From a virus, in IMG/VR virus record IMGVR_UViG_3300023179_000040, positions 42,613 through 106,612 of that record: a stretch of DNA of 64,000 bases. One strand, written 5' to 3'. A model generated the notes under the pieces. That model saw nothing but the letters and a program-made list of their open reading frames with translations. It made no database searches and was not told the origin of the DNA. The position numbers and the translations under genes are program-made. Positions 1 through 64,000 of the stretch are shown one piece after another (the stretch's first letter is position 1; the number at the start of each line of letters is the position of its first letter).

Positions 1-2
1 GT

Positions 3-1631
3 GATGGGCCAGGATATACTGTTGGAGAAAAAATCTATTTACAAGGAGGTGGCGGCTCTGGTGGAATAATTGTGGTTACTAAGGTTGATGCTAATGGTAA
101 TATACTAGATTTTGCTATAGAGGGCAGCGGTTGCTGCTACACTTCTACCCCATTATTCTTTGATGAGAACGGCGCGACCATTGTTCCGACTCCCACCATT
201 AATTTTAGTAAGCTTATTGAGAATCCCATAGTAGTTATTGATTCTGGATCAGGATATGGAGATGCTAACAATCCATTAGTTATTAGAGATGATGCTACTG
301 GTACTATCATCGCTAATCCGGGCTTAACTATTTTAGATTTTACACAAAATATACCATTAGGCCCCAACGGGCCTATAGTAATTATTAACGCTGGTAGTTT
401 TCCTCCACCAGACTCTCCCATAAGTCCTCCAGAGCCTATTCCTTCAGATCTAAATATATGCTGTATAGAAACATCATATACTCAACCTCTTAGAGGCTCT
501 ATTGTTTGTTCAGGATCTATCACTAAGGACGTAGTAAGTAATTTAATTGGTAAATCTGGATTTGCATTAAATGAAAAAATATATGTAGAGTCCGCTAATG
601 GAGGTAATGGTGCTGGTGGTGTGATTCAAGTTACAGCAGTAAGTGGCAATATTATTACAGACTTTGTGGTATATAATGGAGGATGCTATTATTCTGATCC
701 TATAGCCTTAAGAAAGTCTAATGGTAGTATCATTACTAATGTTATCATAGATTATGATGCATTAACTGGCTCTCCCATAACAGTTATTGATCCGGGCGAT
801 ATTAAAGGAAATGGCTGTACCTCTTGCTGTGAAACTATTACTGGTTATGGTATTTGTCCTGATCCTGAAGATATAGTATTTTTTGATCATCTACAACCAG
901 ATTATGGTCCGCCTAGAACCCCCACACCTACGCCAACAGTTAGTCTAACGCCCTCTCCAACACCACCAGTATTATGCAATGATATTCAATCTGCTGGTGG
1001 TCAAAATGTAACATCTATTACAAAAATTATTAATGCTGCTGTAGCTGGTCAGAATTATTTAATTATTAAAGATGTTGATGGTTTGAGTAAAAATACTGTT
1101 GTTAATGCCGATGGTATACCTGCTGGTACATATATTACTGAAATAATTAATTGGTTTTCAGATTTTGATAATCGCGTAGTCAATAAAAAAATCTTTTTAA
1201 GTAATGCTATTACAAAAAATATATCCACCAATACAGATTTAAATTTATATTTTGTTGATATCAGATTGATTCAAGTACCTTATTGGCCAGGAGTTATGAC
1301 TTTTGATTATGATGCCTATAGTGTTCCAGACAGATTTTTAGTTTTTGCTGTGCCGTTAGATAGTAGATTAAACGATGTTTTACTATTTGATAGTAGATAT
1401 AGAGGAGCAGCAACTTGCGGCTATGCAGATAGTATAAGTGGAACGGGAAGAGGCTCAGTTAATTTAAATAAGCCAGATGGATGTACATACATTAAGGTTA
1501 TAGTAGAAGCCCCATGCGAGGGAACAGCTTGGGAATATGCCTTATCTTGTCCACAAAGAACATTTACTACCGTGAGTAGCACCCCTACTGTTACCCCAAC
1601 TATAACACCAACCCCATCCTCATTACCTTAA
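3..1631 (+). CDS. Virion fibre/decoration-like protein, Cys-rich with T/P linker (5' truncated by window edge)
   Basis: Frame is open from position 3 (DGPGYTVGEKIYLQGGGGSGG...). Repeated GxGG-I-x-VT-x-V...DF...GG/GC-YY units, T/P tract, C-terminal YDAYSVPDRF...TAWEY domain. Confidence 0.6.
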   Translation, partial: DGPGYTVGEKIYLQGGGGSGGIIVVTKVDANGNILDFAIEGSGCCYTSTPLFFDENGATIVPTPTINFSKLIENPIVVIDSGSGYGDANNPLVIRDDATGTIIANPGLTILDFTQNIPLGPNGPIVIINAGSFPPPDSPISPPEPIPSDLNICCIETSYTQPLRGSIVCSGSITKDVVSNLIGKSGFALNEKIYVESANGGNGAGGVIQVTAVSGNIITDFVVYNGGCYYSDPIALRKSNGSIITNVIIDYDALTGSPITVIDPGDIKGNGCTSCCETITGYGICPDPEDIVFFDHLQPDYGPPRTPTPTPTVSLTPSPTPPVLCNDIQSAGGQNVTSITKIINAAVAGQNYLIIKDVDGLSKNTVVNADGIPAGTYITEIINWFSDFDNRVVNKKIFLSNAITKNISTNTDLNLYFVDIRLIQVPYWPGVMTFDYDAYSVPDRFLVFAVPLDSRLNDVLLFDSRYRGAATCGYADSISGTGRGSVNLNKPDGCTYIKVIVEAPCEGTAWEYALSCPQRTFTTVSSTPTVTPTITPTPSSLP

Positions 1632-1638
1632 TTAAGCC

Positions 1639-2832
1639 ATGAATCCAAACTATTTATTATTTAAAGTATCTGTTTTACAACATGCTACAGAAGGAACTAA
1701 TTGTTCCTATGCTGAAGATATATTGACGGTTGTTTGTAATCCTCAACCAACACCAACATGTACTAATACTCCAACATCTAGCAATACTCCTACACCAACT
1801 CCATCTATCACTGCTACAGCTACAGTAACACCATCTATCACTCCTACTATAAGTATAACTCCATCGATTACTGCTACTGTTAGTTTAACACCATCTATAA
1901 CTCCTACTAATACTCAAACACCTACTCCTACAACAACACCGACTCCAACACTACCTCCAGTCATTCCACCACTACAGAGCATATCTATTGATAATGATCT
2001 AGTTTGGTTATTCAACACTAACGAATATCCTGTTTTGATTCAATCTCAAAGATCAGATACTAATGGAATGTCTTGGCAAGATATTGGCCCGTTTGTGAAT
2101 GTTGTTGCAAATGGATCGTCGTCTATATTCTATAACGGCGATACTAATACAAAGTATAGATCCAGAGCATTTTCTCTAGGCGCAGGAACCTTATCTAGCC
2201 CATGGTCTAATGTATATATCTATACCAATCCAGATGCTATAGCTGCACCTATTATTAATTATGACTTTAATACCTCATATTTATATATTTTTAATGTTAA
2301 TGATGTTTTAGTAAATATGATCATTGAAAAATCTGAAGATGGTATAGTTTGGCAATATGCATTGAGTACATCAGAAAGTATAAATGCTAACACTAATAAG
2401 TCTTTTACAATATCAGGAACTCCTTATACTAAATTCAGAGCTTTATATTTTAGTGCTGGTTTAGGATATTCGGTCAGCTCATGGAGTTATACTGATCTAA
2501 TTCTACCAACACCGACTTCAACACGAACTCCGACTCCTACTATTACTCCAACTAGTACTTCTAATTTTATTAATAGCTTAACAATATTGTCTGGATCTAA
2601 CTATATTTCTGGTAATGGATTAACTTTTAGTGGTAATACAGGAGATAGAATTGAATATATAGCACAAAATGGGTATGATTTACCATCCACTATGAATATT
2701 AGTGTTGGTGGTATTATCAAAGCCACAGTAATATTCCCAGCATCAATTTATAATAATAAATTATTTAAAGTTACTATTAGCGGTATTCCATATATAGGCA
2801 ATTTTATTGCTGGAAATATTAATTTTATTTAA
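1639..2832 (+). CDS. T/P-linker virion protein with two FN3-like repeats
   Basis: TPT tracts flank two similar units (LFNTN...RSxxNGxSW...YRSRA...SPWS / IFNVN...KSEDGIVW...FRAL...SSWS). Confidence 0.6.
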   Translation: MNPNYLLFKVSVLQHATEGTNCSYAEDILTVVCNPQPTPTCTNTPTSSNTPTPTPSITATATVTPSITPTISITPSITATVSLTPSITPTNTQTPTPTTTPTPTLPPVIPPLQSISIDNDLVWLFNTNEYPVLIQSQRSDTNGMSWQDIGPFVNVVANGSSSIFYNGDTNTKYRSRAFSLGAGTLSSPWSNVYIYTNPDAIAAPIINYDFNTSYLYIFNVNDVLVNMIIEKSEDGIVWQYALSTSESINANTNKSFTISGTPYTKFRALYFSAGLGYSVSSWSYTDLILPTPTSTRTPTPTITPTSTSNFINSLTILSGSNYISGNGLTFSGNTGDRIEYIAQNGYDLPSTMNISVGGIIKATVIFPASIYNNKLFKVTISGIPYIGNFIAGNINFI

Positions 2833-2848
2833 TTAAAGGAAATAATTC

Positions 2849-4954
2849 ATGGTATATCCTACTGGAAATAATAGTGCAAATTATAATTCTTGTGCTAATT
2901 GGGATGGTTCGATAAATGGCAATGTTACTACTGTTGGAAGTAATGGTGGGCCATCTGCTTATGGTACTTATGACCAGAGCGGTAACGTTAATGAATGCGT
3001 TATATCATCAAACCAAAGTTATTTGTTCGGTGGTGATTTTAATGACCCCGATTTCTATTTATCTGCTGCTGCTGCAACTCCAGTAGCACCATTTGCTACA
3101 TATACATTAGGATCTCCTAGCATGGGTTTTCGTTTAGCGTCATTATTAGACATTTATAGCTATAGTAGTTTTGTTGCGGTAGGAGATGCATCTAATCTTA
3201 ATAATATCTATGGATGTGGATTTGTCCCTTATGCCTATAAAATAGGTCAATATACAGTAACTGTTTGTGAATATGTTGAGTTTTTAAATTCTATAGCAAA
3301 AACAGATACTAATAAAGTATATGATATTAATATGGCTAGTGATAGATGCGGGATATTAAGATCTGGAACACCTGGTAATTATATATATGATATTCGCTCC
3401 ACATATGCTAATAAACCAGTTGTTTATGTTAGTGTTATGAATATGTTGAGATATTGTAATTGGCTACACAATAGAAAGCTATCTGGTACACAGGATGAAA
3501 CTACAACAGAGGACGGTGCATATTATATATCGCCGCTCGCAGTAATTCAACAAAGACCTAATCCCCTGTATAGACTGCCAACAGTAAATGAATGGCATAA
3601 AGCAGCTTATTACAAGGGTGGTGGTACTAACGCTGGTTATTGGACTTATGCTACTCAAACAGACACAGCCCCAATATGTGTAACGGCAAATTCCAATGGC
3701 GATGGACCTTTCTTGTCCAATTATATATGCTCTTATGTTGTTCCTGGTCCTACTCCAACACCTACTAATACCGTAACACCATCAGAAACACCAACAAATA
3801 CTCCTACGCCAACTGTTACTCCAACCAACACAATCACTCCGACAGTCACCCCAACTAATACCGTAACACGAACAAATACTCCAACACCTACTGTTACTCC
3901 AACTGTTACTCCAACCAACACAATCACTCCGACAGTCACCCCAACTAATACAAGAACTCCAACCGTTACTCCTACTAATACCGTAACACCATCAGAAACA
4001 CCAACAAATACTCCTACGCCAACTGTTACTCCAACCAACACAATCACTCCGACAGTCACCCCAACTAATACCGTAACACCAACAGTGACAAAAACACCTA
4101 CTCATACTCCAAGAATAACGAGCACACCAACACCGTCACCAACCAAACCTGTACCCCCCACAATGATTACTCAAAAACTTCAATTTGTTAAATATTTAGG
4201 ACAATCTGATATAGAAATATCTTCATTATCCAGTAATATATTGAATCAAATAGACACTATATACTATATTGACAATCAATCTTCATGGCTCTCATGGAGT
4301 GCTAACGGAATCAATAGTTTAAGCTCTTTACAAAGATATAAAACATATTTAATTATTAGCAAAAATAGTAATCCTAATTATAGTCTATATAGCAATACAG
4401 ATATATTGGATTCAACATCATTTACTATTCTTAATAAAAATATTTCTATAGAAACTTATCGAGGACATAGCTCTTTGATTATTAATAATGCATCATGGAA
4501 GAATAATATTAATAAAATTATAGGATTAAATAGCACTAGTTCGTCGTATATTAGTTGGGATTCATTAATACCAGCTAATCTGAATAGTCTAATGTCTTTA
4601 GAACCGAATAATGGATATATCTTTTTTGCAAATACAACACCCATAGTATTATGGTCAGAGACTTTAAGATCAATTAATAATTGGACATATAGATATAATA
4701 ATTTTTTGTCTTTAAGATTCATACCTAATACATTTGAATCCACCATAGAACTATCTGTACCAATGGTGGACACTTTAGATCTTCCTTCTGTTGGAACACC
4801 AGCTCCACTACCGTCTACTTGTGTAGTAACCAGAAATGGTAGTAAAATTGGAGATTTACTATTTATACCAGCATATAATGGTAAAAATATAACAGCTATT
4901 ATCAGTGGAATATCATATTCATCCACTATTAATAATGGTCAAATTAATTTTTAA
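2849..4954 (+). CDS. FGE-sulfatase (CLec-fold) domain protein, circularly permuted, with long T/P linker
   Basis: Motifs [49 protein letters not shown]; AAGGA RBS upstream. Confidence 0.75.
3745..4160 (+). repeat. Coding tandem repeat (T-[VI]-T-P-T-N units)
   Basis: Degenerate 12-30 nt units with a ~120 nt higher-order repeat. Confidence 0.9.
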
Positions 4955-4961
4955 TAACATC

Positions 4962-4976
4962 GGTGTATATTACTAT
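4962..4976 (+). promoter_or_regulatory. Putative phage-specific promoter GGTGTAT-N5-TAT
   Basis: GGTGTATATTACTAT, intergenic, 54 nt before the ORF at 5016; motif recurs in other intergenic gaps. Confidence 0.65.
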
Positions 4977-5015
4977 CGCTAACCATATATTCTTATATTA
5001 TAAAGAGGCGCTAAA

Positions 5016-6089
5016 ATGTTGATTAATAATGAATTTGCTATAGAGAGATACAACGGTCAATATGCTCTAACTTTATTATCCGCTCCCGCAGGAATGGATA
5101 GTGCTACTCAGCAACAGTATACGTCTTTTATGAGTAATATTGTTACTATATATGGTAGTCAAAATGAACAAGGCGCTGTTCCTGTTTTTTTCAAAAATAG
5201 TTCTGGCGCCCCTAGTTCTAGTAGCACTCTTACTCAATTAGAATCTGGTCAAGAATATTATTTTATTTCCAAAAATACAGCAGTATTTCCATATGCTATT
5301 CCCGCTATCGGCGGACCAGCAACAGCGTCATGCCCCACTTTACCAACATGCTGCCCATATATTAATTTTACATCTAACAATGTTACATTATCAGGGCCGC
5401 CAGAAAATATTTATGCTTATCTTACTGCTAATATTAGCGGATTAGAGCCAGGAAAAGAATATAGGTACTCTTTTGAATCAGTAGCGGCTAATTGGCCATC
5501 TAGAGTTAGTCCAATAAGTGGAACATTTATTCCTATGTCTTATAGCGATACTATTGATGCTGTATTTCGTTTTTGTCCAGAATCTGGTAATTGCACTGAA
5601 TATTGGCAATATACTGCTGATACTAATCTTAACAAAGATTATAGTCAAAAAAATATTTTTTCATCTGTTAAAATCAAACTATATCCTACAGAAGGATCAG
5701 ATTGTGATGTTATGAGTGATATGGTAACTGTAAAGTGCAATAAATGTTTGCCTGGAGGATTATACTATAGACCCAAACCATCTATTGCTGGATCTCCAAA
5801 ATTATCTTTAACCGCTGGATGTTGTGCTAATCCTATTCCTTTAACTATTAATATTACCGGGGCTGAACCAGGTAAAAATTATACTTTTAATGTACAAGCT
5901 TGGCCAGATACTGTAGCGGTTAGTCCAGCTACTGGTATTAGTAGTTTTGGTGATGGAACTGGTAAAATATTATCTATGGTTAGTATGAGCGGTATCCCTA
6001 GTAGTGTTGTTAAATTTGTATTAAATGATAATGTTACTGGAGAAAGTTTCGTTGATTTTACCAGTATAGTATGCAACTCTAGTTGTTAA
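5016..6089 (+). CDS. Cys-rich virion protein with two Ig-like repeats
   Basis: Repeats NISGLEPGKEY...VSP and NITGAEPGKNY...VSP; CC motifs. Confidence 0.55.
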   Translation: MLINNEFAIERYNGQYALTLLSAPAGMDSATQQQYTSFMSNIVTIYGSQNEQGAVPVFFKNSSGAPSSSSTLTQLESGQEYYFISKNTAVFPYAIPAIGGPATASCPTLPTCCPYINFTSNNVTLSGPPENIYAYLTANISGLEPGKEYRYSFESVAANWPSRVSPISGTFIPMSYSDTIDAVFRFCPESGNCTEYWQYTADTNLNKDYSQKNIFSSVKIKLYPTEGSDCDVMSDMVTVKCNKCLPGGLYYRPKPSIAGSPKLSLTAGCCANPIPLTINITGAEPGKNYTFNVQAWPDTVAVSPATGISSFGDGTGKILSMVSMSGIPSSVVKFVLNDNVTGESFVDFTSIVCNSSC

Positions 6090-6121
6090 TTTATAGGAAT
6101 TTTAGTATCATAGGATAGAGT

Positions 6122-8266
6122 ATGCCATATGTTGTTCCTAGTCCAACGGTTACACCAACATCATCAGTTACTCCGTCTGTAACTCCTACACATAGTATTA
6201 CACCAACAGTTACACAGACCAATCGTATCAGATATCATAAAACTAATTTGCCAGATACTGTAAATATTGATTGTATTGATGATTGTACAGTGCAAAATTT
6301 TACAGGATATGGATCTGATCGATCAGTATCATTGAGCTGGGAGCTTGATTCTTATTGCTCTAGTTTAGTTAAAAACTTTACTATAGAATATAAATTATCT
6401 GGAGCATCAAGTTGGACTTTTTATAGTAATGCAACTAATACAGATAGAAGTATTATTGTAAATAATTTAATTAATAATTATGCATATATTTTTAAATTAT
6501 CTATGATTAGATATAGTAGTAGCGTATCTTCTAGCTATTGTAGCGTTGTAATATCTCCTTCTGAGTCAAAAACCCCCACACCAACCGTTACTCAAACAGT
6601 TACTCCAACACATAGTTTAACTCCATCTGTTACTCCAACTAACACAAGTACTCCAACTGTTACTCCAACCAACACAATCACTCCGACAGTCACCCCAACT
6701 AATACAAGAACTCCAACCGTTACTCCTACTAATACCGTAACACCATCAGAAACACCAACAAATACTCCTACGCCAACTGTTACTCCAACCAACACAATCA
6801 CTCCGACAGTCACCCCAACTAACACAAGTACTCCAACCGTTACTCCTACTAATACCGTAACACCATCAGAAACACCAACAAATACTCCTACGCCAACTGT
6901 TACTCCTACTAACACAGTAACTCCCACTAACACTGTTACCCCAACTAATACTGTGACTCCAACCAACACAATCACTCCGACAGTCACCCCAACTAACACA
7001 AGTACTCCAACCGTTACTCCTACTAATACCGTAACACCAACAAATGCTCCTACTAATACCGTAACACCAACAAATACTCCTACGCCAACTGTTACTCCTA
7101 CTAACACAGTAACTCCCACTAACACTGTTACCCCAACTAATACTGTGACTCCAACCAACACAAGTACTCCAATTGATACCGTAAAACCAACAAATACTCC
7201 AACACCTACAGTTACTCCAACACATAGTTTAACTCCATCTGTTACTCCAACTAACACAGCTACTCCAACTAACACAAGTACTCCAACTGTTACTCCTACT
7301 AATACCGTAACACCATCAGAAACACCAATGCCGCCGCCATCACAAACTCCAATCCTCGAGTTTCCAACTCCTACGCCGCAGGCACCACAACCTCCGGTGC
7401 CGGTGCCGTGCGACTGTACTTTGCCACAAAGTATTAATCAATATTATATATATGACAGCAATGGTAACCCAGCTCCAAATTCTTTTGCCGAATTATATAG
7501 TAAGTGTACTGTTTATGCTGCAGGAGGATTTGCACGGTGTGAGTTTGTCGGATTTCCTTGTCATTATTTTGGTGATGATGTAGGGTTAAATGGCGGAGAT
7601 TGTATATTAAAATGGACATACGGATATTTAGATACTAAAATAGGTTCTACATTTTTAGCCAGAGGTATATTCAGTATGACTTTTGAAGGATATAGCTTAA
7701 GTAAAATTAAAATATATGAGTGTACCGGGAAAACCTGGACAGATGTTTCTGAACAAGCATTGTCACCCGAATTTGGTAGTACTGTTCCTTTTATTAATGG
7801 GTGGTGGTGGAATGATTTTGAAAGACCATCTGCTGCTCCGGGAGGTGATGTATCTCCACCGATTACTATTCCGTTAACGCCGCCGTGCTGCGTGCCCAAT
7901 GCTCCTTGTGATGGTGATTGCTATAATCTTTTCGGAGCGTCAATTTGTGACGATTGTCCACCAGGATATACTAATAATGGAATGAATTGTAATTATCCAT
8001 GTATTAAAAATTGTGAATGTTGTTTATGTGATATTCCGAATAATAATCTTGTTTCAGTAAGTATAGAAGAATTTAATTTAAGTAATGGACCAGAAGTATG
8101 CGTTTCAGATATTGAATTATTTACAAGTCCTTCCGGATCAGGTACTATTTATTGTGGTCATGCTTTAGATCTAAATGCCTTTTCCATTATTTGGACAGAT
8201 TCTGGTAATACAGACTCTAATGGGAATAGTGTATATGATGTTATGAAAACAAAAAAATATGTATAA
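6122..8266 (+). CDS. Modular fibre-like protein: FN3 domain, ~250 aa T/P stalk, Cys-rich C-terminal domains
   Basis: FN3-like VSLSW...IEYK...W...VNNL...YIFK; long TPTNT tract; PCDC...PPCC Cys-rich tail. Confidence 0.7.
6570..7325 (+). repeat. Coding T/P tandem repeat sharing identical blocks with repeats at ~3.9 kb and ~9.4 kb
   Basis: ~6651-6822 matches ~3897-4068; ~6893-7080 matches ~9380-9567. Confidence 0.9.
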
Positions 8267-8915
8267 TTTTAATTGTCAATTTAGAGAATCCGATAATAGT
8301 CCTTGTATTTGTAAATATCAATCGTTAAAATTAGGACATATAGTAAAAACATCTTCACTATTTTGTAATCATGAATGTCCGAAAAATGTTTATGAACAAG
8401 GAGAAGAAGATAAAGAATTTTTAATAAAGTGTTTTAATAGAAGATATAATCATGAATTTATAAATAAAGTAATAAATAAATTTGCTAAACAAACTAAACT
8501 TATAGTACCATCTATTTGGCCAGAAGTATTCCGCACTCTTTATGATATTTTGTCTCAAGAGTTATGGTTTGATGATATTGGGTTAACAGGATCCATAATA
8601 GTTGATGGAGTAGATAATCAAAAAGATATTGATATTGTAATAGGTATTAAAGACATAAATGAGTATATACAATGGTCAAAAAATAACTCATTACCAAACT
8701 ACATTAATAATATTAAAACAGATTATTATCTTTATGCAACTCCTATGGATCAAGCCAAAGAAACTATTTGTGGATCGTTTTTTTTATCTTTATGGCCAAA
8801 TAAAAAAATTATTTATACTAATGAATTATTTAAAAAAAATATAATTTTTCCAAATGATTATCAGGTATTTTATAATAATATTATCGATCAACTTTTTTAC
8901 AATATTGGTAAATAA
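8259..8915 (+). CDS. Pol-beta-fold minimal nucleotidyltransferase-like protein with Cys-rich N-terminus
   Basis: IGLTGS...KDIDIVI (GS plus DxD) and a downstream KTDYY third Asp; 8-nt overlap with the upstream gene. Confidence 0.55.
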
Positions 8916-8988
8916 ATGATAATGTTTCCAAAGAGAGTATAATTTCTAACAGTGGGGATCTCAAGCTTTAATAACTATTTACATACAT

Positions 8989-9003
8989 AGTGTATATAAT
9001 AGT
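8989..9003 (+). promoter_or_regulatory. Variant of phage promoter motif
   Basis: AGTGTATATAATAGT, 40 nt before the ORF at 9029. Confidence 0.45.
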
Positions 9004-9028
9004 AACTTTAAAAATTAATAAGTAATTT

Positions 9029-10195
9029 ATGATATTTAATAATACTAATTATATAGAATTTGCATATAACATTACTATTACCAATTTAACAATCGGAGAT
9101 GCCTATTCTATTAGTCTATCTTTGCTATCTGATTTTGCTCCAGAGCTAGCTTCTGTTAATCCTTCCACAATTTCTTTTATAGCTTCAGATTACTATCAGA
9201 ATATCTCTCTGCTAATAACTATGGATAAAAATGATCTACTAATACTAAAAATAGATAGCTTAAATACTACAAAAAATAAAAGAGATATTGATAGTGTTTT
9301 TATTAAATGTAGTGAAAGAAATTTATGTTCTCCTAGACCAACAAAAACACCGACAGTCACCCCAACTAACACAAGTACTCCAACTGTTACTCCTACTAAC
9401 ACAGTAACTCCCACTAACACTGTTACCCCAACTAATACTGTGACTCCAACCAACACAATCACTCCGACAGTCACCCCAACTAACACAAGTACTCCAACCG
9501 TTACTCCTACTAATACCGTAACACCAACAAATGCTCCTACTAATACCGTAACACCAACAAATACTCCACCTCTTTACACCACGCCGCCGCCACCTTGTTA
9601 TTGCAGATCTAATTGCACAATAAGCATGCCGGAGCCAGAAGGCAGCGAATCATGGAATTGGACGTTTTATTCTCAAGCGTTCTTAAATACGACGCCGCAA
9701 TCATTTTCACTGCAATCTGCTTACCAAGATTATTTGAGCGGATGTACCTACGTTTGGGTTTATTCGCACAGGCAGACGCTTGGCATTGATGATTTGTTCG
9801 TAGATGGGTGCCAAGCAAACGTTGGAGTGAACTTGCCAGGCAAAGGCTTTACTGGATTGTTGGGAATCGGGCGCGTCAAATTTCAATATCGTCTGATGCT
9901 ATGCCAAGACAACGTGTTTTTTGACATTACAGAAGACGCGCTAAGCGCGTGCGGTTATTCGGGCAGCACTCCTCAAAACGGGCCTCCATATACTAATCTT
10001 GTTTCGTCAAATTGTTTGAGCGGGGAGTATATGTGGTGGCAAACTAGCCAGGAGTCTGGTTTTGCCAGCGTTTCGGACGAGTTTTTGTACAAACGGTCGT
10101 GGTGTGACGGTAGCGTAGTGCTTGCACCAGAACGGCCGCCGTCGCCAGTAGGCACGCTCGATGTTGTTCCGACCCTTAATTGCGCAAACCCCTAG
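9029..10195 (+). CDS. Modular protein: Ig-like N-domain, T/P linker, high-GC Cys-rich C-terminal cassette
   Basis: ITNLTIGDAY N-domain; T/P tract; PCYC...LCQDNVFFDITEDALS C-domain. Confidence 0.7.
   Translation: MIFNNTNYIEFAYNITITNLTIGDAYSISLSLLSDFAPELASVNPSTISFIASDYYQNISLLITMDKNDLLILKIDSLNTTKNKRDIDSVFIKCSERNLCSPRPTKTPTVTPTNTSTPTVTPTNTVTPTNTVTPTNTVTPTNTITPTVTPTNTSTPTVTPTNTVTPTNAPTNTVTPTNTPPLYTTPPPPCYCRSNCTISMPEPEGSESWNWTFYSQAFLNTTPQSFSLQSAYQDYLSGCTYVWVYSHRQTLGIDDLFVDGCQANVGVNLPGKGFTGLLGIGRVKFQYRLMLCQDNVFFDITEDALSACGYSGSTPQNGPPYTNLVSSNCLSGEYMWWQTSQESGFASVSDEFLYKRSWCDGSVVLAPERPPSPVGTLDVVPTLNCANP
9345..9570 (+). repeat. Coding T/P repeat
   Basis: ~188 nt identical to 6893-7080. Confidence 0.9.
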
Positions 10196-10236
10196 CCGCT
10201 GCCATCACAAACTCCAATCCTCGCGTTTCCAACTCC
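10196..10236 (+). repeat. Dispersed 41-nt repeat (copy of 7331-7371)
   Basis: 39/41 identical; encodes PxPSQTPILxFPTP, in frame after the TAG of ORF 9029-10195. Confidence 0.9.
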
Positions 10237-10278
10237 AACACCAACCATTACGCCGACTACAACATACACAAATACGCC

Positions 10279-10422
10279 CGGGTGAGTTTAGTTCTTAATT
10301 TTGTCTTAAATCCGCTCAAAAGTGAAAATTTATTTTTAGTGGATCATATTTTATGTGCTTTTTGTGGATTTTTTAATCTATACTTTGTGCGTAATAAACT
10401 TGTTCCTTTTAAAGACTACTAG
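10279..10422 (+). pseudogene. 3' remnant of a paralog of the membrane protein at 55401-55688
   Basis: VSLVLNFVLNP...HILCAFCGFF-NLYFVRNKLVPFKD aligns with ISLLLTCFINP...NILSAFCGFFINLYFVRKHIIPFRD; the N-terminal half is absent. Confidence 0.7.
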
Positions 10423-10503
10423 TAATAAGTGTTCCAATTTGCTCCTTTAAACAAGCTTAATATTTAATCATATATTTATGATTAGCTTATTGACTATTAG
10501 CTT

Positions 10504-10518
10504 GGTGTATTCTAATAT
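10504..10518 (+). promoter_or_regulatory. Putative phage-specific promoter
   Basis: GGTGTATTCTAATAT, 38 nt before the ORF at 10542. Confidence 0.65.
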
Positions 10519-10541
10519 AGAGTACATTATGGGAGAATATT

Positions 10542-10781
10542 ATGGCTAATTCAAATTTAAAAGTAGTTTTTTCTTTTGGTAATATTGTTCAATTAGACAA
10601 TAATCAATGCTCTTGCCCAAATATGGTTGAGGTCAATGTGTCTAATTTAACTATAGGAAAAAATTATACGGTCTATATCAATAATTTAAATAATGTGCCA
10701 GTAAGAACTTTCCCCGAAAGCTACTCCTTTACTGCAACAAACGAAACCAAAAATTTATCATTCTATTATCAGTTTGCTTAA
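10542..10781 (+). CDS. Small stand-alone Ig-like domain protein
   Basis: VSNLTIGKNY...FPESYSF resembles the N-domain of ORF 9029; GGAG RBS. Confidence 0.6.
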   Translation: MANSNLKVVFSFGNIVQLDNNQCSCPNMVEVNVSNLTIGKNYTVYINNLNNVPVRTFPESYSFTATNETKNLSFYYQFA

Positions 10782-10814
10782 ATAGGTATAAGGACAACAC
10801 TAGGATAAGTTTTC

Positions 10815-12773
10815 ATGGTATATGCTGCGCCTATTAATTTAGATACTAATAATAATTCTAATAATATTATTACTAAATTAGACGATCCCGCTTATTCTAC
10901 AAGACAAACGCCGGTAAGAGTCTATTACGCATATAAGGCTATTGACGAGATAACCGGGCCGGTGCCAATGGTTGATCTTAGTAAGACATATAATGTATCT
11001 GAAGGTGGTATTACTTATAGTGTCACAACAAAAGCAACACTATCTGGTAAAATAGTAAGATCAAAATATTATGATCCACTAGTAAATCCTAGTGGTAGCG
11101 GAACCGCAGTTATTGCAAGGGCTATTAATGATTTAACAGATCTGTTTAAATCTCCCACAGGAATTTTTGAAATTAAATGTGGTAGCACGGTAATATTGTC
11201 TGGATCAGGCGTAAAAGTATTAAATTTAACAGCAAATAAAAGTAATGATAATTGGATATTTTCATCAGACTATAATATAGAATTAGAATTTTCTGAACCT
11301 ATATATAGTGGTATACCACTTATTAAAAACGGTACCGATTCTTGGTCATTAGAGCCTGTTGAAGAATATGTATATATGAATCAAAAAATAACTGTCAATG
11401 GTAATCAAGAATATCATAATCCTATTTTAGGTTATTCTAACGCAGGAACAAACCCAAAAAGTGGACCAACATCTCCTAATTTAGACATTGTTACTATACC
11501 TCAATTTAGATTATCCAGAAAAGTATCAGCGGATGGATTACCTTCACATAATGTTGTTAATTACGGAGGAGTGCCGGCTAGTGCAAATTATTCTGCATAT
11601 ATTAATGCGAAAAAGTGGGTTGAGATGCAATTAGCATCTTCATTTAATGGCAATAGTGCATCGGGATATCCTAAATTTTCTTCTAATACTATTTTTAGTA
11701 TAGATAGTTTTGATAAAATATTTTTATATAATCATCTTAGAACCATAAATTTTAATACAAATGCTGGATCCTATGAAGTCAATGACACCTGGTTAGCGAT
11801 GCCCACAGGGTTAAATTATTTGGAAGACTATACTGTTGAATCTAATACTGATGAAAAAAATATTAAAACAGTAAAAGTCCAGGGACAAATCAAAGGCTTA
11901 ATGATGTCTAGTCTTCCTGTTATGACCGGACAAGCAGATAAAATGATACCAGATAATAATGGTATTATATCAATAACAGGATTATTAGCAGCTGGCACAA
12001 CCGGCGGAAAATCTATGCAAAGATTAGACGAATTGTCTCAAACAGGATTGGTTTTAAGCGACAGCAAATATATAAATGCTGTTAGCGGATGGTTGCATGA
12101 TATTAAACCATATATTTATCGTAGAGCATGTATGGTTGTGGATAGTCTCGACAGAAACGCCCCGTATGTACAATTTAACTATTCTCCACAACCACCATTA
12201 AATAATCCTATTTATTCTCATGAAAGAATGTTGAACATTATTCCTATTGCTACTACAGAATCTCATGATCCTAGAAAAGGAATAGTATCATATACATATG
12301 AATTTAATAATAAACTTAAACTTTTAAGTGGTGTAATTTCTGAAAATATTACTATTAATGATACTGGCCCTGTAGACGTTATTAATCAGGCTTTCGTATT
12401 AGGTCGCAGATTAGGTCCAGTGCTTCAGTCTTTGGGTACTACCACAAGCTCCACCAAAAGCGTTACTGTAGAAATTATTGTAGGTACACCAACAGGAATA
12501 GATGGATGTTTAATTACCAGTAACTATTGTCCGGTATGGACAGGCGGAACCACATATAAAGCTATAGAAGAATTGATTGATGGATTAGCACCTTTTGGTC
12601 GTAGGGTTGTAAATATTTTCCCAAATATGAGCAGAGAGCCTTTAACTGGTCAGGTCTATTTACAACAAAATGATTTGAGTTGGAATCCCACTGAGGGTAG
12701 ATATATAAGAAATGTTAGCTGGGTTTATCAACATTGTTCTATTGGAAATAACTACAATAGACTTAATCATTAG
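10815..12773 (+). CDS. Putative virion/tail structural protein
   Basis: 652 aa, beta-rich; precedes the giant structural ORFs; function inferred from context. Confidence 0.45.
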   Translation: MVYAAPINLDTNNNSNNIITKLDDPAYSTRQTPVRVYYAYKAIDEITGPVPMVDLSKTYNVSEGGITYSVTTKATLSGKIVRSKYYDPLVNPSGSGTAVIARAINDLTDLFKSPTGIFEIKCGSTVILSGSGVKVLNLTANKSNDNWIFSSDYNIELEFSEPIYSGIPLIKNGTDSWSLEPVEEYVYMNQKITVNGNQEYHNPILGYSNAGTNPKSGPTSPNLDIVTIPQFRLSRKVSADGLPSHNVVNYGGVPASANYSAYINAKKWVEMQLASSFNGNSASGYPKFSSNTIFSIDSFDKIFLYNHLRTINFNTNAGSYEVNDTWLAMPTGLNYLEDYTVESNTDEKNIKTVKVQGQIKGLMMSSLPVMTGQADKMIPDNNGIISITGLLAAGTTGGKSMQRLDELSQTGLVLSDSKYINAVSGWLHDIKPYIYRRACMVVDSLDRNAPYVQFNYSPQPPLNNPIYSHERMLNIIPIATTESHDPRKGIVSYTYEFNNKLKLLSGVISENITINDTGPVDVINQAFVLGRRLGPVLQSLGTTTSSTKSVTVEIIVGTPTGIDGCLITSNYCPVWTGGTTYKAIEELIDGLAPFGRRVVNIFPNMSREPLTGQVYLQQNDLSWNPTEGRYIRNVSWVYQHCSIGNNYNRLNH

Positions 12774-12806
12774 CTTTTAATTTTTTTAAATAGGATAATA
12801 TTTATT

Positions 12807-15800
12807 ATGCCATTGTGTGCCCCAACAGGAAAAATGATAGCGCAAACCTTATTTTTAGGTGCAAGCATATCAAGTATTAATGTAAGTAAAGGATGGAGTG
12901 GTCAAGCATCCCAGCTAACTGTATCATTAATAGAGGACAAAAATCCTGTTTGTGGTAATGCTCAAATTATTAATAATAGTACACCCCCAATAACATGGGC
13001 CGATAATCACTATCATACTTGTAGTGGTATAGAGTGTTATATATCAACTGTAAGTGGGGCCCCTATTAGCGCCAACACTCCGCCAAGTGAATGGATGTTA
13101 CCGGGTAAAGTATATTATTATCTTGATGATACTTCAAACATAGTATCTAAATATTATACCGATCAAGATCCAGGTTTTTTTGGTAATAAAACTAAAATTA
13201 ATACTAGTGGAGATATTACTACATCAGAATATGTATATGATATCATAGGTAGTCCTGTTATTTTTAAATTAGGAGACTTTTCATTTGGCGGAATTGTGCA
13301 GTCATGGAGCAGAACAGAGAATACTTCTGGTCGTGGATATAGTGTTAATATTCAAGGTTTTGAAAGTATTTTAGCTCAGTCATATATTTTATTAAGCGAT
13401 TTTGCCGGAGCTATATACGCAGCCGATAGTAGTAATAGTGAGTGGGGTGGTCCTCGTAATATTATGACATCAGATGCTGTTTATAATAACAGTATTGGTA
13501 AGGGTAATATTCCTAATGTTTTTAATATTTATGGATTTTTGGAATCTATGAATAAAGGAGGATTTGGGGGAGCTAATCTTAATGAAAATGGTATAGAAGT
13601 ACAAAAAATTGTAGATGCCTTATTAGTACTAACATCTTCTACAAATTCTAATATTACTCCAGGATCTACTCCATTATTATCTCAGGTTGGTTCTGATCCC
13701 GATTATGGTGCGCCAAAATCTGCATTTTCCCCGTTTGGACGCATAGTAGTTAAAAAAATGCAGGAAGAAATTTCTTCCACCACTATTGGTACAACATTTA
13801 AAAGTTATGGCGTTATTCCACCAGATGACCCATTTATTACAAATGGAACCAATAATACCTATTGTGAATTTTTATTAGACTTATCTGAATTACCAACATT
13901 TCCTAAAGATTATAGAATAGCTGGCCCTAGTATTAGTATTTTAGATTTTATAACGCAAATTACTGAAGAGTCCGGATATGATTATCATATCAGTATGTAC
14001 AGACTATATGGACAAAATTATATTAAAGTACATACTATACCACGTAACCAGCAACCAGTACCTAATATGATTAGTAATACTGTTAAATTGTTACGCTGTA
14101 ATGGATATCCAGTATCTTCTGTCAATACTGGTAAAGAATTAAATGAATCTAATGCTAGAACTATGATTATTGGAGGAAAACAACAAAGACTATATCAGGC
14201 AAAATCATTACGATTAGCATATACTCAAAGCTCTTATATATATAATCCTCAATCTAAAAAGTTTGTTGATTATATACAAATATCAGGAACATCCAAGCCA
14301 TTCAATCATGGCAAAATTAAATTTCCTAATCCTTTATCAACCCATAATCTAGTAGTATCTACCGGTATAAATCCTACTTTTACTGGAATATATAATGAAT
14401 TAAATGCTATAGCTCCTACGGGATTTAGCAGTAATGATACGGTGTGGAATGATAATCTTAATTTGGCGAGCAATCAGTCCGATATGGTTGTCGGAAATTA
14501 TTATCTCAGCAAAGAGATACTACCAACAGGCACTATGCCGAATAGATTTTACCCGATATACAATGATGTGATATCCCCATTTTTTGGATATATTTCTGAT
14601 ACAGAGTATTCGATTGATACTTCGGCCGCTAATAATGAATTTAAAAGAATTCGACCAGTATACTTTGACACATGGACCGGTCAATGTATTGTAGTATTAA
14701 AAATCCATGAACTTCCTTTAACTAAAGTTAATTTGGAAGGTTTTTATACTGATAGAGGTGTCGGCACCTTTATTGTTACAGAAAATGAGATACGAGCAGC
14801 TTTGGCTGGGTTCGATAATTTCATTATCTATTCTTTGTCAAAAACTTATAAAAATGATCTTATCGAGATGGTTAGAAGAGCCTATTATGACAAATATAAA
14901 AAAGAATTTATCGATTCTGGAATCTCTACATCAAATGCTGAAGCCTTAGCAAAAGATAAAACTAATTGGTATTGGAATTTAATAGGCGGGAATATAGCTG
15001 GCTTATATGGTCAACCATCCGCAATATCTCCAGATGAAGGTGATGGTTCACATGAAATCGATGAAGATGCCATACAAGACCTACAGTTAATCCATAGTTT
15101 TGTATCAAAGCTCGGAGAATTTTATGGTAAAAAATATATGGTGTCAGCTCCAAGATTAAGAGCATATAAGGATGATCAATATGCCGATATTACTGTCAGC
15201 ACCAATATTGGTGATGCTTATGTTTTTCAAGGAGGAGGTAATTTATACTATAATTATGAACCGACTAATGATGGGGCCTGGGAAGAGTATGGCAATATTA
15301 TAGATGATACTATGGTTGTTGGTGGAAATGATTGGTATAATTTGACTGATGATAGTGGTAAAATAAAGCCCATTATAGGATATAACGCTAATAATACTAT
15401 AGATATAGTTAGACAAAAATTATGTGAATTTTCTAAAAATAATCTCAATACATATATTGATAATAAGTCCAATGATCCCTTTTGGAACTATGAAGCATAC
15501 GAGTATTTAAAATCTATTGCAAAAAGTGACTGTCTAAAATTTACCCTAGAATCTTTAGACCTGTCAAGTCTAGATTCGTCTGATTACATTATAAAAACTG
15601 TTCGGTCTAGTAATGCTAATTCTCGCCCTACGAATAATCGTGGAAATGTTAATTGGAATGTAACAACAGCCAGAGACGCTTGGGGAAGTGGTATCCCAAC
15701 AACAGGCACAAACTACGACCTGATGCAAAAACTATATTTGAATACTTCTATAGAAGAAGGTTTTACATTTTTAGACCCTATTAATTTACGTGGCGCAAAA

Positions 15801-18800
15801 ATCATTGTTGATGCACCAAGTATCAAGCTTAATTCTACACAAGCAGAAATAGATAAAGATCCTAATAGAACAGTAATTTCGACAGTGGCCATGGAGGATC
15901 TCAGCATTTATTTGCATAAAACCCATCCAAGTAAACGTAATAAACATTGGATTAAATATATGCTTTATTATACTGGAGATATTAATTATGAAGCCTTGAT
16001 ATCTGATCAAGGTGTGGCAGCTCCAGATATAGTCGGATCTGAAGCCTCGTCGAATATGAGGTCTTCTAATTTCGTTGAAATAGCACCAAAAGTTGCTCAT
16101 CCGTTTTTTGTTGGTATACCAATTAAAATTAATCAATATTCATATGGCCCATGGACTAACTATCCTTCACATGTAAGTAATATTTTTCCAAGCGGAACAT
16201 ATGTCAATATATCCGATACTTTTCCGTCAACATGTGTTTCCTCTGGTATTTCTGGTATTAGTGTCGCTAATACTATAGACAACTGGATTACTCCAACCAA
16301 AATCTTGGTAGACCCAGATCTTGTACCATGGAACTACGGAGGATCTGCATTATTGGACAGAGCAGCACTTAATATTATAGAAAAAGACCTAAATTATCAA
16401 TCAATACTAGAAACTGCACAAATCGATCTTGTTGGTTTGCCTTATTTTGGTTTGGGTATGACATTTAGTTATGATGCGCTAACTCCTCCAATATTAAGCT
16501 TAAATTCAAAAACCATATCATATACTGATATAAAAGGTCCGTCATTTGATTCCGCTTCATTGACTCCTATTACAGGAGGTTATCCTATAGGCATATTTGA
16601 TTTGCCTACAACCACCACGACTACAAAGAATTTTAATATTAAAAGTATTAGCGGCACATATTCTAATACTAATGGAGGTCCATTAATTACGAATATACAA
16701 ACATCTATAGGTCAAGGTGGAGTTACAACCACATATACATTTAGAACTTATACGGCTAAAGTAGGTTTATTTAATAAACTTTCTAATGATAAATTAAAGA
16801 GATTTTATCAACAAAACTTTAAAAGAAATAAACAATTAGCCAAAATTAATCAACAAACACAAAACCTGGGTAGTGTACAACAAAGAACTATAGATAATTT
16901 AAGATTCAATAAAGCTGAATTATCTTCTGAAAGTTTTCGTAGTAAACTTTTTGGTTGGAGTCCAAGCACTGTTCTAATTGCTCAGGCCCATCCTTATCTT
17001 AGAGATGTAGAACAGCCCCCAATTTCTGGAAATGAACTTTATGCACAAACCTTAATCATGGATGAGACTCCCGGCATAGGATCTCCCGCTATAGCATATT
17101 CTATCCCAGAATCTAAAGATATAGGAGTTACTGGAGTATTTACGGTTGGTCGTTTTACTACTAGTGACTTATCTATTCCGGTATTGTCAGATGCTACAAC
17201 ACTAAATACTAGCGTTGGTTTATACGAATTAAAAGAAGTTAATGCTCAGTTAAAAAAACAATACGGCTTACAGTCTGTAATGAGTTTAGATGGTATATTT
17301 TCTCCTATATCTTTTTATCCTACACTAAAAAATAGTACCTTTCATTATGGACTGTATGATACTAGTATGTGCCCATTTTGCTCTGGGACCAAAAATATTA
17401 ATGTCACAGCATATAAAAGAGATCCGACAACATTAAATTCAATTGCGTATAAAAAATATTGTACTAAATGCGGCAGAGTAGATCAGAATAATATAGATAC
17501 GCTAAAAGGAAGCGCCACTACTACCGCCGGTAGTCAGTCTATAGAAACACTGCCCCCATATATAGTAAGTAGTGGTACGGATATTAGTATATTAAAGGAG
17601 TTTAAATCTTTAGCCGGATCAACATCTACAGCGACTATTACAACTAGTACAAGTAGTGTGGGTGGCGCCGGAGTTTCTATACCTATTAATTTAGTCACTT
17701 TAAATCCTATCATTGTACCATACGGTAATTTTAGAAATTTGAATGCTCAAAACTATACAGGTATTCATCCAGACGGTTCTGGAGTACATGGCATACTATC
17801 TTATCCAAATGGCGGTACAAGATATTTTCATGATAGATGCAGACATAGTATAGGTATTGTAGGGCGTGGAGCTGTAAGAAATGAATTAAAGATTTATAAA
17901 AATCAAAATAAATTAGTACAAAATCATCATCCAGATTACTATAACGATGATTTATTATTATATGAAAAATTAAATAAACTAGGACAACCTAAAACCTATC
18001 AAATGAATCAAAGATTTTTAGGCTTAAGAGGTCCACTATCTATGCATTCTTGGGGATATGATTTAGAAGGTTATCCAGTACCTAATGCCGCGGATGAACC
18101 CTATGAAATAGATACAAATGGCGAACCTCTCAGATTTAAATTAAAACTTAAAGATGGATATCCTAAAAAAACTGCATATAAGAATTTAACTGATGGGGCT
18201 TTATACATGTACCCATTAAATGAAAGTGGTAATGCTCCACAGACGTATGCAAAAGAATACGTTAAAAAACCAAGGACTAAACCAGAAAAACAAACTATTA
18301 TTGTACCAGATCAGGATGCTCCTATAGAATTCACTGTTACCGATGATACCGAGGTACTGGAATATATTTATGAAGACGATATGACACAGACAGGCTTTTC
18401 TGCTGGTGTTACAGGTATGGGTACGGATAGAACTGCTGGATATCAAGGATCAGTAGTTAGTAAAACACAAAAGCTTGGCAGCGATGGCAAGTGGACAGAA
18501 AAGAAAAAATTAAAAGATTTTTATTTAAATTGGGGTGAAAGACCAGATTTATGGCCTGTTGGCCCGATTGATCTTAGATGGGATAGTAATAGAAGAGTGT
18601 GGACAATGAAATCTTCTGAAGCTGCTACTATTTATAAGATGGTTTATGTGACATTGGAAGAAGATCTTATGAAAGATGATGATGTTGATGATACTTATCC
18701 AGCAAGAGGATTTTTGGATGATTTGGAATACTCTACTCAGCCATTAGCTAGCGGTCTAAGAAGATTAGTTTTTGTAAAAGATAGATCTGGATATACTGCT

Positions 18801-19070
18801 CCTAGAGGAGCAAAGCTATTATGTCGCTATGATAAAGATACAGGTTTTTATGAGCCTGTTAGTAAATCTGCTTTTATAGTAAAAGGATCAATTGTTCCAG
18901 GAACAAATACTGCCACTTTGGAAATGTCGTATGCTCCAGGTAAAAAACGAGGAGAACCGTATCCTACTATGTTAGTAAATTTTGATAATCCATTTGATCT
19001 ATCAACAACTAATAATAAAGGATTATTCACTTATATGAACAGCAAATGGATTTTAACTACTAGTAGGTAA
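12807..19070 (+). CDS. Giant putative tail/baseplate protein (2087 aa)
   Basis: Uninterrupted ORF, AGGA RBS, hub-like N-terminus (SQLTVSLIED, FGGIVQSW), internal CPFC...CTKC. Confidence 0.5.
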   Translation: MPLCAPTGKMIAQTLFLGASISSINVSKGWSGQASQLTVSLIEDKNPVCGNAQIINNSTPPITWADNHYHTCSGIECYISTVSGAPISANTPPSEWMLPGKVYYYLDDTSNIVSKYYTDQDPGFFGNKTKINTSGDITTSEYVYDIIGSPVIFKLGDFSFGGIVQSWSRTENTSGRGYSVNIQGFESILAQSYILLSDFAGAIYAADSSNSEWGGPRNIMTSDAVYNNSIGKGNIPNVFNIYGFLESMNKGGFGGANLNENGIEVQKIVDALLVLTSSTNSNITPGSTPLLSQVGSDPDYGAPKSAFSPFGRIVVKKMQEEISSTTIGTTFKSYGVIPPDDPFITNGTNNTYCEFLLDLSELPTFPKDYRIAGPSISILDFITQITEESGYDYHISMYRLYGQNYIKVHTIPRNQQPVPNMISNTVKLLRCNGYPVSSVNTGKELNESNARTMIIGGKQQRLYQAKSLRLAYTQSSYIYNPQSKKFVDYIQISGTSKPFNHGKIKFPNPLSTHNLVVSTGINPTFTGIYNELNAIAPTGFSSNDTVWNDNLNLASNQSDMVVGNYYLSKEILPTGTMPNRFYPIYNDVISPFFGYISDTEYSIDTSAANNEFKRIRPVYFDTWTGQCIVVLKIHELPLTKVNLEGFYTDRGVGTFIVTENEIRAALAGFDNFIIYSLSKTYKNDLIEMVRRAYYDKYKKEFIDSGISTSNAEALAKDKTNWYWNLIGGNIAGLYGQPSAISPDEGDGSHEIDEDAIQDLQLIHSFVSKLGEFYGKKYMVSAPRLRAYKDDQYADITVSTNIGDAYVFQGGGNLYYNYEPTNDGAWEEYGNIIDDTMVVGGNDWYNLTDDSGKIKPIIGYNANNTIDIVRQKLCEFSKNNLNTYIDNKSNDPFWNYEAYEYLKSIAKSDCLKFTLESLDLSSLDSSDYIIKTVRSSNANSRPTNNRGNVNWNVTTARDAWGSGIPTTGTNYDLMQKLYLNTSIEEGFTFLDPINLRGAKIIVDAPSIKLNSTQAEIDKDPNRTVISTVAMEDLSIYLHKTHPSKRNKHWIKYMLYYTGDINYEALISDQGVAAPDIVGSEASSNMRSSNFVEIAPKVAHPFFVGIPIKINQYSYGPWTNYPSHVSNIFPSGTYVNISDTFPSTCVSSGISGISVANTIDNWITPTKILVDPDLVPWNYGGSALLDRAALNIIEKDLNYQSILETAQIDLVGLPYFGLGMTFSYDALTPPILSLNSKTISYTDIKGPSFDSASLTPITGGYPIGIFDLPTTTTTTKNFNIKSISGTYSNTNGGPLITNIQTSIGQGGVTTTYTFRTYTAKVGLFNKLSNDKLKRFYQQNFKRNKQLAKINQQTQNLGSVQQRTIDNLRFNKAELSSESFRSKLFGWSPSTVLIAQAHPYLRDVEQPPISGNELYAQTLIMDETPGIGSPAIAYSIPESKDIGVTGVFTVGRFTTSDLSIPVLSDATTLNTSVGLYELKEVNAQLKKQYGLQSVMSLDGIFSPISFYPTLKNSTFHYGLYDTSMCPFCSGTKNINVTAYKRDPTTLNSIAYKKYCTKCGRVDQNNIDTLKGSATTTAGSQSIETLPPYIVSSGTDISILKEFKSLAGSTSTATITTSTSSVGGAGVSIPINLVTLNPIIVPYGNFRNLNAQNYTGIHPDGSGVHGILSYPNGGTRYFHDRCRHSIGIVGRGAVRNELKIYKNQNKLVQNHHPDYYNDDLLLYEKLNKLGQPKTYQMNQRFLGLRGPLSMHSWGYDLEGYPVPNAADEPYEIDTNGEPLRFKLKLKDGYPKKTAYKNLTDGALYMYPLNESGNAPQTYAKEYVKKPRTKPEKQTIIVPDQDAPIEFTVTDDTEVLEYIYEDDMTQTGFSAGVTGMGTDRTAGYQGSVVSKTQKLGSDGKWTEKKKLKDFYLNWGERPDLWPVGPIDLRWDSNRRVWTMKSSEAATIYKMVYVTLEEDLMKDDDVDDTYPARGFLDDLEYSTQPLASGLRRLVFVKDRSGYTAPRGAKLLCRYDKDTGFYEPVSKSAFIVKGSIVPGTNTATLEMSYAPGKKRGEPYPTMLVNFDNPFDLSTTNNKGLFTYMNSKWILTTSR

Positions 19071-19076
19071 TCTAAG

Positions 19077-22000
19077 ATGTATTATCCAATTAATAATTTC
19101 TCTAACTGTAATATTTTTTCTAATAGCTTTTTACAAGATTTAGAATCTTATAACTTACTAAATGACAGCAATAGTGATCTACATATAGTCTATGATGGTG
19201 ATAGTATATCGTCTTCTAATTTGATCGATTTTAAGATAAATGATATGCTTTCTTTGATTCCAGAAACAAATCTGTCACTTACGAAAGATGTGTGGTTTCC
19301 TGCTATTGCTTATTATGATATTTTAAATCCATCATTAACTAGTAAATATAAGCCTGTATTTGACAAGACAATCAACTATAACCCTATTTTAGGTATAGAC
19401 TCCATGATTGTATTTCAACCAAAATTTAAAAATTGGACTATGACTATCAATGGTGAGACACAAAAAAACATGGTTTGTAATTGGCATATTAATTCTATAC
19501 TATCAAATGTAGAAGCCAGATATGGAATAATGTATTGGTATAAATATACTGACTATGGACGTCAGCAAAATTTTAATTATGCCGATTTATCGAATCATAC
19601 TAAATTTACTTTAGATTTTAATATTACCTATGGCCCGAGTAATGCCTTAAAGACCATATCGGCTAATTCTGTTTTAGAAAAATATGATAACACATACATT
19701 AAACTTCCAGAAACTTATAGAGCAAAAATAGAGTCTGGATCGGATGTCAATTCTGACAGTAATCCTATTTCATTTGGTCCTTCTTGGCCATTATTGGCCA
19801 TTTCTGATATAAATACAAATAATTGGCAAAGTCAATGTAAAATTATTAAAGATAGTATTTTTAGTCGTAACAATACTAATTTAGATATATATATCAGTAA
19901 TGGAGATTGTTTTTCTTATTATGAAAGCTACGCAGATAGATTGAGAAGTATGGCAGCCAGTATGCCGACAAAAACCTATTTATCTCATGGGCTCTTTAAT
20001 ATTTATAGAGAAATTTATCATAGATTATCTATTTCAAGACCAAAAAAATTTAATAAATCTTTATCGGTTAAACAAGCTAGATTATTACAAAAATTATCTT
20101 ATTTTTTGAGCAGTGGTCCTTTAATGGATCGAACCACCGTCGATCTTTTATTAGATGATAGTATACAACAGTCTGTTAGAGATTATATTGATAGTGATAC
20201 ATCTAGTGTAGCGTCTGAGATTACCGGATTAAAAAATATTTTGCAGACGATATATAGTAAATTTACAAATTTATCTACGTATCAATATAAGCAAACTCAA
20301 AATTTAAATTATATATTAACAAAAAAAGATCTTTTTAAGTGCTTAACACCCAAATATGGTTGTGGTTTATGGATAGATAATCCGACAACTATACAATATA
20401 AATATCCATTAAAAAATGGTCCACATTTATTATCTACTCAGAATTATACTAGCTGGTGTAAACCCAATAGTATTGTTGATTCTTCCAATGAAATTTTCTT
20501 TAATAATAGTGCTATTTCAGTAGGTAATTTACTATATCAAACTAGTATATCTACGACAGGATCAGTTGTACGCTTTGCTACTAATTTTACGAGTAATAAT
20601 ACTATTGTTGATGTACCACTTGCCGATATTTCTTTACATCAAACCAAATTAGATAAACTATTTTTAAGTTCTGGTATATATCAGCCTTGGACCGGATATG
20701 AAACAGAATTTAATCTATCGGACGTACTCGGCACCACAGATGATGCTACATATTTTTGGGAACAAATTGGCGGACCCAATTGTTTGCGATTTAATGATTA
20801 TAATAAAGATAAATCTAGTAGGGGTAGTTTTTTAAATATACGTAGATTTTTCACAAGCACTTTCGATTCTCCATCGGTATATACTAGGCAGTCCGGTACT
20901 TATTTGATTAAGTGTACCAGAAATAGTAAAGGAAGCACAGATTCTGATATTGTGATATTAACTAATGATCCCACAGGTATTCCTACTATTTCTATACCAA
21001 CAAAAATCGGTAATTCTCTTTATCCTACTATTATTTCTAGCATACCAAAAACTATAGCTTTTAATAAACAGGGTATGATTGGCATGATCTCATCTGAGAA
21101 TTATGTAGATACAGACGATATTAATGTGAGTGAAGATTTTGATGAATATGGTATAGCAAAATTTAAAGACTATAAAATTAATTTAAACGAAGGTTATCGT
21201 ATACCAGTTTTACAAACAGGTGGTTATTTTTCATTAAATATTAATCCCTCTGGACTATATACATTTTTGTCTTCTATATCTTTACAAAATATGAGGGATG
21301 AAAAGTATGAATATTGTCAATGCCCTTCTTTATACGAAGAAAAAATCCTGAGAAAACCACGCAAAGGTATAAGTTTACCAGTATTAGGTAGCAGTGATTT
21401 TACTAGAGACATAGATGCACAATATAAATTTATTTACCATAATAGAAATGGTAAAATGTTGGATGCTCCGCCGGTAGTTATTAACGTACCCACAGCATCC
21501 ACAGCATATTCTCCGAAAATACTGCCATATGGAGGATATGGAAAAGATATTGTTGATTCAATCGGTATTAATATGCCAGGACATCCAAAGCCTTTGAGTG
21601 GACTTATCCCTCCAGTAACAGGTAGTTTAGCAAATGCATTACCAATCTTAACAGAGCGTAATAATTTTGAAATGAGTGCTGATGTTAATAAAAAATTAAT
21701 ATGCCACTTAAGAGAGATACAACCAACAGGAACTAAGCATTATGTAAATATGAGCCGTGGTCATTTCCATCCTATTAGCGGATGGATCACAGATACTAAA
21801 TATATCGGTAAATCTAATGTATGGAGAAACAAGCCTTATCTTAGATCTTCTTATGAATTTGTTGGTGCTGGTTTTGCTGATATATCTCCTAAAAATACTT
21901 TTGATAATAATTTATATATTTATTCTAGTGATATTAATTTATTACCTATTATATATGAAAATATTGATCAGGATGATAAATATGGATTTTATAATATAAA

Positions 22001-25000
22001 TAGTGATCCCAAACTAGAACCAGACTTTATAATCGAAGATCAAGGATATGATGATTTTATTGATAGTGGTAGTTGTGGTAGCAATAAAACCATCTATAGA
22101 TTACCTGACTCCATAAACAATCGTACTATTAAGAGTCTCGATGTAAAAATAAATTTAATGAATCACTTTAATCCTAAAAATTTAGTGATTTGGCTGGAGG
22201 TAAAAAATACAGACAGCCCCATTAGCGGCATAGTATCTAATGATCCTACTAATTTATACATAGATAGTACAAGATATCAAAATCATTCGACATCTATGTC
22301 TGGGTATTTAAATAATTTACAGATATCTAATAGCGGTATCGATAATCTAAAAATTTATTTATTGAATCAACAGCATATTAGTAATTATAGTTTAGATTTC
22401 ACTATTAACTTTTCAGATTTTGCAGACAAATATGTTTTAGCTAATCGTTCATTATATGGCAATAATAATATTTCCTGTAATTATCTTAATAATAATAGCT
22501 TAATTACATCGACACTATCTAGTGTTTCAGGATATAATGATATAGAACTAGATAAGTTTACGAAAGCTATAAAATTTAATCAAATAAATTTAATTAATAA
22601 TAATCTATCTAAATTTAAAAATATTCCACTTAAAAATACCACGATTACACTTAAAATAGCAAATATAGAACCCCTGGAACACACATACTCTGTATTAGAC
22701 AATTTGAATAATCATAATAATCTATTGGGCCTTAATACTACCGAAAGACACAGGGTTTCTGGACAATTAAGAGACAGTATTTGTAAATGGTCTGTGGTTG
22801 TACACACATCATCGACAACAAGATCTAGTACTCAGGGTATAGATGCTTATATAGACTATAATGGTAGTATATCAAATATTATACCAACAGGAGAATATCT
22901 AAATAGCCAGACCAATAAATTTGATCCTAATATAGGATATGCCGGAAATAGTAATTATCTGCCTACTAATATTAGTGGTTATGATTTTATAGGAGATTTT
23001 TCTGATAAAAATTTTCTTATACCACTAGTTAATATTAATGCTCCATATAATTATTTAGCTAATATTTCTGAATGTTTTTATAATGATCCTAATATACCAA
23101 GATTAATTTCTAATTTTCCGCCACAATTCCCATCGCTATTGGGATATTTGGTTATGGGTGTAGGGGCGGCTTCTCTTGCCGGTTTCGGTTTAGCCGGCGC
23201 TATGGCAGGATTAGCCTTGATAGGCCAGGCATTAAGTCAAGGAGGTAGAAATGATCCTATCATTAATTTTCTAATAGATAGTAGAAACTATAATCAAACA
23301 GCAGTAAGTAATGCTCAATTTTATAAGCCAGTATATTCATCAGAAAATTATGGATATGGAGATAGGGCTATAGTGGCTGTAAGTCAAGATGGGGCATTAT
23401 GGTATAATGTAGAAGTACCTATTTTTAGATATTCAAATACTCCTCTAGTAGCCAAGAATATATATAAATATATTAAGTTAAATAATAATGCTCCAAATAT
23501 TTTAAGTAAATTTAATTTTAAGGTCCTTACAGATCAAAAGGATTTAGATTTAGCCTATTGTATTGGAACTATTTCTGAAGATATAGAAAGCGACGATTAT
23601 CAACCTGACAATTTTTATTTAAGTTTAAAAACTAATGATATAGTATATTTAGATAATCAAAATTCTGATAGAGATAATGGCTACTATTGTGTTAATTTAG
23701 TTCCTAATACTGATAGATCATCAACAATAGATTCTTGGTATAAAATTCCTTCTAGAAATTCTGTACATTTTTTATCTTACAATAATGTTGGTAGCGGATT
23801 ATTTAATAGCATAAATAGTTCTGGTACTATCAAAAATAATATTATTATTGATGGTATACGGGCTTATAATTTTTTTGATATTGGCGAAACAGCCACCCTG
23901 TCCGAACCATTAGGGGCGTCTGTTAGTATTACAGATAAATCTATTATTGCTACTCGAACAGGACAAAAAACCATTTTAACTTTGTCATCTGGATTAAAAT
24001 TAAAAGCTGATGCTCAAATTTTTAAAGCAGACAGCGCTGCTAATGTTATTTTCTTATATAAAGATTCTGTATCTAGCGTGGCGGGAGACACTGTTCCTAT
24101 TAATCAGTGGGCTTCTGATAGTAAAAAGTCTTTTGATAGTAAATCTAAAGATACTGAAATCAGACTTAGCTGTATAGGAGAAGGAAGTATTGGGTGGGGA
24201 ACAGATAGTATTTTCCCAGAAACAGTTTCATGGCTAAAGCCCCAAGAACAAAATAACAACAACGCCGATATAAATAATCATAACAATGATATTATAAATA
24301 TAAATAATTTAGCTATTATTACTGGTGAAGTAGTTCAATATATCACTGCTGGTCCTACTAAATTCAGTTTAGACGGAACAATTTCTGATAGAGACATAAA
24401 AGATAGAATTAAGGCATCATTATATAGTTTTGATAATATTGGATTATCATTCAACGATATTTCTAGTATATCAAATAGTGATAATATTATTATAAATACT
24501 ATACTTAAAAGAGGTTATCAGACATCATATCCAGATCAAAAAAATAAAATATTTATTGATTTAAAATCTGATGAATTTATTAATATACCAGAATCTGGAT
24601 CTATAGTGCTTGATCAAGATAATTTATATTACAAGTCTATTAAATTTTTAGATTCTGACATCACAACCATAAAAAATAGATTAACAGATTTGTTGTCTGT
24701 TGATAATGATTTTAATCCTGGTTCGATAAGCGATATATATACTATCAATAGTATTGATAATTGTCAAAAATATTATAACTCTTTAAGTGATGATCCTGAA
24801 CAATGTTATCAAGCGAATAGAAGTACTGTGCTTGTTTGTAATAAACTAAAAGCAGAAAAAAGATTAAAAGAACTATATAAAGAAAAATATGATCTTGATA
24901 TGGCATTAATGCTTAATAGCAGTGGTATACAAATGCCCCATATAAGCGGGTCTATAGTAAACTCATTACCCACTGGCATAACGATCAAATATACGGAAAA

Positions 25001-25820
25001 TACCAATTTATATTGGATACATATAGACCCAAATCAAAAATGTTCCATCAATGACGAACTTACAGTTAAAGTCCTAACAAAAACTAACGTGTACGCTGTA
25101 CCAGTAACTGACACATTTGTGCCATCTAATATGATTACGCCAAATTATGATGAAGCATCAAATTTTGTGTCTGGTGTTAATGTTACTACTAAATGGAATG
25201 GATATGAAACCGAATATACGATACCAGATAGTATTGTTCAGAGAGAAAAGAATAATATCGCTACAAAATATTCTAGTCTAGACTGGACAGAAGATGATGA
25301 AATTTTTGTTTATGGGCAGGCCCCAGTACAAGAAGATAGAACTAATAGTAAAAAAGTTATGATCTGCCCTAATACATCTAGAGATTATATTATACAGCTC
25401 AAAGAGACTTATATTAGACCACCATGCAGATATACTGGTCCGATTTCTGGAGTTATAGATTTTAGTCAAAATGATCTTAAATTAAAATTTAGAAATCTAC
25501 CAAGAAAACTGAAAAGTGTAGACTCTGAAATGTATCAAAGATACACATATGATACTAGGGGTAATTTAGTAAAAGATACTTCATTCTTTGCTAATGTAGG
25601 CCAGATAGCAAATAATTTTGTTTGTTGGCAATGTTTTAATACTAGTGGTATTTATGTAACGGGTATACCACCATACTTTATAGCAGCCAACGAAATGAGG
25701 TATCGCTCATTCTTTGGTAGTATAGACGGCATAGAGCACAAGAATACCTTTGTATCAGATTCCAAAGAGGACTGGGAATGGATACCATACGAGTATTATC
25801 AGCCTACGGGCGTTATTTAG
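19077..25820 (+). CDS. Giant putative virion protein (2247 aa)
   Basis: Uninterrupted ORF; PKD-like YFWEQIGGP...GTY segment, P-domain-like IKSLDVKINLMNH segment, one Gly-rich hydrophobic stretch. Confidence 0.5.
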   Translation: MYYPINNFSNCNIFSNSFLQDLESYNLLNDSNSDLHIVYDGDSISSSNLIDFKINDMLSLIPETNLSLTKDVWFPAIAYYDILNPSLTSKYKPVFDKTINYNPILGIDSMIVFQPKFKNWTMTINGETQKNMVCNWHINSILSNVEARYGIMYWYKYTDYGRQQNFNYADLSNHTKFTLDFNITYGPSNALKTISANSVLEKYDNTYIKLPETYRAKIESGSDVNSDSNPISFGPSWPLLAISDINTNNWQSQCKIIKDSIFSRNNTNLDIYISNGDCFSYYESYADRLRSMAASMPTKTYLSHGLFNIYREIYHRLSISRPKKFNKSLSVKQARLLQKLSYFLSSGPLMDRTTVDLLLDDSIQQSVRDYIDSDTSSVASEITGLKNILQTIYSKFTNLSTYQYKQTQNLNYILTKKDLFKCLTPKYGCGLWIDNPTTIQYKYPLKNGPHLLSTQNYTSWCKPNSIVDSSNEIFFNNSAISVGNLLYQTSISTTGSVVRFATNFTSNNTIVDVPLADISLHQTKLDKLFLSSGIYQPWTGYETEFNLSDVLGTTDDATYFWEQIGGPNCLRFNDYNKDKSSRGSFLNIRRFFTSTFDSPSVYTRQSGTYLIKCTRNSKGSTDSDIVILTNDPTGIPTISIPTKIGNSLYPTIISSIPKTIAFNKQGMIGMISSENYVDTDDINVSEDFDEYGIAKFKDYKINLNEGYRIPVLQTGGYFSLNINPSGLYTFLSSISLQNMRDEKYEYCQCPSLYEEKILRKPRKGISLPVLGSSDFTRDIDAQYKFIYHNRNGKMLDAPPVVINVPTASTAYSPKILPYGGYGKDIVDSIGINMPGHPKPLSGLIPPVTGSLANALPILTERNNFEMSADVNKKLICHLREIQPTGTKHYVNMSRGHFHPISGWITDTKYIGKSNVWRNKPYLRSSYEFVGAGFADISPKNTFDNNLYIYSSDINLLPIIYENIDQDDKYGFYNINSDPKLEPDFIIEDQGYDDFIDSGSCGSNKTIYRLPDSINNRTIKSLDVKINLMNHFNPKNLVIWLEVKNTDSPISGIVSNDPTNLYIDSTRYQNHSTSMSGYLNNLQISNSGIDNLKIYLLNQQHISNYSLDFTINFSDFADKYVLANRSLYGNNNISCNYLNNNSLITSTLSSVSGYNDIELDKFTKAIKFNQINLINNNLSKFKNIPLKNTTITLKIANIEPLEHTYSVLDNLNNHNNLLGLNTTERHRVSGQLRDSICKWSVVVHTSSTTRSSTQGIDAYIDYNGSISNIIPTGEYLNSQTNKFDPNIGYAGNSNYLPTNISGYDFIGDFSDKNFLIPLVNINAPYNYLANISECFYNDPNIPRLISNFPPQFPSLLGYLVMGVGAASLAGFGLAGAMAGLALIGQALSQGGRNDPIINFLIDSRNYNQTAVSNAQFYKPVYSSENYGYGDRAIVAVSQDGALWYNVEVPIFRYSNTPLVAKNIYKYIKLNNNAPNILSKFNFKVLTDQKDLDLAYCIGTISEDIESDDYQPDNFYLSLKTNDIVYLDNQNSDRDNGYYCVNLVPNTDRSSTIDSWYKIPSRNSVHFLSYNNVGSGLFNSINSSGTIKNNIIIDGIRAYNFFDIGETATLSEPLGASVSITDKSIIATRTGQKTILTLSSGLKLKADAQIFKADSAANVIFLYKDSVSSVAGDTVPINQWASDSKKSFDSKSKDTEIRLSCIGEGSIGWGTDSIFPETVSWLKPQEQNNNNADINNHNNDIININNLAIITGEVVQYITAGPTKFSLDGTISDRDIKDRIKASLYSFDNIGLSFNDISSISNSDNIIINTILKRGYQTSYPDQKNKIFIDLKSDEFINIPESGSIVLDQDNLYYKSIKFLDSDITTIKNRLTDLLSVDNDFNPGSISDIYTINSIDNCQKYYNSLSDDPEQCYQANRSTVLVCNKLKAEKRLKELYKEKYDLDMALMLNSSGIQMPHISGSIVNSLPTGITIKYTENTNLYWIHIDPNQKCSINDELTVKVLTKTNVYAVPVTDTFVPSNMITPNYDEASNFVSGVNVTTKWNGYETEYTIPDSIVQREKNNIATKYSSLDWTEDDEIFVYGQAPVQEDRTNSKKVMICPNTSRDYIIQLKETYIRPPCRYTGPISGVIDFSQNDLKLKFRNLPRKLKSVDSEMYQRYTYDTRGNLVKDTSFFANVGQIANNFVCWQCFNTSGIYVTGIPPYFIAANEMRYRSFFGSIDGIEHKNTFVSDSKEDWEWIPYEYYQPTGVI

Positions 25821-26145
25821 ACGAGTCTTTATTCCACTTGTGCCAGCCTTTATTTGGCAAATAGTTATTCTCATCATCTTTTCTTTTAGGAAATAGAGTA
25901 CCACCCTTTTTGTGTTGTCCAAAAGATAATATTGCTCCGCATTTGATATCTGTGCATCTTAGCTCATAATAATCATTGCTATCAACATTTCTCACTATAA
26001 ACTTAATATTTATGCCGCCACATAGACCGCAACGATCTTCTGAAAAAATTTCTTGTATTGTCGCAAGTTCTTTGAAAACTTCTTTTTGTCCATCAGCTTC
26101 TATTTCAAATGATAATTTATCATTAGCGGTATATTTGACTTTCAT
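25813..26145 (-). CDS. Zn-ribbon hypothetical protein
   Basis: CGLC...CTDIKC; its 3' end overlaps the convergent giant ORF. Confidence 0.6.
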   Translation of the reverse strand: MKVKYTANDKLSFEIEADGQKEVFKELATIQEIFSEDRCGLCGGINIKFIVRNVDSNDYYELRCTDIKCGAILSFGQHKKGGTLFPKRKDDENNYLPNKGWHKWNKDSSK

Positions 26146-26148
26146 AGT

Positions 26149-26886
26149 TTATTTCCATTCATTGTTAAAGCCCAATAATTCGCTCGGAATCTTAGACATA
26201 TCCTGTTGATATTGAGATAGTAGTCTTATCACAGACACCGCATCATCATGATTTAACGAGTATATGTTTTTTGATTCCAAAGAATTATTTTCTAAAAGTT
26301 TGGTTACATTTATATTAAGTCTTTTTGACAATACGTCAATAAAATTAATTTGATTATTTGTTATTTTAGATACAGAATTTTCATCTGGATGATCTTCTAT
26401 ATCTTTAGCCAATTCTTCAGCTGCTACTACTTTTCTTAGCTTAAGAGCTCTTCTTAGTGCTCTACCTTCTGCTCGTGTTTCGGCTACCGCTACAGGATGA
26501 TTACGATATACTTTATCGCAATTACCCCAATAAACGTCCGCAGAGCCATCCACTGTCACGGTATTTAATTCATTGATGGTGGACCCTGTGTCTTTTAAAT
26601 AAAAGCATAGGGAGTGTACCACAGTGGCCCTTTTTTCATTATCCGGTGATGGAGCTTGTACAACTTGGCTGGTTGATGATAATATTTGGCAATTTAATGC
26701 TATTTCAAATATGCGCCTAAGACCGTCAGTGGTTGGATTACCAGAAATTTTTTCATCATCCGCCAACAAAGATAACACATGGTCTGTCCAGGCTATATCG
26801 TTCGGTGTTATCTTGATAGTCTCCTGAACATTTTCTGATTGTGGTTCGGTATTTGATACTGCATTTTCTTTTTTAGATTTTGCCAT
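26149..26886 (-). CDS. Rad52/Rad22-like single-strand annealing protein (putative)
   Basis: DGSAD...AVAETRAEGRALRRAL motif; C-terminal ITNNQ helical domain. Confidence 0.5.
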   Translation of the reverse strand: MAKSKKENAVSNTEPQSENVQETIKITPNDIAWTDHVLSLLADDEKISGNPTTDGLRRIFEIALNCQILSSTSQVVQAPSPDNEKRATVVHSLCFYLKDTGSTINELNTVTVDGSADVYWGNCDKVYRNHPVAVAETRAEGRALRRALKLRKVVAAEELAKDIEDHPDENSVSKITNNQINFIDVLSKRLNINVTKLLENNSLESKNIYSLNHDDAVSVIRLLSQYQQDMSKIPSELLGFNNEWK

Positions 26887-27700
26887 TATAATCCTCTATA
26901 ATAAATGTCCTATTGTCTGCGGATGGAAAATTAGTAGATATATTCTTTAATATGTCTGATAGTTGGGAATAAATCAGATTTGCTCTAGTTACTGAAAAAT
27001 CTTTAGTTTGTTTAATCCTGATCAAAGCCATTCCTTTGCCAAGTAGAAGACCCTCTTTTTTACTATCATATGTTTGATTCTTTTTGAGTACTTCTTCACC
27101 CCACACCGGCAAAAAATGAGATGGTCCATCTACCTCTATGGCCGTATTCATGGTAGGTAGGAACAGATCTATTTGCAACTTTGTATTTGATAAGGTTTGT
27201 TCTTTATGAAAATCTACTTTATAGCCATTACTGATTAATTTATCTAATAGAAATCTTTCAAGTTTTGATCCAACTTTACTAGAATTCCTTACGGCCTGAT
27301 TAGCTTTTTTAATCATGTTTTGTTTAGTGTCTTCATCCATCTGATCCCATAGTTCTTTACTTTTATTTTTTCTATTTGCTAATTCTTGATCATCCAATGA
27401 ATCCCATGATTTTAATACTCCTTTACCAATTTTGGCCTTCTCAGAGTCCGAACGCTTACTACCTTTGGTCGGATGCTTATGTTTTCCAGTGCTTAGTGCA
27501 TTTTTTTGTGCATTAGATTTGTCTCGTATAGGTATTTTAAAGCTAATAGCATCTCTACGGACTTTATTGGCATATGTATTATATGACGCTGCTATATCGG
27601 CAAAACTATTTTTTTGTTTAATATATAGTTCTCTGATAAGCTGTTCTTTTTGTATTTTAGATAGTAGATTATAAGATTTCGGATAATTTGTCATAGTCAA
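26873..27700 (-). CDS. Vsr/DUF559-like PD-(D/E)XK endonuclease with N-terminal DNA-binding segments
   Basis: SKLE...IDLFLP...AIEVDGPSH...YDSKK; NUMOD3-like KGSKRSDSEKAKIG. Confidence 0.65.
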   Translation of the reverse strand: MTMTNYPKSYNLLSKIQKEQLIRELYIKQKNSFADIAASYNTYANKVRRDAISFKIPIRDKSNAQKNALSTGKHKHPTKGSKRSDSEKAKIGKGVLKSWDSLDDQELANRKNKSKELWDQMDEDTKQNMIKKANQAVRNSSKVGSKLERFLLDKLISNGYKVDFHKEQTLSNTKLQIDLFLPTMNTAIEVDGPSHFLPVWGEEVLKKNQTYDSKKEGLLLGKGMALIRIKQTKDFSVTRANLIYSQLSDILKNISTNFPSADNRTFIIEDYNGKI

Positions 27701-28142
27701 AATTCTCCACCATAGTAACGGGTTTTCTCCATACTATGCTATAAAGGTCATCTATTTCTTGATTGGAAGAAATAATATCGATATTATCAGACATAAATAA
27801 TGATTTCCAATAATTAATTGGTTTACGATTTTTTTCCCACGGTATATTTATGGCGTAATAAAAAAGTTTATTAGCGTTGATCAGCTTTGTTGCAAAGAAT
27901 AGGTCTTCTTCATTAAATGTTATGATATTACCGTAGAAAAACTTGGCTTGATTAATATTTAATATCGGAATATTTTTGCTGTCTATTAACTCACAATAAC
28001 TATTAAATACTACTATCTGATTAAATGGTCTATTATTAATGAATGAGCTTATTGTTTGTAAAATATTATTACTTACAGGGTCATTTTGTAGTGTTGGTAT
28101 CAAAAATCCAAGATCTTTATATTTCATAGTATGATGACTCAT
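27669..28142 (-). CDS. Hypothetical, glycosyltransferase N-domain-like
   Basis: Rossmann-like pattern (KLFYYAINIPW, IDIISSN); coupled in the GT operon. Confidence 0.35.
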   Translation of the reverse strand: MSHHTMKYKDLGFLIPTLQNDPVSNNILQTISSFINNRPFNQIVVFNSYCELIDSKNIPILNINQAKFFYGNIITFNEEDLFFATKLINANKLFYYAINIPWEKNRKPINYWKSLFMSDNIDIISSNQEIDDLYSIVWRKPVTMVENFDYDKLSEIL

Positions 28143-28831
28143 GCGAATAGTTGTTGTAAGAATAGAGAATATGAAGTATATGACGGTATATCAAGACTCT
28201 GGTCTTTGACCAAATCATTATTAAGTATTTTTATAACACTAGCACCGCACAATTTGGCCTCAATATAGTATGATCCATCAAGATCCAAATATGCATCGCA
28301 GGAATTAAGAAGCTCCGCTTTTTCTGCTTCATTAACAAATCCTAAATTTTGAGCATGAGTAATGTTTTTATTAAAGAATTTTATTCGTTTGTTGGATTTG
28401 GGATATAATAGGCTCATTAACTCATCAGGTATAGTAGTATAGCCATCTAAAAAACATATAATATCATTATTTCTTTCTGTCTGTTTGTTACCGATAAATA
28501 TATCGGTGTTAACGAGTCTTGGTATATGTCTGGTGAAAGAGTCTATATTGTGACTGATATGAATGCATTTTTTGGGTAAATTATTAATTAATTCTACTAG
28601 TGTAGTATCATGATGATATAATACAATATTTTTATTTGTTATGAATTCTTCTATAAATTGATATATTTCAGGAGTACACAAATTAGCACAAAAAATATAT
28701 GTATCAAAATTATAACGATAATGTATTTCGTATAAATTATTATTAATAACGCCAGAGGCTGTTTCCATATTACTTATAACTGATAAACTGTTAATAAATT
28801 TATCATCTATATATTGACTAAAAATTTTCAT
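28139..28831 (-). CDS. Degenerate GT-B glycosyltransferase-like protein
   Basis: NLGFVNEAEKAELLNSC...YYIEAKLCG resembles the GT-B C-domain. Confidence 0.45.
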   Translation of the reverse strand: MKIFSQYIDDKFINSLSVISNMETASGVINNNLYEIHYRYNFDTYIFCANLCTPEIYQFIEEFITNKNIVLYHHDTTLVELINNLPKKCIHISHNIDSFTRHIPRLVNTDIFIGNKQTERNNDIICFLDGYTTIPDELMSLLYPKSNKRIKFFNKNITHAQNLGFVNEAEKAELLNSCDAYLDLDGSYYIEAKLCGASVIKILNNDLVKDQSLDIPSYTSYSLFLQQLFA

Positions 28832-29496
28832 ATAAATACTTTGGCCTTAGAAATATCTTTGGTGCTATTAATTTTCATTATGTTTTTCTTATTAATAAAA
28901 TCTCGATCAAAATGGATATTATGTTTTTCAATTAAAAGATTGATCAGTTCAAATAAATACATTTGACTAATGTTTATTTCTTTATTTATATGGTTAATAC
29001 AATTAACGGCCATCCTGTTAAAGCTAACACACTCAGACCAAGCTATCGGTAAATCATAGAATAAATAATGGATATCATCTGATTCCGAACATCCTATGGT
29101 AAAATTATATTTTGGCTTGTCTATCAAAAAAATTTTAGACTCATCACTCATTTTAAATGGATTATTCTTAAATAATATACCATTACTAATCACCAATAAC
29201 TGATTAGATGAGTATTCTTGAGCAAATTTTCCTAATATGTAAGCTTGATTAGTTCTGGAGTACTCAGGATTTTCTATAAAATAAAGATTTTTATGATAGC
29301 TTTTGAATATTTTTTTAATTTTCTCAGACTCAAAGCCTGTTCCTATAAAAATATTTGCATGCTTATCATATTTTTTAATTTGATCTATTTGATATTGTAA
29401 AACAGAAACAGAATTCTTGATATGTAGTAAAGCTTTGGATCCTACCGATTTCATACCTTTTGTAATTTCTGGTACTAATATTAGAATATCAGGCAT
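28828..29496 (-). CDS. Sugar-phosphate nucleotidyltransferase-like (LicC/NTP_transferase fold), degenerate
   Basis: ILILVPEITKGMKSVGSKALL is at the position of IILAAGxGxRM..PKxLL; GFESE, NPEYSRTN. Confidence 0.55.
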   Translation of the reverse strand: MPDILILVPEITKGMKSVGSKALLHIKNSVSVLQYQIDQIKKYDKHANIFIGTGFESEKIKKIFKSYHKNLYFIENPEYSRTNQAYILGKFAQEYSSNQLLVISNGILFKNNPFKMSDESKIFLIDKPKYNFTIGCSESDDIHYLFYDLPIAWSECVSFNRMAVNCINHINKEINISQMYLFELINLLIEKHNIHFDRDFINKKNIMKINSTKDISKAKVFI

Positions 29497-30226
29497 AGTA
29501 ATAAATTTGTGGGTTATCTATTTCCTTAAAACTATCGTAAATATTTTTTTTGGTATATTTCATAAGCTCATAATAGTTTCTAAATGATAAAAATAGACCA
29601 TCTCCATTTTTTCTCATTAGCGCATGTATAATAGGCTGTTCTATGGCTACAATACTATTTAGTTTATTGATATCGCTGTTCCATGAGTTGCTGCTTTCTG
29701 ATTTATTTATCCATAGAAAATCTATTTTACTAATGATGTCATTGGTATCAAATACAGTATCTAAAACTCCTTGAGGGTCTAAATCTTCTAAGATATTATG
29801 CAACTTCCATGATATATCACCCAGCATTTTTGTACATATATCTATAATAGTTTTTGTATTATTGTTTCGTCTTACAACTAATGAGACGAACATGGGTTTG
29901 ACAGACAATGAGGCTATGCTTTGACAAATATCATAACATTCATCCTCATTTGAAATCATTACACATAAATAATACTTTATATTAGCATTATTGATAAGTC
30001 TTATTTTAAGCTGTTCAATATCTCCTATTGATTCTTGATATTGCTTATATGTTTCAATATTGAACGCAAATGGACACCTATATTCTAAAATTTTATTAAA
30101 ATTAGATTCTGATATATGGATAGTTTTTTTATTTTTTATTTGAGCTATAATAGACATAGCACATGGCTCGTCCGAGTTTGCATAATCAGCGAAAATACAT
30201 TTTTCACAATTAGTAGTTGTTTTCAT
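29489..30226 (-). CDS. Hypothetical with N-terminal CxxC, possible degenerate GT-A fold
   Basis: CEKCIFA...C; operon context. Confidence 0.35.
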   Translation of the reverse strand: MKTTTNCEKCIFADYANSDEPCAMSIIAQIKNKKTIHISESNFNKILEYRCPFAFNIETYKQYQESIGDIEQLKIRLINNANIKYYLCVMISNEDECYDICQSIASLSVKPMFVSLVVRRNNNTKTIIDICTKMLGDISWKLHNILEDLDPQGVLDTVFDTNDIISKIDFLWINKSESSNSWNSDINKLNSIVAIEQPIIHALMRKNGDGLFLSFRNYYELMKYTKKNIYDSFKEIDNPQIYYYA

Positions 30227-30654
30227 AGACTGTTCCTTTGAGCACTAATAGTGATTGATGTTTGATCATCGGCGTAAACTGTCTGGACAACTTTAAATGT
30301 ATTATTTTGTTCTATTGTTAGAGATAAAATTTCTGGAGATATAATCATTTGTTTGTCTTTAATATATTCTAAAAAATCTTTATCATCTATAGAATTCATA
30401 CTATATAGTCTAGTCACATATTTCATATTTGTTATTTCTGTCGTCAGTAATCCGCCCGGTCTAATTTTAGACATAATTTTTGGTAATATTATAGAGAGCT
30501 GTTCCGGCGTGATTTGTTCTAAAACATTTGTATAAATATGATCGACAGAACAATTAACAACCGTGTCTAATGCTCGAATGTCTAATTCTGTAAAACCGTC
30601 AATATGCTTATGATTATCGTTTATATAAATATTAATAAGTCTGGTCATGGTCAT
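30223..30654 (-). CDS. Class I SAM methyltransferase-like, degenerate
   Basis: SVDHIYTNVLEQI...KIRPGGLL; no GxGxG motif I. Confidence 0.5.
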   Translation of the reverse strand: MTMTRLINIYINDNHKHIDGFTELDIRALDTVVNCSVDHIYTNVLEQITPEQLSIILPKIMSKIRPGGLLTTEITNMKYVTRLYSMNSIDDKDFLEYIKDKQMIISPEILSLTIEQNNTFKVVQTVYADDQTSITISAQRNSL

Positions 30655-31526
30655 AGATTGGGCTTTCTGATTATATGATATATATGTGATAGTATCTCTT
30701 GGTTAAACTTTTCAAAACTATAATTCGTATTAATATTTTCAATTTGCTTATCAATATCTTTATTTTTGTATATTTCTAATTGTTGAGATATGATAGATGT
30801 TAGCTGATTTAAATCATATAATACTGTGTGATCGCATTTTTCTAGATTATGACTAGAAATAACAGAACAGCCATTGATCATTCCGAATAATACATTATAA
30901 TCATCCTGAAAATCAACTAACACACAATACTGTTGCGCTATACTACACAGATTATCGTATGATAATTCATTAATACTATTCAACATACCAGCATCAGGCC
31001 ACGTATGTATCAAGTTTTTATATAAAGTATTGACAATATGATTATTCTGATAGTTAACAAAAAGTACGGATTTTCTATTTTTATTTGATATTTGTTTTGG
31101 TAATGGTATACCATATTCGACTATTGGTGATTCTTCATTTATATGCCAACTATTTTTTATCGAGAGATTCCGAAATATTTTATATGATGATGCAAGATTA
31201 TTTTGAATTAAAAACTTATCTTCTTTCTTAACATCGTGTGCAGCGGTGTGTCGATAGTAGATTAAATCATTAATACATAAATGTTTTATGTGGTTTTTGT
31301 TAGACGCATACATACTAGGATTATTTGTCCAATATATATCATATCCGATTAATAAATGATTAAGAGCACTATCTGGTACTATTAATAATTTTTCGCATTT
31401 TTCTAGAGATTTATCAAAAATACTATTATTATAGTCATAAGATACGTATACGGGCACACCATTACCGTGTTCAGTAATAGTAAAAATAGGCTTTAAAATA
31501 TTCTGCATTATTGAAGTATGTTGCAT
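30651..31526 (-). CDS. Degenerate glycosyltransferase-like protein
   Basis: IVEYGIP...LSYDNL...QYCVLV...GMINGCSVIS...NYSFEKF follows the GT-B C-domain pattern. Confidence 0.45.
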   Translation of the reverse strand: MQHTSIMQNILKPIFTITEHGNGVPVYVSYDYNNSIFDKSLEKCEKLLIVPDSALNHLLIGYDIYWTNNPSMYASNKNHIKHLCINDLIYYRHTAAHDVKKEDKFLIQNNLASSYKIFRNLSIKNSWHINEESPIVEYGIPLPKQISNKNRKSVLFVNYQNNHIVNTLYKNLIHTWPDAGMLNSINELSYDNLCSIAQQYCVLVDFQDDYNVLFGMINGCSVISSHNLEKCDHTVLYDLNQLTSIISQQLEIYKNKDIDKQIENINTNYSFEKFNQEILSHIYHIIRKPNL

Positions 31527-40882: not shown

Positions 40883-42045
40883 ATATAATCTTTAATTTGT
40901 GGTATAATTTGTTGATTAATTTCGTCCAAAGTCATATCTGCAACATCTTGTGATGAAATATCTATATTAATAATATTGTATGTTTTTTCACATTTTGATC
41001 TGATTTGTTGAGCGGCTTTTTTACCAGCATCATCATTATCCATTATGGTTATAATAGTCATAGCGCCAGAAGTATCCAGTATCATTTTTTGTCGATCACC
41101 TAAGGAAGATCCAAATATACCAACAACATTCAATATACCCGCCTCCGATAATCTCCAAACATTTCCTGGGCTTTCAACAAGAATTACTGCAGCAGTTTCT
41201 TTGATTCTAGGTTTAGCTACCCAATAATTGTATAGGTGTTCTTGCGTTTTAAATCCTGTATTATGTCTCCATTTGGAATATTTCCAAATATTTTCTTGTG
41301 ATGGACACGATTGTGCTGGGTCGTGATAAGCTCTGCAAGAAGAACATTTTTCATATATACTTCTACCAGTACATCCAACCATATATTTATGGTCTTCATC
41401 ATATATAGGTACCACCGCTCTTCCGTACATTTCTTTATCTAAGATTTTACAATCCCCAACATCATAATTAATTAAAGTTTGTTTATTAAAACCTCTAGAT
41501 ATAAAATAATCAGAAGGAATATTTAAACTTTTTCTGATAATATCTTTAGATATTTTGGTAATATTATTATGATTGTTATTACTCAGATATTTGACAGTAT
41601 TGACGAACGTACTTTTTTCTTTATATTTTCTAGAAACTTTAATAGAGTCTAGATCTTGTTCAATAAAAGATAAAGCGAAATCTAGAGCCTCTTGAAATGA
41701 GCACATCTGATCGCCTTCCTTATTCCACCCATAAGAATTATGAGACAAACAGCCACGTATAAAACCTATAATAGAGCCCTTGAAGACTTCTTCACATTGA
41801 TGGGTTCTACATTTCCAATTACCTCTATAATGATCTCCTTGATAATAAATATTTAGGGCTGTCTCATTATCTCCACCATGTATAGGACAACTCATGGCTA
41901 TTAGCTTACCAAGATTTTTATATGACTCGATACCTAGTATATTCAATAAACCATCAATATCATTACAAAGCATATCTGATATATATTTCAGTTTTGCTTG
42001 ATCATACGAACGGTATGTTTTCTGTTTGTTCTTCATGGTTATCAT
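40879..42045 (-). CDS. dnaG: DNA primase (Zn-binding domain plus Toprim)
   Basis: CPIHGGDN...CRTHQC, VVPIYD, GCTGR, LVESP, MDNDDAG. Confidence 0.85.
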   Translation of the reverse strand: MITMKNKQKTYRSYDQAKLKYISDMLCNDIDGLLNILGIESYKNLGKLIAMSCPIHGGDNETALNIYYQGDHYRGNWKCRTHQCEEVFKGSIIGFIRGCLSHNSYGWNKEGDQMCSFQEALDFALSFIEQDLDSIKVSRKYKEKSTFVNTVKYLSNNNHNNITKISKDIIRKSLNIPSDYFISRGFNKQTLINYDVGDCKILDKEMYGRAVVPIYDEDHKYMVGCTGRSIYEKCSSCRAYHDPAQSCPSQENIWKYSKWRHNTGFKTQEHLYNYWVAKPRIKETAAVILVESPGNVWRLSEAGILNVVGIFGSSLGDRQKMILDTSGAMTIITIMDNDDAGKKAAQQIRSKCEKTYNIINIDISSQDVADMTLDEINQQIIPQIKDYI

Positions 42046-43471
42046 TGATTATAAACCCAGCCTCATTAGTCTTATTGTTGTGCATTACTTCTAATTTTGT
42101 TTTACCTTCTACGATCTTAGCACACCAACCCTTCATATGACAATTTATATAGTCATTATCGTCTAATCCTCCTCCATGTCTACTAATAACAGGAATAAGC
42201 TTTCTATTACCGGACTTTCCACCATCTTCCGCAATTTCTTCATCTGATTTTCTTTTGAAGATAGAAAAATTACTACACAACCAAATAATTCTATCTGATC
42301 CACTAGCTGAATCGGTGCTTTCTTTAGTGATACCGTCGCGGTTCAACTGAATAAAAGCTAAAATAGGCACCTTGTATTTAACGGCAAAATTATGCAAAGC
42401 TGTCATCATGAAGCCTAGAATTTGATATTCTTTTAAGTCTTGAGATAACCCATTAGAATCCATAAGCTTGAGATAATCATATATAATAACGCAATCTTTT
42501 GCTGTACCGTCATCATTCAAACCAACATCTTTGACTAACCATCTACGCATTATAGCTAATTGTTCATCAAATGGTTTTCCTGCAATAGATTTATGAAATA
42601 ATGGTGCATTTTTTAGCACCGATACCGCTTCTTTAATTTTGGCGCTATTTACAGGCGACTCAGCAAATTTTCCGCTCTCAATTTTATTAATTTCTATTTC
42701 GGTAGACATAGCTAATAGTCTATGTATATGGTCTTCTTTATTCATTTCTGTATCCATATTCAATACCGGAATATTCTGTTTGGCGATGTGTAGCCCGATA
42801 TTATCAGATAGTAATGTTTTACCAACCTTTGGTCTAGCACCAATAACATTGATGGTGCCTTTTCTTAATCCTCCGCCAATTGCTTGATCATAAACAGGTA
42901 AGCCGGTTGAAATACCCACTTGATCAACAGGATTGCTTTGTAAATAGTCTATATAGTCATCAATACCATCTGATATTGGAATAGGATTATTGTCTTTATC
43001 GTTATTTAATGACGAACCAAAATTGAGCACAGTATCTTCTGCTATACCTAGAATAGAAGAAATACTCTCAGAGCCATTAATATCTAAAAGCTTTTCTTGA
43101 GTATCTCCAAGGGCTTTATGTAAAGATCTAGCTATTTCTAGCTTGCGAATCTTAACTGCAAATTTTCTAATATTCTCTTTTAGAACAGGAAAGTCCTTGA
43201 TAGCTTTTAAATGCTGTGTTTCCTCTTTTTGAGATAAGATATGGGATACGCCTAGTTCTTGCGCCTTAGAATATATAGATGCTATATCTATAGACTTAAT
43301 ATTTTGATCTTTTTCTATTAAGTCTTTACAACACCTAAAAATCATTTGGTTACTATCAACAGTAAATGTTGAATCCTGTACAATATCGCTAATGTCAAGA
43401 TAAACATCTTCACCGAACTGTAACAATCCACTTAAAACCGCTCTTTCTGCCGAAGTATCACACAAAATCAT
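42002..43471 (-). CDS. dnaB: Replicative helicase
   Basis: AERAVL, GARPKVGKT, DTEM, YDYLKL, QLNR. Confidence 0.92.
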   Translation of the reverse strand: MILCDTSAERAVLSGLLQFGEDVYLDISDIVQDSTFTVDSNQMIFRCCKDLIEKDQNIKSIDIASIYSKAQELGVSHILSQKEETQHLKAIKDFPVLKENIRKFAVKIRKLEIARSLHKALGDTQEKLLDINGSESISSILGIAEDTVLNFGSSLNNDKDNNPIPISDGIDDYIDYLQSNPVDQVGISTGLPVYDQAIGGGLRKGTINVIGARPKVGKTLLSDNIGLHIAKQNIPVLNMDTEMNKEDHIHRLLAMSTEIEINKIESGKFAESPVNSAKIKEAVSVLKNAPLFHKSIAGKPFDEQLAIMRRWLVKDVGLNDDGTAKDCVIIYDYLKLMDSNGLSQDLKEYQILGFMMTALHNFAVKYKVPILAFIQLNRDGITKESTDSASGSDRIIWLCSNFSIFKRKSDEEIAEDGGKSGNRKLIPVISRHGGGLDDNDYINCHMKGWCAKIVEGKTKLEVMHNNKTNEAGFIINDNHEEQTENIPFV

Positions 43472-43475
43472 ATTA

Positions 43476-43880
43476 TTAACCAGCCGAAGCTGCGCACCTA
43501 TTACATTTGTATCGAGTTGCTGATTCTACCAAACTTGGACTAATTTTTTCTTTTTTACCACAGACTCTACACATAACTTCCACAGGCTCAAATTCTCTTG
43601 TTCTAGCCACTGGCGGATGCTTCAATAGGCTTTTATCTATTGATACATCTTCTTTATGCATATTCATTTCTGGCATAGATAGAAATTTATTAACTCTTGT
43701 TGGTTGAGTATGTGAGTTGTTAGGCGTTTCCTGTTTTTGAGGGGACACCTTAAACTCTGTATTATTCTGTGTAGATACCGAACCTGTCTGCTGCTTATCT
43801 TGTTCTGGTAACAAAGACTGCAATAGGCTTATAAGTTGTTGTATTTGCTGTGGGTTTTTTGTTAACTCATTAAGATCCAT
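43476..43880 (-). CDS. Zn-ribbon hypothetical protein
   Basis: CRVC...CNRC. Confidence 0.55.
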   Translation of the reverse strand: MDLNELTKNPQQIQQLISLLQSLLPEQDKQQTGSVSTQNNTEFKVSPQKQETPNNSHTQPTRVNKFLSMPEMNMHKEDVSIDKSLLKHPPVARTREFEPVEVMCRVCGKKEKISPSLVESATRYKCNRCAASAG

Positions 43881-44352
43881 GTTTCACCTTAGACTTTTGT
43901 ATAGATAACATAATATCGGACAAATGTTTTATATTATTCGCTAAATACTGTAATCTGTCACTACGTTGTTTCGCGTATTTTTTTATCTTATTCAAAGATA
44001 TGGCTTTATCATTATTCTTAATTGCTTGATAAGATTTCTCTATATACCCATAACCTTTATAGTTATTAATATCATCGGCTATAGTCTCTTTTATTGTTTC
44101 ATCGGCCCAATTTAGTCTGGCTAATTCTCTATTAAGAGATCTTTGAATATGAAAAGCAAATTGACTTAATCTATATGCTATTTCACCACAAACTTCTGGT
44201 GTTGTTTTTTCTAGTTCATCTCTTGTCATTTGAAAATATTGATTTAATTCAGCCTCTGGTAAAGCATCATTCTTATATGTGCCTAATCCTATACTTCGCT
44301 CATATTCATCCAATACTTTATCCCATTCAGTAACTTGATCTTTAGTATTCAT
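43870..44352 (-). CDS. Helical hypothetical protein (possible UvsY-like recombination mediator)
   Basis: Coiled-coil character; between recA and dnaB; function is inference only. Confidence 0.35.
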   Translation of the reverse strand: MNTKDQVTEWDKVLDEYERSIGLGTYKNDALPEAELNQYFQMTRDELEKTTPEVCGEIAYRLSQFAFHIQRSLNRELARLNWADETIKETIADDINNYKGYGYIEKSYQAIKNNDKAISLNKIKKYAKQRSDRLQYLANNIKHLSDIMLSIQKSKVKHGS

Positions 44353-44749
44353 TTTTAATCCTACTTGGCCATTCATCTATTTTATCAAACGGTAGCTCTA
44401 TATGTTCTATATCGTTAATAAGACACCATTCTTTTTTATCTTGATCTCTTTTTTTGTGATTTATAAATCCTAGAGTTGTATGGTGGAAGAATCTATTAAA
44501 TTTATAGTGTTGTTCTCCATGAACCTCTATACATCTTTTAATTAATGGCAAATAGAAATCCAAATATAAAGTTTCTGATCTCCTTACCATAATAGGAACT
44601 TCTTCTAATAATTGCAATGTTGGGAAGCATGATTTAATTAAATTTCTAGCTTCTAAATGCAACGAAGACTTATTATGCAAACTACCATTAGCGATGGTAC
44701 CAATTAATTGCCAGTTATAAGAATTACCATCCAAATCCTTCACTTGCAT
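44342..44749 (-). CDS. PD-(D/E)XK endonuclease
   Basis: LDFYLP...IEVHGEQHY...RDQDKKEWC. Confidence 0.75.
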   Translation of the reverse strand: MQVKDLDGNSYNWQLIGTIANGSLHNKSSLHLEARNLIKSCFPTLQLLEEVPIMVRRSETLYLDFYLPLIKRCIEVHGEQHYKFNRFFHHTTLGFINHKKRDQDKKEWCLINDIEHIELPFDKIDEWPSRIKNEY

Positions 44750-45765
44750 GTGATGCCCATAGTTTCCTTAACTTTTGACCATAAATCTTCATAAACCTCT
44801 GGATGTTCTACTAAATATTGTCTAGCCTTTTCTAGGCCCTGAAATTTTGGCTTATCACTGACAGATGACATAGTATACCATGCTCCGCCTTTGGACACAA
44901 GCCCCAAATCTACAGACAGGTTCAATAATTCCATTTGTTTGTCTATTCCAGAACCATATCTCAAATATGATGTTATTTTACCTCCCGGAGCACCCAGTGC
45001 TGAACATACAACTTGCCAATGGACTTCTTGTCCTATTTGGGGACTATCGGTTGTTAGGTTCCATGGACTAAAATAATTTGCTTTGAGTTTGATATCCGTT
45101 TGATAAGCAATAGCCTGACCGCTCTTTTCTTTCCATTCACTATGACCCATGCCAGGATTACCCATCAAGTGAGTAATACCTATAACAATATTTTTATTTA
45201 CAGGAATAACATTCGCCACTTTTCGGCAAAATTTAGCAAGAAGTTTGGCTCCGTCTGCTCTCTGCATTTTATTCATATCGCTCGTTATCTCGGCTTCTGT
45301 ACAAAGGGCAGAATACGAATCTATAATTAGAATAGATCCTGGAACCTCATTTATAATTCTTTCTGCTATTTGCAAATATTCTTCTGCATGCAAGATCTTT
45401 CCTTCTTGAGAACCTATAATATTAAATCTTTCTAAATCTAATCCTGGTATTCCTTCTAAGTCTCTTTTTTTCAATCTACCTTCGATGTTCAGGTAGTACA
45501 CTTCTCTACCCTTTTTGAAAGATCCATGAGCGTATTGTTCTTTTTGTGCGGTTGCACAGAAATCTAGCGATGTTGTTGTTTTTCCGCATTTGGGATGTCC
45601 TGTAAGAATTACAAAACTTCCTTCTGGTATGCCTCCATTTAATACTACATCTATTGAAGGACTTACTGGGATGGTAATAAGCTTTTTATCAATAACAGCA
45701 TTTGCTGTGATTAAAATGTTATCACCAAAATTTTTTTTCACATCTTCTTTAATTGCCATTGTCAA
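44740..45765 (-). CDS. recA: RecA/UvsX recombinase
   Basis: LNGGIPEG, GHPKCGKTT, IIDSYSAL, SGQAIAY, GAWY, KFQG. Confidence 0.9.
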   Translation of the reverse strand: MTMAIKEDVKKNFGDNILITANAVIDKKLITIPVSPSIDVVLNGGIPEGSFVILTGHPKCGKTTTSLDFCATAQKEQYAHGSFKKGREVYYLNIEGRLKKRDLEGIPGLDLERFNIIGSQEGKILHAEEYLQIAERIINEVPGSILIIDSYSALCTEAEITSDMNKMQRADGAKLLAKFCRKVANVIPVNKNIVIGITHLMGNPGMGHSEWKEKSGQAIAYQTDIKLKANYFSPWNLTTDSPQIGQEVHWQVVCSALGAPGGKITSYLRYGSGIDKQMELLNLSVDLGLVSKGGAWYTMSSVSDKPKFQGLEKARQYLVEHPEVYEDLWSKVKETMGITCK

Positions 45766-46171
45766 GGTCCTTTAATTTAGATATAATATTATTCTTTTTG
45801 TTGTTTTGAAAGCTTTGTCTTCCAGATATTTTTTGTTCTCTATTAATCTCTATAGTAATCTTTGTATTCTGTTTGCTGATGATATCCTCGTGTTTTTCTA
45901 TTATAGGAATCAGGTGGGGCGCTCGCAAAGAATAGATTTTACTAGCCTCGACATCTCTTATTGCTCCTATAATAGCTTTAGGATCATATTTTGCTAATAG
46001 CTTATGAGCAGATGCTATCTGATTGCGATAGTACATACTCCATTTCTTGTTGGTCCAAAATCTAAAATGTAAATCGCATTTATCTTTTTTAGCTTTATTT
46101 TCGCATATTAGTTCAGTAATATATTGAGCCGCAGATACTTTTTTGTCGTTAGAGTATTTGGATATGTACAT
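45749..46171 (-). CDS. Hypothetical protein
   Basis: Coupled ORF directly upstream of recA. Confidence 0.55.
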   Translation of the reverse strand: MYISKYSNDKKVSAAQYITELICENKAKKDKCDLHFRFWTNKKWSMYYRNQIASAHKLLAKYDPKAIIGAIRDVEASKIYSLRAPHLIPIIEKHEDIISKQNTKITIEINREQKISGRQSFQNNKKNNIISKLKDLDNGN

Positions 46172-46521
46172 TAGTTCTTTGGTCTAAAGATATATTTATC
46201 AGTATTCTTTGTTTTTGGTTGTGCTTGATTCTTTAAGGCATCATTAGCCATAGATGCTTCGCCAGTCATAATTGCTACAGAATTTATCTTTTTTCCAGCC
46301 GTTTCTCTAATCATAAGACTTTGAGATCTACTGACAGGAGCTTTAGCTGTATTAACATTATTAGTAGTAGTCGTAGCCTCGGTAGTTTTTTTATGTTTCT
46401 CCAAGGCTTTTAGTATTTGAGGTTCAGAGATGGATAATTCTTTAGCTATTTCATTAGTGGTTTTATTTTGACTATCAAGCCACAGTATAGCATATAAATT
46501 TGCTTTGCTAATTTTTGCCAT
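46171..46521 (-). CDS. Hypothetical protein with N-terminal HTH
   Basis: TTNEIAKELSISEPQI. Confidence 0.5.
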   Translation of the reverse strand: MAKISKANLYAILWLDSQNKTTNEIAKELSISEPQILKALEKHKKTTEATTTTNNVNTAKAPVSRSQSLMIRETAGKKINSVAIMTGEASMANDALKNQAQPKTKNTDKYIFRPKN

Positions 46522-46522
46522 T

Positions 46523-46909
46523 TTATTGAACCCTTTCTGCATTATGTAACCAAGCTATATTCTTGGTTTTTAAAAAATAAAGATACATCTCAAAACTTTT
46601 TTGATTTACTTCTTTGTATTTATTATTCGATCTACACACCCTATCCAAAAAAGAACTAGCTTGGCTTTCACCATAAATAGACAAAGGATTATACATTTTG
46701 CCCCTATTATCTAATTTAATAGTATATTTAATTGACCCATCATCTCTAATAGTTTTTATAGCAAAAATATTTTTAGATGTTTCATTTGTGCATCGAGGTT
46801 GTTCATTTTCATCTAAAAAGTCCTGAGATCCCATTATAGTATAATATGATATGGAGTTGGATTCTTTATCGACTGCGTTTGTTGTAAAATTATTTATATT
46901 ATTTGTCAT
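46523..46909 (-). CDS. Hypothetical protein, paralog of 47545-47952
   Basis: Shared YTIxG..F.D...PR, NP, SFL..+C.S, EV...F..Y..FL.TK...L.NA.R. Confidence 0.65.
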   Translation of the reverse strand: MTNNINNFTTNAVDKESNSISYYTIMGSQDFLDENEQPRCTNETSKNIFAIKTIRDDGSIKYTIKLDNRGKMYNPLSIYGESQASSFLDRVCRSNNKYKEVNQKSFEMYLYFLKTKNIAWLHNAERVQ

Positions 46910-47192
46910 TGTTAATTCCATTATTTGATTTTTCAAAAGCATGTTCCGCAGAATTTGCCAAACAATTTTCTAAGAACAGAAAAAATGCATCCAGAAATGG
47001 TTTATAATCCATACCATCTTTAATTGGTATATGATAATTTTTGGCGCATAATCCTTCGCTACTTATATCTATGCCATCATCATTTTGTTTTAAAATATTT
47101 GCGGTTATATTAAATATAAGCTCATGAGTACAATCTATTTTTTTTTGATGACCTTCAAAAATTTCTTTGTATTGCAATTCTGAATTGTCCAT
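46899..47192 (-). CDS. Hypothetical protein
   Basis: Coupled ORF in the operon. Confidence 0.5.
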   Translation of the reverse strand: MDNSELQYKEIFEGHQKKIDCTHELIFNITANILKQNDDGIDISSEGLCAKNYHIPIKDGMDYKPFLDAFFLFLENCLANSAEHAFEKSNNGINNDK

Positions 47193-47195
47193 ATC

Positions 47196-47540
47196 CTATA
47201 CCCATTTGGTTCCTTTGGTTTTTTTCATTCTGGTCATATTTTTTGGGAGTTCTGTTTTCGGGGTTTCTTCTTTATATTCATTATGACGATTATAAAGATG
47301 TATCTTTTCATCATCAGACAATCGATCTCTATTCCTATTAGCCAAATCCCCAAGAGTTTTTAATTCACTATCATTCTTTTTAATAGAGGTATTCAAAGTA
47401 GATAGATCCTCAATATATCTCCTTATAACATTTTTAGACTTACAAAACTCACAAACAGGCTTGTCGGTATATTCTCTAATAGAACAAACCAACTCAAATA
47501 CCTTTTCGCATTTTTCACAAAAAAAAGTATACGTAGGCAT
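47196..47540 (-). CDS. FmdB-family Zn-ribbon regulator
   Basis: MPTYTFFCEKC...FE...CEFC. Confidence 0.8.
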   Translation of the reverse strand: MPTYTFFCEKCEKVFELVCSIREYTDKPVCEFCKSKNVIRRYIEDLSTLNTSIKKNDSELKTLGDLANRNRDRLSDDEKIHLYNRHNEYKEETPKTELPKNMTRMKKTKGTKWV

Positions 47541-47544
47541 ATAA

Positions 47545-47952
47545 TTACTTTAGTTCTCTTTGTGCATTCTGCAAATATTTAGTACTCTTTGTTCTAAGAA
47601 ACTCTATATACTGATTAAAAACATATTCAGATACTTCTGTGAATACTTCTTCACTTTTACAAATCTTATTCAAAAAAGAGTTTTGGTTTTTGTCTCTAAC
47701 AGGATTAGTATCAATAGGATTGATGATATTTTTATTCGGATCTGTTTTAATATAAAATCTATATTGTAGAGGACTATTAAAGGCTTTACCTTTTTTATTT
47801 TTAGTACATTTTGCGAATACTAGGCTGTTCTCTATATTAACTCTGGGATAGGATAAGTCATCTATAAATTCTTCTTTACCAGATATAGTATAAAGCTTAG
47901 TTTCAAAGCTAGTTTGATGCTGTATATTGAATTGATCCCTGTTTATTTGCAT
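47545..47952 (-). CDS. Hypothetical protein, paralog of 46523-46909
   Basis: See paralog alignment. Confidence 0.65.
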   Translation of the reverse strand: MQINRDQFNIQHQTSFETKLYTISGKEEFIDDLSYPRVNIENSLVFAKCTKNKKGKAFNSPLQYRFYIKTDPNKNIINPIDTNPVRDKNQNSFLNKICKSEEVFTEVSEYVFNQYIEFLRTKSTKYLQNAQRELK

Positions 47953-47956
47953 AGCA

Positions 47957-48541
47957 TTATCCGAAATATGATGGTGGTATATACATTAACCATTCTTGTG
48001 GAATGTCATGTCTTATAGTAGATAGGTGATAGGACACAGGCAAGTATTTAAGATTTTTTTGTGGACACACTGGGATACTTAATAAGGGCATATTAGCTTG
48101 CTTTGGCGTCTTATTGTCCTTTTTTCTATTACAGTCTACACATGCAGTTACTATATTAGTCCAACAAGTTGGTGATGATATATTAAAATTCCATTTAGAT
48201 TTTGGTATAACATGATCATATGTTAATTTACTAATGTCTTTTTTAATACCGCAATATTGACAGGTATAATTATCTCTAATAAAAATATTTTTACGAGAAA
48301 AATTTACACGTTGAAAATTGAGTTTGAAATATTTACAAGTTCTCATAACACAAGGAATTGGGTATCTCTTATTATTTGTTCCAATAATATAATCGTCTTT
48401 ATAGAAATCCATAACTTCTATATCTCTATGAGATCCATTTTCATACTTTAAACTCCAAACAACTGCTCTTCTCCAATCTATTATACCTAATGGAGAATAA
48501 TCAGCGTTTAGAACTAAGCATCTATTGTTTTCCTGTTTCAT
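47957..48541 (-). CDS. HNH endonuclease
   Basis: LVLNADYSPL, RDNYTCQYCG, TYDHVIP, WTNIVTACVDCNRKK. Confidence 0.9.
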   Translation of the reverse strand: MKQENNRCLVLNADYSPLGIIDWRRAVVWSLKYENGSHRDIEVMDFYKDDYIIGTNNKRYPIPCVMRTCKYFKLNFQRVNFSRKNIFIRDNYTCQYCGIKKDISKLTYDHVIPKSKWNFNISSPTCWTNIVTACVDCNRKKDNKTPKQANMPLLSIPVCPQKNLKYLPVSYHLSTIRHDIPQEWLMYIPPSYFG

Positions 48542-50477
48542 TTTCGTAAGAATCTAACCTGCTAATAATTTTACCTATAATAGGATTTCTAACAATATCG
48601 CTATTATTTAGTACAGCCAATCCTATGCCATCGATACCATGAAGAGCTTCTATCATATTATAGAAACCTCCTTGCATATGTCTATGCAAATCCGATTGGC
48701 TAGTATCTCCTGTTAATATCATTTTACTATTATTGCCTATTCTTGTTAGTAACATTTTTAGTTGATCATAAGATGCATTCTGACATTCATCAGCAACGAT
48801 AAAAGCATTATGAAAATTACGACCTCTCATTAAACCTAAAGGAACAATTTCAATTCTGTTATTTGTCTTTAATGATGTGTATTCAGCCATAGAGATAAAA
48901 TGATTAATTTCATCTAATAATGGTAATAGGTATGGGTGTAATTTTTCTTCTGCTGTATTATGAGTTACAATATAATTATCAGTAATATATAAGTGTTCTG
49001 GATGTTCGACTCTAATACACTGTACAGGTTTGGCTACTGTCTCAACTATATCACAAATACCGATACCATGCATAAAATTATTTTTATATTTATTAGCCTT
49101 TCTAGATATATAAAATGGATTCATATCATTGGGCAAAGTAATCGTGAATTCATAACTAATATGTCTAGCTGTTATTATTCTATTTGTTTTTTTAAGTACG
49201 GATGTCCTACCTCTACGATTTATAGATCTCAATTTGGCTCTACCTCCAAGAGATTGTACTAATTCTATCACATCTTGAGCCAATTGTTTGGATGTAGTAC
49301 AGAAAGAAGCCTCTCCGGTCTTCTCTTTAACGCTACCATCTGTATCCATGAGTCCTCTAAGTAACTCTAATCTATCTGTAATCGATGAATATTTATAGAT
49401 GTTTGGAATAGATTTATGTATAGCTCTCTTACCTAGAATACCAAGATTATATATAATTTCTTTGGCCGGATTAGTATATTTTTTATTGGTGTTTTCAAAA
49501 GAATACTGAAGACCTTCTACACAAGACGATCTTCTACATCTAGCTTGTAAAGTATTATTATTTATTGCTAGGTTTTGAGAAGCCACTCCTACGGAGCTAT
49601 ACTTAGCAATATCGCCAGTATGTGTATTTATTACACAAACCCCTTTGGCTGTTTTTTTATTATATAGATTGGATCTAATATTATAGGATATCCTATTTGG
49701 CGACTGTTTGACACAATAACATCCTATAAGGGACATCTCTGTATTAACCTTCTCTATCAGCTCATTGTCTGTATTAGAGAAAGTAATACTATTAGATAGG
49801 CTACCATCTCCCAAAAGAACCCCTAGAGAATACGGAGCCATAGGTAATTTTTGTTGAATAAACTGCACCGGTTCATTTCTTGGTAAAAAATGATTAATTT
49901 TATTTTTATTGTTTAATAAAGACAAGGATATTTCTTTTGTTGTTTTGACGGATCCTTTCTTATTTCTTTTTTTATCAGAGGCTGTTTGAGTAAACCACAG
50001 ATGATCTTCACAACATTCTGTGCTTCTACCGTCTGTGGTGGTGATCCTGTATACTTGCTTTATGCCTTTTGGAAAAACTCCTACTACTTTAGTAGGTAGT
50101 CCGTCTCGACCAATTACCATATCTCCGAGTTTGATATCTCCCATTAATACCCATCCAGATGGAGTTAGTATTTTTGCATCCAGCGGTTGTGGTCCTGGTA
50201 AATATCCTATTTTTTCACCGGACTCTACTACTGGTCTAGTAATAATAATTTTCTTAACTTTATTATCTAATAAATACTCTAGTGCCATGCCGATAGCTAT
50301 GTGACTTTTCCCTGATCCTGCAACACCTTGACAAAATGTTATGGTGTTTTCGGCTACTGTTCTGATATATTCTTTTTGATTTTCACTTCTGGGTTTTAAT
50401 TGATTTCTGTATAATTGAGGAGCTTGTAATTCTTTTGTAGCATCTATAACCTTCTTCTTTTTATTATTTTTTCTCAA
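48522..50477 (-). CDS. phoH: PhoH-family ATPase, intein-containing
   Basis: GVAGSGKS, TRPVV, GYLPG|intein|TAEEK, MRGRNF, DECQN, LTRIG, GDTSQSD, VRNP. Confidence 0.93.
   Translation of the reverse strand: MRKNNKKKKVIDATKELQAPQLYRNQLKPRSENQKEYIRTVAENTITFCQGVAGSGKSHIAIGMALEYLLDNKVKKIIITRPVVESGEKIGYLPGPQPLDAKILTPSGWVLMGDIKLGDMVIGRDGLPTKVVGVFPKGIKQVYRITTTDGRSTECCEDHLWFTQTASDKKRNKKGSVKTTKEISLSLLNNKNKINHFLPRNEPVQFIQQKLPMAPYSLGVLLGDGSLSNSITFSNTDNELIEKVNTEMSLIGCYCVKQSPNRISYNIRSNLYNKKTAKGVCVINTHTGDIAKYSSVGVASQNLAINNNTLQARCRRSSCVEGLQYSFENTNKKYTNPAKEIIYNLGILGKRAIHKSIPNIYKYSSITDRLELLRGLMDTDGSVKEKTGEASFCTTSKQLAQDVIELVQSLGGRAKLRSINRRGRTSVLKKTNRIITARHISYEFTITLPNDMNPFYISRKANKYKNNFMHGIGICDIVETVAKPVQCIRVEHPEHLYITDNYIVTHNTAEEKLHPYLLPLLDEINHFISMAEYTSLKTNNRIEIVPLGLMRGRNFHNAFIVADECQNASYDQLKMLLTRIGNNSKMILTGDTSQSDLHRHMQGGFYNMIEALHGIDGIGLAVLNNSDIVRNPIIGKIISRLDSYENETGKQ
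48957..50192 (-). mobile_element. Class 3 intein (412 aa) with LAGLIDADG homing endonuclease in phoH
   Basis: Starts PQPLDAKILTP, block B EDHLW, LGVLLGDG, LRGLMDTDG, block F VQCI, ends VTHN/T. Confidence 0.9.
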
Positions 50478-50518
50478 TTGTTACCCTTTGCTTATAGAGT
50501 TATGTATACCAATTATAC

Positions 50519-50533
50519 ATTGATATATACACC
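50519..50533 (-). promoter_or_regulatory. Putative phage-specific promoter upstream of phoH
   Basis: GGTGTATATATCAAT, 56 nt before the phoH start. Confidence 0.55.
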
Positions 50534-50538
50534 ATACT

Positions 50539-50904
50539 CTATATAACATAAGGTTTCAGATTTGGAGATTTCCAGTTATCTGGTTTCAAAACTTTTCCAT
50601 CTGCTCGTTTTTTAACCTTGCCAGTTTCTGGATCAATTTTTGCAAAGTTTGTTTTCATAACTTCATCCCATGCAGCTTCTCCGTTAGCCCCCATACTGTT
50701 AATAGCACCAGCAGTAACAACTAAGATATCTATTAAAGCATCCAAAATTTCTACTCTATCATTATTATCGAAAGCTTCTTGAAGCTCTTGAGTTTCTTCT
50801 TTAATTAGATTATGATACATTTCTAATTGGGGTGCGTTCCACTCACACACTGTTTGATCGCAAGCCACCATAAATCTTATTTGATCATCAAATACATTTC
50901 CCAT
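50539..50904 (-). CDS. MazG-like/PRA-PH all-alpha NTP pyrophosphohydrolase
   Basis: LIKEETQEL, DALIDILVV, EVMKTNFAK, DGKVLKP. Confidence 0.85.
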   Translation of the reverse strand: MGNVFDDQIRFMVACDQTVCEWNAPQLEMYHNLIKEETQELQEAFDNNDRVEILDALIDILVVTAGAINSMGANGEAAWDEVMKTNFAKIDPETGKVKKRADGKVLKPDNWKSPNLKPYVI

Positions 50905-50926
50905 ATATAATCCTTTTTAAAAATGA

Positions 50927-53707
50927 CTAAGACTCACAACTGCTACAGGTTAAAATACTTCGTGCCAACTCTTGAGCTGGATTTGAGCTTCTTTGGTAAT
51001 AAAATGTCTTTATCCCATTCTCCCATCCGTATATTAATAAGTCGCTAACATCTTTTGCTGGACAATTCGGTGGAATCATCATATTAAGAGAAACGGCCTG
51101 ATCTATATATTTTTGTCTTTGAATATTTTGAATAACAATTTCTTTCTGACTAATCTCACCAAAGGTTTTGAATACATCTTTTTCTTCCTGTGTTAAGCAT
51201 TCTAAATGTTGTACGCTTCCTCCTCTGACTAATATATCTTTCCAAACTTGTTCGGTATCATGATTTTTGTCTTTTAATATCTTTTTGAGATATGGATTTT
51301 TATATGTGAAACTACCTTTAGCTAATTTTTTAACAAAATAGTTACTATTAAGTGGTTCTATACTAGGACTAACTTGGCCCAATATAAATGAACTACTGGT
51401 TGTTGGAGCAACTGCAAGAGTGGTGATATTACGTCTATGATAACCTTTTAATAATTCTGGTTCACCCAATAATTTAGCTAGATCTATTGATGCTTTATCT
51501 GCTCGTGATTTTATAGTTTTCCATATTTCGACATTTAAGCTTTTAGCCATCATGGATTCAAAAGATATCATCTTGGATTGTAGCAGAGAGTGCCACCCTA
51601 GTACACCCATGCCTAATGCTCGTTGATTCTTGGCAAAGTTATGAGCGGCTGACATAAATTTACTATTATGAGTTTTGCGAATAAACTCCTCATTCACAGC
51701 ATCTAGAAAATAAATCAATGTTTCTATAGCATCTGTTTCCTTAATCTCGTCCCAGTGCAATAAATTCAGAGAAGATAGTACACAAACAAAACTATTATTT
51801 TCGTCAGAATTGAGCGTGATCTCTGAACAGTTGTGTGTGATTATCCCATTACAAATCCATAAATGCTCAGGACTATCTACTTTACAACAATAAACATCTT
51901 CTTTGCCGACATATTCTATATTTACTATTTTATAGAATTTCTTAGTATTATTACGATATTGTCTATTTTCTAGCACAATTCCTTTTCTATCTAAAAACCC
52001 AGTATGTTTATTAAATATAATAGCATCATTTTTATTACCAATAATTAATCTCCAACAATCTTTAGTATTATAAAATTTATAACCTCCTTTACCATCAGGT
52101 AAATATTGTTTTCCTGCTTTTCTTAATATTCTAATCGAAGATTGCATACCTAAATTTGCTAATAATAACTGTATTTGCTGCAAAAATTCTTTGTTAATAT
52201 TAGCTAATGATATTGATATAGGTTTTCCAAGGGATTGGGCGTTAAAAGCTGTACCATCTGAGTAATATAATCCTTTTATATATTCCCATTGTGTTTTTTC
52301 ATTAGATTCCCATATCCAGCTAGGAACAGAACCCTTTTGAAAATTTAGGCTTTTCTTTAGAGCTTTACTACATAGTCGTTTTTTTTGAATTTTACTTTGA
52401 TTTACAACACAAGTATTAAATTTTGCATTATCATATAATCTATTATTTTTAGCAGAGTATTGTGTTGTGTATTTTTTACATACATAGTCGTGGTATGACT
52501 GAACTGTTTCTAATAAATCAAAATCTTTTTCCCAAAGATCTATCATAATTTGGTCTTTGTATTGTGTACCATCAGCTTGATACAAACCTAATAAAAAGGC
52601 TTCTCGGCGCATATTTTTAGTGCCAAAAATACCCCTATTTGTTTGTATAGCTACCTTATCTCCTATTTTTAGATTTTCACATTCTATATTTTTTGTGCGT
52701 ACTGTCCATTTATTAGTTGAAACACTCCGCTCCGAGTAATCAAAAATACAAACTTTATGATACTTAGTTATAGTATGAGTCATTCCGTTATCAAGAGTAA
52801 TTCTGTAAACATCTGCATTTTTTTCAATTAATTGCATAGGAGAAGCATTTACTTGTTTATTATTATCAAATAACATAAGCTTATCTCCAATATCATGCAA
52901 TTCCTTAGCTGTTAATAGACCAAAATTAGAAACAACTCTCTGATCTCCTGTAACACACAAATTACTACTTTTTATTTTGAGTCTTTTATCTTTATATGCT
53001 TGAGGAGCATTATTATTTACATTATCACTAAACATAATGTATGGATATCCAGTTTGGAATCTTTTTTGAATAATTTTTGCCCAAATTTTTCTTTTATCTT
53101 TATCGCCAGATACCATATCTTTCATCCAATCGTCAGATATAGTAACTCCTATACTCATATTTTGAATAGGATGTCCTTCTGATCTTATTTGTAAGAATTC
53201 CTCTACGTCTGGATGCTCCACTGGTAAATAAGCAGCAAATGATCCTCTTCTAGCAGAACCCTGAGAAACTACTTCCGCAACCTTATCGAATAATTCCATA
53301 AAGTGAACCGGGCCACTGCTTTCTCCACCAACACTTATTTTTGCACCGCGTGGTCTGAGGTCACCAAAGTAACCGCTAGTACCGCCACCCAGTTTACTCA
53401 TCATTCCAACCTCAGCGACTTTATTTAAAATATCGTCCATAGTATCCGGAATATAAGAATTAAAGCAAGAGACGGGTAGCCCTCTATCGTTGCCAAAGTT
53501 TGTCCAAACAGGAGTGGCCAAAGAATAGAATCCTCTGGACATATAATCTTCAAACTTATCTGCAAAACCATCTATATTTAGAATAGCTTGGGCTGTTTCT
53601 GCTATTTGACGTATTCTAACTTCTGGAGTTATGCCTTCTTTGAGATATCCTCTTTCCAAGAATATGCGACTATGAGAATTAAGCCAATAATACTTTTTAT
53701 TTGTCAT
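50927..53707 (-). CDS. nrdA: Class I ribonucleotide reductase alpha subunit (no ATP cone), intein-containing
   Basis: LATPVWTN, PVSCF, GGGTS, RRGS, SNL|intein|CSEI, APTTSSS, YYQRS, terminal CSSC. Confidence 0.95.
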   Translation of the reverse strand: MTNKKYYWLNSHSRIFLERGYLKEGITPEVRIRQIAETAQAILNIDGFADKFEDYMSRGFYSLATPVWTNFGNDRGLPVSCFNSYIPDTMDDILNKVAEVGMMSKLGGGTSGYFGDLRPRGAKISVGGESSGPVHFMELFDKVAEVVSQGSARRGSFAAYLPVEHPDVEEFLQIRSEGHPIQNMSIGVTISDDWMKDMVSGDKDKRKIWAKIIQKRFQTGYPYIMFSDNVNNNAPQAYKDKRLKIKSSNLCVTGDQRVVSNFGLLTAKELHDIGDKLMLFDNNKQVNASPMQLIEKNADVYRITLDNGMTHTITKYHKVCIFDYSERSVSTNKWTVRTKNIECENLKIGDKVAIQTNRGIFGTKNMRREAFLLGLYQADGTQYKDQIMIDLWEKDFDLLETVQSYHDYVCKKYTTQYSAKNNRLYDNAKFNTCVVNQSKIQKKRLCSKALKKSLNFQKGSVPSWIWESNEKTQWEYIKGLYYSDGTAFNAQSLGKPISISLANINKEFLQQIQLLLANLGMQSSIRILRKAGKQYLPDGKGGYKFYNTKDCWRLIIGNKNDAIIFNKHTGFLDRKGIVLENRQYRNNTKKFYKIVNIEYVGKEDVYCCKVDSPEHLWICNGIITHNCSEITLNSDENNSFVCVLSSLNLLHWDEIKETDAIETLIYFLDAVNEEFIRKTHNSKFMSAAHNFAKNQRALGMGVLGWHSLLQSKMISFESMMAKSLNVEIWKTIKSRADKASIDLAKLLGEPELLKGYHRRNITTLAVAPTTSSSFILGQVSPSIEPLNSNYFVKKLAKGSFTYKNPYLKKILKDKNHDTEQVWKDILVRGGSVQHLECLTQEEKDVFKTFGEISQKEIVIQNIQRQKYIDQAVSLNMMIPPNCPAKDVSDLLIYGWENGIKTFYYQRSSNPAQELARSILTCSSCES
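51830..52957 (-). mobile_element. Canonical intein (376 aa) with LAGLIDADG endonuclease in nrdA
   Basis: Starts CVTGD, TKYH block B, LGLYQADG, IKGLYYSDG, ends THN/C at the NLCxE active site. Confidence 0.93.
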
Positions 53708-53745
53708 ACTTTTCCTTTATGTCTCTGATATGATTATTAAGAATA

Positions 53746-54720
53746 TCAGTTAAATAAATCATCCACGTCGAAGCTTTGAGAACATTTTGCATATTCGACA
53801 GGACGGCTGTGAAAGAAGTCTGTCATGTTATTTCCTAATACCTGTTCATCAAACCAGGATGTTTTAGAGATAGTATTTTGATCAGCCTCAAATATAGGAT
53901 TATAACCTATTTTCATTAAAGATTCATTCATTCTGTTCTTAATAAATTCTTTCAATAATGGTGAATTTAATTTTTCATGATCATAACCATTTACGATCCA
54001 TTCTATAATCTGGCATTCATATTTAACAGCATCTCTGGCTTCGTGTTCGATTTTGGCTTGTAATTCATTATCAAATAATTCTGGATATTCTTGTTTAATG
54101 GTATTAATAATTTTTATACCTATCATTGCATGTAAATTTTCTTCACGTGATGTATATTCTACTTGTTTATTTGTATCTTTAAGCACATTTTTATACCGAC
54201 CAAAAAAACTAATAGTATAAAACTGAGAAAATAAAGCTATATTTTCTACAAATAATGTAAATAGTATTAATGAATAAATAAATTGCTTTTTATTATTATC
54301 GTGAAATTTATGTAAGTGTTTTCTAAGATAGTTCACACGACCTTTAATAATATCTAATTCTAATATATTGTCAAAAGTGTCATCTATTCCTAGTACCTCC
54401 AGAAGTCTCTCATAAGCATCGCCGTGAACAACCTCAACATTGGCCATAACGTACCCCATATCATTAAGACTAGGATGGGGCAAATTATCTCCTAGTTTGG
54501 CCCAAAACTTTTTAACGCTAATTTCTAGTTGACCGATAGTAGAAAGGGCTCTGGTAACAATTTGCTGTTCCTGTTCGGAAAGATTCACGCGAAAATCTTG
54601 AATATCGCTACTAAAATTAAATTCTCTGTGTGTCCAAAAGCCATTGTGCATAGCCTCTATGAATTCTTGGGTCCAAGGATAGTTATCTGGCTTGCGACTA
54701 ATTTGTTCATCAAATATCAT
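53746..54720 (-). CDS. nrdB: Ribonucleotide reductase beta subunit
   Basis: FWTHRE, EVVHGDAY, ENIALFSQF, REENLH, DFFHSRPVEY. Confidence 0.93.
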   Translation of the reverse strand: MIFDEQISRKPDNYPWTQEFIEAMHNGFWTHREFNFSSDIQDFRVNLSEQEQQIVTRALSTIGQLEISVKKFWAKLGDNLPHPSLNDMGYVMANVEVVHGDAYERLLEVLGIDDTFDNILELDIIKGRVNYLRKHLHKFHDNNKKQFIYSLILFTLFVENIALFSQFYTISFFGRYKNVLKDTNKQVEYTSREENLHAMIGIKIINTIKQEYPELFDNELQAKIEHEARDAVKYECQIIEWIVNGYDHEKLNSPLLKEFIKNRMNESLMKIGYNPIFEADQNTISKTSWFDEQVLGNNMTDFFHSRPVEYAKCSQSFDVDDLFN

Positions 54721-54724
54721 AATT

Positions 54725-54868
54725 CTACCTCTTTATTTTTGTCAAAATGGCTATAAGACCCACAAATATAACCGATACAAATTCTTGACCGACATAATTA
54801 AAATTAGTTGCAATACACATTCTGATAAAATATATTATCATCAAAACATAAAATACTAGATGAATCAT
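54725..54868 (-). CDS. Small 47-aa two-helix membrane protein (below ORF-track cutoff)
   Basis: MIHLVFYVLMIIYFIRMCIATNFNYVGQEFVSVIFVGLIAILTKIKR; ATGA overlap with the upstream stop; fills the gap. Confidence 0.55.
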   Translation of the reverse strand: MIHLVFYVLMIIYFIRMCIATNFNYVGQEFVSVIFVGLIAILTKIKR

Positions 54869-55332
54869 AGTACACCAGCCAGTTGTTTCAGCCAATCAAA
54901 ATTTGGTGTAGTTTTTATGATTTTTATTCCGCTCATCTCAACAAAAACATCAAATCTTTTTTTAGCTTCTTCATCAAATAAATGTGTACCATGATCATCG
55001 ATCATATATACTGTTGATACGCCTTCTTGCCATAAGCTCATAATACAATTATTACAACATTGTCCAGTTACATAAGCTATACCATTAGCGGGTCTAACAA
55101 CACAATTAGCTAGAGCATTGATTTCTGAGTGTATTATCCAATGATATTTATCTGGTCTATTTGTTGGTAAATTTTCATCATCCAGACCTCGTGGGAACCC
55201 ATTATATCCTACTCCTAGTATTCTATGATTTTGATCGGTAATGACGCATCCGTGTTTGGTATGTATGTCGTGACTACGCTGAGACACTACCTTAGCCAAA
55301 CCTAAAAAATAATTAACCCACGATGGTCTCAT
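54865..55332 (-). CDS. dCMP deaminase
   Basis: RPSW..YF, GYNG, HSEINA, CCNNC Zn site. Confidence 0.88.
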   Translation of the reverse strand: MRPSWVNYFLGLAKVVSQRSHDIHTKHGCVITDQNHRILGVGYNGFPRGLDDENLPTNRPDKYHWIIHSEINALANCVVRPANGIAYVTGQCCNNCIMSLWQEGVSTVYMIDDHGTHLFDEEAKKRFDVFVEMSGIKIIKTTPNFDWLKQLAGVL

Positions 55333-55362
55333 TAGATGCAATCCGTTTTCCTAAGATGATCT

Positions 55363-55391
55363 ATTGTACCTAGATCGTGGTCGTGTGTCAA
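55363..55391 (-). promoter_or_regulatory. Sigma70-type promoter for the dCMP deaminase-nrdB-nrdA operon
   Basis: TTGACA-17nt-TACAAT. Confidence 0.75.
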
Positions 55392-55400
55392 GAAACTTTT

Positions 55401-55688
55401 TTAATCACGAAACGGAATAATATGCTTACGAACAAAATATAGATTGATAAAAAATCCACAAAAAGCACTAAGAATATTAGAAACCACAGGAAAGGTAATA
55501 TCCTCGAACGGATTAATAAAACAAGTAAGCAGTAGGCTTATCCAAAAACTACTACATTCATGACACAACAGAGGTTTGCTAAGTATAGGAAATTTTGCTA
55601 TATAATTTCTGAATGGGACACTAACCTCTGTGTCGCTCCATGCATAACAAACACCTAAAGATAAACATAAAAAATATAATAAAATCAT
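55401..55688 (-). CDS. Small membrane protein with CxxC (DUF1360-like)
   Basis: Hydrophobic helices, LLCHECSSFW. Confidence 0.55.
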   Translation of the reverse strand: MILLYFLCLSLGVCYAWSDTEVSVPFRNYIAKFPILSKPLLCHECSSFWISLLLTCFINPFEDITFPVVSNILSAFCGFFINLYFVRKHIIPFRD

Positions 55689-56098
55689 ACAAAATATATA
55701 GCTATGCTATTTTCTCTTTCCACTACTGTAAAACCTCTAAAGGCTTTATTAAATAATGTACTGGCAAACTGTGACCAAGCTTGTTCTGTTTTGTCTATAA
55801 TAATAATCCTACCAGAATAGTTGTTCGCTGCTCGGTCTATATTAATTTTATTTAATTCGGCTTGTAGTACTGCTGTATCCTTGATATATTTATCTAACAG
55901 GCCAGGGGTTTGTTCTAGCTTTTCGGTAAAGTATTTGAAAACCCTACCTCTACAACTACAATTAGGATTGGTTTTAAATGTGGTAAGATCAGCTAAAATA
56001 TCTGGAAAATCTGTTTTAAGCTGATAAAAAATAGTATCATCTTTAATTAGAATAGTTAAAGCATCACCCATATTTGCAACAGTAATCATTTTTAGCAT
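55685..56098 (-). CDS. Hypothetical protein
   Basis: NPNCSC motif; ATGA-coupled to the next gene. Confidence 0.55.
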   Translation of the reverse strand: MLKMITVANMGDALTILIKDDTIFYQLKTDFPDILADLTTFKTNPNCSCRGRVFKYFTEKLEQTPGLLDKYIKDTAVLQAELNKINIDRAANNYSGRIIIIDKTEQAWSQFASTLFNKAFRGFTVVERENSIAIYFV

Positions 56099-56167
56099 CC
56101 TTTTGAATAAGAATAAAACTTCTGTATTCTAGTAAAGAAGCTGGCGTAGATTGTCAAGAATTTGGGT

Positions 56168-56419
56168 TTATTTTTTTTCTATTAGTTTATTATAAACTAT
56201 TAGAGACACAACACCTCCCACTATTCCCATCAAAATTCCACATGGAGATAATGCTTCATAGCTTCCCAGCAAATATAAACAAGCGCCACCAACATATGAG
56301 CCAGCAACCCCCAAAGCTACCGTTTTAATAAAACCAAAATTTTCTTCTCCTGGCACTAAGCTTTTAGCTATACTACCTACAAACAAACCATATACACACC
56401 ACACTAATAAACTAAACAT
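56168..56419 (-). CDS. GlsB/YeaQ/YmgE (transglycosylase-associated) membrane protein
   Basis: GLFVGSIAKSLVPG...TVALGVAGSYVGG. Confidence 0.85.
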   Translation of the reverse strand: MFSLLVWCVYGLFVGSIAKSLVPGEENFGFIKTVALGVAGSYVGGACLYLLGSYEALSPCGILMGIVGGVVSLIVYNKLIEKK

Positions 56420-56807
56420 TGGCTGCCTCCACTAGGGTTTTAATATCTTCATCCGTGAGGGTTTCTCCGTTATCTAATAAACTCTTCACTATGGATAATG
56501 AATATTTATTATAATCATCTGGTTTCATTTCTCGACGTAGTATTTTTTTTATTCTCATTTTTGTAAACCACCCTTGACGCAAGCTGTATTCTTTAACTTG
56601 TTCACCATATAATGAATATTTGTCTTGCATTGAGCAATCTTTACTAAGTTTATTTTTATTACATTCTTGTAGAATACGTATAAGAGTTAATATTACACTA
56701 ATAATCATAAGAATAGTTAATGGATCAAAACTATAGTTATCATTTTTAGGTAAAGTGGTTTTTGATAAAACTTTAAGTGCTAACTTTTTAAGTTCATCAT
56801 TATTCAT
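56412..56807 (-). CDS. Membrane-anchored hypothetical protein
   Basis: FDPLTILMIISVILTLIRILQEC TM segment. Confidence 0.55.
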   Translation of the reverse strand: MNNDELKKLALKVLSKTTLPKNDNYSFDPLTILMIISVILTLIRILQECNKNKLSKDCSMQDKYSLYGEQVKEYSLRQGWFTKMRIKKILRREMKPDDYNKYSLSIVKSLLDNGETLTDEDIKTLVEAANV

Positions 56808-56811
56808 TAGA

Positions 56812-57135
56812 CTATTTCTTTCTAATAGGACATATGCCATTCGGACAATCTGATCCGGGAGCTTTTGGAGCAGGAACTACGTTTTGGGACATTTGACCTT
56901 TTTCTGGCTCACAGTATGTACAATCAATTTTTTTAATATTATCCCCGCTCATGTACCATCCCTTACCTTTGCATACAGGACAGTCTTTGCGCTTGTATTT
57001 AACCTGTACATCATGAGGATGCTTGGCTTTTATAATCGCTCCAGCAAGAGTCACAGGAGCGGTTGTGGAGCCATAATAACCGGTCGAAGAAAACCACAAA
57101 GATATTGCTAATAATCCAAATAATAATTTATTCAT
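56812..57135 (-). CDS. Signal-anchored Zn-finger protein
   Basis: N-terminal hydrophobic segment, CPVCKGKG...CTYC, terminal CPNGICP. Confidence 0.6.
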   Translation of the reverse strand: MNKLLFGLLAISLWFSSTGYYGSTTAPVTLAGAIIKAKHPHDVQVKYKRKDCPVCKGKGWYMSGDNIKKIDCTYCEPEKGQMSQNVVPAPKAPGSDCPNGICPIRKK

Positions 57136-57136
57136 A

Positions 57137-57340
57137 TTATTTTCTCCATGGTAATGGTACTATATTATTAATAGTATCAACTACCTTTTTAAGAGGTCTT
57201 TTCTTTTCTGGTTTAACAACGGGTGGAGAGACGGGGCTATTTTTAGGAGATAGTTTAATAATTAAATTAACTAGTCTCTCAATAACACTAATTACTAGAT
57301 TAACCAAAGCTCGAACTTTTAGACGTTCTCTAAGATTCAT
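57137..57340 (-). CDS. Small basic hypothetical protein
   Basis: AAGGA RBS; promoter motif upstream. Confidence 0.55.
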   Translation of the reverse strand: MNLRERLKVRALVNLVISVIERLVNLIIKLSPKNSPVSPPVVKPEKKRPLKKVVDTINNIVPLPWRK

Positions 57341-57368
57341 AAAATATTCCTTATGGTATATTTATTCT

Positions 57369-57383
57369 ATATAATAATACACC
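57369..57383 (-). promoter_or_regulatory. Putative phage-specific promoter
   Basis: GGTGTATTATTATAT, 43 nt before the ORF starting at 57340. Confidence 0.65.
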
Positions 57384-57399
57384 ATTAATATTTTAAGAA

Positions 57400-58329
57400 T
57401 TATAGATAAGTATCAAATCCGTAGTCTGGTAGTTTTTGTACAGGAAAACCATCGAAATTACTTATGGCGAATGCCCCGCCCTGTTTTATCATTCTTTCTG
57501 CCACATCACTATGAATTAAAAATGAGCCATCTGGCAATTGTCCCCAATCTGGATGGCCACCACTATTCCATCCTTTTCCCCAACTATTCAATACAAGAAA
57601 ACTTAAATCGGAACCCGTATCATCACAACTTCCCCAACACATCGCGTGGAGCCACTGTCCTTGTGGTTTAGCAAATCCTTTTTTGTCTCTTACACTACTA
57701 AAACCCTGATTACTACAAACAGATAATCCATAGCCATTAGCCAAAGCATCTCGTGCTTCTTCTAAGGTTCTGATTAAACTTGCAGTTTTCATTTGATGGT
57801 CATTGGCTAAATCTATAACTTTATCTGGTAATCCTCGTCCTCCCCAATTGCCACCCATGCTACCATTATACTTACTAAAATCAGCAACTCCCGGATAATT
57901 TTGTCTAGCTATAATTCCACCAACTCTAGTAACAAAATCTACAGTTCTTGCACAGCTAGATCCCTCTCCGCTATGCCCACGATTTCCATATATGGCTTCT
58001 GTTGCTCCTCTTGCTATCCATGCTTCACGGTCTCCTTTTATATCTATCTCTACCGCCCTACTAATATCACAAGCGTTCCTTGTGCTGTGGCTAGTGCAGT
58101 CACCTAAAGTCTGGCGTTCACTAAAAGCCCCTTTATCAAATTTTAAATAAGAAAGGTACGGTCTGCTTAATTGTCCTTTGCCGGTATTTTTAATTTTTTT
58201 TGCTCCGTCTGCAAAATAAGCATATTTAGCATTTTCCATGAAATGATCAAACACATGAGGTTCATACACGCATCCCGCAAATCCATTTTTATATTTTTCG
58301 TATAGTTGTTGAGATGTCATTCTTGGCAT
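57400..58329 (-). CDS. Papain-like cysteine peptidase (C1 family)
   Basis: Q-x4-C (RQTLGDCTSH), WLHAM, LNSWG catalytic motifs. Confidence 0.85.
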   Translation of the reverse strand: MPRMTSQQLYEKYKNGFAGCVYEPHVFDHFMENAKYAYFADGAKKIKNTGKGQLSRPYLSYLKFDKGAFSERQTLGDCTSHSTRNACDISRAVEIDIKGDREAWIARGATEAIYGNRGHSGEGSSCARTVDFVTRVGGIIARQNYPGVADFSKYNGSMGGNWGGRGLPDKVIDLANDHQMKTASLIRTLEEARDALANGYGLSVCSNQGFSSVRDKKGFAKPQGQWLHAMCWGSCDDTGSDLSFLVLNSWGKGWNSGGHPDWGQLPDGSFLIHSDVAERMIKQGGAFAISNFDGFPVQKLPDYGFDTYL

Positions 58330-58829
58330 TATTTGCTACCCTCATTATAAGCCCAGGCTAAAGCATTAAAACCATCTACAGCTTTGGGTCGTAGTTCTTT
58401 GGATAATGTAACATTATCATCCCCAATACTTGCCACTATAACATCTTGACTTTCTTTTTTAAGATCTTTATATTTGTTTTTCATATCAAGTCTTAACATG
58501 GGACCAGATAAACTGTTAGCCTGACGAATTTCATCAGTATTTTTTACAACTTCGTCTTCACCGTCTAATTCGACCAAGCGACCCAAATCTAACATAAGAT
58601 CACGCAATCTTTTAAAATCACTTTTAGAGCCGCCGTAAGATTTTACCAAACTTACCACCTCGTCAGCTTCTTTTTTAACAGCTGGATCATTTGGTGGTAA
58701 TAGTTCCATAACATCTACTGAAATAGGATTATTTGGATTAATAACTGTTGATAGTTTATTTCCAACCAACCCCCAAATTACCAACAAAACCCCGATCCCT
58801 AATAAAACTTTAGTTAAATTATTATTCAT
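58329..58829 (-). CDS. N-terminally membrane-anchored hypothetical protein
   Basis: VLLGIGVLLVIWGLV. Confidence 0.6.
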   Translation of the reverse strand: MNNNLTKVLLGIGVLLVIWGLVGNKLSTVINPNNPISVDVMELLPPNDPAVKKEADEVVSLVKSYGGSKSDFKRLRDLMLDLGRLVELDGEDEVVKNTDEIRQANSLSGPMLRLDMKNKYKDLKKESQDVIVASIGDDNVTLSKELRPKAVDGFNALAWAYNEGSK

Positions 58830-59206
58830 GACGCTTCCTTCTTTGAGCAGACAGTGGGACTTAGGTATGGAAACATTTGATCAGCAACCTTGACAGCTTC
58901 GCTACAGTTACTGGCTACTGCTAAATCTCGTGTTTGTTTCCAACTGGCCACCAATTTAAAAAATAGATCATCAGTATCAACAACACTTTCTTTAGCATTA
59001 ACAGGAACCGGAACAACAGGACTAGTAGTCTTGTTTGAAGCTAGTAAATTTTTAACACTATCTACCAAGCCAGCCAATAGTTTTTGTACTGGGCTTAGTT
59101 TGCCCTTGAATAATACCCACAATACCAATCCGGCGCCCGCATATAGGGCCAAATCTGTTGTTGTTACTCTACTACTAAATTCTTGGAACGTTTCGTTGAA
59201 ATTCAT
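58826..59206 (-). CDS. Membrane-anchored hypothetical protein
   Basis: LALYAGAGLVLWVLF; GAGG RBS. Confidence 0.6.
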   Translation of the reverse strand: MNFNETFQEFSSRVTTTDLALYAGAGLVLWVLFKGKLSPVQKLLAGLVDSVKNLLASNKTTSPVVPVPVNAKESVVDTDDLFFKLVASWKQTRDLAVASNCSEAVKVADQMFPYLSPTVCSKKEAS

Positions 59207-59217
59207 TTTTTCCTCAC

Positions 59218-59637
59218 TTATTTGTCTGAAACTTTTGGATTGTTATCAACTTCTGGAACTACTGTATCTGACTTAAGAAAAACGCCACTATTTCTAAAAA
59301 TAGTAACCAAAGAATCGATACTAGCACTAACTAAAATCATCATCAAGCTCTTTACGCTCTTTTGTATAATAGGCTGTAAAAATTTAGGAACAAATGGAAA
59401 ATTTATTATTGTGAATACTTGATCATAAAAATTGCTAATCATAGTCATAGCCAATGTTTTTTTGTCAGCTCCCTTTAAATTAGGACTATTATCTTCTATG
59501 CTTTGTATAACTTCTGCCACAGCCAGTTGTAAAACTTTCCATGCTTCTGGCATAGCAACAATTGAGACTGATTTCAAAGTTTTTTTGGCACTATCTACTA
59601 AAGTTTCTATATTATTTACTGATAGGGTTGTTGTCAT
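59218..59637 (-). CDS. Hypothetical helical protein
   Basis: LKGADKK motif; operon context. Confidence 0.55.
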   Translation of the reverse strand: MTTTLSVNNIETLVDSAKKTLKSVSIVAMPEAWKVLQLAVAEVIQSIEDNSPNLKGADKKTLAMTMISNFYDQVFTIINFPFVPKFLQPIIQKSVKSLMMILVSASIDSLVTIFRNSGVFLKSDTVVPEVDNNPKVSDK

Positions 59638-59956
59638 TATTTTGAACCTTTATTTTTGGTTTGGGTTTACTTTTTTTCTTACTTTTAATATTTCTACGAT
59701 TAGCAGCTTTTCTTTCTTCTGGAGAGGCAGTAGTCCACCAAGTTTTTTTAAGTTCGCTACGACCCTTCACATATTTATATAATACTGTTAATTGACCAAT
59801 AATTAAAATAACAGCCTCAACTCCTCTGCTGCCTTCCATTATTAAATCTTCTTTTTGATTATGGTCATCTAGTAAGCCTACTAGATATAAACCACTAAAT
59901 AAGAAGCTTACAGCAGTTACCCAAAACTCACTTGATCTCCAGCCAGGTTTGATCAT
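59612..59956 (-). CDS. Holin-like membrane protein
   Basis: KPGWRSSEFW start, two TM segments, YVKGR, basic tail. Confidence 0.5.
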   Translation of the reverse strand: MIKPGWRSSEFWVTAVSFLFSGLYLVGLLDDHNQKEDLIMEGSRGVEAVILIIGQLTVLYKYVKGRSELKKTWWTTASPEERKAANRRNIKSKKKSKPKPKIKVQNNDNNPISK

Positions 59957-59983
59957 TGATATTATCCTTAATAATTTAAGATA

Positions 59984-59998
59984 ATATATTTATACACC
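59984..59998 (-). promoter_or_regulatory. Putative phage-specific promoter
   Basis: GGTGTATAAATATAT, 42 nt before the ORF starting at 59956. Confidence 0.65.
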
Positions 59999-60045
59999 AT
60001 TCTTTTAACGGTATATTTTGCTCGAAATTAGTTTTTAAATACTCT

Positions 60046-60507
60046 CTACAAACCAACAGCTTCTATAAAAGCATTATTTAAATCTTCTTCAGACAATCCT
60101 AGAGCTAATGATAATGGAACTAACATAGGATGACTTTTTTCAATATATGGAGCATATTCCCACTCTACTCTAGTTTTTTCCCTTAAAATTGGATCTTCTA
60201 TACTATCAATAGCTCTCTCTACAGAACTTAAAGAAATTCCCCTATTAATTAGCCATAATCTTACTTGTCTAGCACTAACTCTTGGTTCTGGTAATACTGG
60301 TTCATTTTCACTATTAATTCTAGGAGAGATCATAACCTCATTACATTTGCTAACATATTCATTATAATCATTTCCAATATAATATAGAGTCCAACCATTA
60401 CCAACAGTAGTTACCTGATCAGGACCAGTAATTCCATCAGCATAACTTCCATTATTAGTAATAATCCAATACGAGATTGAATCTGGTTTGTTAATTTGAG
60501 CTGTCAT
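60046..60507 (-). CDS. Tail-fibre-associated protein
   Basis: VSARQVRLWL...EWEYA...HP...ALGL...F..A; start reassigned to the ATG at 60507 with AAGGA RBS. Confidence 0.6.
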   Translation of the reverse strand: MTAQINKPDSISYWIITNNGSYADGITGPDQVTTVGNGWTLYYIGNDYNEYVSKCNEVMISPRINSENEPVLPEPRVSARQVRLWLINRGISLSSVERAIDSIEDPILREKTRVEWEYAPYIEKSHPMLVPLSLALGLSEEDLNNAFIEAVGL

Positions 60508-60529
60508 AAAATTCCTTTCGTATAAAAAA

Positions 60530-62215
60530 TTAAACGCTTCCACCATCTGTAATCGTCCACCCGTAACTAACCAATGCTGCTCGTGCTGTTGCTGCGGCAC
60601 CGCCTGCGGTATATTTTGCTCCGCCAAAATTTGGTCGTAAATCGGTTCGCCAATTAGCTACTCCGTTAGTTGCTGCTAACTTATTATTGTTCCAGCCTAT
60701 TAATAATGCGTCGTAGTTTGCTGTTGATAATGCAACTATTGAACCTCCTGTTTTATTTAACATAAAATTATCTAGGCTAGTACTAGCATTAAGACCAGCC
60801 AAATTCCAATTGCTTATATTTTGGTCAAATAAACGAGCTGCACTAAACATACTACTCATATCAGCTACTTTACTAACATTCCAATTGCCTATGGGTTGAT
60901 TAAAATATGTATTATAAAACATTAAAGTCATAGTAGTAACATTACTAGTATTCCATCCATTTATACTTGAACTACCACCATTATTAAAAGGAGTATTATT
61001 ATAGAACATTAAACTCATATTAGTAACACTACTAGTATTCCAAGATCCTATATCTTGATTAAAACCACTAGCAGAAGTAATATTTGCAAACATATTACTC
61101 ATATTAGTAACTTTAGATGTATCCCAACTGGAAATAGAGTTATTATTAAATGCAGAGCTTTGAAACATACTTGAACAATTTGCTCCAGCAGTATCTGCGC
61201 CAAGAGCCCAACCACTTAAACTACTATTAAAGCTACCAGCACCGTTAAACATACTAGTAAAATTAGTAACTTTTCTAACATTCCAATTACTTAAATTTTG
61301 ATTAAAAACTGTATTGTAAAAAAACATACTACTCATATCTGTAGCTTTAATGGTATTCCAAGATCCTATTGGTTGATTAAAAGGAGTATTGTTGCTAAAC
61401 ATACTACCCATATCCGTAGCATTACTAGTATCCCAAGAACTAATATTTTGATTAAATGCTGATCCATTAAAAATGCCTCTAAAAGTAGTAACTTTAGAAG
61501 TATTCCAATTATTCAATGGCTGGTTCATAGCAGTGCTCTGAAACATATAGCTCATATCTGTTACATTACTAACATTCCAATTATTTAAATTTTGATTAAA
61601 TGAACCTGCTCCATTAAATAAACCTTGCATACTGGTAACATTACTAACATCCCAAGAGCTTAATTTAGGATCATTCAAAAAAAAACAACCAGCGAAACAA
61701 CTATTTAAATTAGTAATAGTAGTGGGTATAGATTTAGGTATTTCTATCAAATTTGGGTGACCAATATTAGAGCTATTACTAAAACCATAATTTAATGATG
61801 TCAAAGAGGGTAAATTGCCAAAACTTAATAATTTAATTGTTTTATTATTATTAGAATTAGTAAAATTAGAACCAAAAACTACTAAACTACCACTAATTTG
61901 AACAGTATAAATTCCATGATTATTATAAGTATATGTAATATTAGAAGATCCAGAATAAGAATTAATAATTCCGTCTCCCCAATCAATAACTATATTATAT
62001 GATCCTCCTCCAACTTGTAGAGTTATGCTGGTATTAGTTCCGTATCTAGTATCATAAACCAAGACTAGTTTATTATTTAAATCAATTTTCCAATCGCCAC
62101 CAGGATAATGATAGGGCATGGGCAGAGGGTTGGGTGAACCAGTTAATACCCTTGGTAATCCAGCATCAAATCCAGGTTTCCCATAAACATCTTGAACAAA
62201 TATACCATTATTCAC
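60530..62215 (-). CDS. DUF285/BspA-type LRR repeat fibre protein
   Basis: About 10 repeats of FNQxxxxWNTSxVTxMxxMF; PKD-like IDWGDG; C-cap NYDALLIGW...GWTITDGG. Confidence 0.85.
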   Translation of the reverse strand: MNNGIFVQDVYGKPGFDAGLPRVLTGSPNPLPMPYHYPGGDWKIDLNNKLVLVYDTRYGTNTSITLQVGGGSYNIVIDWGDGIINSYSGSSNITYTYNNHGIYTVQISGSLVVFGSNFTNSNNNKTIKLLSFGNLPSLTSLNYGFSNSSNIGHPNLIEIPKSIPTTITNLNSCFAGCFFLNDPKLSSWDVSNVTSMQGLFNGAGSFNQNLNNWNVSNVTDMSYMFQSTAMNQPLNNWNTSKVTTFRGIFNGSAFNQNISSWDTSNATDMGSMFSNNTPFNQPIGSWNTIKATDMSSMFFYNTVFNQNLSNWNVRKVTNFTSMFNGAGSFNSSLSGWALGADTAGANCSSMFQSSAFNNNSISSWDTSKVTNMSNMFANITSASGFNQDIGSWNTSSVTNMSLMFYNNTPFNNGGSSSINGWNTSNVTTMTLMFYNTYFNQPIGNWNVSKVADMSSMFSAARLFDQNISNWNLAGLNASTSLDNFMLNKTGGSIVALSTANYDALLIGWNNNKLAATNGVANWRTDLRPNFGGAKYTAGGAAATARAALVSYGWTITDGGSV

Positions 62216-62598
62216 AAGTCTGCCCCTAAAGCAAATACATTGATAGCTTCAGCATTGTTGGTGCTAGCAGTAATTTTCCAGTTATTACTAGGCAATATAA
62301 GATTATTATAAGTAGTACTTACTCTGGTACCTTTGGTACTGGCTCCTACAGTAGCTGCTGCTATACTTACTTCATCGAACATTCTGGTAGTAGAACCATC
62401 TGTAATAAATAATCTTACCATACCAGCAGTAGTAGTAACTGTTGCTTGAACTACAATTTCTGCTATTCTGGTTCCTGTGCTGGCCCCCACAATAAGATCA
62501 GCATAAGTGCCCGTGGTGCCATCTCTATTAGTGTTAGCCGTACTTACCTGAGTAAAACCTATACGCGGAGTAACCGCAAAAACCGGATTAGTTGCCAT
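62212..62598 (-). CDS. Putative virion structural protein
   Basis: STANTNRDGT...TTTAGMVRLF; beta-rich; GGAG RBS. Confidence 0.55.
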   Translation of the reverse strand: MATNPVFAVTPRIGFTQVSTANTNRDGTTGTYADLIVGASTGTRIAEIVVQATVTTTAGMVRLFITDGSTTRMFDEVSIAAATVGASTKGTRVSTTYNNLILPSNNWKITASTNNAEAINVFALGADL

Positions 62599-62610
62599 TT
62601 TTTTCTCCTA

Positions 62611-62838
62611 TTATCTAAAGTTTGCCCATAAATATAACATGCTGCCCACATTACTAACTACCCCACTAGAACTAACATTCAAACCGGCCCCAATTTGAAC
62701 TCCCCCAATGCTACTAGTAGTAGCTATTGGCAAACTATATGAAACTAGTTGCCATGCTGATCCGTTCCATTTATATAAACGATTATTCACAGAAGCTGTT
62801 TGATTTAAAACCGGATTGTTTGGAAAATTAAGTGCCAT
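62611..62838 (-). CDS. Short tail-fibre-like protein
   Basis: MALNFP..P...WNGSAW and LPIAT..IGGVQIGAGL fibre motifs. Confidence 0.6.
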   Translation of the reverse strand: MALNFPNNPVLNQTASVNNRLYKWNGSAWQLVSYSLPIATTSSIGGVQIGAGLNVSSSGVVSNVGSMLYLWANFR

Positions 62839-62849
62839 GATTAAATACT

Positions 62850-63998
62850 CTATAAATTTTTAATTGTATTAATTAAACTATTGATTCTTGATTCTAATAA
62901 GCTTAATGTTAAATAAGCTCCAACAAAATAAAATGCTATTTTCCCATCGAACCATTGAACATCACCTCTAGAAAATATATTCCAATTACTATTAGGTATA
63001 CTTTCTGAGTTTCTAGTAATAATAGTGTCTGATGATAATGATCGAACTATATAATTAGTAGAATTATTTCTAGATGATCCATAAAAACCAGCAAAAGGAG
63101 ATTTGATTCCTAAGTTATCAGGAGTAACACTTCTATTCCATACAAGTAATGACCCATCCGGGAAATATGATGGAGTTATAGCAGAACTACCCGCCACGCC
63201 ACCTCCTCCATTGCTAATGGCTTGACCATTAAATATTGATGGCAATGAATTAATATAAACTCCAAAAGAAAAATTATTTTGATTATCTATAGATGCTAGT
63301 CTATTTGTATTTATATACTTATTAGTAGTATTACCTTGTAATCCTAATGAATTACCTTTCCTAGTATAGTCAGAAGATACAAAATTAAAATTTGTAAGGC
63401 TTGGTCCTTTTAATGGAATTAAACAGCCATTAAGTGTTTTAGCTCCACAAAAAATAGCGCAACTCCCGATAGCAGACCAAATACCGTCAGATTTACATCC
63501 AATTACAAAATTGTCTATAGCTTGTCTTAAAGAAGGCTCTAAATGATCACCATCGGCAATTTCAACAGCTTGAATATATGTCAGAGCATCATAATCTATA
63601 GGTTGATAATTTAATATTCTATCTATACTTAATAAAAATTTATTAATACATTGCTGTAATAATCTTAAATCTAAACTTTCTCCTATACTATAAAAAGAAG
63701 CTCTAGATGATGAATTACTCAAGCCGCTCATAAAACCTAATATTGCTATATTACTAGAATTAGCATTATTATTAGAGACACTATTAATATTCTGAGTAAT
63801 ATTATTTAATCTAATAGAAATTGTTGAGCTATTATTTCTTGAAATTCCAATGAAACCAGCTGGATAAGTAAAACCGATTGTATTGTTAGAGGAAGAATTA
63901 AGCATCAACTGTAGTCCATTAATATTGCTTCCTATTAATGAACCACTACTGCTTCCTGTTCCTATCAAGCCATTAGAGACTAAAGACGATGGTGATCC
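62850..63998 (-). CDS. Tail-fibre-like protein with tandem lectin-like domains (5' truncated by window edge)
   Basis: Frame is open to the window end; DALTYIQAVEIADG...GCKSDGIW unit; two units ending FYSIGESLDL and FYFVGAYLTL. Confidence 0.6.
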   Translation of the reverse strand, partial: GSPSSLVSNGLIGTGSSSGSLIGSNINGLQLMLNSSSNNTIGFTYPAGFIGISRNNSSTISIRLNNITQNINSVSNNNANSSNIAILGFMSGLSNSSSRASFYSIGESLDLRLLQQCINKFLLSIDRILNYQPIDYDALTYIQAVEIADGDHLEPSLRQAIDNFVIGCKSDGIWSAIGSCAIFCGAKTLNGCLIPLKGPSLTNFNFVSSDYTRKGNSLGLQGNTTNKYINTNRLASIDNQNNFSFGVYINSLPSIFNGQAISNGGGGVAGSSAITPSYFPDGSLLVWNRSVTPDNLGIKSPFAGFYGSSRNNSTNYIVRSLSSDTIITRNSESIPNSNWNIFSRGDVQWFDGKIAFYFVGAYLTLSLLESRINSLINTIKNL

Positions 63999-64000
63999 TG

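Follow-up and report, generated by a model that had tools for sequence, protein, structure and literature searches.

Three neighbouring tail-region genes of an uncultured large phage, genes 3, 5 and 7, carry Thr/Pro (T/P) stalk DNA in which long blocks are identical between genes to the nucleotide. These blocks probably arose by the concerted evolution, through homologous recombination, of three paralogous minisatellites within coding sequence. The source is a metagenome-derived contig, IMG/VR record IMGVR_UViG_3300023179_000040 (106.6 kb in all, ~71% complete), and the window analysed here is a 64,000-nt stretch of it, record positions 42,613 to 106,612. One genome of this exact lineage was compared, and identity is given as assembled in the contig. 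The locus lies between a 4021-aa tape measure on one side and conserved 652-, 2087- and 2247-aa proteins on the other, and the T/P-gene position between them is variable in all relatives. Genes 3, 5 and 7 are candidate adhesins; their products are presumed to be virion adhesins with a predicted receptor-binding role, and the T/P genes hold lectin-fold FGE, FN3 and Ig-like modules as candidate binding modules. The features of the locus, in window coordinates, are as follows.

2849..4954, + strand: gene 3, ORF of 701 aa
2849-3730, + strand: gene 3 FGE-sulfatase / C-type-lectin-fold module (Pfam PF03781, 6.5e-13)
3731-4183, + strand: gene 3 (Thr-X)n linker
3895..4068, + strand: block A copy 1, in the gene 3 linker; 174 nt, exact match of 6649-6822
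4184-4954, + strand: gene 3 C-domain
5016..6089, + strand: gene 4, 357 aa; two Ig/FN3-like modules, without a T/P linker
6122..8266, + strand: gene 5, ORF of 714 aa
6125-6220, + strand: gene 5 N-terminal T/P leader
6221-6550, + strand: gene 5 FN3-like module (titin FN3 6e-8, integrin beta-4 1e-3)
6551-7426, + strand: gene 5 (Thr-X)n linker, 876 nt
6649..6822, + strand: block A copy 2, in the gene 5 linker; 174 nt
6893..7080, + strand: block B copy 1, in the gene 5 linker; 188 nt, exact match of 9380-9567
7427-8266, + strand: gene 5 Cys-rich C-domain, orphan
8259..8915, + strand: gene 6, 218 aa; no family match
9029..10195, + strand: gene 7, ORF of 388 aa
9029-9325, + strand: gene 7 Ig-like N-module, GC 23-31%
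about 9320-9613, + strand: gene 7 (Thr-X)n linker
9380..9567, + strand: block B copy 2, in the gene 7 linker; its end is the exact end of the gene 7 array
9614-10195, + strand: gene 7 Cys-rich C-domain, GC 43-57%
10196..10285, + strand: relic linker, 29 in-frame T/P-type codons after the gene 7 TAG stop, ending TGA
10542..10781, + strand: small ORF P0001, 79 aa; stand-alone paralogue of the gene 7 N-module

A sequence-only reading of this DNA had noticed identities of about 170 and 188 nt between different genes, synonymous positions included. Direct comparison bears this out, with 172/172 positions identical for 3897-4068 versus 6651-6822 and 188/188 for 6893-7080 versus 9380-9567, and self-comparison confirms the blocks as maximal exact matches of 174 and 188 nt. 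With diverged edges, block A reaches 3877-4068 versus 6631-6822 (96.9% over 193 columns) and block B 6859-7080 versus 9346-9567 (95.0% over 222 nt), and identity falls sharply at the block edges. The copies of each block are direct repeats, not inverted ones, and stand in the same codon phase (offsets of 2754 = 3x918 and 2487 = 3x829); one absolute reading frame is common to all three genes. Gene 4 sits between the two copies of block A and gene 6 between those of block B. The probability of identical codons given identical peptide, computed from the codon usage of these linkers, is ~10^-23.5 for block A (57 codons) and ~10^-25.7 for block B (62 codons).

The flanking domains had also been described as unrelated, and no relatedness was detectable between them by Smith-Waterman comparison (z ≤ 1.0 versus shuffles) in the pairs g3-FGE/g5-FN3, g3C/g5C, g5-FN3/g7N and g5C/g7C. 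The identity calls for recent DNA transfer confined to the linkers. The domain labels themselves held for FGE (Pfam), FN3 (titin) and the Ig-like module, the gene 7 N-module being supported as an Ig-like beta-sandwich by a structural model (pLDDT 86). The label 'Cys-rich' stands without a family, as a match was sought for these C-domains and none was found. For the gene 5 C-domain, a word-based search of 5.8 billion proteins gave zero homologues.

The blocks are embedded in (Thr-X)n tandem arrays of 12/18/30-nt units, which in genes 3, 5 and 7 belong to one sequence family (TPTV / TPTNTx). Linker arrays in the T/P genes of this phage span 76-290 residues; the Thr-X phase is kept over 76-254 residues, and all three frames are open. 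Exact copies also occur within single genes, the longest being the following.

3761-3869 = 3971-4079, + strand: gene 3 linker duplication, 109 nt exact
6871-6971 = 7063-7163, + strand: gene 5 linker duplication, 101 nt exact

Further exact within-gene copies measure 84 and 77 nt. The gene 3 linker has TRF periods of 30/90/120 nt and the gene 5 linker higher-order repeats of 120 and 192 nt. Within the gene 5 array, 6631-6822 is of g3 type and 6859-7080 of g7 type, and of the 60-nt windows across the three arrays nearly all match another place in these arrays at 95% or more. That tracts stand at 100%, 97-98% and 90-95% identity suggests events of different ages. Self-BLAST of the whole record returns 56 self-matches, all but 7 of them in T/P arrays. 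As had been claimed, the T/P tracts of ORFs 3-1631 and 1639-2832 lack the blocks, all self-matches of the window lying within 3758-10242; their linkers are built from other units and are uninvolved, which fits a homology-dependent process.

Concerted evolution could proceed here in the following way. In each of the three genes, a (Thr-X)n stalk connects binding-type modules that are unrelated, and long similar arrays in direct orientation, within 6 kb of one another in a genome with its own UvsX-like recombinase, would form a recombination substrate. Non-reciprocal gene conversion, unequal exchange and replication slippage would repeatedly copy multi-unit tracts between and within arrays, erasing synonymous differences inside them while the flanking domains remain unrelated. 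As side effects, duplications and deletions within an array would shift stalk length, and the in-phase common DNA would permit in-frame fusions, deletions and cassette replacements at the linkers. We infer, rather than observe, the direction and timing of the tract transfers and any effect on host range. The proposal of recent gene conversion or recombination at the linkers finds its support in exact in-phase blocks, the codon-identity odds and unrelated flanks; synonymous identity exceeds codon bias, tracts are confined and end sharply, and a recombinase is encoded. Two candidate recombination enzymes lie in the window.

44740..45765, - strand: UvsX/RecA-like recombinase (PHROG 97, 1e-37)
39123..40205, - strand: phage exonuclease (PHROG 69, 1e-18)

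The UvsX-like enzyme, judging from its presence, is likely the strand-exchange enzyme for repeat recombination, and the exonuclease has a possible role. FGE / C-type-lectin domains are typical targets of diversity-generating retroelements (DGRs). Such an element was rejected here: with positive controls, no PF00078 match to reverse transcriptase was found in the 106.6-kb record (~71% complete), and whole-record self-BLAST contains no template/variable repeat pair with adenine-specific mismatches. Invertase-driven fibre switching of the Gin/Cin type, or by shufflons, was likewise rejected, the record containing no resolvase/invertase (serine recombinase) and no tyrosine recombinase/integrase, and the repeats being direct. 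The earlier suggestion that neither an invertase nor a reverse transcriptase need be invoked thus agrees with the whole record.

Over longer times, the linkers may also serve as module boundaries. The FGE module is N-terminal in gene 3 and C-terminal after a T/P linker in the relative L014. In L013 it lies internally, in two copies, and in P0005 a g7N-like module comes after it. Across eight relatives, the gene 7 N-module is found N-terminal, internal, C-terminal or standing alone. Order and pairing of the FGE/lectin and Ig-like modules thus differ among relatives, with T/P linkers always at the bounds. Homologous modules with different partners and orders, and breakpoints at the repeat, support the view that modules have been shuffled at T/P linkers over evolutionary time; the linkers would then be the DNA at which this phage group reshuffles its adhesin modules. 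The counter-example is gene 3, whose residues 7-701 are collinear with residues 532-1188 of P0004, linker ends included, only the linker interior being different. The FGE-linker-C pairing must therefore be old, with the linker interior alone overwritten and no domain swapped. The expectation that relatives would not keep fixed N/C pairings is accordingly correct for FGE and g7N, which occur in varied contexts, but not for the gene 3 pairing. The notion of N-terminal anchors and C-terminal tips finds no support: genes 3, 5 and 7 have no N-domain common to all three, the gene 7 N-module, a generic Ig-like sandwich, occurs at any position, and what genes 2 and 3 have in common is instead a C-terminal end of ~50 residues.

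It has been proposed that these linkers form a domain-shuffling system. In its strongest form, this would be a selected diversification device, in which identical in-phase cassettes are kept so that chimeric adhesins often arise in the population by recombination, as in gene-conversion antigenic variation but in a virion. We regard this as unlikely, and think it similarly doubtful that in-frame chimeric or length-variant adhesins are present in a measurable share of the genomes of one burst, as population-level host-range bet-hedging by general recombination only. It is true that direct 174/188-nt repeats in codon phase, in a common absolute frame, would put every crossover in frame, as the earlier reading held, and that the phage encodes its own recombinase; but in-phase identity is automatic when the same peptide repeat is encoded. 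The predicted crossover products, FGE-stalk-g5C (887 aa, 2754-nt deletion) and FN3-stalk-g7C (528 aa, 2487-nt deletion), would come at the price of 2.5-2.75 kb of sequence, entire genes among it: a loss and not a reversible switch. Module pairings vary among relatives and gene 7 retains what may be a fossil of tip replacement, but the gene 3 pairing has been stable at 54-59% amino-acid divergence, and neither a silent cassette store nor a control element is seen. A second genome with a common block does exist: in L019, a related phage from another sample, two adjacent genes independently have 95 nt of linker DNA exactly in common, again in one codon phase. It is, however, the only one among nine related genomes with at least two T/P genes; the other eight lack shared blocks, which are therefore not a built-in property of the phage group. 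The process is either episodic or dependent on arrays happening to be similar. Calling it a system goes beyond this evidence, in which nothing points to dedicated machinery; array exchange seems to follow passively from the repeats.

It is also possible, but quite unlikely, that assembly has falsified the identity, the array lengths or the segment order of the gene 5 linker through shared graph nodes or merged near-identical copies. The record is a metagenome-derived contig, and the blocks exceed the usual k-mer length and stand in tandem arrays of a kind that short reads do not resolve well; bulge-merging could turn about 97-99% identity into 100%. Assemblers cannot invent k-mers, however, and there must be reads with the boundary k-mers that tie each block to its two different unique flanks, so the genes are truly similar, whether or not the figure of 100% is inflated. 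The matches also run past the exact blocks with ordinary substitutions, at 95-97%. The gene 5 linker does read as a g3-type and then a g7-type segment, but no linear path other than the assembled order uses each unique segment once, and the open frames and long unbroken Thr-X phase speak against an artefact. Exact gene 5 and gene 7 proteins are absent from the public assemblies that hold exact gene 2, 4, 6 and 8 proteins, and the L019 contig ends inside a T/P array; yet L019, from its separate sample, shows the same phenomenon.

Exchange between phages, with each gene's linker segment imported separately during co-infection from relatives bearing the same linker DNA, is very unlikely as the origin of the blocks. 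The linkers of distant relatives (P0004, P0005, P0006, L019) also contain the TPTVTPTNT-type decapeptide, but two 35-nt block probes had no exact match outside their own record among 2.9 million viral contigs. Import has touched the locus elsewhere: the foreign composition of the gene 7 C-domain (GC 43-57% in a 33% GC phage) clearly points to an origin outside this genome, and the domain is 92% identical to P0002, a stand-alone 221-aa protein in another context. Behind it, positions 10195-10242 are ~92% identical to the end of the gene 5 linker (7330-7377), and this tip, with its foreign GC and relic linker, would exemplify the grafting of a foreign tip. For the blocks themselves, two imports each 100% identical to a resident copy would take more steps than a transfer between neighbours at a distance of 2.5-2.75 kb, and the exact within-gene duplications show that arrays rearrange locally. 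Finally, convergence through peptide-repeat selection and codon bias, without DNA transfer, is effectively refuted: the peptide motif is conserved across relatives, but full codon identity would be expected at ~1e-23 to 1e-26 with four codons each in use for Thr, Pro and Val (sum p^2 = 0.32-0.41), and other copies of the same peptide units in the arrays differ synonymously, at 65-90% identity.

Module reshuffling is already a known theme of phage fibre evolution. In staphylococcal Clf/Sdr surface-protein paralogues, Ser-Asp tandem repeat regions undergo concerted evolution. There, as presumably here, paralogous genes with unrelated or diverged ligand-binding domains share homogenised repeat stalks whose length varies by recombination; the present genes differ in being viral, of Thr/Pro chemistry, adjacent and in direct orientation. 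In the Cellulomonas fimi cellulases CenA and Cex, a conserved PT box reportedly joins binding and catalytic domains in opposite orders (Warren et al. in 1986). There, as here, a Pro/Thr repeat joins independent modules and the joint is kept while the order differs (FGE is N-terminal in gene 3, C-terminal in L014), but the boxes belong to secreted bacterial enzymes and measure about 20 residues, whereas the phage genes lie in a virion region and have 76-290-residue arrays with recent exact nucleotide identity. Both the PT box and native glycosylation of CenA and Cex have been described (PMC8209791). In Streptococcus thermophilus phage antireceptor (host-range) genes, collagen-like repeats separate the domains around variable region VR2, and Duplessis and Moineau (2001, cited in PMC5601072; PMC7242381) proposed that recombination is concentrated there. 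In those genes, and presumably here, a low-complexity repeat spacer between variable binding domains of host-recognition genes would supply homology for exchange, and deletions occur inside such repeats. The stalk here is (Thr-X)n / Pro-Thr and not Gly-X-Y, however, and the exact identity is among three genes of one genome and not between phages. For the T-even gp38/gp37 adhesins, Tetart, Desplats and Krisch (1998, cited in PMC12032242) described glycine-rich motifs as hot spots of the recombination that shuffles modules; short conserved motifs flank hypervariable segments, and motif recombination swaps specificity. T-even phages similarly encode UvsX, but their motifs are short, structured and within one adhesin, with exchange between phages, whereas here a long tandem array serves as the flexible stalk that links entire domains, and the genes are separate.

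The locus thus offers a dated nucleotide-level snapshot of adhesin rebuilding in a group of large uncultured phages. Its Thr/Pro stalks would act both as mechanical spacers and as DNA homology for tract copying, array growth or shrinkage, and foreign tip grafting. Should chimeras form at a useful rate, such loci would be natural templates for understanding, and in laboratory phage-host pairs for testing, the evolution of modular receptor-binding proteins without dedicated diversity generators. Metagenome assemblies also break or join wrongly at such T/P arrays, and long reads are therefore needed to confirm the adhesin architectures in viral catalogues. Paralogy at this locus extends beyond the linkers. 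The gene 4 modules are paralogous to a module of a 1113-aa upstream gene (jackhmmer, BLAST), and P0001, whose exact protein is present in public collections, resembles the gene 7 N-module at z = 5.1 against shuffles.

The exact repeats described here lie in the Thr/Pro-rich (T/P) linkers of g3, g5 and g7, within a run of adhesin-type genes. In this linear IMG/VR record of 106,612 nt (GC ~33%; ~71% complete by CheckV), the last 64 kb of which form the window, genes for terminase, portal, major head protein and a 4,021-residue tape measure are found upstream of the run. The relevant features are as follows.

Ending at 1631, plus strand: 251-aa gene followed by 1113-aa gene, the first plus-strand genes after the tape measure
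1639-2832, plus strand: g2
2849-4954, plus strand: g3
5016-6089, plus strand: g4
6122-8266, plus strand: g5
8259-8915, plus strand: g6
9029-10195, plus strand: g7
10542-10781, plus strand: 79-aa ORF, then conserved genes of 652, 2087 and 2247 aa
39123-40205, minus strand: exonuclease
44740-45765, minus strand: UvsX-like recombinase
Remainder of the window, minus strand: replication module, with split DNA polymerase, helicase, primase and ribonucleotide reductase

Direct comparison confirmed the linker identities reported by the sequence-only reading, at 172 of 172 and 188 of 188 nt. The maximal exact blocks are 174 nt for block A, common to g3 and g5 (3895-4068 = 6649-6822; offset 2754 nt), and 188 nt for block B, common to g5 and g7 (6893-7080 = 9380-9567; offset 2487 nt). 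Both offsets are multiples of three, and each block has the same codon phase in its two copies. Identity is lost sharply at the block edges, and the flanking modules, as that reading had held, are without detectable similarity (z ≤ 1 versus 500 shuffles in all four flank pairs). Because these flanks are unrelated, whole-gene duplication is excluded as the source of the identity. Convergence is excluded by codon statistics: Thr, Pro and Val are each encoded by four different codons in the linkers (sum of p^2 = 0.32-0.41), and the probability of identical codon choice, given the peptide, is ~10^-23.5 over 57 codons and ~10^-25.7 over 62 codons. What remains is that DNA tracts would have been transferred between arrays, in line with the recombination among linkers originally proposed. 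The T/P tracts of the two upstream genes (ends 1631 and 2832) were correctly said to share no blocks; they are uninvolved, since all self-matches of the window fall within 3758-10242.

The three linkers are tandem arrays, in which 12-nt (TPTV) and 18-nt (TPTNTx) units make up 30-nt periods, with higher-order repeats of 90, 120 and 192 nt. There are exact duplications within single genes (109 nt in g3; 101, 84 and 77 nt in g5), and nearly all 60-nt windows have a match of at least 95% elsewhere in the three arrays. Tract identities fall at 100%, 97-98% and 90-95%, so that the arrays look like a mosaic of tracts differing in age. The 876-nt array of g5 contains both a g3-type segment (6631-6822, 96.9% to 3877-4068) and a g7-type segment (6859-7080, 95.0% to 9346-9567). 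The peptides that these arrays encode are strict (Thr-X)n polymers, with all Thr in one dipeptide phase over 134 (g3), 254 (g5) and 76 (g7) residues; Thr occupies 62/67, 116/127 and 37/38 alternate positions in 3749-4150, 6569-7330 and 9341-9568, respectively. Every unit size (12, 18 or 30 nt) preserves this phase, whose strictness suggests a structural or modification constraint beyond that of a floppy linker. A run of ten minus-strand ORFs (26149-34290) adjoins the structural genes; a glycosyltransferase family match is confined to the ORF at 32533-34290 (Glycos_transf_1, 2e-9), the other nine having no Pfam hit. A connection of this run with glycosylation of the Thr stalks is speculative, and a search of the literature on Thr-rich stalks with nearby glycosyltransferase genes yielded nothing usable.

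Tract transfer would most likely proceed by homologous recombination of the gene-conversion type, and the phage encodes a UvsX-like recombinase. The linker repeats are direct, and participation is limited to arrays of the same unit family, as expected of a homology-dependent process. The claim that no reverse transcriptase or invertase is involved was borne out: with positive controls, no reverse transcriptase, resolvase/invertase or tyrosine recombinase was detected in the record (~71% complete), nor was a repeat pair of the DGR type, and both DGR and invertase readings were rejected on these grounds. The clearest case of conversion is g3. Its residues 7-701 are collinear with P0004, a related 1188-aa protein comprising RCC1 repeats, a propeller-like region, an FGE-sulfatase (FGE) module, a T/P linker and the g3-type C-domain. 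The linker ends are conserved between the two proteins and the interior differs, that of P0004 being less repetitive. The g3 domain pairing is thus old, with only the linker interior replaced; this interior was apparently overwritten and homogenised with that of g5, by gene conversion without a domain swap.

Do the linkers constitute a dedicated domain-shuffling system, as the sequence-only reading had it? Recombination among linkers, and shuffling at linkers over evolutionary time, find support; a dedicated system does not. In favor of such a system, crossovers between the direct repeats would stay in frame, giving an 887-aa FGE-stalk-g5C protein or a 528-aa FN3-stalk-g7C protein. But the same crossovers would remove 2.5-2.75 kb, whole genes included, and so be losses rather than reversible switches. 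Moreover, among nine distinct related genomes with at least two T/P-bearing genes in the fetched loci, eight have no block of ≥60 nt at ≥95% identity between distant linkers. The proposed polarity of N-anchors and C-tips is also unsupported, as g3, g5 and g7 have no common N-terminal module, and it is the C-terminal end that g2, g3 and P0004 share. One relative with g8 and g9 homologues (L019; IMGVR_UViG_3300042197_002516) does have its own 95-nt exact block (61-155 = 4686-4780), located in the linkers of two adjacent genes with the same codon phase, on a contig that ends inside a T/P array. Sharing of linker blocks thus recurs, but appears to be episodic.

Since the record is metagenome-derived and the blocks are longer than common k-mer lengths, repeat resolution or bulge merging could have affected the exact 100% identity, the lengths of the arrays and the order of segments inside that of g5. 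The similarity between linkers of different genes is nevertheless real, because reads must have supplied the boundary k-mers by which each block connects with two different unique flanks, the matches run past the exact blocks with ordinary substitutions, reading frames and Thr-X phase are intact, and L019, from a different sample, exhibits the same phenomenon. Exact copies of the g2, g4, g6, g8 and 79-aa proteins are also on a second public contig; an exact g3 is found in IMG alone, and the protein collection searched has no exact g5 or g7, which fits with other assemblies breaking in the arrays.

Near relatives were not recovered: a megablast search with 2800-10500 found nothing in 50,697 phage records, and neither did two 35-nt linker probes in viral_contigs. 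With g8, a conserved downstream neighbour, as query, viral_contigs yielded just two distant relatives (46% and 35%), and the genome that a single metagenome scan yielded was that of locus L012 (100% identical). Five distinct relatives have homologues of g8 (36-47% identity) and g9 (32-43%). Just upstream of g8, all five carry differing T/P-linked modular genes, with FGE, Ig_3, Laminin_G_3 and Peptidase_M43 domains, and for this reason we regard the locus as a hypervariable region, putatively of adhesin type, whose position in the tail module is fixed. A virion location of the proteins is inferred from position and domain types.

Comparison with these and other relatives indicates that domain pairings are fixed in part: g3 is collinear with P0004, whereas the FGE and g7 N-modules vary in partner and position. 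In L014, a full-length homologue of the g3 FGE module (45% identity) is found at the C-terminus, behind a T/P linker; L013 has two internal copies between T/P linkers (41% and 36%); and P0005 has one at its N-terminus (48%), followed in order by a T/P linker, a g7N-like module (56%), a second T/P linker and a different Cys-rich domain. The g7 N-module is N-terminal in P0010, P0011 and P0012, internal in P0005 and at the extreme C-terminus in P0006; in these multidomain proteins it adjoins T/P linkers. It also stands alone, in P0007, P0008 and P0009 from other metagenomes (91-114 aa). The 79-aa ORF at 10542-10781 is likewise a stand-alone copy of this Ig-like module. The variety of these contexts supports linkers as shuffling joints over evolutionary time. 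The 1113-aa gene has a dangling T/P tail at its end (1540-1631), and the T/P leader of g5 (6122-6220, MPYVVPSPT...) resembles the start of the g3 linker (YVVPGPT...), which suggests that genes break and join within T/P tracts.

The 3′ part of g7 may be a product of such joining. GC content is 23-31% in its N-module and 43-57% in its C-domain (window 9600-10250), compared with ~33% for the phage. The only relative of the C-domain is P0002, a stand-alone 221-aa protein from a 14.3-kb Logan/ENA contig, 92% identical, which ends at the same residue but has a different N-end; scans of viral_contigs and genome_contigs for P0002 DNA found nothing. Beyond the g7 TAG stop, 29 in-frame T/P-type codons precede a TGA (10193-10285), and over its first ~47 nt this stretch shows ~92-94% identity with the final part of the g5 linker (7330-7377, 16 residues), which precedes the C-domain in g5. 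TAG reassignment was rejected as an explanation of these codons, because TAG ends 19 of 93 ORFs and is an ordinary stop here. In our reading, g7 acquired the 3′ end of a foreign gene by grafting within a g5-type linker, and most of the displaced downstream part was then lost. Alternatively, the relic after g7 may be the degraded start of a gene that once lay downstream.

Module assignments made earlier were largely upheld. The N-terminal module of g3 is FGE-sulfatase (C-type-lectin fold; Pfam 6.5e-13), and g5 residues 31-143 match FN3 domains (titin, 6e-8; integrin beta-4, 1e-3). The g7 N-module is modeled as a seven-strand beta-sandwich (pLDDT 86), its likeness to MSP, PapD-like and Fn3-like domains being at the fold level only (TM ~0.5). 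Two Ig/FN3-like modules of g4 are also present in the 1113-aa gene. The C-terminal ends of g2 (2700-2832) and g3 (4800-4954) have ~50 residues in common (z = 6.9; LPST...ISGI.Y...NG.INF), also seen in P0004, and could constitute a common attachment or folding module. The C-domains of g3, g5 and g7 gave no family match; a word-based search of 5.8 billion proteins found no homologue of the g5 C-domain, a scan of viral_contigs found nothing for that of g3, and ESM Atlas returned nothing for g7 and weak beta-sandwich leads for g3. The notion that the g5 and g7 C-domains are paralogous Cys-rich tips is unsupported by sequence (z = 1.0).

Shuffling at linkers has precedents. Domain order is reportedly reversed between the cellulases CenA and Cex. 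Modular cellulases have Pro-Thr box linkers (PMC8209791). In PMC5601072 and PMC7242381, collagen-like repeats that separate domains of S. thermophilus phage antireceptors are proposed recombination hot spots, and PMC12032242, citing Tetart et al. 1998, attributes a role as recombinational hot spots in modular shuffling to the glycine-rich motifs of T-even gp38. New with respect to these precedents are the repeat chemistry, with (Thr-X)n stalks of 76-290 residues; the exact identity across three neighbouring genes of a single phage genome; and the combination of conversion tracts, array expansion and a grafted tip at one locus.

Elsewhere in the window, PHROG profile alignments of a PhoH-like protein (651 aa; 48522-50477, minus strand) and the ribonucleotide reductase large subunit (926 aa; 50927-53707, minus strand) contain large internal gaps, suggestive of insertions that could be inteins or a homing endonuclease. 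Finally, an inverted match of 53 nt (87%) pairs the intergenic region after g7 (10346-10394) with a distant intergenic site (55426-55477), and may represent a shared regulatory element.

Follow-up and report, generated by a model that had tools for sequence, protein, structure and literature searches.

Two neighbouring fibre-like genes of a metagenome-derived viral record (106 kb, about 71% complete according to CheckV) raise the question of whether their C-terminal tips are divergent versions of one receptor-binding domain or whether one of them came from elsewhere. A sequence-only reading of the window, the 64,000-nt stretch of this record that was analysed, had proposed both: that the tips of ORF 6122 and ORF 9029 are divergent paralogues of an unrecognised domain family, and that this family was recently imported from higher-GC phages or hosts. 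We found that the recent import is borne out for the ORF 9029 tip by its composition, the scars at its borders, its small family and its absence from the loci of two related phages (L002 and L003), and that it does not extend to the ORF 6122 tip. Accordingly, ORF 9029, from a tailed phage with an AT-rich genome, is likely a chimeric gene for a fibre or adhesin, in which a tip of GC-richer origin was recently imported onto a native stalk.

ORF 6122 has a short PT stretch and an fn3-like domain, then a long Thr/Pro stalk and linker L, and ends in its tip; ORF 9029 has a native AT-rich N-terminal domain, a Thr/Pro stalk and the apparently foreign tip (Table 1). Upstream of the fibre genes, on the same strand, are those for terminase, portal and major head protein. 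ORF 6122 and ORF 9029 come after the gene for a 4021-aa protein and an array of genes for PT-stalk proteins, and conserved genes of 652 aa and about 2100 aa, common to the two related phages, follow downstream. This is the layout of a late structural (tail or baseplate) module. Both related phages are distant (in the conserved gene next to this locus, L002 is 46% and L003 35% identical) and carry different fibre genes at the syntenic position. Their loci contain neither tip and no GC3-rich window, as expected if the segment was acquired by the phage studied here. A blastn comparison of the region with cultured phages gave no match.

Table 1. Features of the two fibre-like genes and their surroundings (positions in the window).
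Feature	Position	Strand	Basis
ORF 6122, fibre-like protein, 714 aa	6122..8266	+	ORF list
Stalk DNA block of ORF 6122, recurs at 9346-9567	6859..7080	+	blastn, region against itself
Linker L of ORF 6122, starts with GCCGCCGCCA at 7330-7339	7328..7408	+	composition
First tip domain of ORF 6122, PCDC start	7409..7870	+	native composition, GC3 0.21
Second small GC3-rich, Pro-rich patch of ORF 6122, with GCCGCCG at 7879	7840..7900	+	GC3 0.40-0.44
Cys-rich segment and C-terminal tail of ORF 6122, GC3 0.04-0.26	7871..8263	+	composition
ORF 9029, probably chimeric fibre-like protein, 388 aa	9029..10195	+	ORF list and composition
Stalk block of ORF 9029, 95% identical to 6859-7080	9346..9567	+	blastn, region against itself
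Probably imported cassette of ORF 9029, 209 aa, Cys-containing, predicted mostly beta	9568..10195	+	composition, relatives, AF2
Bracketing direct repeat, left copy GCCGCCGCCA, encodes PPP	9583..9592	+	exact 10-mer search
Bracketing direct repeat, right copy GCCGCTGCCA, one mismatch	10195..10204	+	first base is the G of the TAG stop
Orphan in-frame linker behind the stop: PLPSQTPILAFPTPTPTITPTTTYTNTPG, then TGA	10195..10285	+	repeat family D5, composition
AT-rich intergenic region, without remnant of an older tip	10286..10541	.

The G+C counts that had drawn attention to the ORF 9029 tip are exact (28/60 at 9901-9960 and 34/60 at 10081-10140, compared to 11/60 at 8401-8460), and a sliding-window analysis of GC and codon usage places this tip at the GC3 maximum of the record, as a foreign high-GC cassette would be. 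The cassette (9566-10192; GC 0.49, GC3 0.49) provides the top six 100-codon windows of the 106-kb record, with a GC3 of 0.46-0.52 that is about 5 sd higher than the mean of all such windows (0.207, sd 0.059), and the adjoining genes have a GC3 of 0.15-0.21. The composition steps are sharp, at about 9570 on the left and about 10285 on the right. Furthermore, NCG makes up 39% of the NCN codons in the cassette compared to 5-8% elsewhere, G3 is 0.27 compared to 0.10-0.12, and the observed/expected ratio of CpG is 1.18 compared to 0.62-0.97. The protein follows the same trend: GARP/FYMINK is 1.07-1.68 for the cassette and its relatives and 0.23-0.75 for the phage's own proteins. For the relatives (P0003-P0005, described below), composition was read from the amino-acid make-up (GARP/FYMINK 1.1-1.7).

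The tip of ORF 6122 has the native GC3 of 0.21, save two short Pro-rich patches, linker L (7328-7408) and about 7840-7900, the latter lying where the first tip domain gives way to the Cys-rich segment. Linker L carries a foreign-type codon signature (GC 63%, NCG 41% of NCN, G3 0.44). It is GC-rich in both genes, and its orphan copy at 10195-10285 is NCG-rich as well. The heptamer GCCGCCG is concentrated in this region: the window has five copies against 0.37 expected (0 of 100 shuffles reached five), and four of them lie within 2.9 kb at 7330, 7879, 9583 and 10135.

We searched for relatives of the ORF 9029 tip with a full HMMER scan of 1.84 billion cluster representatives. This gave four matches, three of them credible: P0003 (92% identity, E 4e-126, query residues 6-209), P0004 (44%, E 4e-47, residues 7-209) and P0005 (36%, E 8e-12, residues 33-207). 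The fourth, P0006 (E 7e-4 over 67 residues), was taken as spurious. The alignment of the tip with its three relatives (A1) has 57 invariant columns, including cysteines, over a match of about 200 residues, with the motifs Y.W.Y..RQT.G.D, RL..C......D.T..A, CL.GEY.W and RP.SP.G.LD..PTL.C, and supports the placement of the ORF 9029 tip, as judged from its sequence, in a very small, uncharacterised protein family. All three relatives are short and none has a PT stalk; two share the C-x-N-P terminus of the tip and two have a Cys-rich N-terminus with Met-Ala-Cys. The 16 differences between the tip and P0003 are clustered in two predicted loops.

Beyond these relatives, the ORF 9029 tip has no match in Pfam, PHROG or PDB and no recognisable fold (the AF2 model of the cassette has a pLDDT of 63), and the ESM Atlas gave no usable match. 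No relatives were found by a word-based protein search among longer proteins, by IMG/VR scans with the tip protein and with A1, by JGI metagenome scans with A1 and with P0005, or by GTDB genome scans with A1 and with P0004.

Is the ORF 6122 tip a resident member of this family, with the ORF 9029 tip re-imported from a GC-richer relative? The features that suggested divergent paralogues are present: in both genes the Thr/Pro stalk leads into a C-terminal part that contains cysteines, both tips start with P-C-x-C (PCDC in ORF 6122, PCYC in ORF 9029) right behind a Pro-rich junction, and both contain the 21-residue strings and WW pairs that had been singled out, as well as an ERP...G..DV-like stretch close to the domain end, for which an indel is needed in the alignment. 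The 21-residue C...D[VI][ST]E.ALS stretch is equally far from the start in both tips, and AF2 gives it as a beta-hairpin and short helix in both, although the single-sequence model of the ORF 6122 tip is very poor (pLDDT 36). Over the first 105 or so residues the cysteines are roughly collinear (2, 4, 52, 66, 106 and 2, 4, 51, 73, 104). A semi-global alignment of the two tips reaches a z of 2.25 (67 of 2000 shuffles equal or better), and hhalign selects exactly the C...D[VI][ST]E.ALS motif, with an E of 0.063 over 26 columns only.

However, this similarity is within chance, and no significant homology between the two tips was found in any sequence test. BLASTP gives an E of 0.59, local alignment a z of 1.5 (174 of 2000 shuffles equal or better), and the ORF 6122 tip reaches 0.6 bits against the A1 profile, a score equalled by 793 of 5000 shuffles (16%). 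This profile does not pick up ORF 6122 among the 459 ORFs of the genome. The ORF 6122 tip lacks most of the invariant residues (Y.W.Y..RQT.G.D, CL.GEY.W, PTL.C.NP), and the pair had been chosen post hoc by eye. The ORF 6122 tip has no homologues in IMG/VR or the ESM Atlas, and word-based searches with it (proteins of 171-546 aa and 392-1250 aa) give neither homologues nor a bridging sequence; a phrog_15511 match in ORF 6122 covers the PT stalk only. We therefore regard common descent of the two tips as unlikely, though worth keeping in mind, and treat the ORF 6122 tip as a separate domain of native composition, whose kinship to the imported tip is not demonstrable by sequence comparison.

The borders of the cassette retain traces of how it may have arrived. 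On the left, the stalk blocks of the two genes are 95% identical over 222 nt, and the identity stops exactly at the cassette start; blastn finds such Thr/Pro stalk DNA repeated in three genes of the genome, 95-97% identical. No break in the reading frame separates the stalk from PPPPCYC, the conserved start of the family. On the right, the cassette ends with its own stop, TAG at 10193-10195, and directly behind it 48 nt (10195-10242) are 92% identical to linker L (7330-7377), in frame, with 23 nt as the longest exact run in common; the GC-rich block reaches 43 nt beyond this homology. The 10-mer GCCGCCGCCA occurs in the window at 7330 and 9583 only, with the one-mismatch copy GCCGCTGCCA at 10195. 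An exact search of IMG/VR for the linker L core found no copy, and a tblastn search of 10196-10560 with the ORF 6122 tip, for a relic of an older tip behind the TAG, matched linker L alone.

Two other readings of the sequence around the stop were rejected. TAG as a sense codon was discarded, as TAG closes 14 of 69 long frames, the standard code leaves the long ORFs unbroken, and the relatives P0003 and P0004 stop at the same residue as the cassette. An intron-like GTGAGT...TTTTTAG at 10283-10340 was set aside, since the genes of this phage overlap in the manner of an operon. The intergenic region that follows contains a 53-nt element that recurs on the minus strand at 55426-55477, and GGTGTATT at 10504, 30 nt upstream of an ATG at 10542.

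These same borders could be made by assembly, if a 0.7-kb GC-rich block of another organism or phage had been joined to this contig through shared repeats that encode Pro/Thr or poly-Pro. The contig is viral and was derived from a metagenome, the left junction is the end of the repeated stalk DNA, and the closest relative (P0003) has another N-terminal context for the domain, without PT stalk. An artefact is nonetheless improbable, given the unbroken frame into the conserved start and a GC-to-AT transition on the right that is not at a repeat. The orphan linker is only 92% identical to linker L with no exact run above 23 nt, and therefore no collapsed repeat is involved. Furthermore, the foreign codon signature is also found at a second site of the contig, linker L of ORF 6122.

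A home-grown origin of the composition, by selection on the speed of translation, the structure of the mRNA or a hidden overlapping function, or by hypermutation such as a diversity-generating retroelement, is very improbable: the capsid gene of the same phage does reach a GC3 of 0.40-0.47 in 100-codon windows, and the nearby ORF 2849 encodes a domain of FGE-sulfatase (C-type-lectin-like) type, of a fold frequent among retroelement targets, but the capsid bias comes from C-ending codons only, with NCG at 5%, compared to a cassette rich in G-ending codons, NCG and CpG and shifted in amino-acid make-up too, antisense frames hold short ORFs only (60-69 aa), and blastn finds no second copy of the cassette in the genome that could act as template. 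Expression bias therefore does not account for the cassette, and the NCG- and G3-rich block at 9568-10285 looks foreign, with the codon and base composition of a horizontally acquired segment. A retroelement was also sought directly: PF00078 is absent from the 106-kb record (control genomes were positive) and blastn detects no template repeat; a reverse transcriptase could sit in the part of the genome that the record lacks.

We thus return to a recent import into ORF 9029, for which the joints suggest the following history. The N-terminal domain and the Thr/Pro stalk would be the phage's own parts, and the 209-residue tip, probably disulfide-bonded (three or more bonds are predicted) and mostly beta, would come from a genome of clearly higher GC, from a family otherwise found as short stand-alone proteins. 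The import may have entered a stalk-plus-linker segment of which ORF 6122 has a copy as well, presumably by recombination at a (CCG)3 Pro-Pro-Pro junction that now appears duplicated on either side of the insert. Because the insert carried its own stop codon, the old linker and any tip that followed would have been cut off, leaving 90 nt of in-frame linker behind the TAG.

As the searches turned up no homology to a characterised tail fibre or receptor-binding protein, the putative receptor-binding role is suggested by two features, the position in the structural module and the stalk-plus-tip architecture. The stalk most likely spaces the tip from the particle, the tip would most likely bind a cell-surface structure, and a tip swap would then alter the attachment target of the phage.

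Exchange of fibre tips is the chief route by which tailed phages change attachment, and its joints are usually erased. In ORF 9029 both joints are preserved, as are the 10-nt repeat of the presumed crossover, the stop codon that came with the insert and the stranded linker, and the probable exchange can therefore be retraced at single-base resolution. Tip shuffling itself is ordinary and well known, and is caught unusually cleanly here; the domain family of the ORF 9029 tip is uncharacterised. Being one of four credible members and having no recognisable fold, this tip is a candidate new binding module. Judged from this event, foreign domains may be grafted at short runs of Pro codons and at low-complexity stalk DNA that genes have in common. 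We suggest more tentatively, as a rather doubtful extension, that the nearly identical stalk DNA of several fibre genes and the (CCG)n Pro-Pro borders of modules serve as a docking site, by which this phage lineage would capture stand-alone domains that bind surfaces from unrelated genomes of higher GC and place them on stalks it already has, with the ORF 9029 tip as a recently captured member of a new, disulfide-bonded binding fold.

Three known systems can be compared with this locus. Mtd of a Bordetella phage is a variable tip of C-type-lectin fold and the target of a diversity-generating retroelement. In Mtd as in ORF 9029 the C-terminal tip of the fibre is the part that varies, and a C-type-lectin-like (FGE-sulfatase) domain adjoins the genes here; unlike such targets, the whole ORF 9029 tip is foreign, rather than marked by scattered adenine-templated variation, with no reverse transcriptase or template repeat found in the record. 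Pro/Thr-rich interdomain linkers also occur in modular proteins that are secreted, among them the cellulases of bacteria and further carbohydrate-active enzymes. As in these, long TPT-type spacers separate globular modules that appear to be shuffled at the linkers, whereas here they are part of a phage structural module, no catalytic module is recognised except the FGE-sulfatase-like domain of ORF 2849, and the stalk DNA is 95-97% identical across three genes and therefore also provides homology for recombination.

The closest parallel is provided by mosaic fibres with exchanged C-terminal domains, such as T-even gp37/gp38 and the lambda Stf-type fibres. The transfer of receptor-binding domains between unrelated phages is among the subjects discussed in PMC11738781. 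ORF 9029 differs from these fibres in that its stalk is a Thr/Pro low-complexity spacer, not a trimeric coiled coil or beta-helix, in that the searches showed no similarity in sequence or fold to a characterised fibre, adhesin or depolymerase, and in that the probable import came with a stop codon of its own and stranded a linker behind it. Like the mosaic fibres, it has a conserved part towards the particle and a distal tip that varies, lies within a late structural module, and has a compositionally foreign tip that is missing in relatives and was probably replaced at the linker by recombination.

We found that the GC-rich block encoding the tip of ORF 9029 (the cassette), one of two fibre-like genes with a Thr/Pro stalk and a C-terminal tip, has a third-codon-position GC content (GC3) of 0.49, against 0.15-0.21 in neighbouring genes. 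For 100-codon windows taken along all long ORFs in the record (1205 windows, mean GC3 0.207, sd 0.059), the six highest values (0.46-0.52) all fall in the cassette. From the right edge of the block it follows that the GC-rich DNA extends 90 nt past the stop codon. Apart from the cassette, GC3 is high only in the major head gene (0.36 overall, at most 0.47 in windows), where the rise is limited to C-ending codons (C3 0.24, G3 0.12, NCG 5% of NCN codons). For the cassette, G3 is 0.27, NCG accounts for 39% of NCN codons, CpG observed/expected is 1.18 versus 0.62-0.97 elsewhere, and GARP/FYMINK is 1.07, with 1.1-1.7 in its relatives and 0.23-0.75 in phage proteins. This codon, CpG and amino-acid signature is that of DNA evolved under a different mutational bias.

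A GC-rich foreign tip had been described in the sequence-only reading, whose three GC counts over 60-nt segments proved exact on recount and whose listed features of both tips are all present in the window. GCCGCCG was found five times (0.37 expected), with four copies inside the 2.9-kb fibre-tip region. The foreign origin holds for the ORF 9029 cassette; the tip of ORF 6122, the other fibre-like gene, is native (GC3 0.04-0.28) outside a Pro-rich patch of foreign-type signature and the linker that precedes the tip (linker L), which is cassette-like (NCG 41%, G3 0.44).

Coordinates of features in the window
Feature	Position	Remarks
ORF 2849	2849-4954	
Thr/Pro stalk DNA	3748-4200, 6560-7327, 9326-9567	three different genes, 95-99% identity
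Stalk pair	3877-4068 / 6631-6822	97%
Stalk pair	3758-3858 / 6722-6822	99%
Stalk match to ORF 6122	9346-9567 / 6859-7080	95%, blastn of region against itself
ORF 5016	5016-6089	
ORF 6122	6122-8266	plus strand
Linker L	7328-7408	in ORF 6122
GCCGCCGCCA	7330, 9583	only sites in window
Pro-rich patch	~7840-7900	in ORF 6122
218-aa ORF	8259-8915	GC 0.23
ORF 9029	9029-10195	plus strand
N-terminal domain	9029-9325	of ORF 9029
Cassette	9566-10192	
GC-rich block	~9570 to ~10285	edges from in-frame sliding windows
TAG stop	10193-10195	
GCCGCTGCCA	10195	
Linker match	10195-10242 / 7330-7377	92%
TGA	10283-10285	
ORF-free stretch	10286-10541	AT-rich
~53-nt element	10346-10394, 55426-55477	second copy on minus strand; 87%
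GGTGTATT	10504-10511	30 nt 5′ of ORF 10542 ATG
ORF 10542	10542-10781	79 aa
Split polymerase	34773-39126	minus strand

As the simplest reading of the junctions, we infer that the cassette entered a second copy of the stalk-linker segment of ORF 6122 by crossover at the short homology of the junction. On the left, the stalk identity with ORF 6122 ends precisely at the cassette border. On the right, the reading frame runs on after TAG as PLPSQTPILAFPTPTP... to the TGA, through the copy of the linker found ahead of the ORF 6122 tip; it begins with GCCGCTGCCA, a copy of the 10-mer GCCGCCGCCA with one mismatch. The positions of the 10-mer and of the flanking matches thus leave one Pro-Pro-Pro junction in ORF 6122, between stalk and linker L, and two in ORF 9029, flanking the cassette; it is the Pro-Pro codons at these junctions that show up as GCCGCCG runs. 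The ORF-free stretch downstream holds no trace of an earlier tip. Judged by its identity, the shared stalk DNA is similar enough for the fibre genes to recombine or undergo gene conversion with one another.

When 1.84 billion cluster representatives were scanned exhaustively with HMMER, four matched the ORF 9029 tip; one of these matches, spanning 67 residues, we regard as spurious. The others, P0003 (221 aa, 92% identical), P0004 (255 aa, 44%) and P0005 (372 aa, 36%), align along the entire domain with 57 invariant columns, six of them Cys. P0003, P0004 and the phage domain end in C-x-N-P, so that the TAG stop belongs to the family. All three relatives lack the Thr/Pro stalk, and P0004 and P0005 have Cys-rich N-termini starting Met-Ala-Cys; the stalk fusion is therefore peculiar to this phage, consistent with the capture of a free-standing gene. 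Its domain differs from P0003 at 16 residues, concentrated at 27-34 and 133-149, low-confidence loops in the AF2 model (mostly beta, pLDDT 63, pTM 0.58). The tip had no sequence match in Pfam, PHROG or PDB, its model had no meaningful structural neighbours, and scans of viral, metagenome and genome collections did not recover the relatives' DNA. In the protein, a small N-terminal domain would serve as anchor and the stalk as extended spacer, with the predicted disulfide-stabilised tip probably binding a structure on the surface of the host or of particles; tip replacement would then retarget adhesion.

That the two tips are divergent paralogues of one family, as had been proposed, now appears doubtful. 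Their Cys frameworks are roughly collinear across the first 105 residues and the shared motif lies equally far from the start of each, but every sequence test fails to show paralogy: BLASTP between them gives E 0.59, alignments against shuffles reach z 1.5 (local) and 2.25 (semi-global), and hhalign joins just 26 columns around the motif (E 0.063). A profile of the ORF 9029 tip and its relatives scores 0.6 bits on the ORF 6122 tip, equalled by 16% of shuffles, and does not retrieve ORF 6122 among 459 ORFs of the genome. Furthermore, ORF 6122 lacks the family's invariant motifs, homologue searches found no bridging sequence, and its predicted tip structure (pLDDT 36) is too poor for fold comparison. 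An assembly chimera is an unlikely source of the cassette, because an unbroken frame crosses the left junction, the right edge has no repeat, the linker copy has diverged from that of ORF 6122, and the foreign signature occurs a second time within the contig. A diversity-generating retroelement was rejected, with neither reverse transcriptase nor template copy in the record as far as it goes.

The record (106.6 kb, 34% GC, ~71% complete by CheckV, the window being its final 64 kb) comes from a tailed phage. Upstream of the fibre genes, the plus strand carries the large terminase, portal and major head genes, followed by a 4021-aa protein, the array of Thr/Pro-stalk proteins and conserved 652-, 2087- and 2247-aa genes; this order places ORF 6122 and ORF 9029 in the late structural module. 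Replication genes (DnaB, primase, split DnaE-type polymerase, ribonucleotide reductase, PhoH) occupy the minus strand. The polymerase ORFs (621 and 540 aa), separated by a 231-aa ORF and a gap, match consecutive parts of one PHROG profile. PhoH and the large subunit of ribonucleotide reductase each match their own profile in two parts that lie apart, a pattern suggestive of inteins or gene insertions.

The ORF located between the two fibre genes (218 aa, very AT-rich) shares 8 nt with the end of ORF 6122; it has no match in Pfam or PHROG and could be a fibre assembly factor. ORF 2849 combines an N-terminal FGE-sulfatase (C-type-lectin-like) domain (E 6.5e-13), a Pro/Thr stalk and a further C-terminal domain, and shares the end motif ISGI.Y......G.INF with ORF 1639; in L002, a related IMG/VR phage, a protein of 822 aa ends in a similar FGE-sulfatase-like sequence. 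ORF 10542, preceded by GGTGTATT, resembles the ORF 9029 N-terminal domain (N.S/T.NLTIG..Y), and similar motifs occur twice in ORF 5016. These seem to form a small family of Ig/fn3-like modules that the fibre array uses repeatedly, and ORF 10542 may be a remnant without stalk. Both copies of a ~53-nt AT-rich intergenic element (core GTGCTTTTTGTGGATTTTTT..AATCTATA.TTTGT.CGTAA) point along the local coding strand, and the element could act as a promoter or regulatory site of the phage.

The adjacent conserved gene identifies two IMG/VR phages (46% and 35% identity, both ~33% GC). Neither tip was found in them, and their loci hold no GC3-rich window (maxima 0.32 and 0.26). The modular proteins encoded at the equivalent place in these phages are different ones, with Pro/Thr linkers, Ig-like repeats and FGE-sulfatase-like domains; with the proteins differing and the tips absent, the stretch thus forms a variable region for fibres or adhesins ahead of a conserved core.
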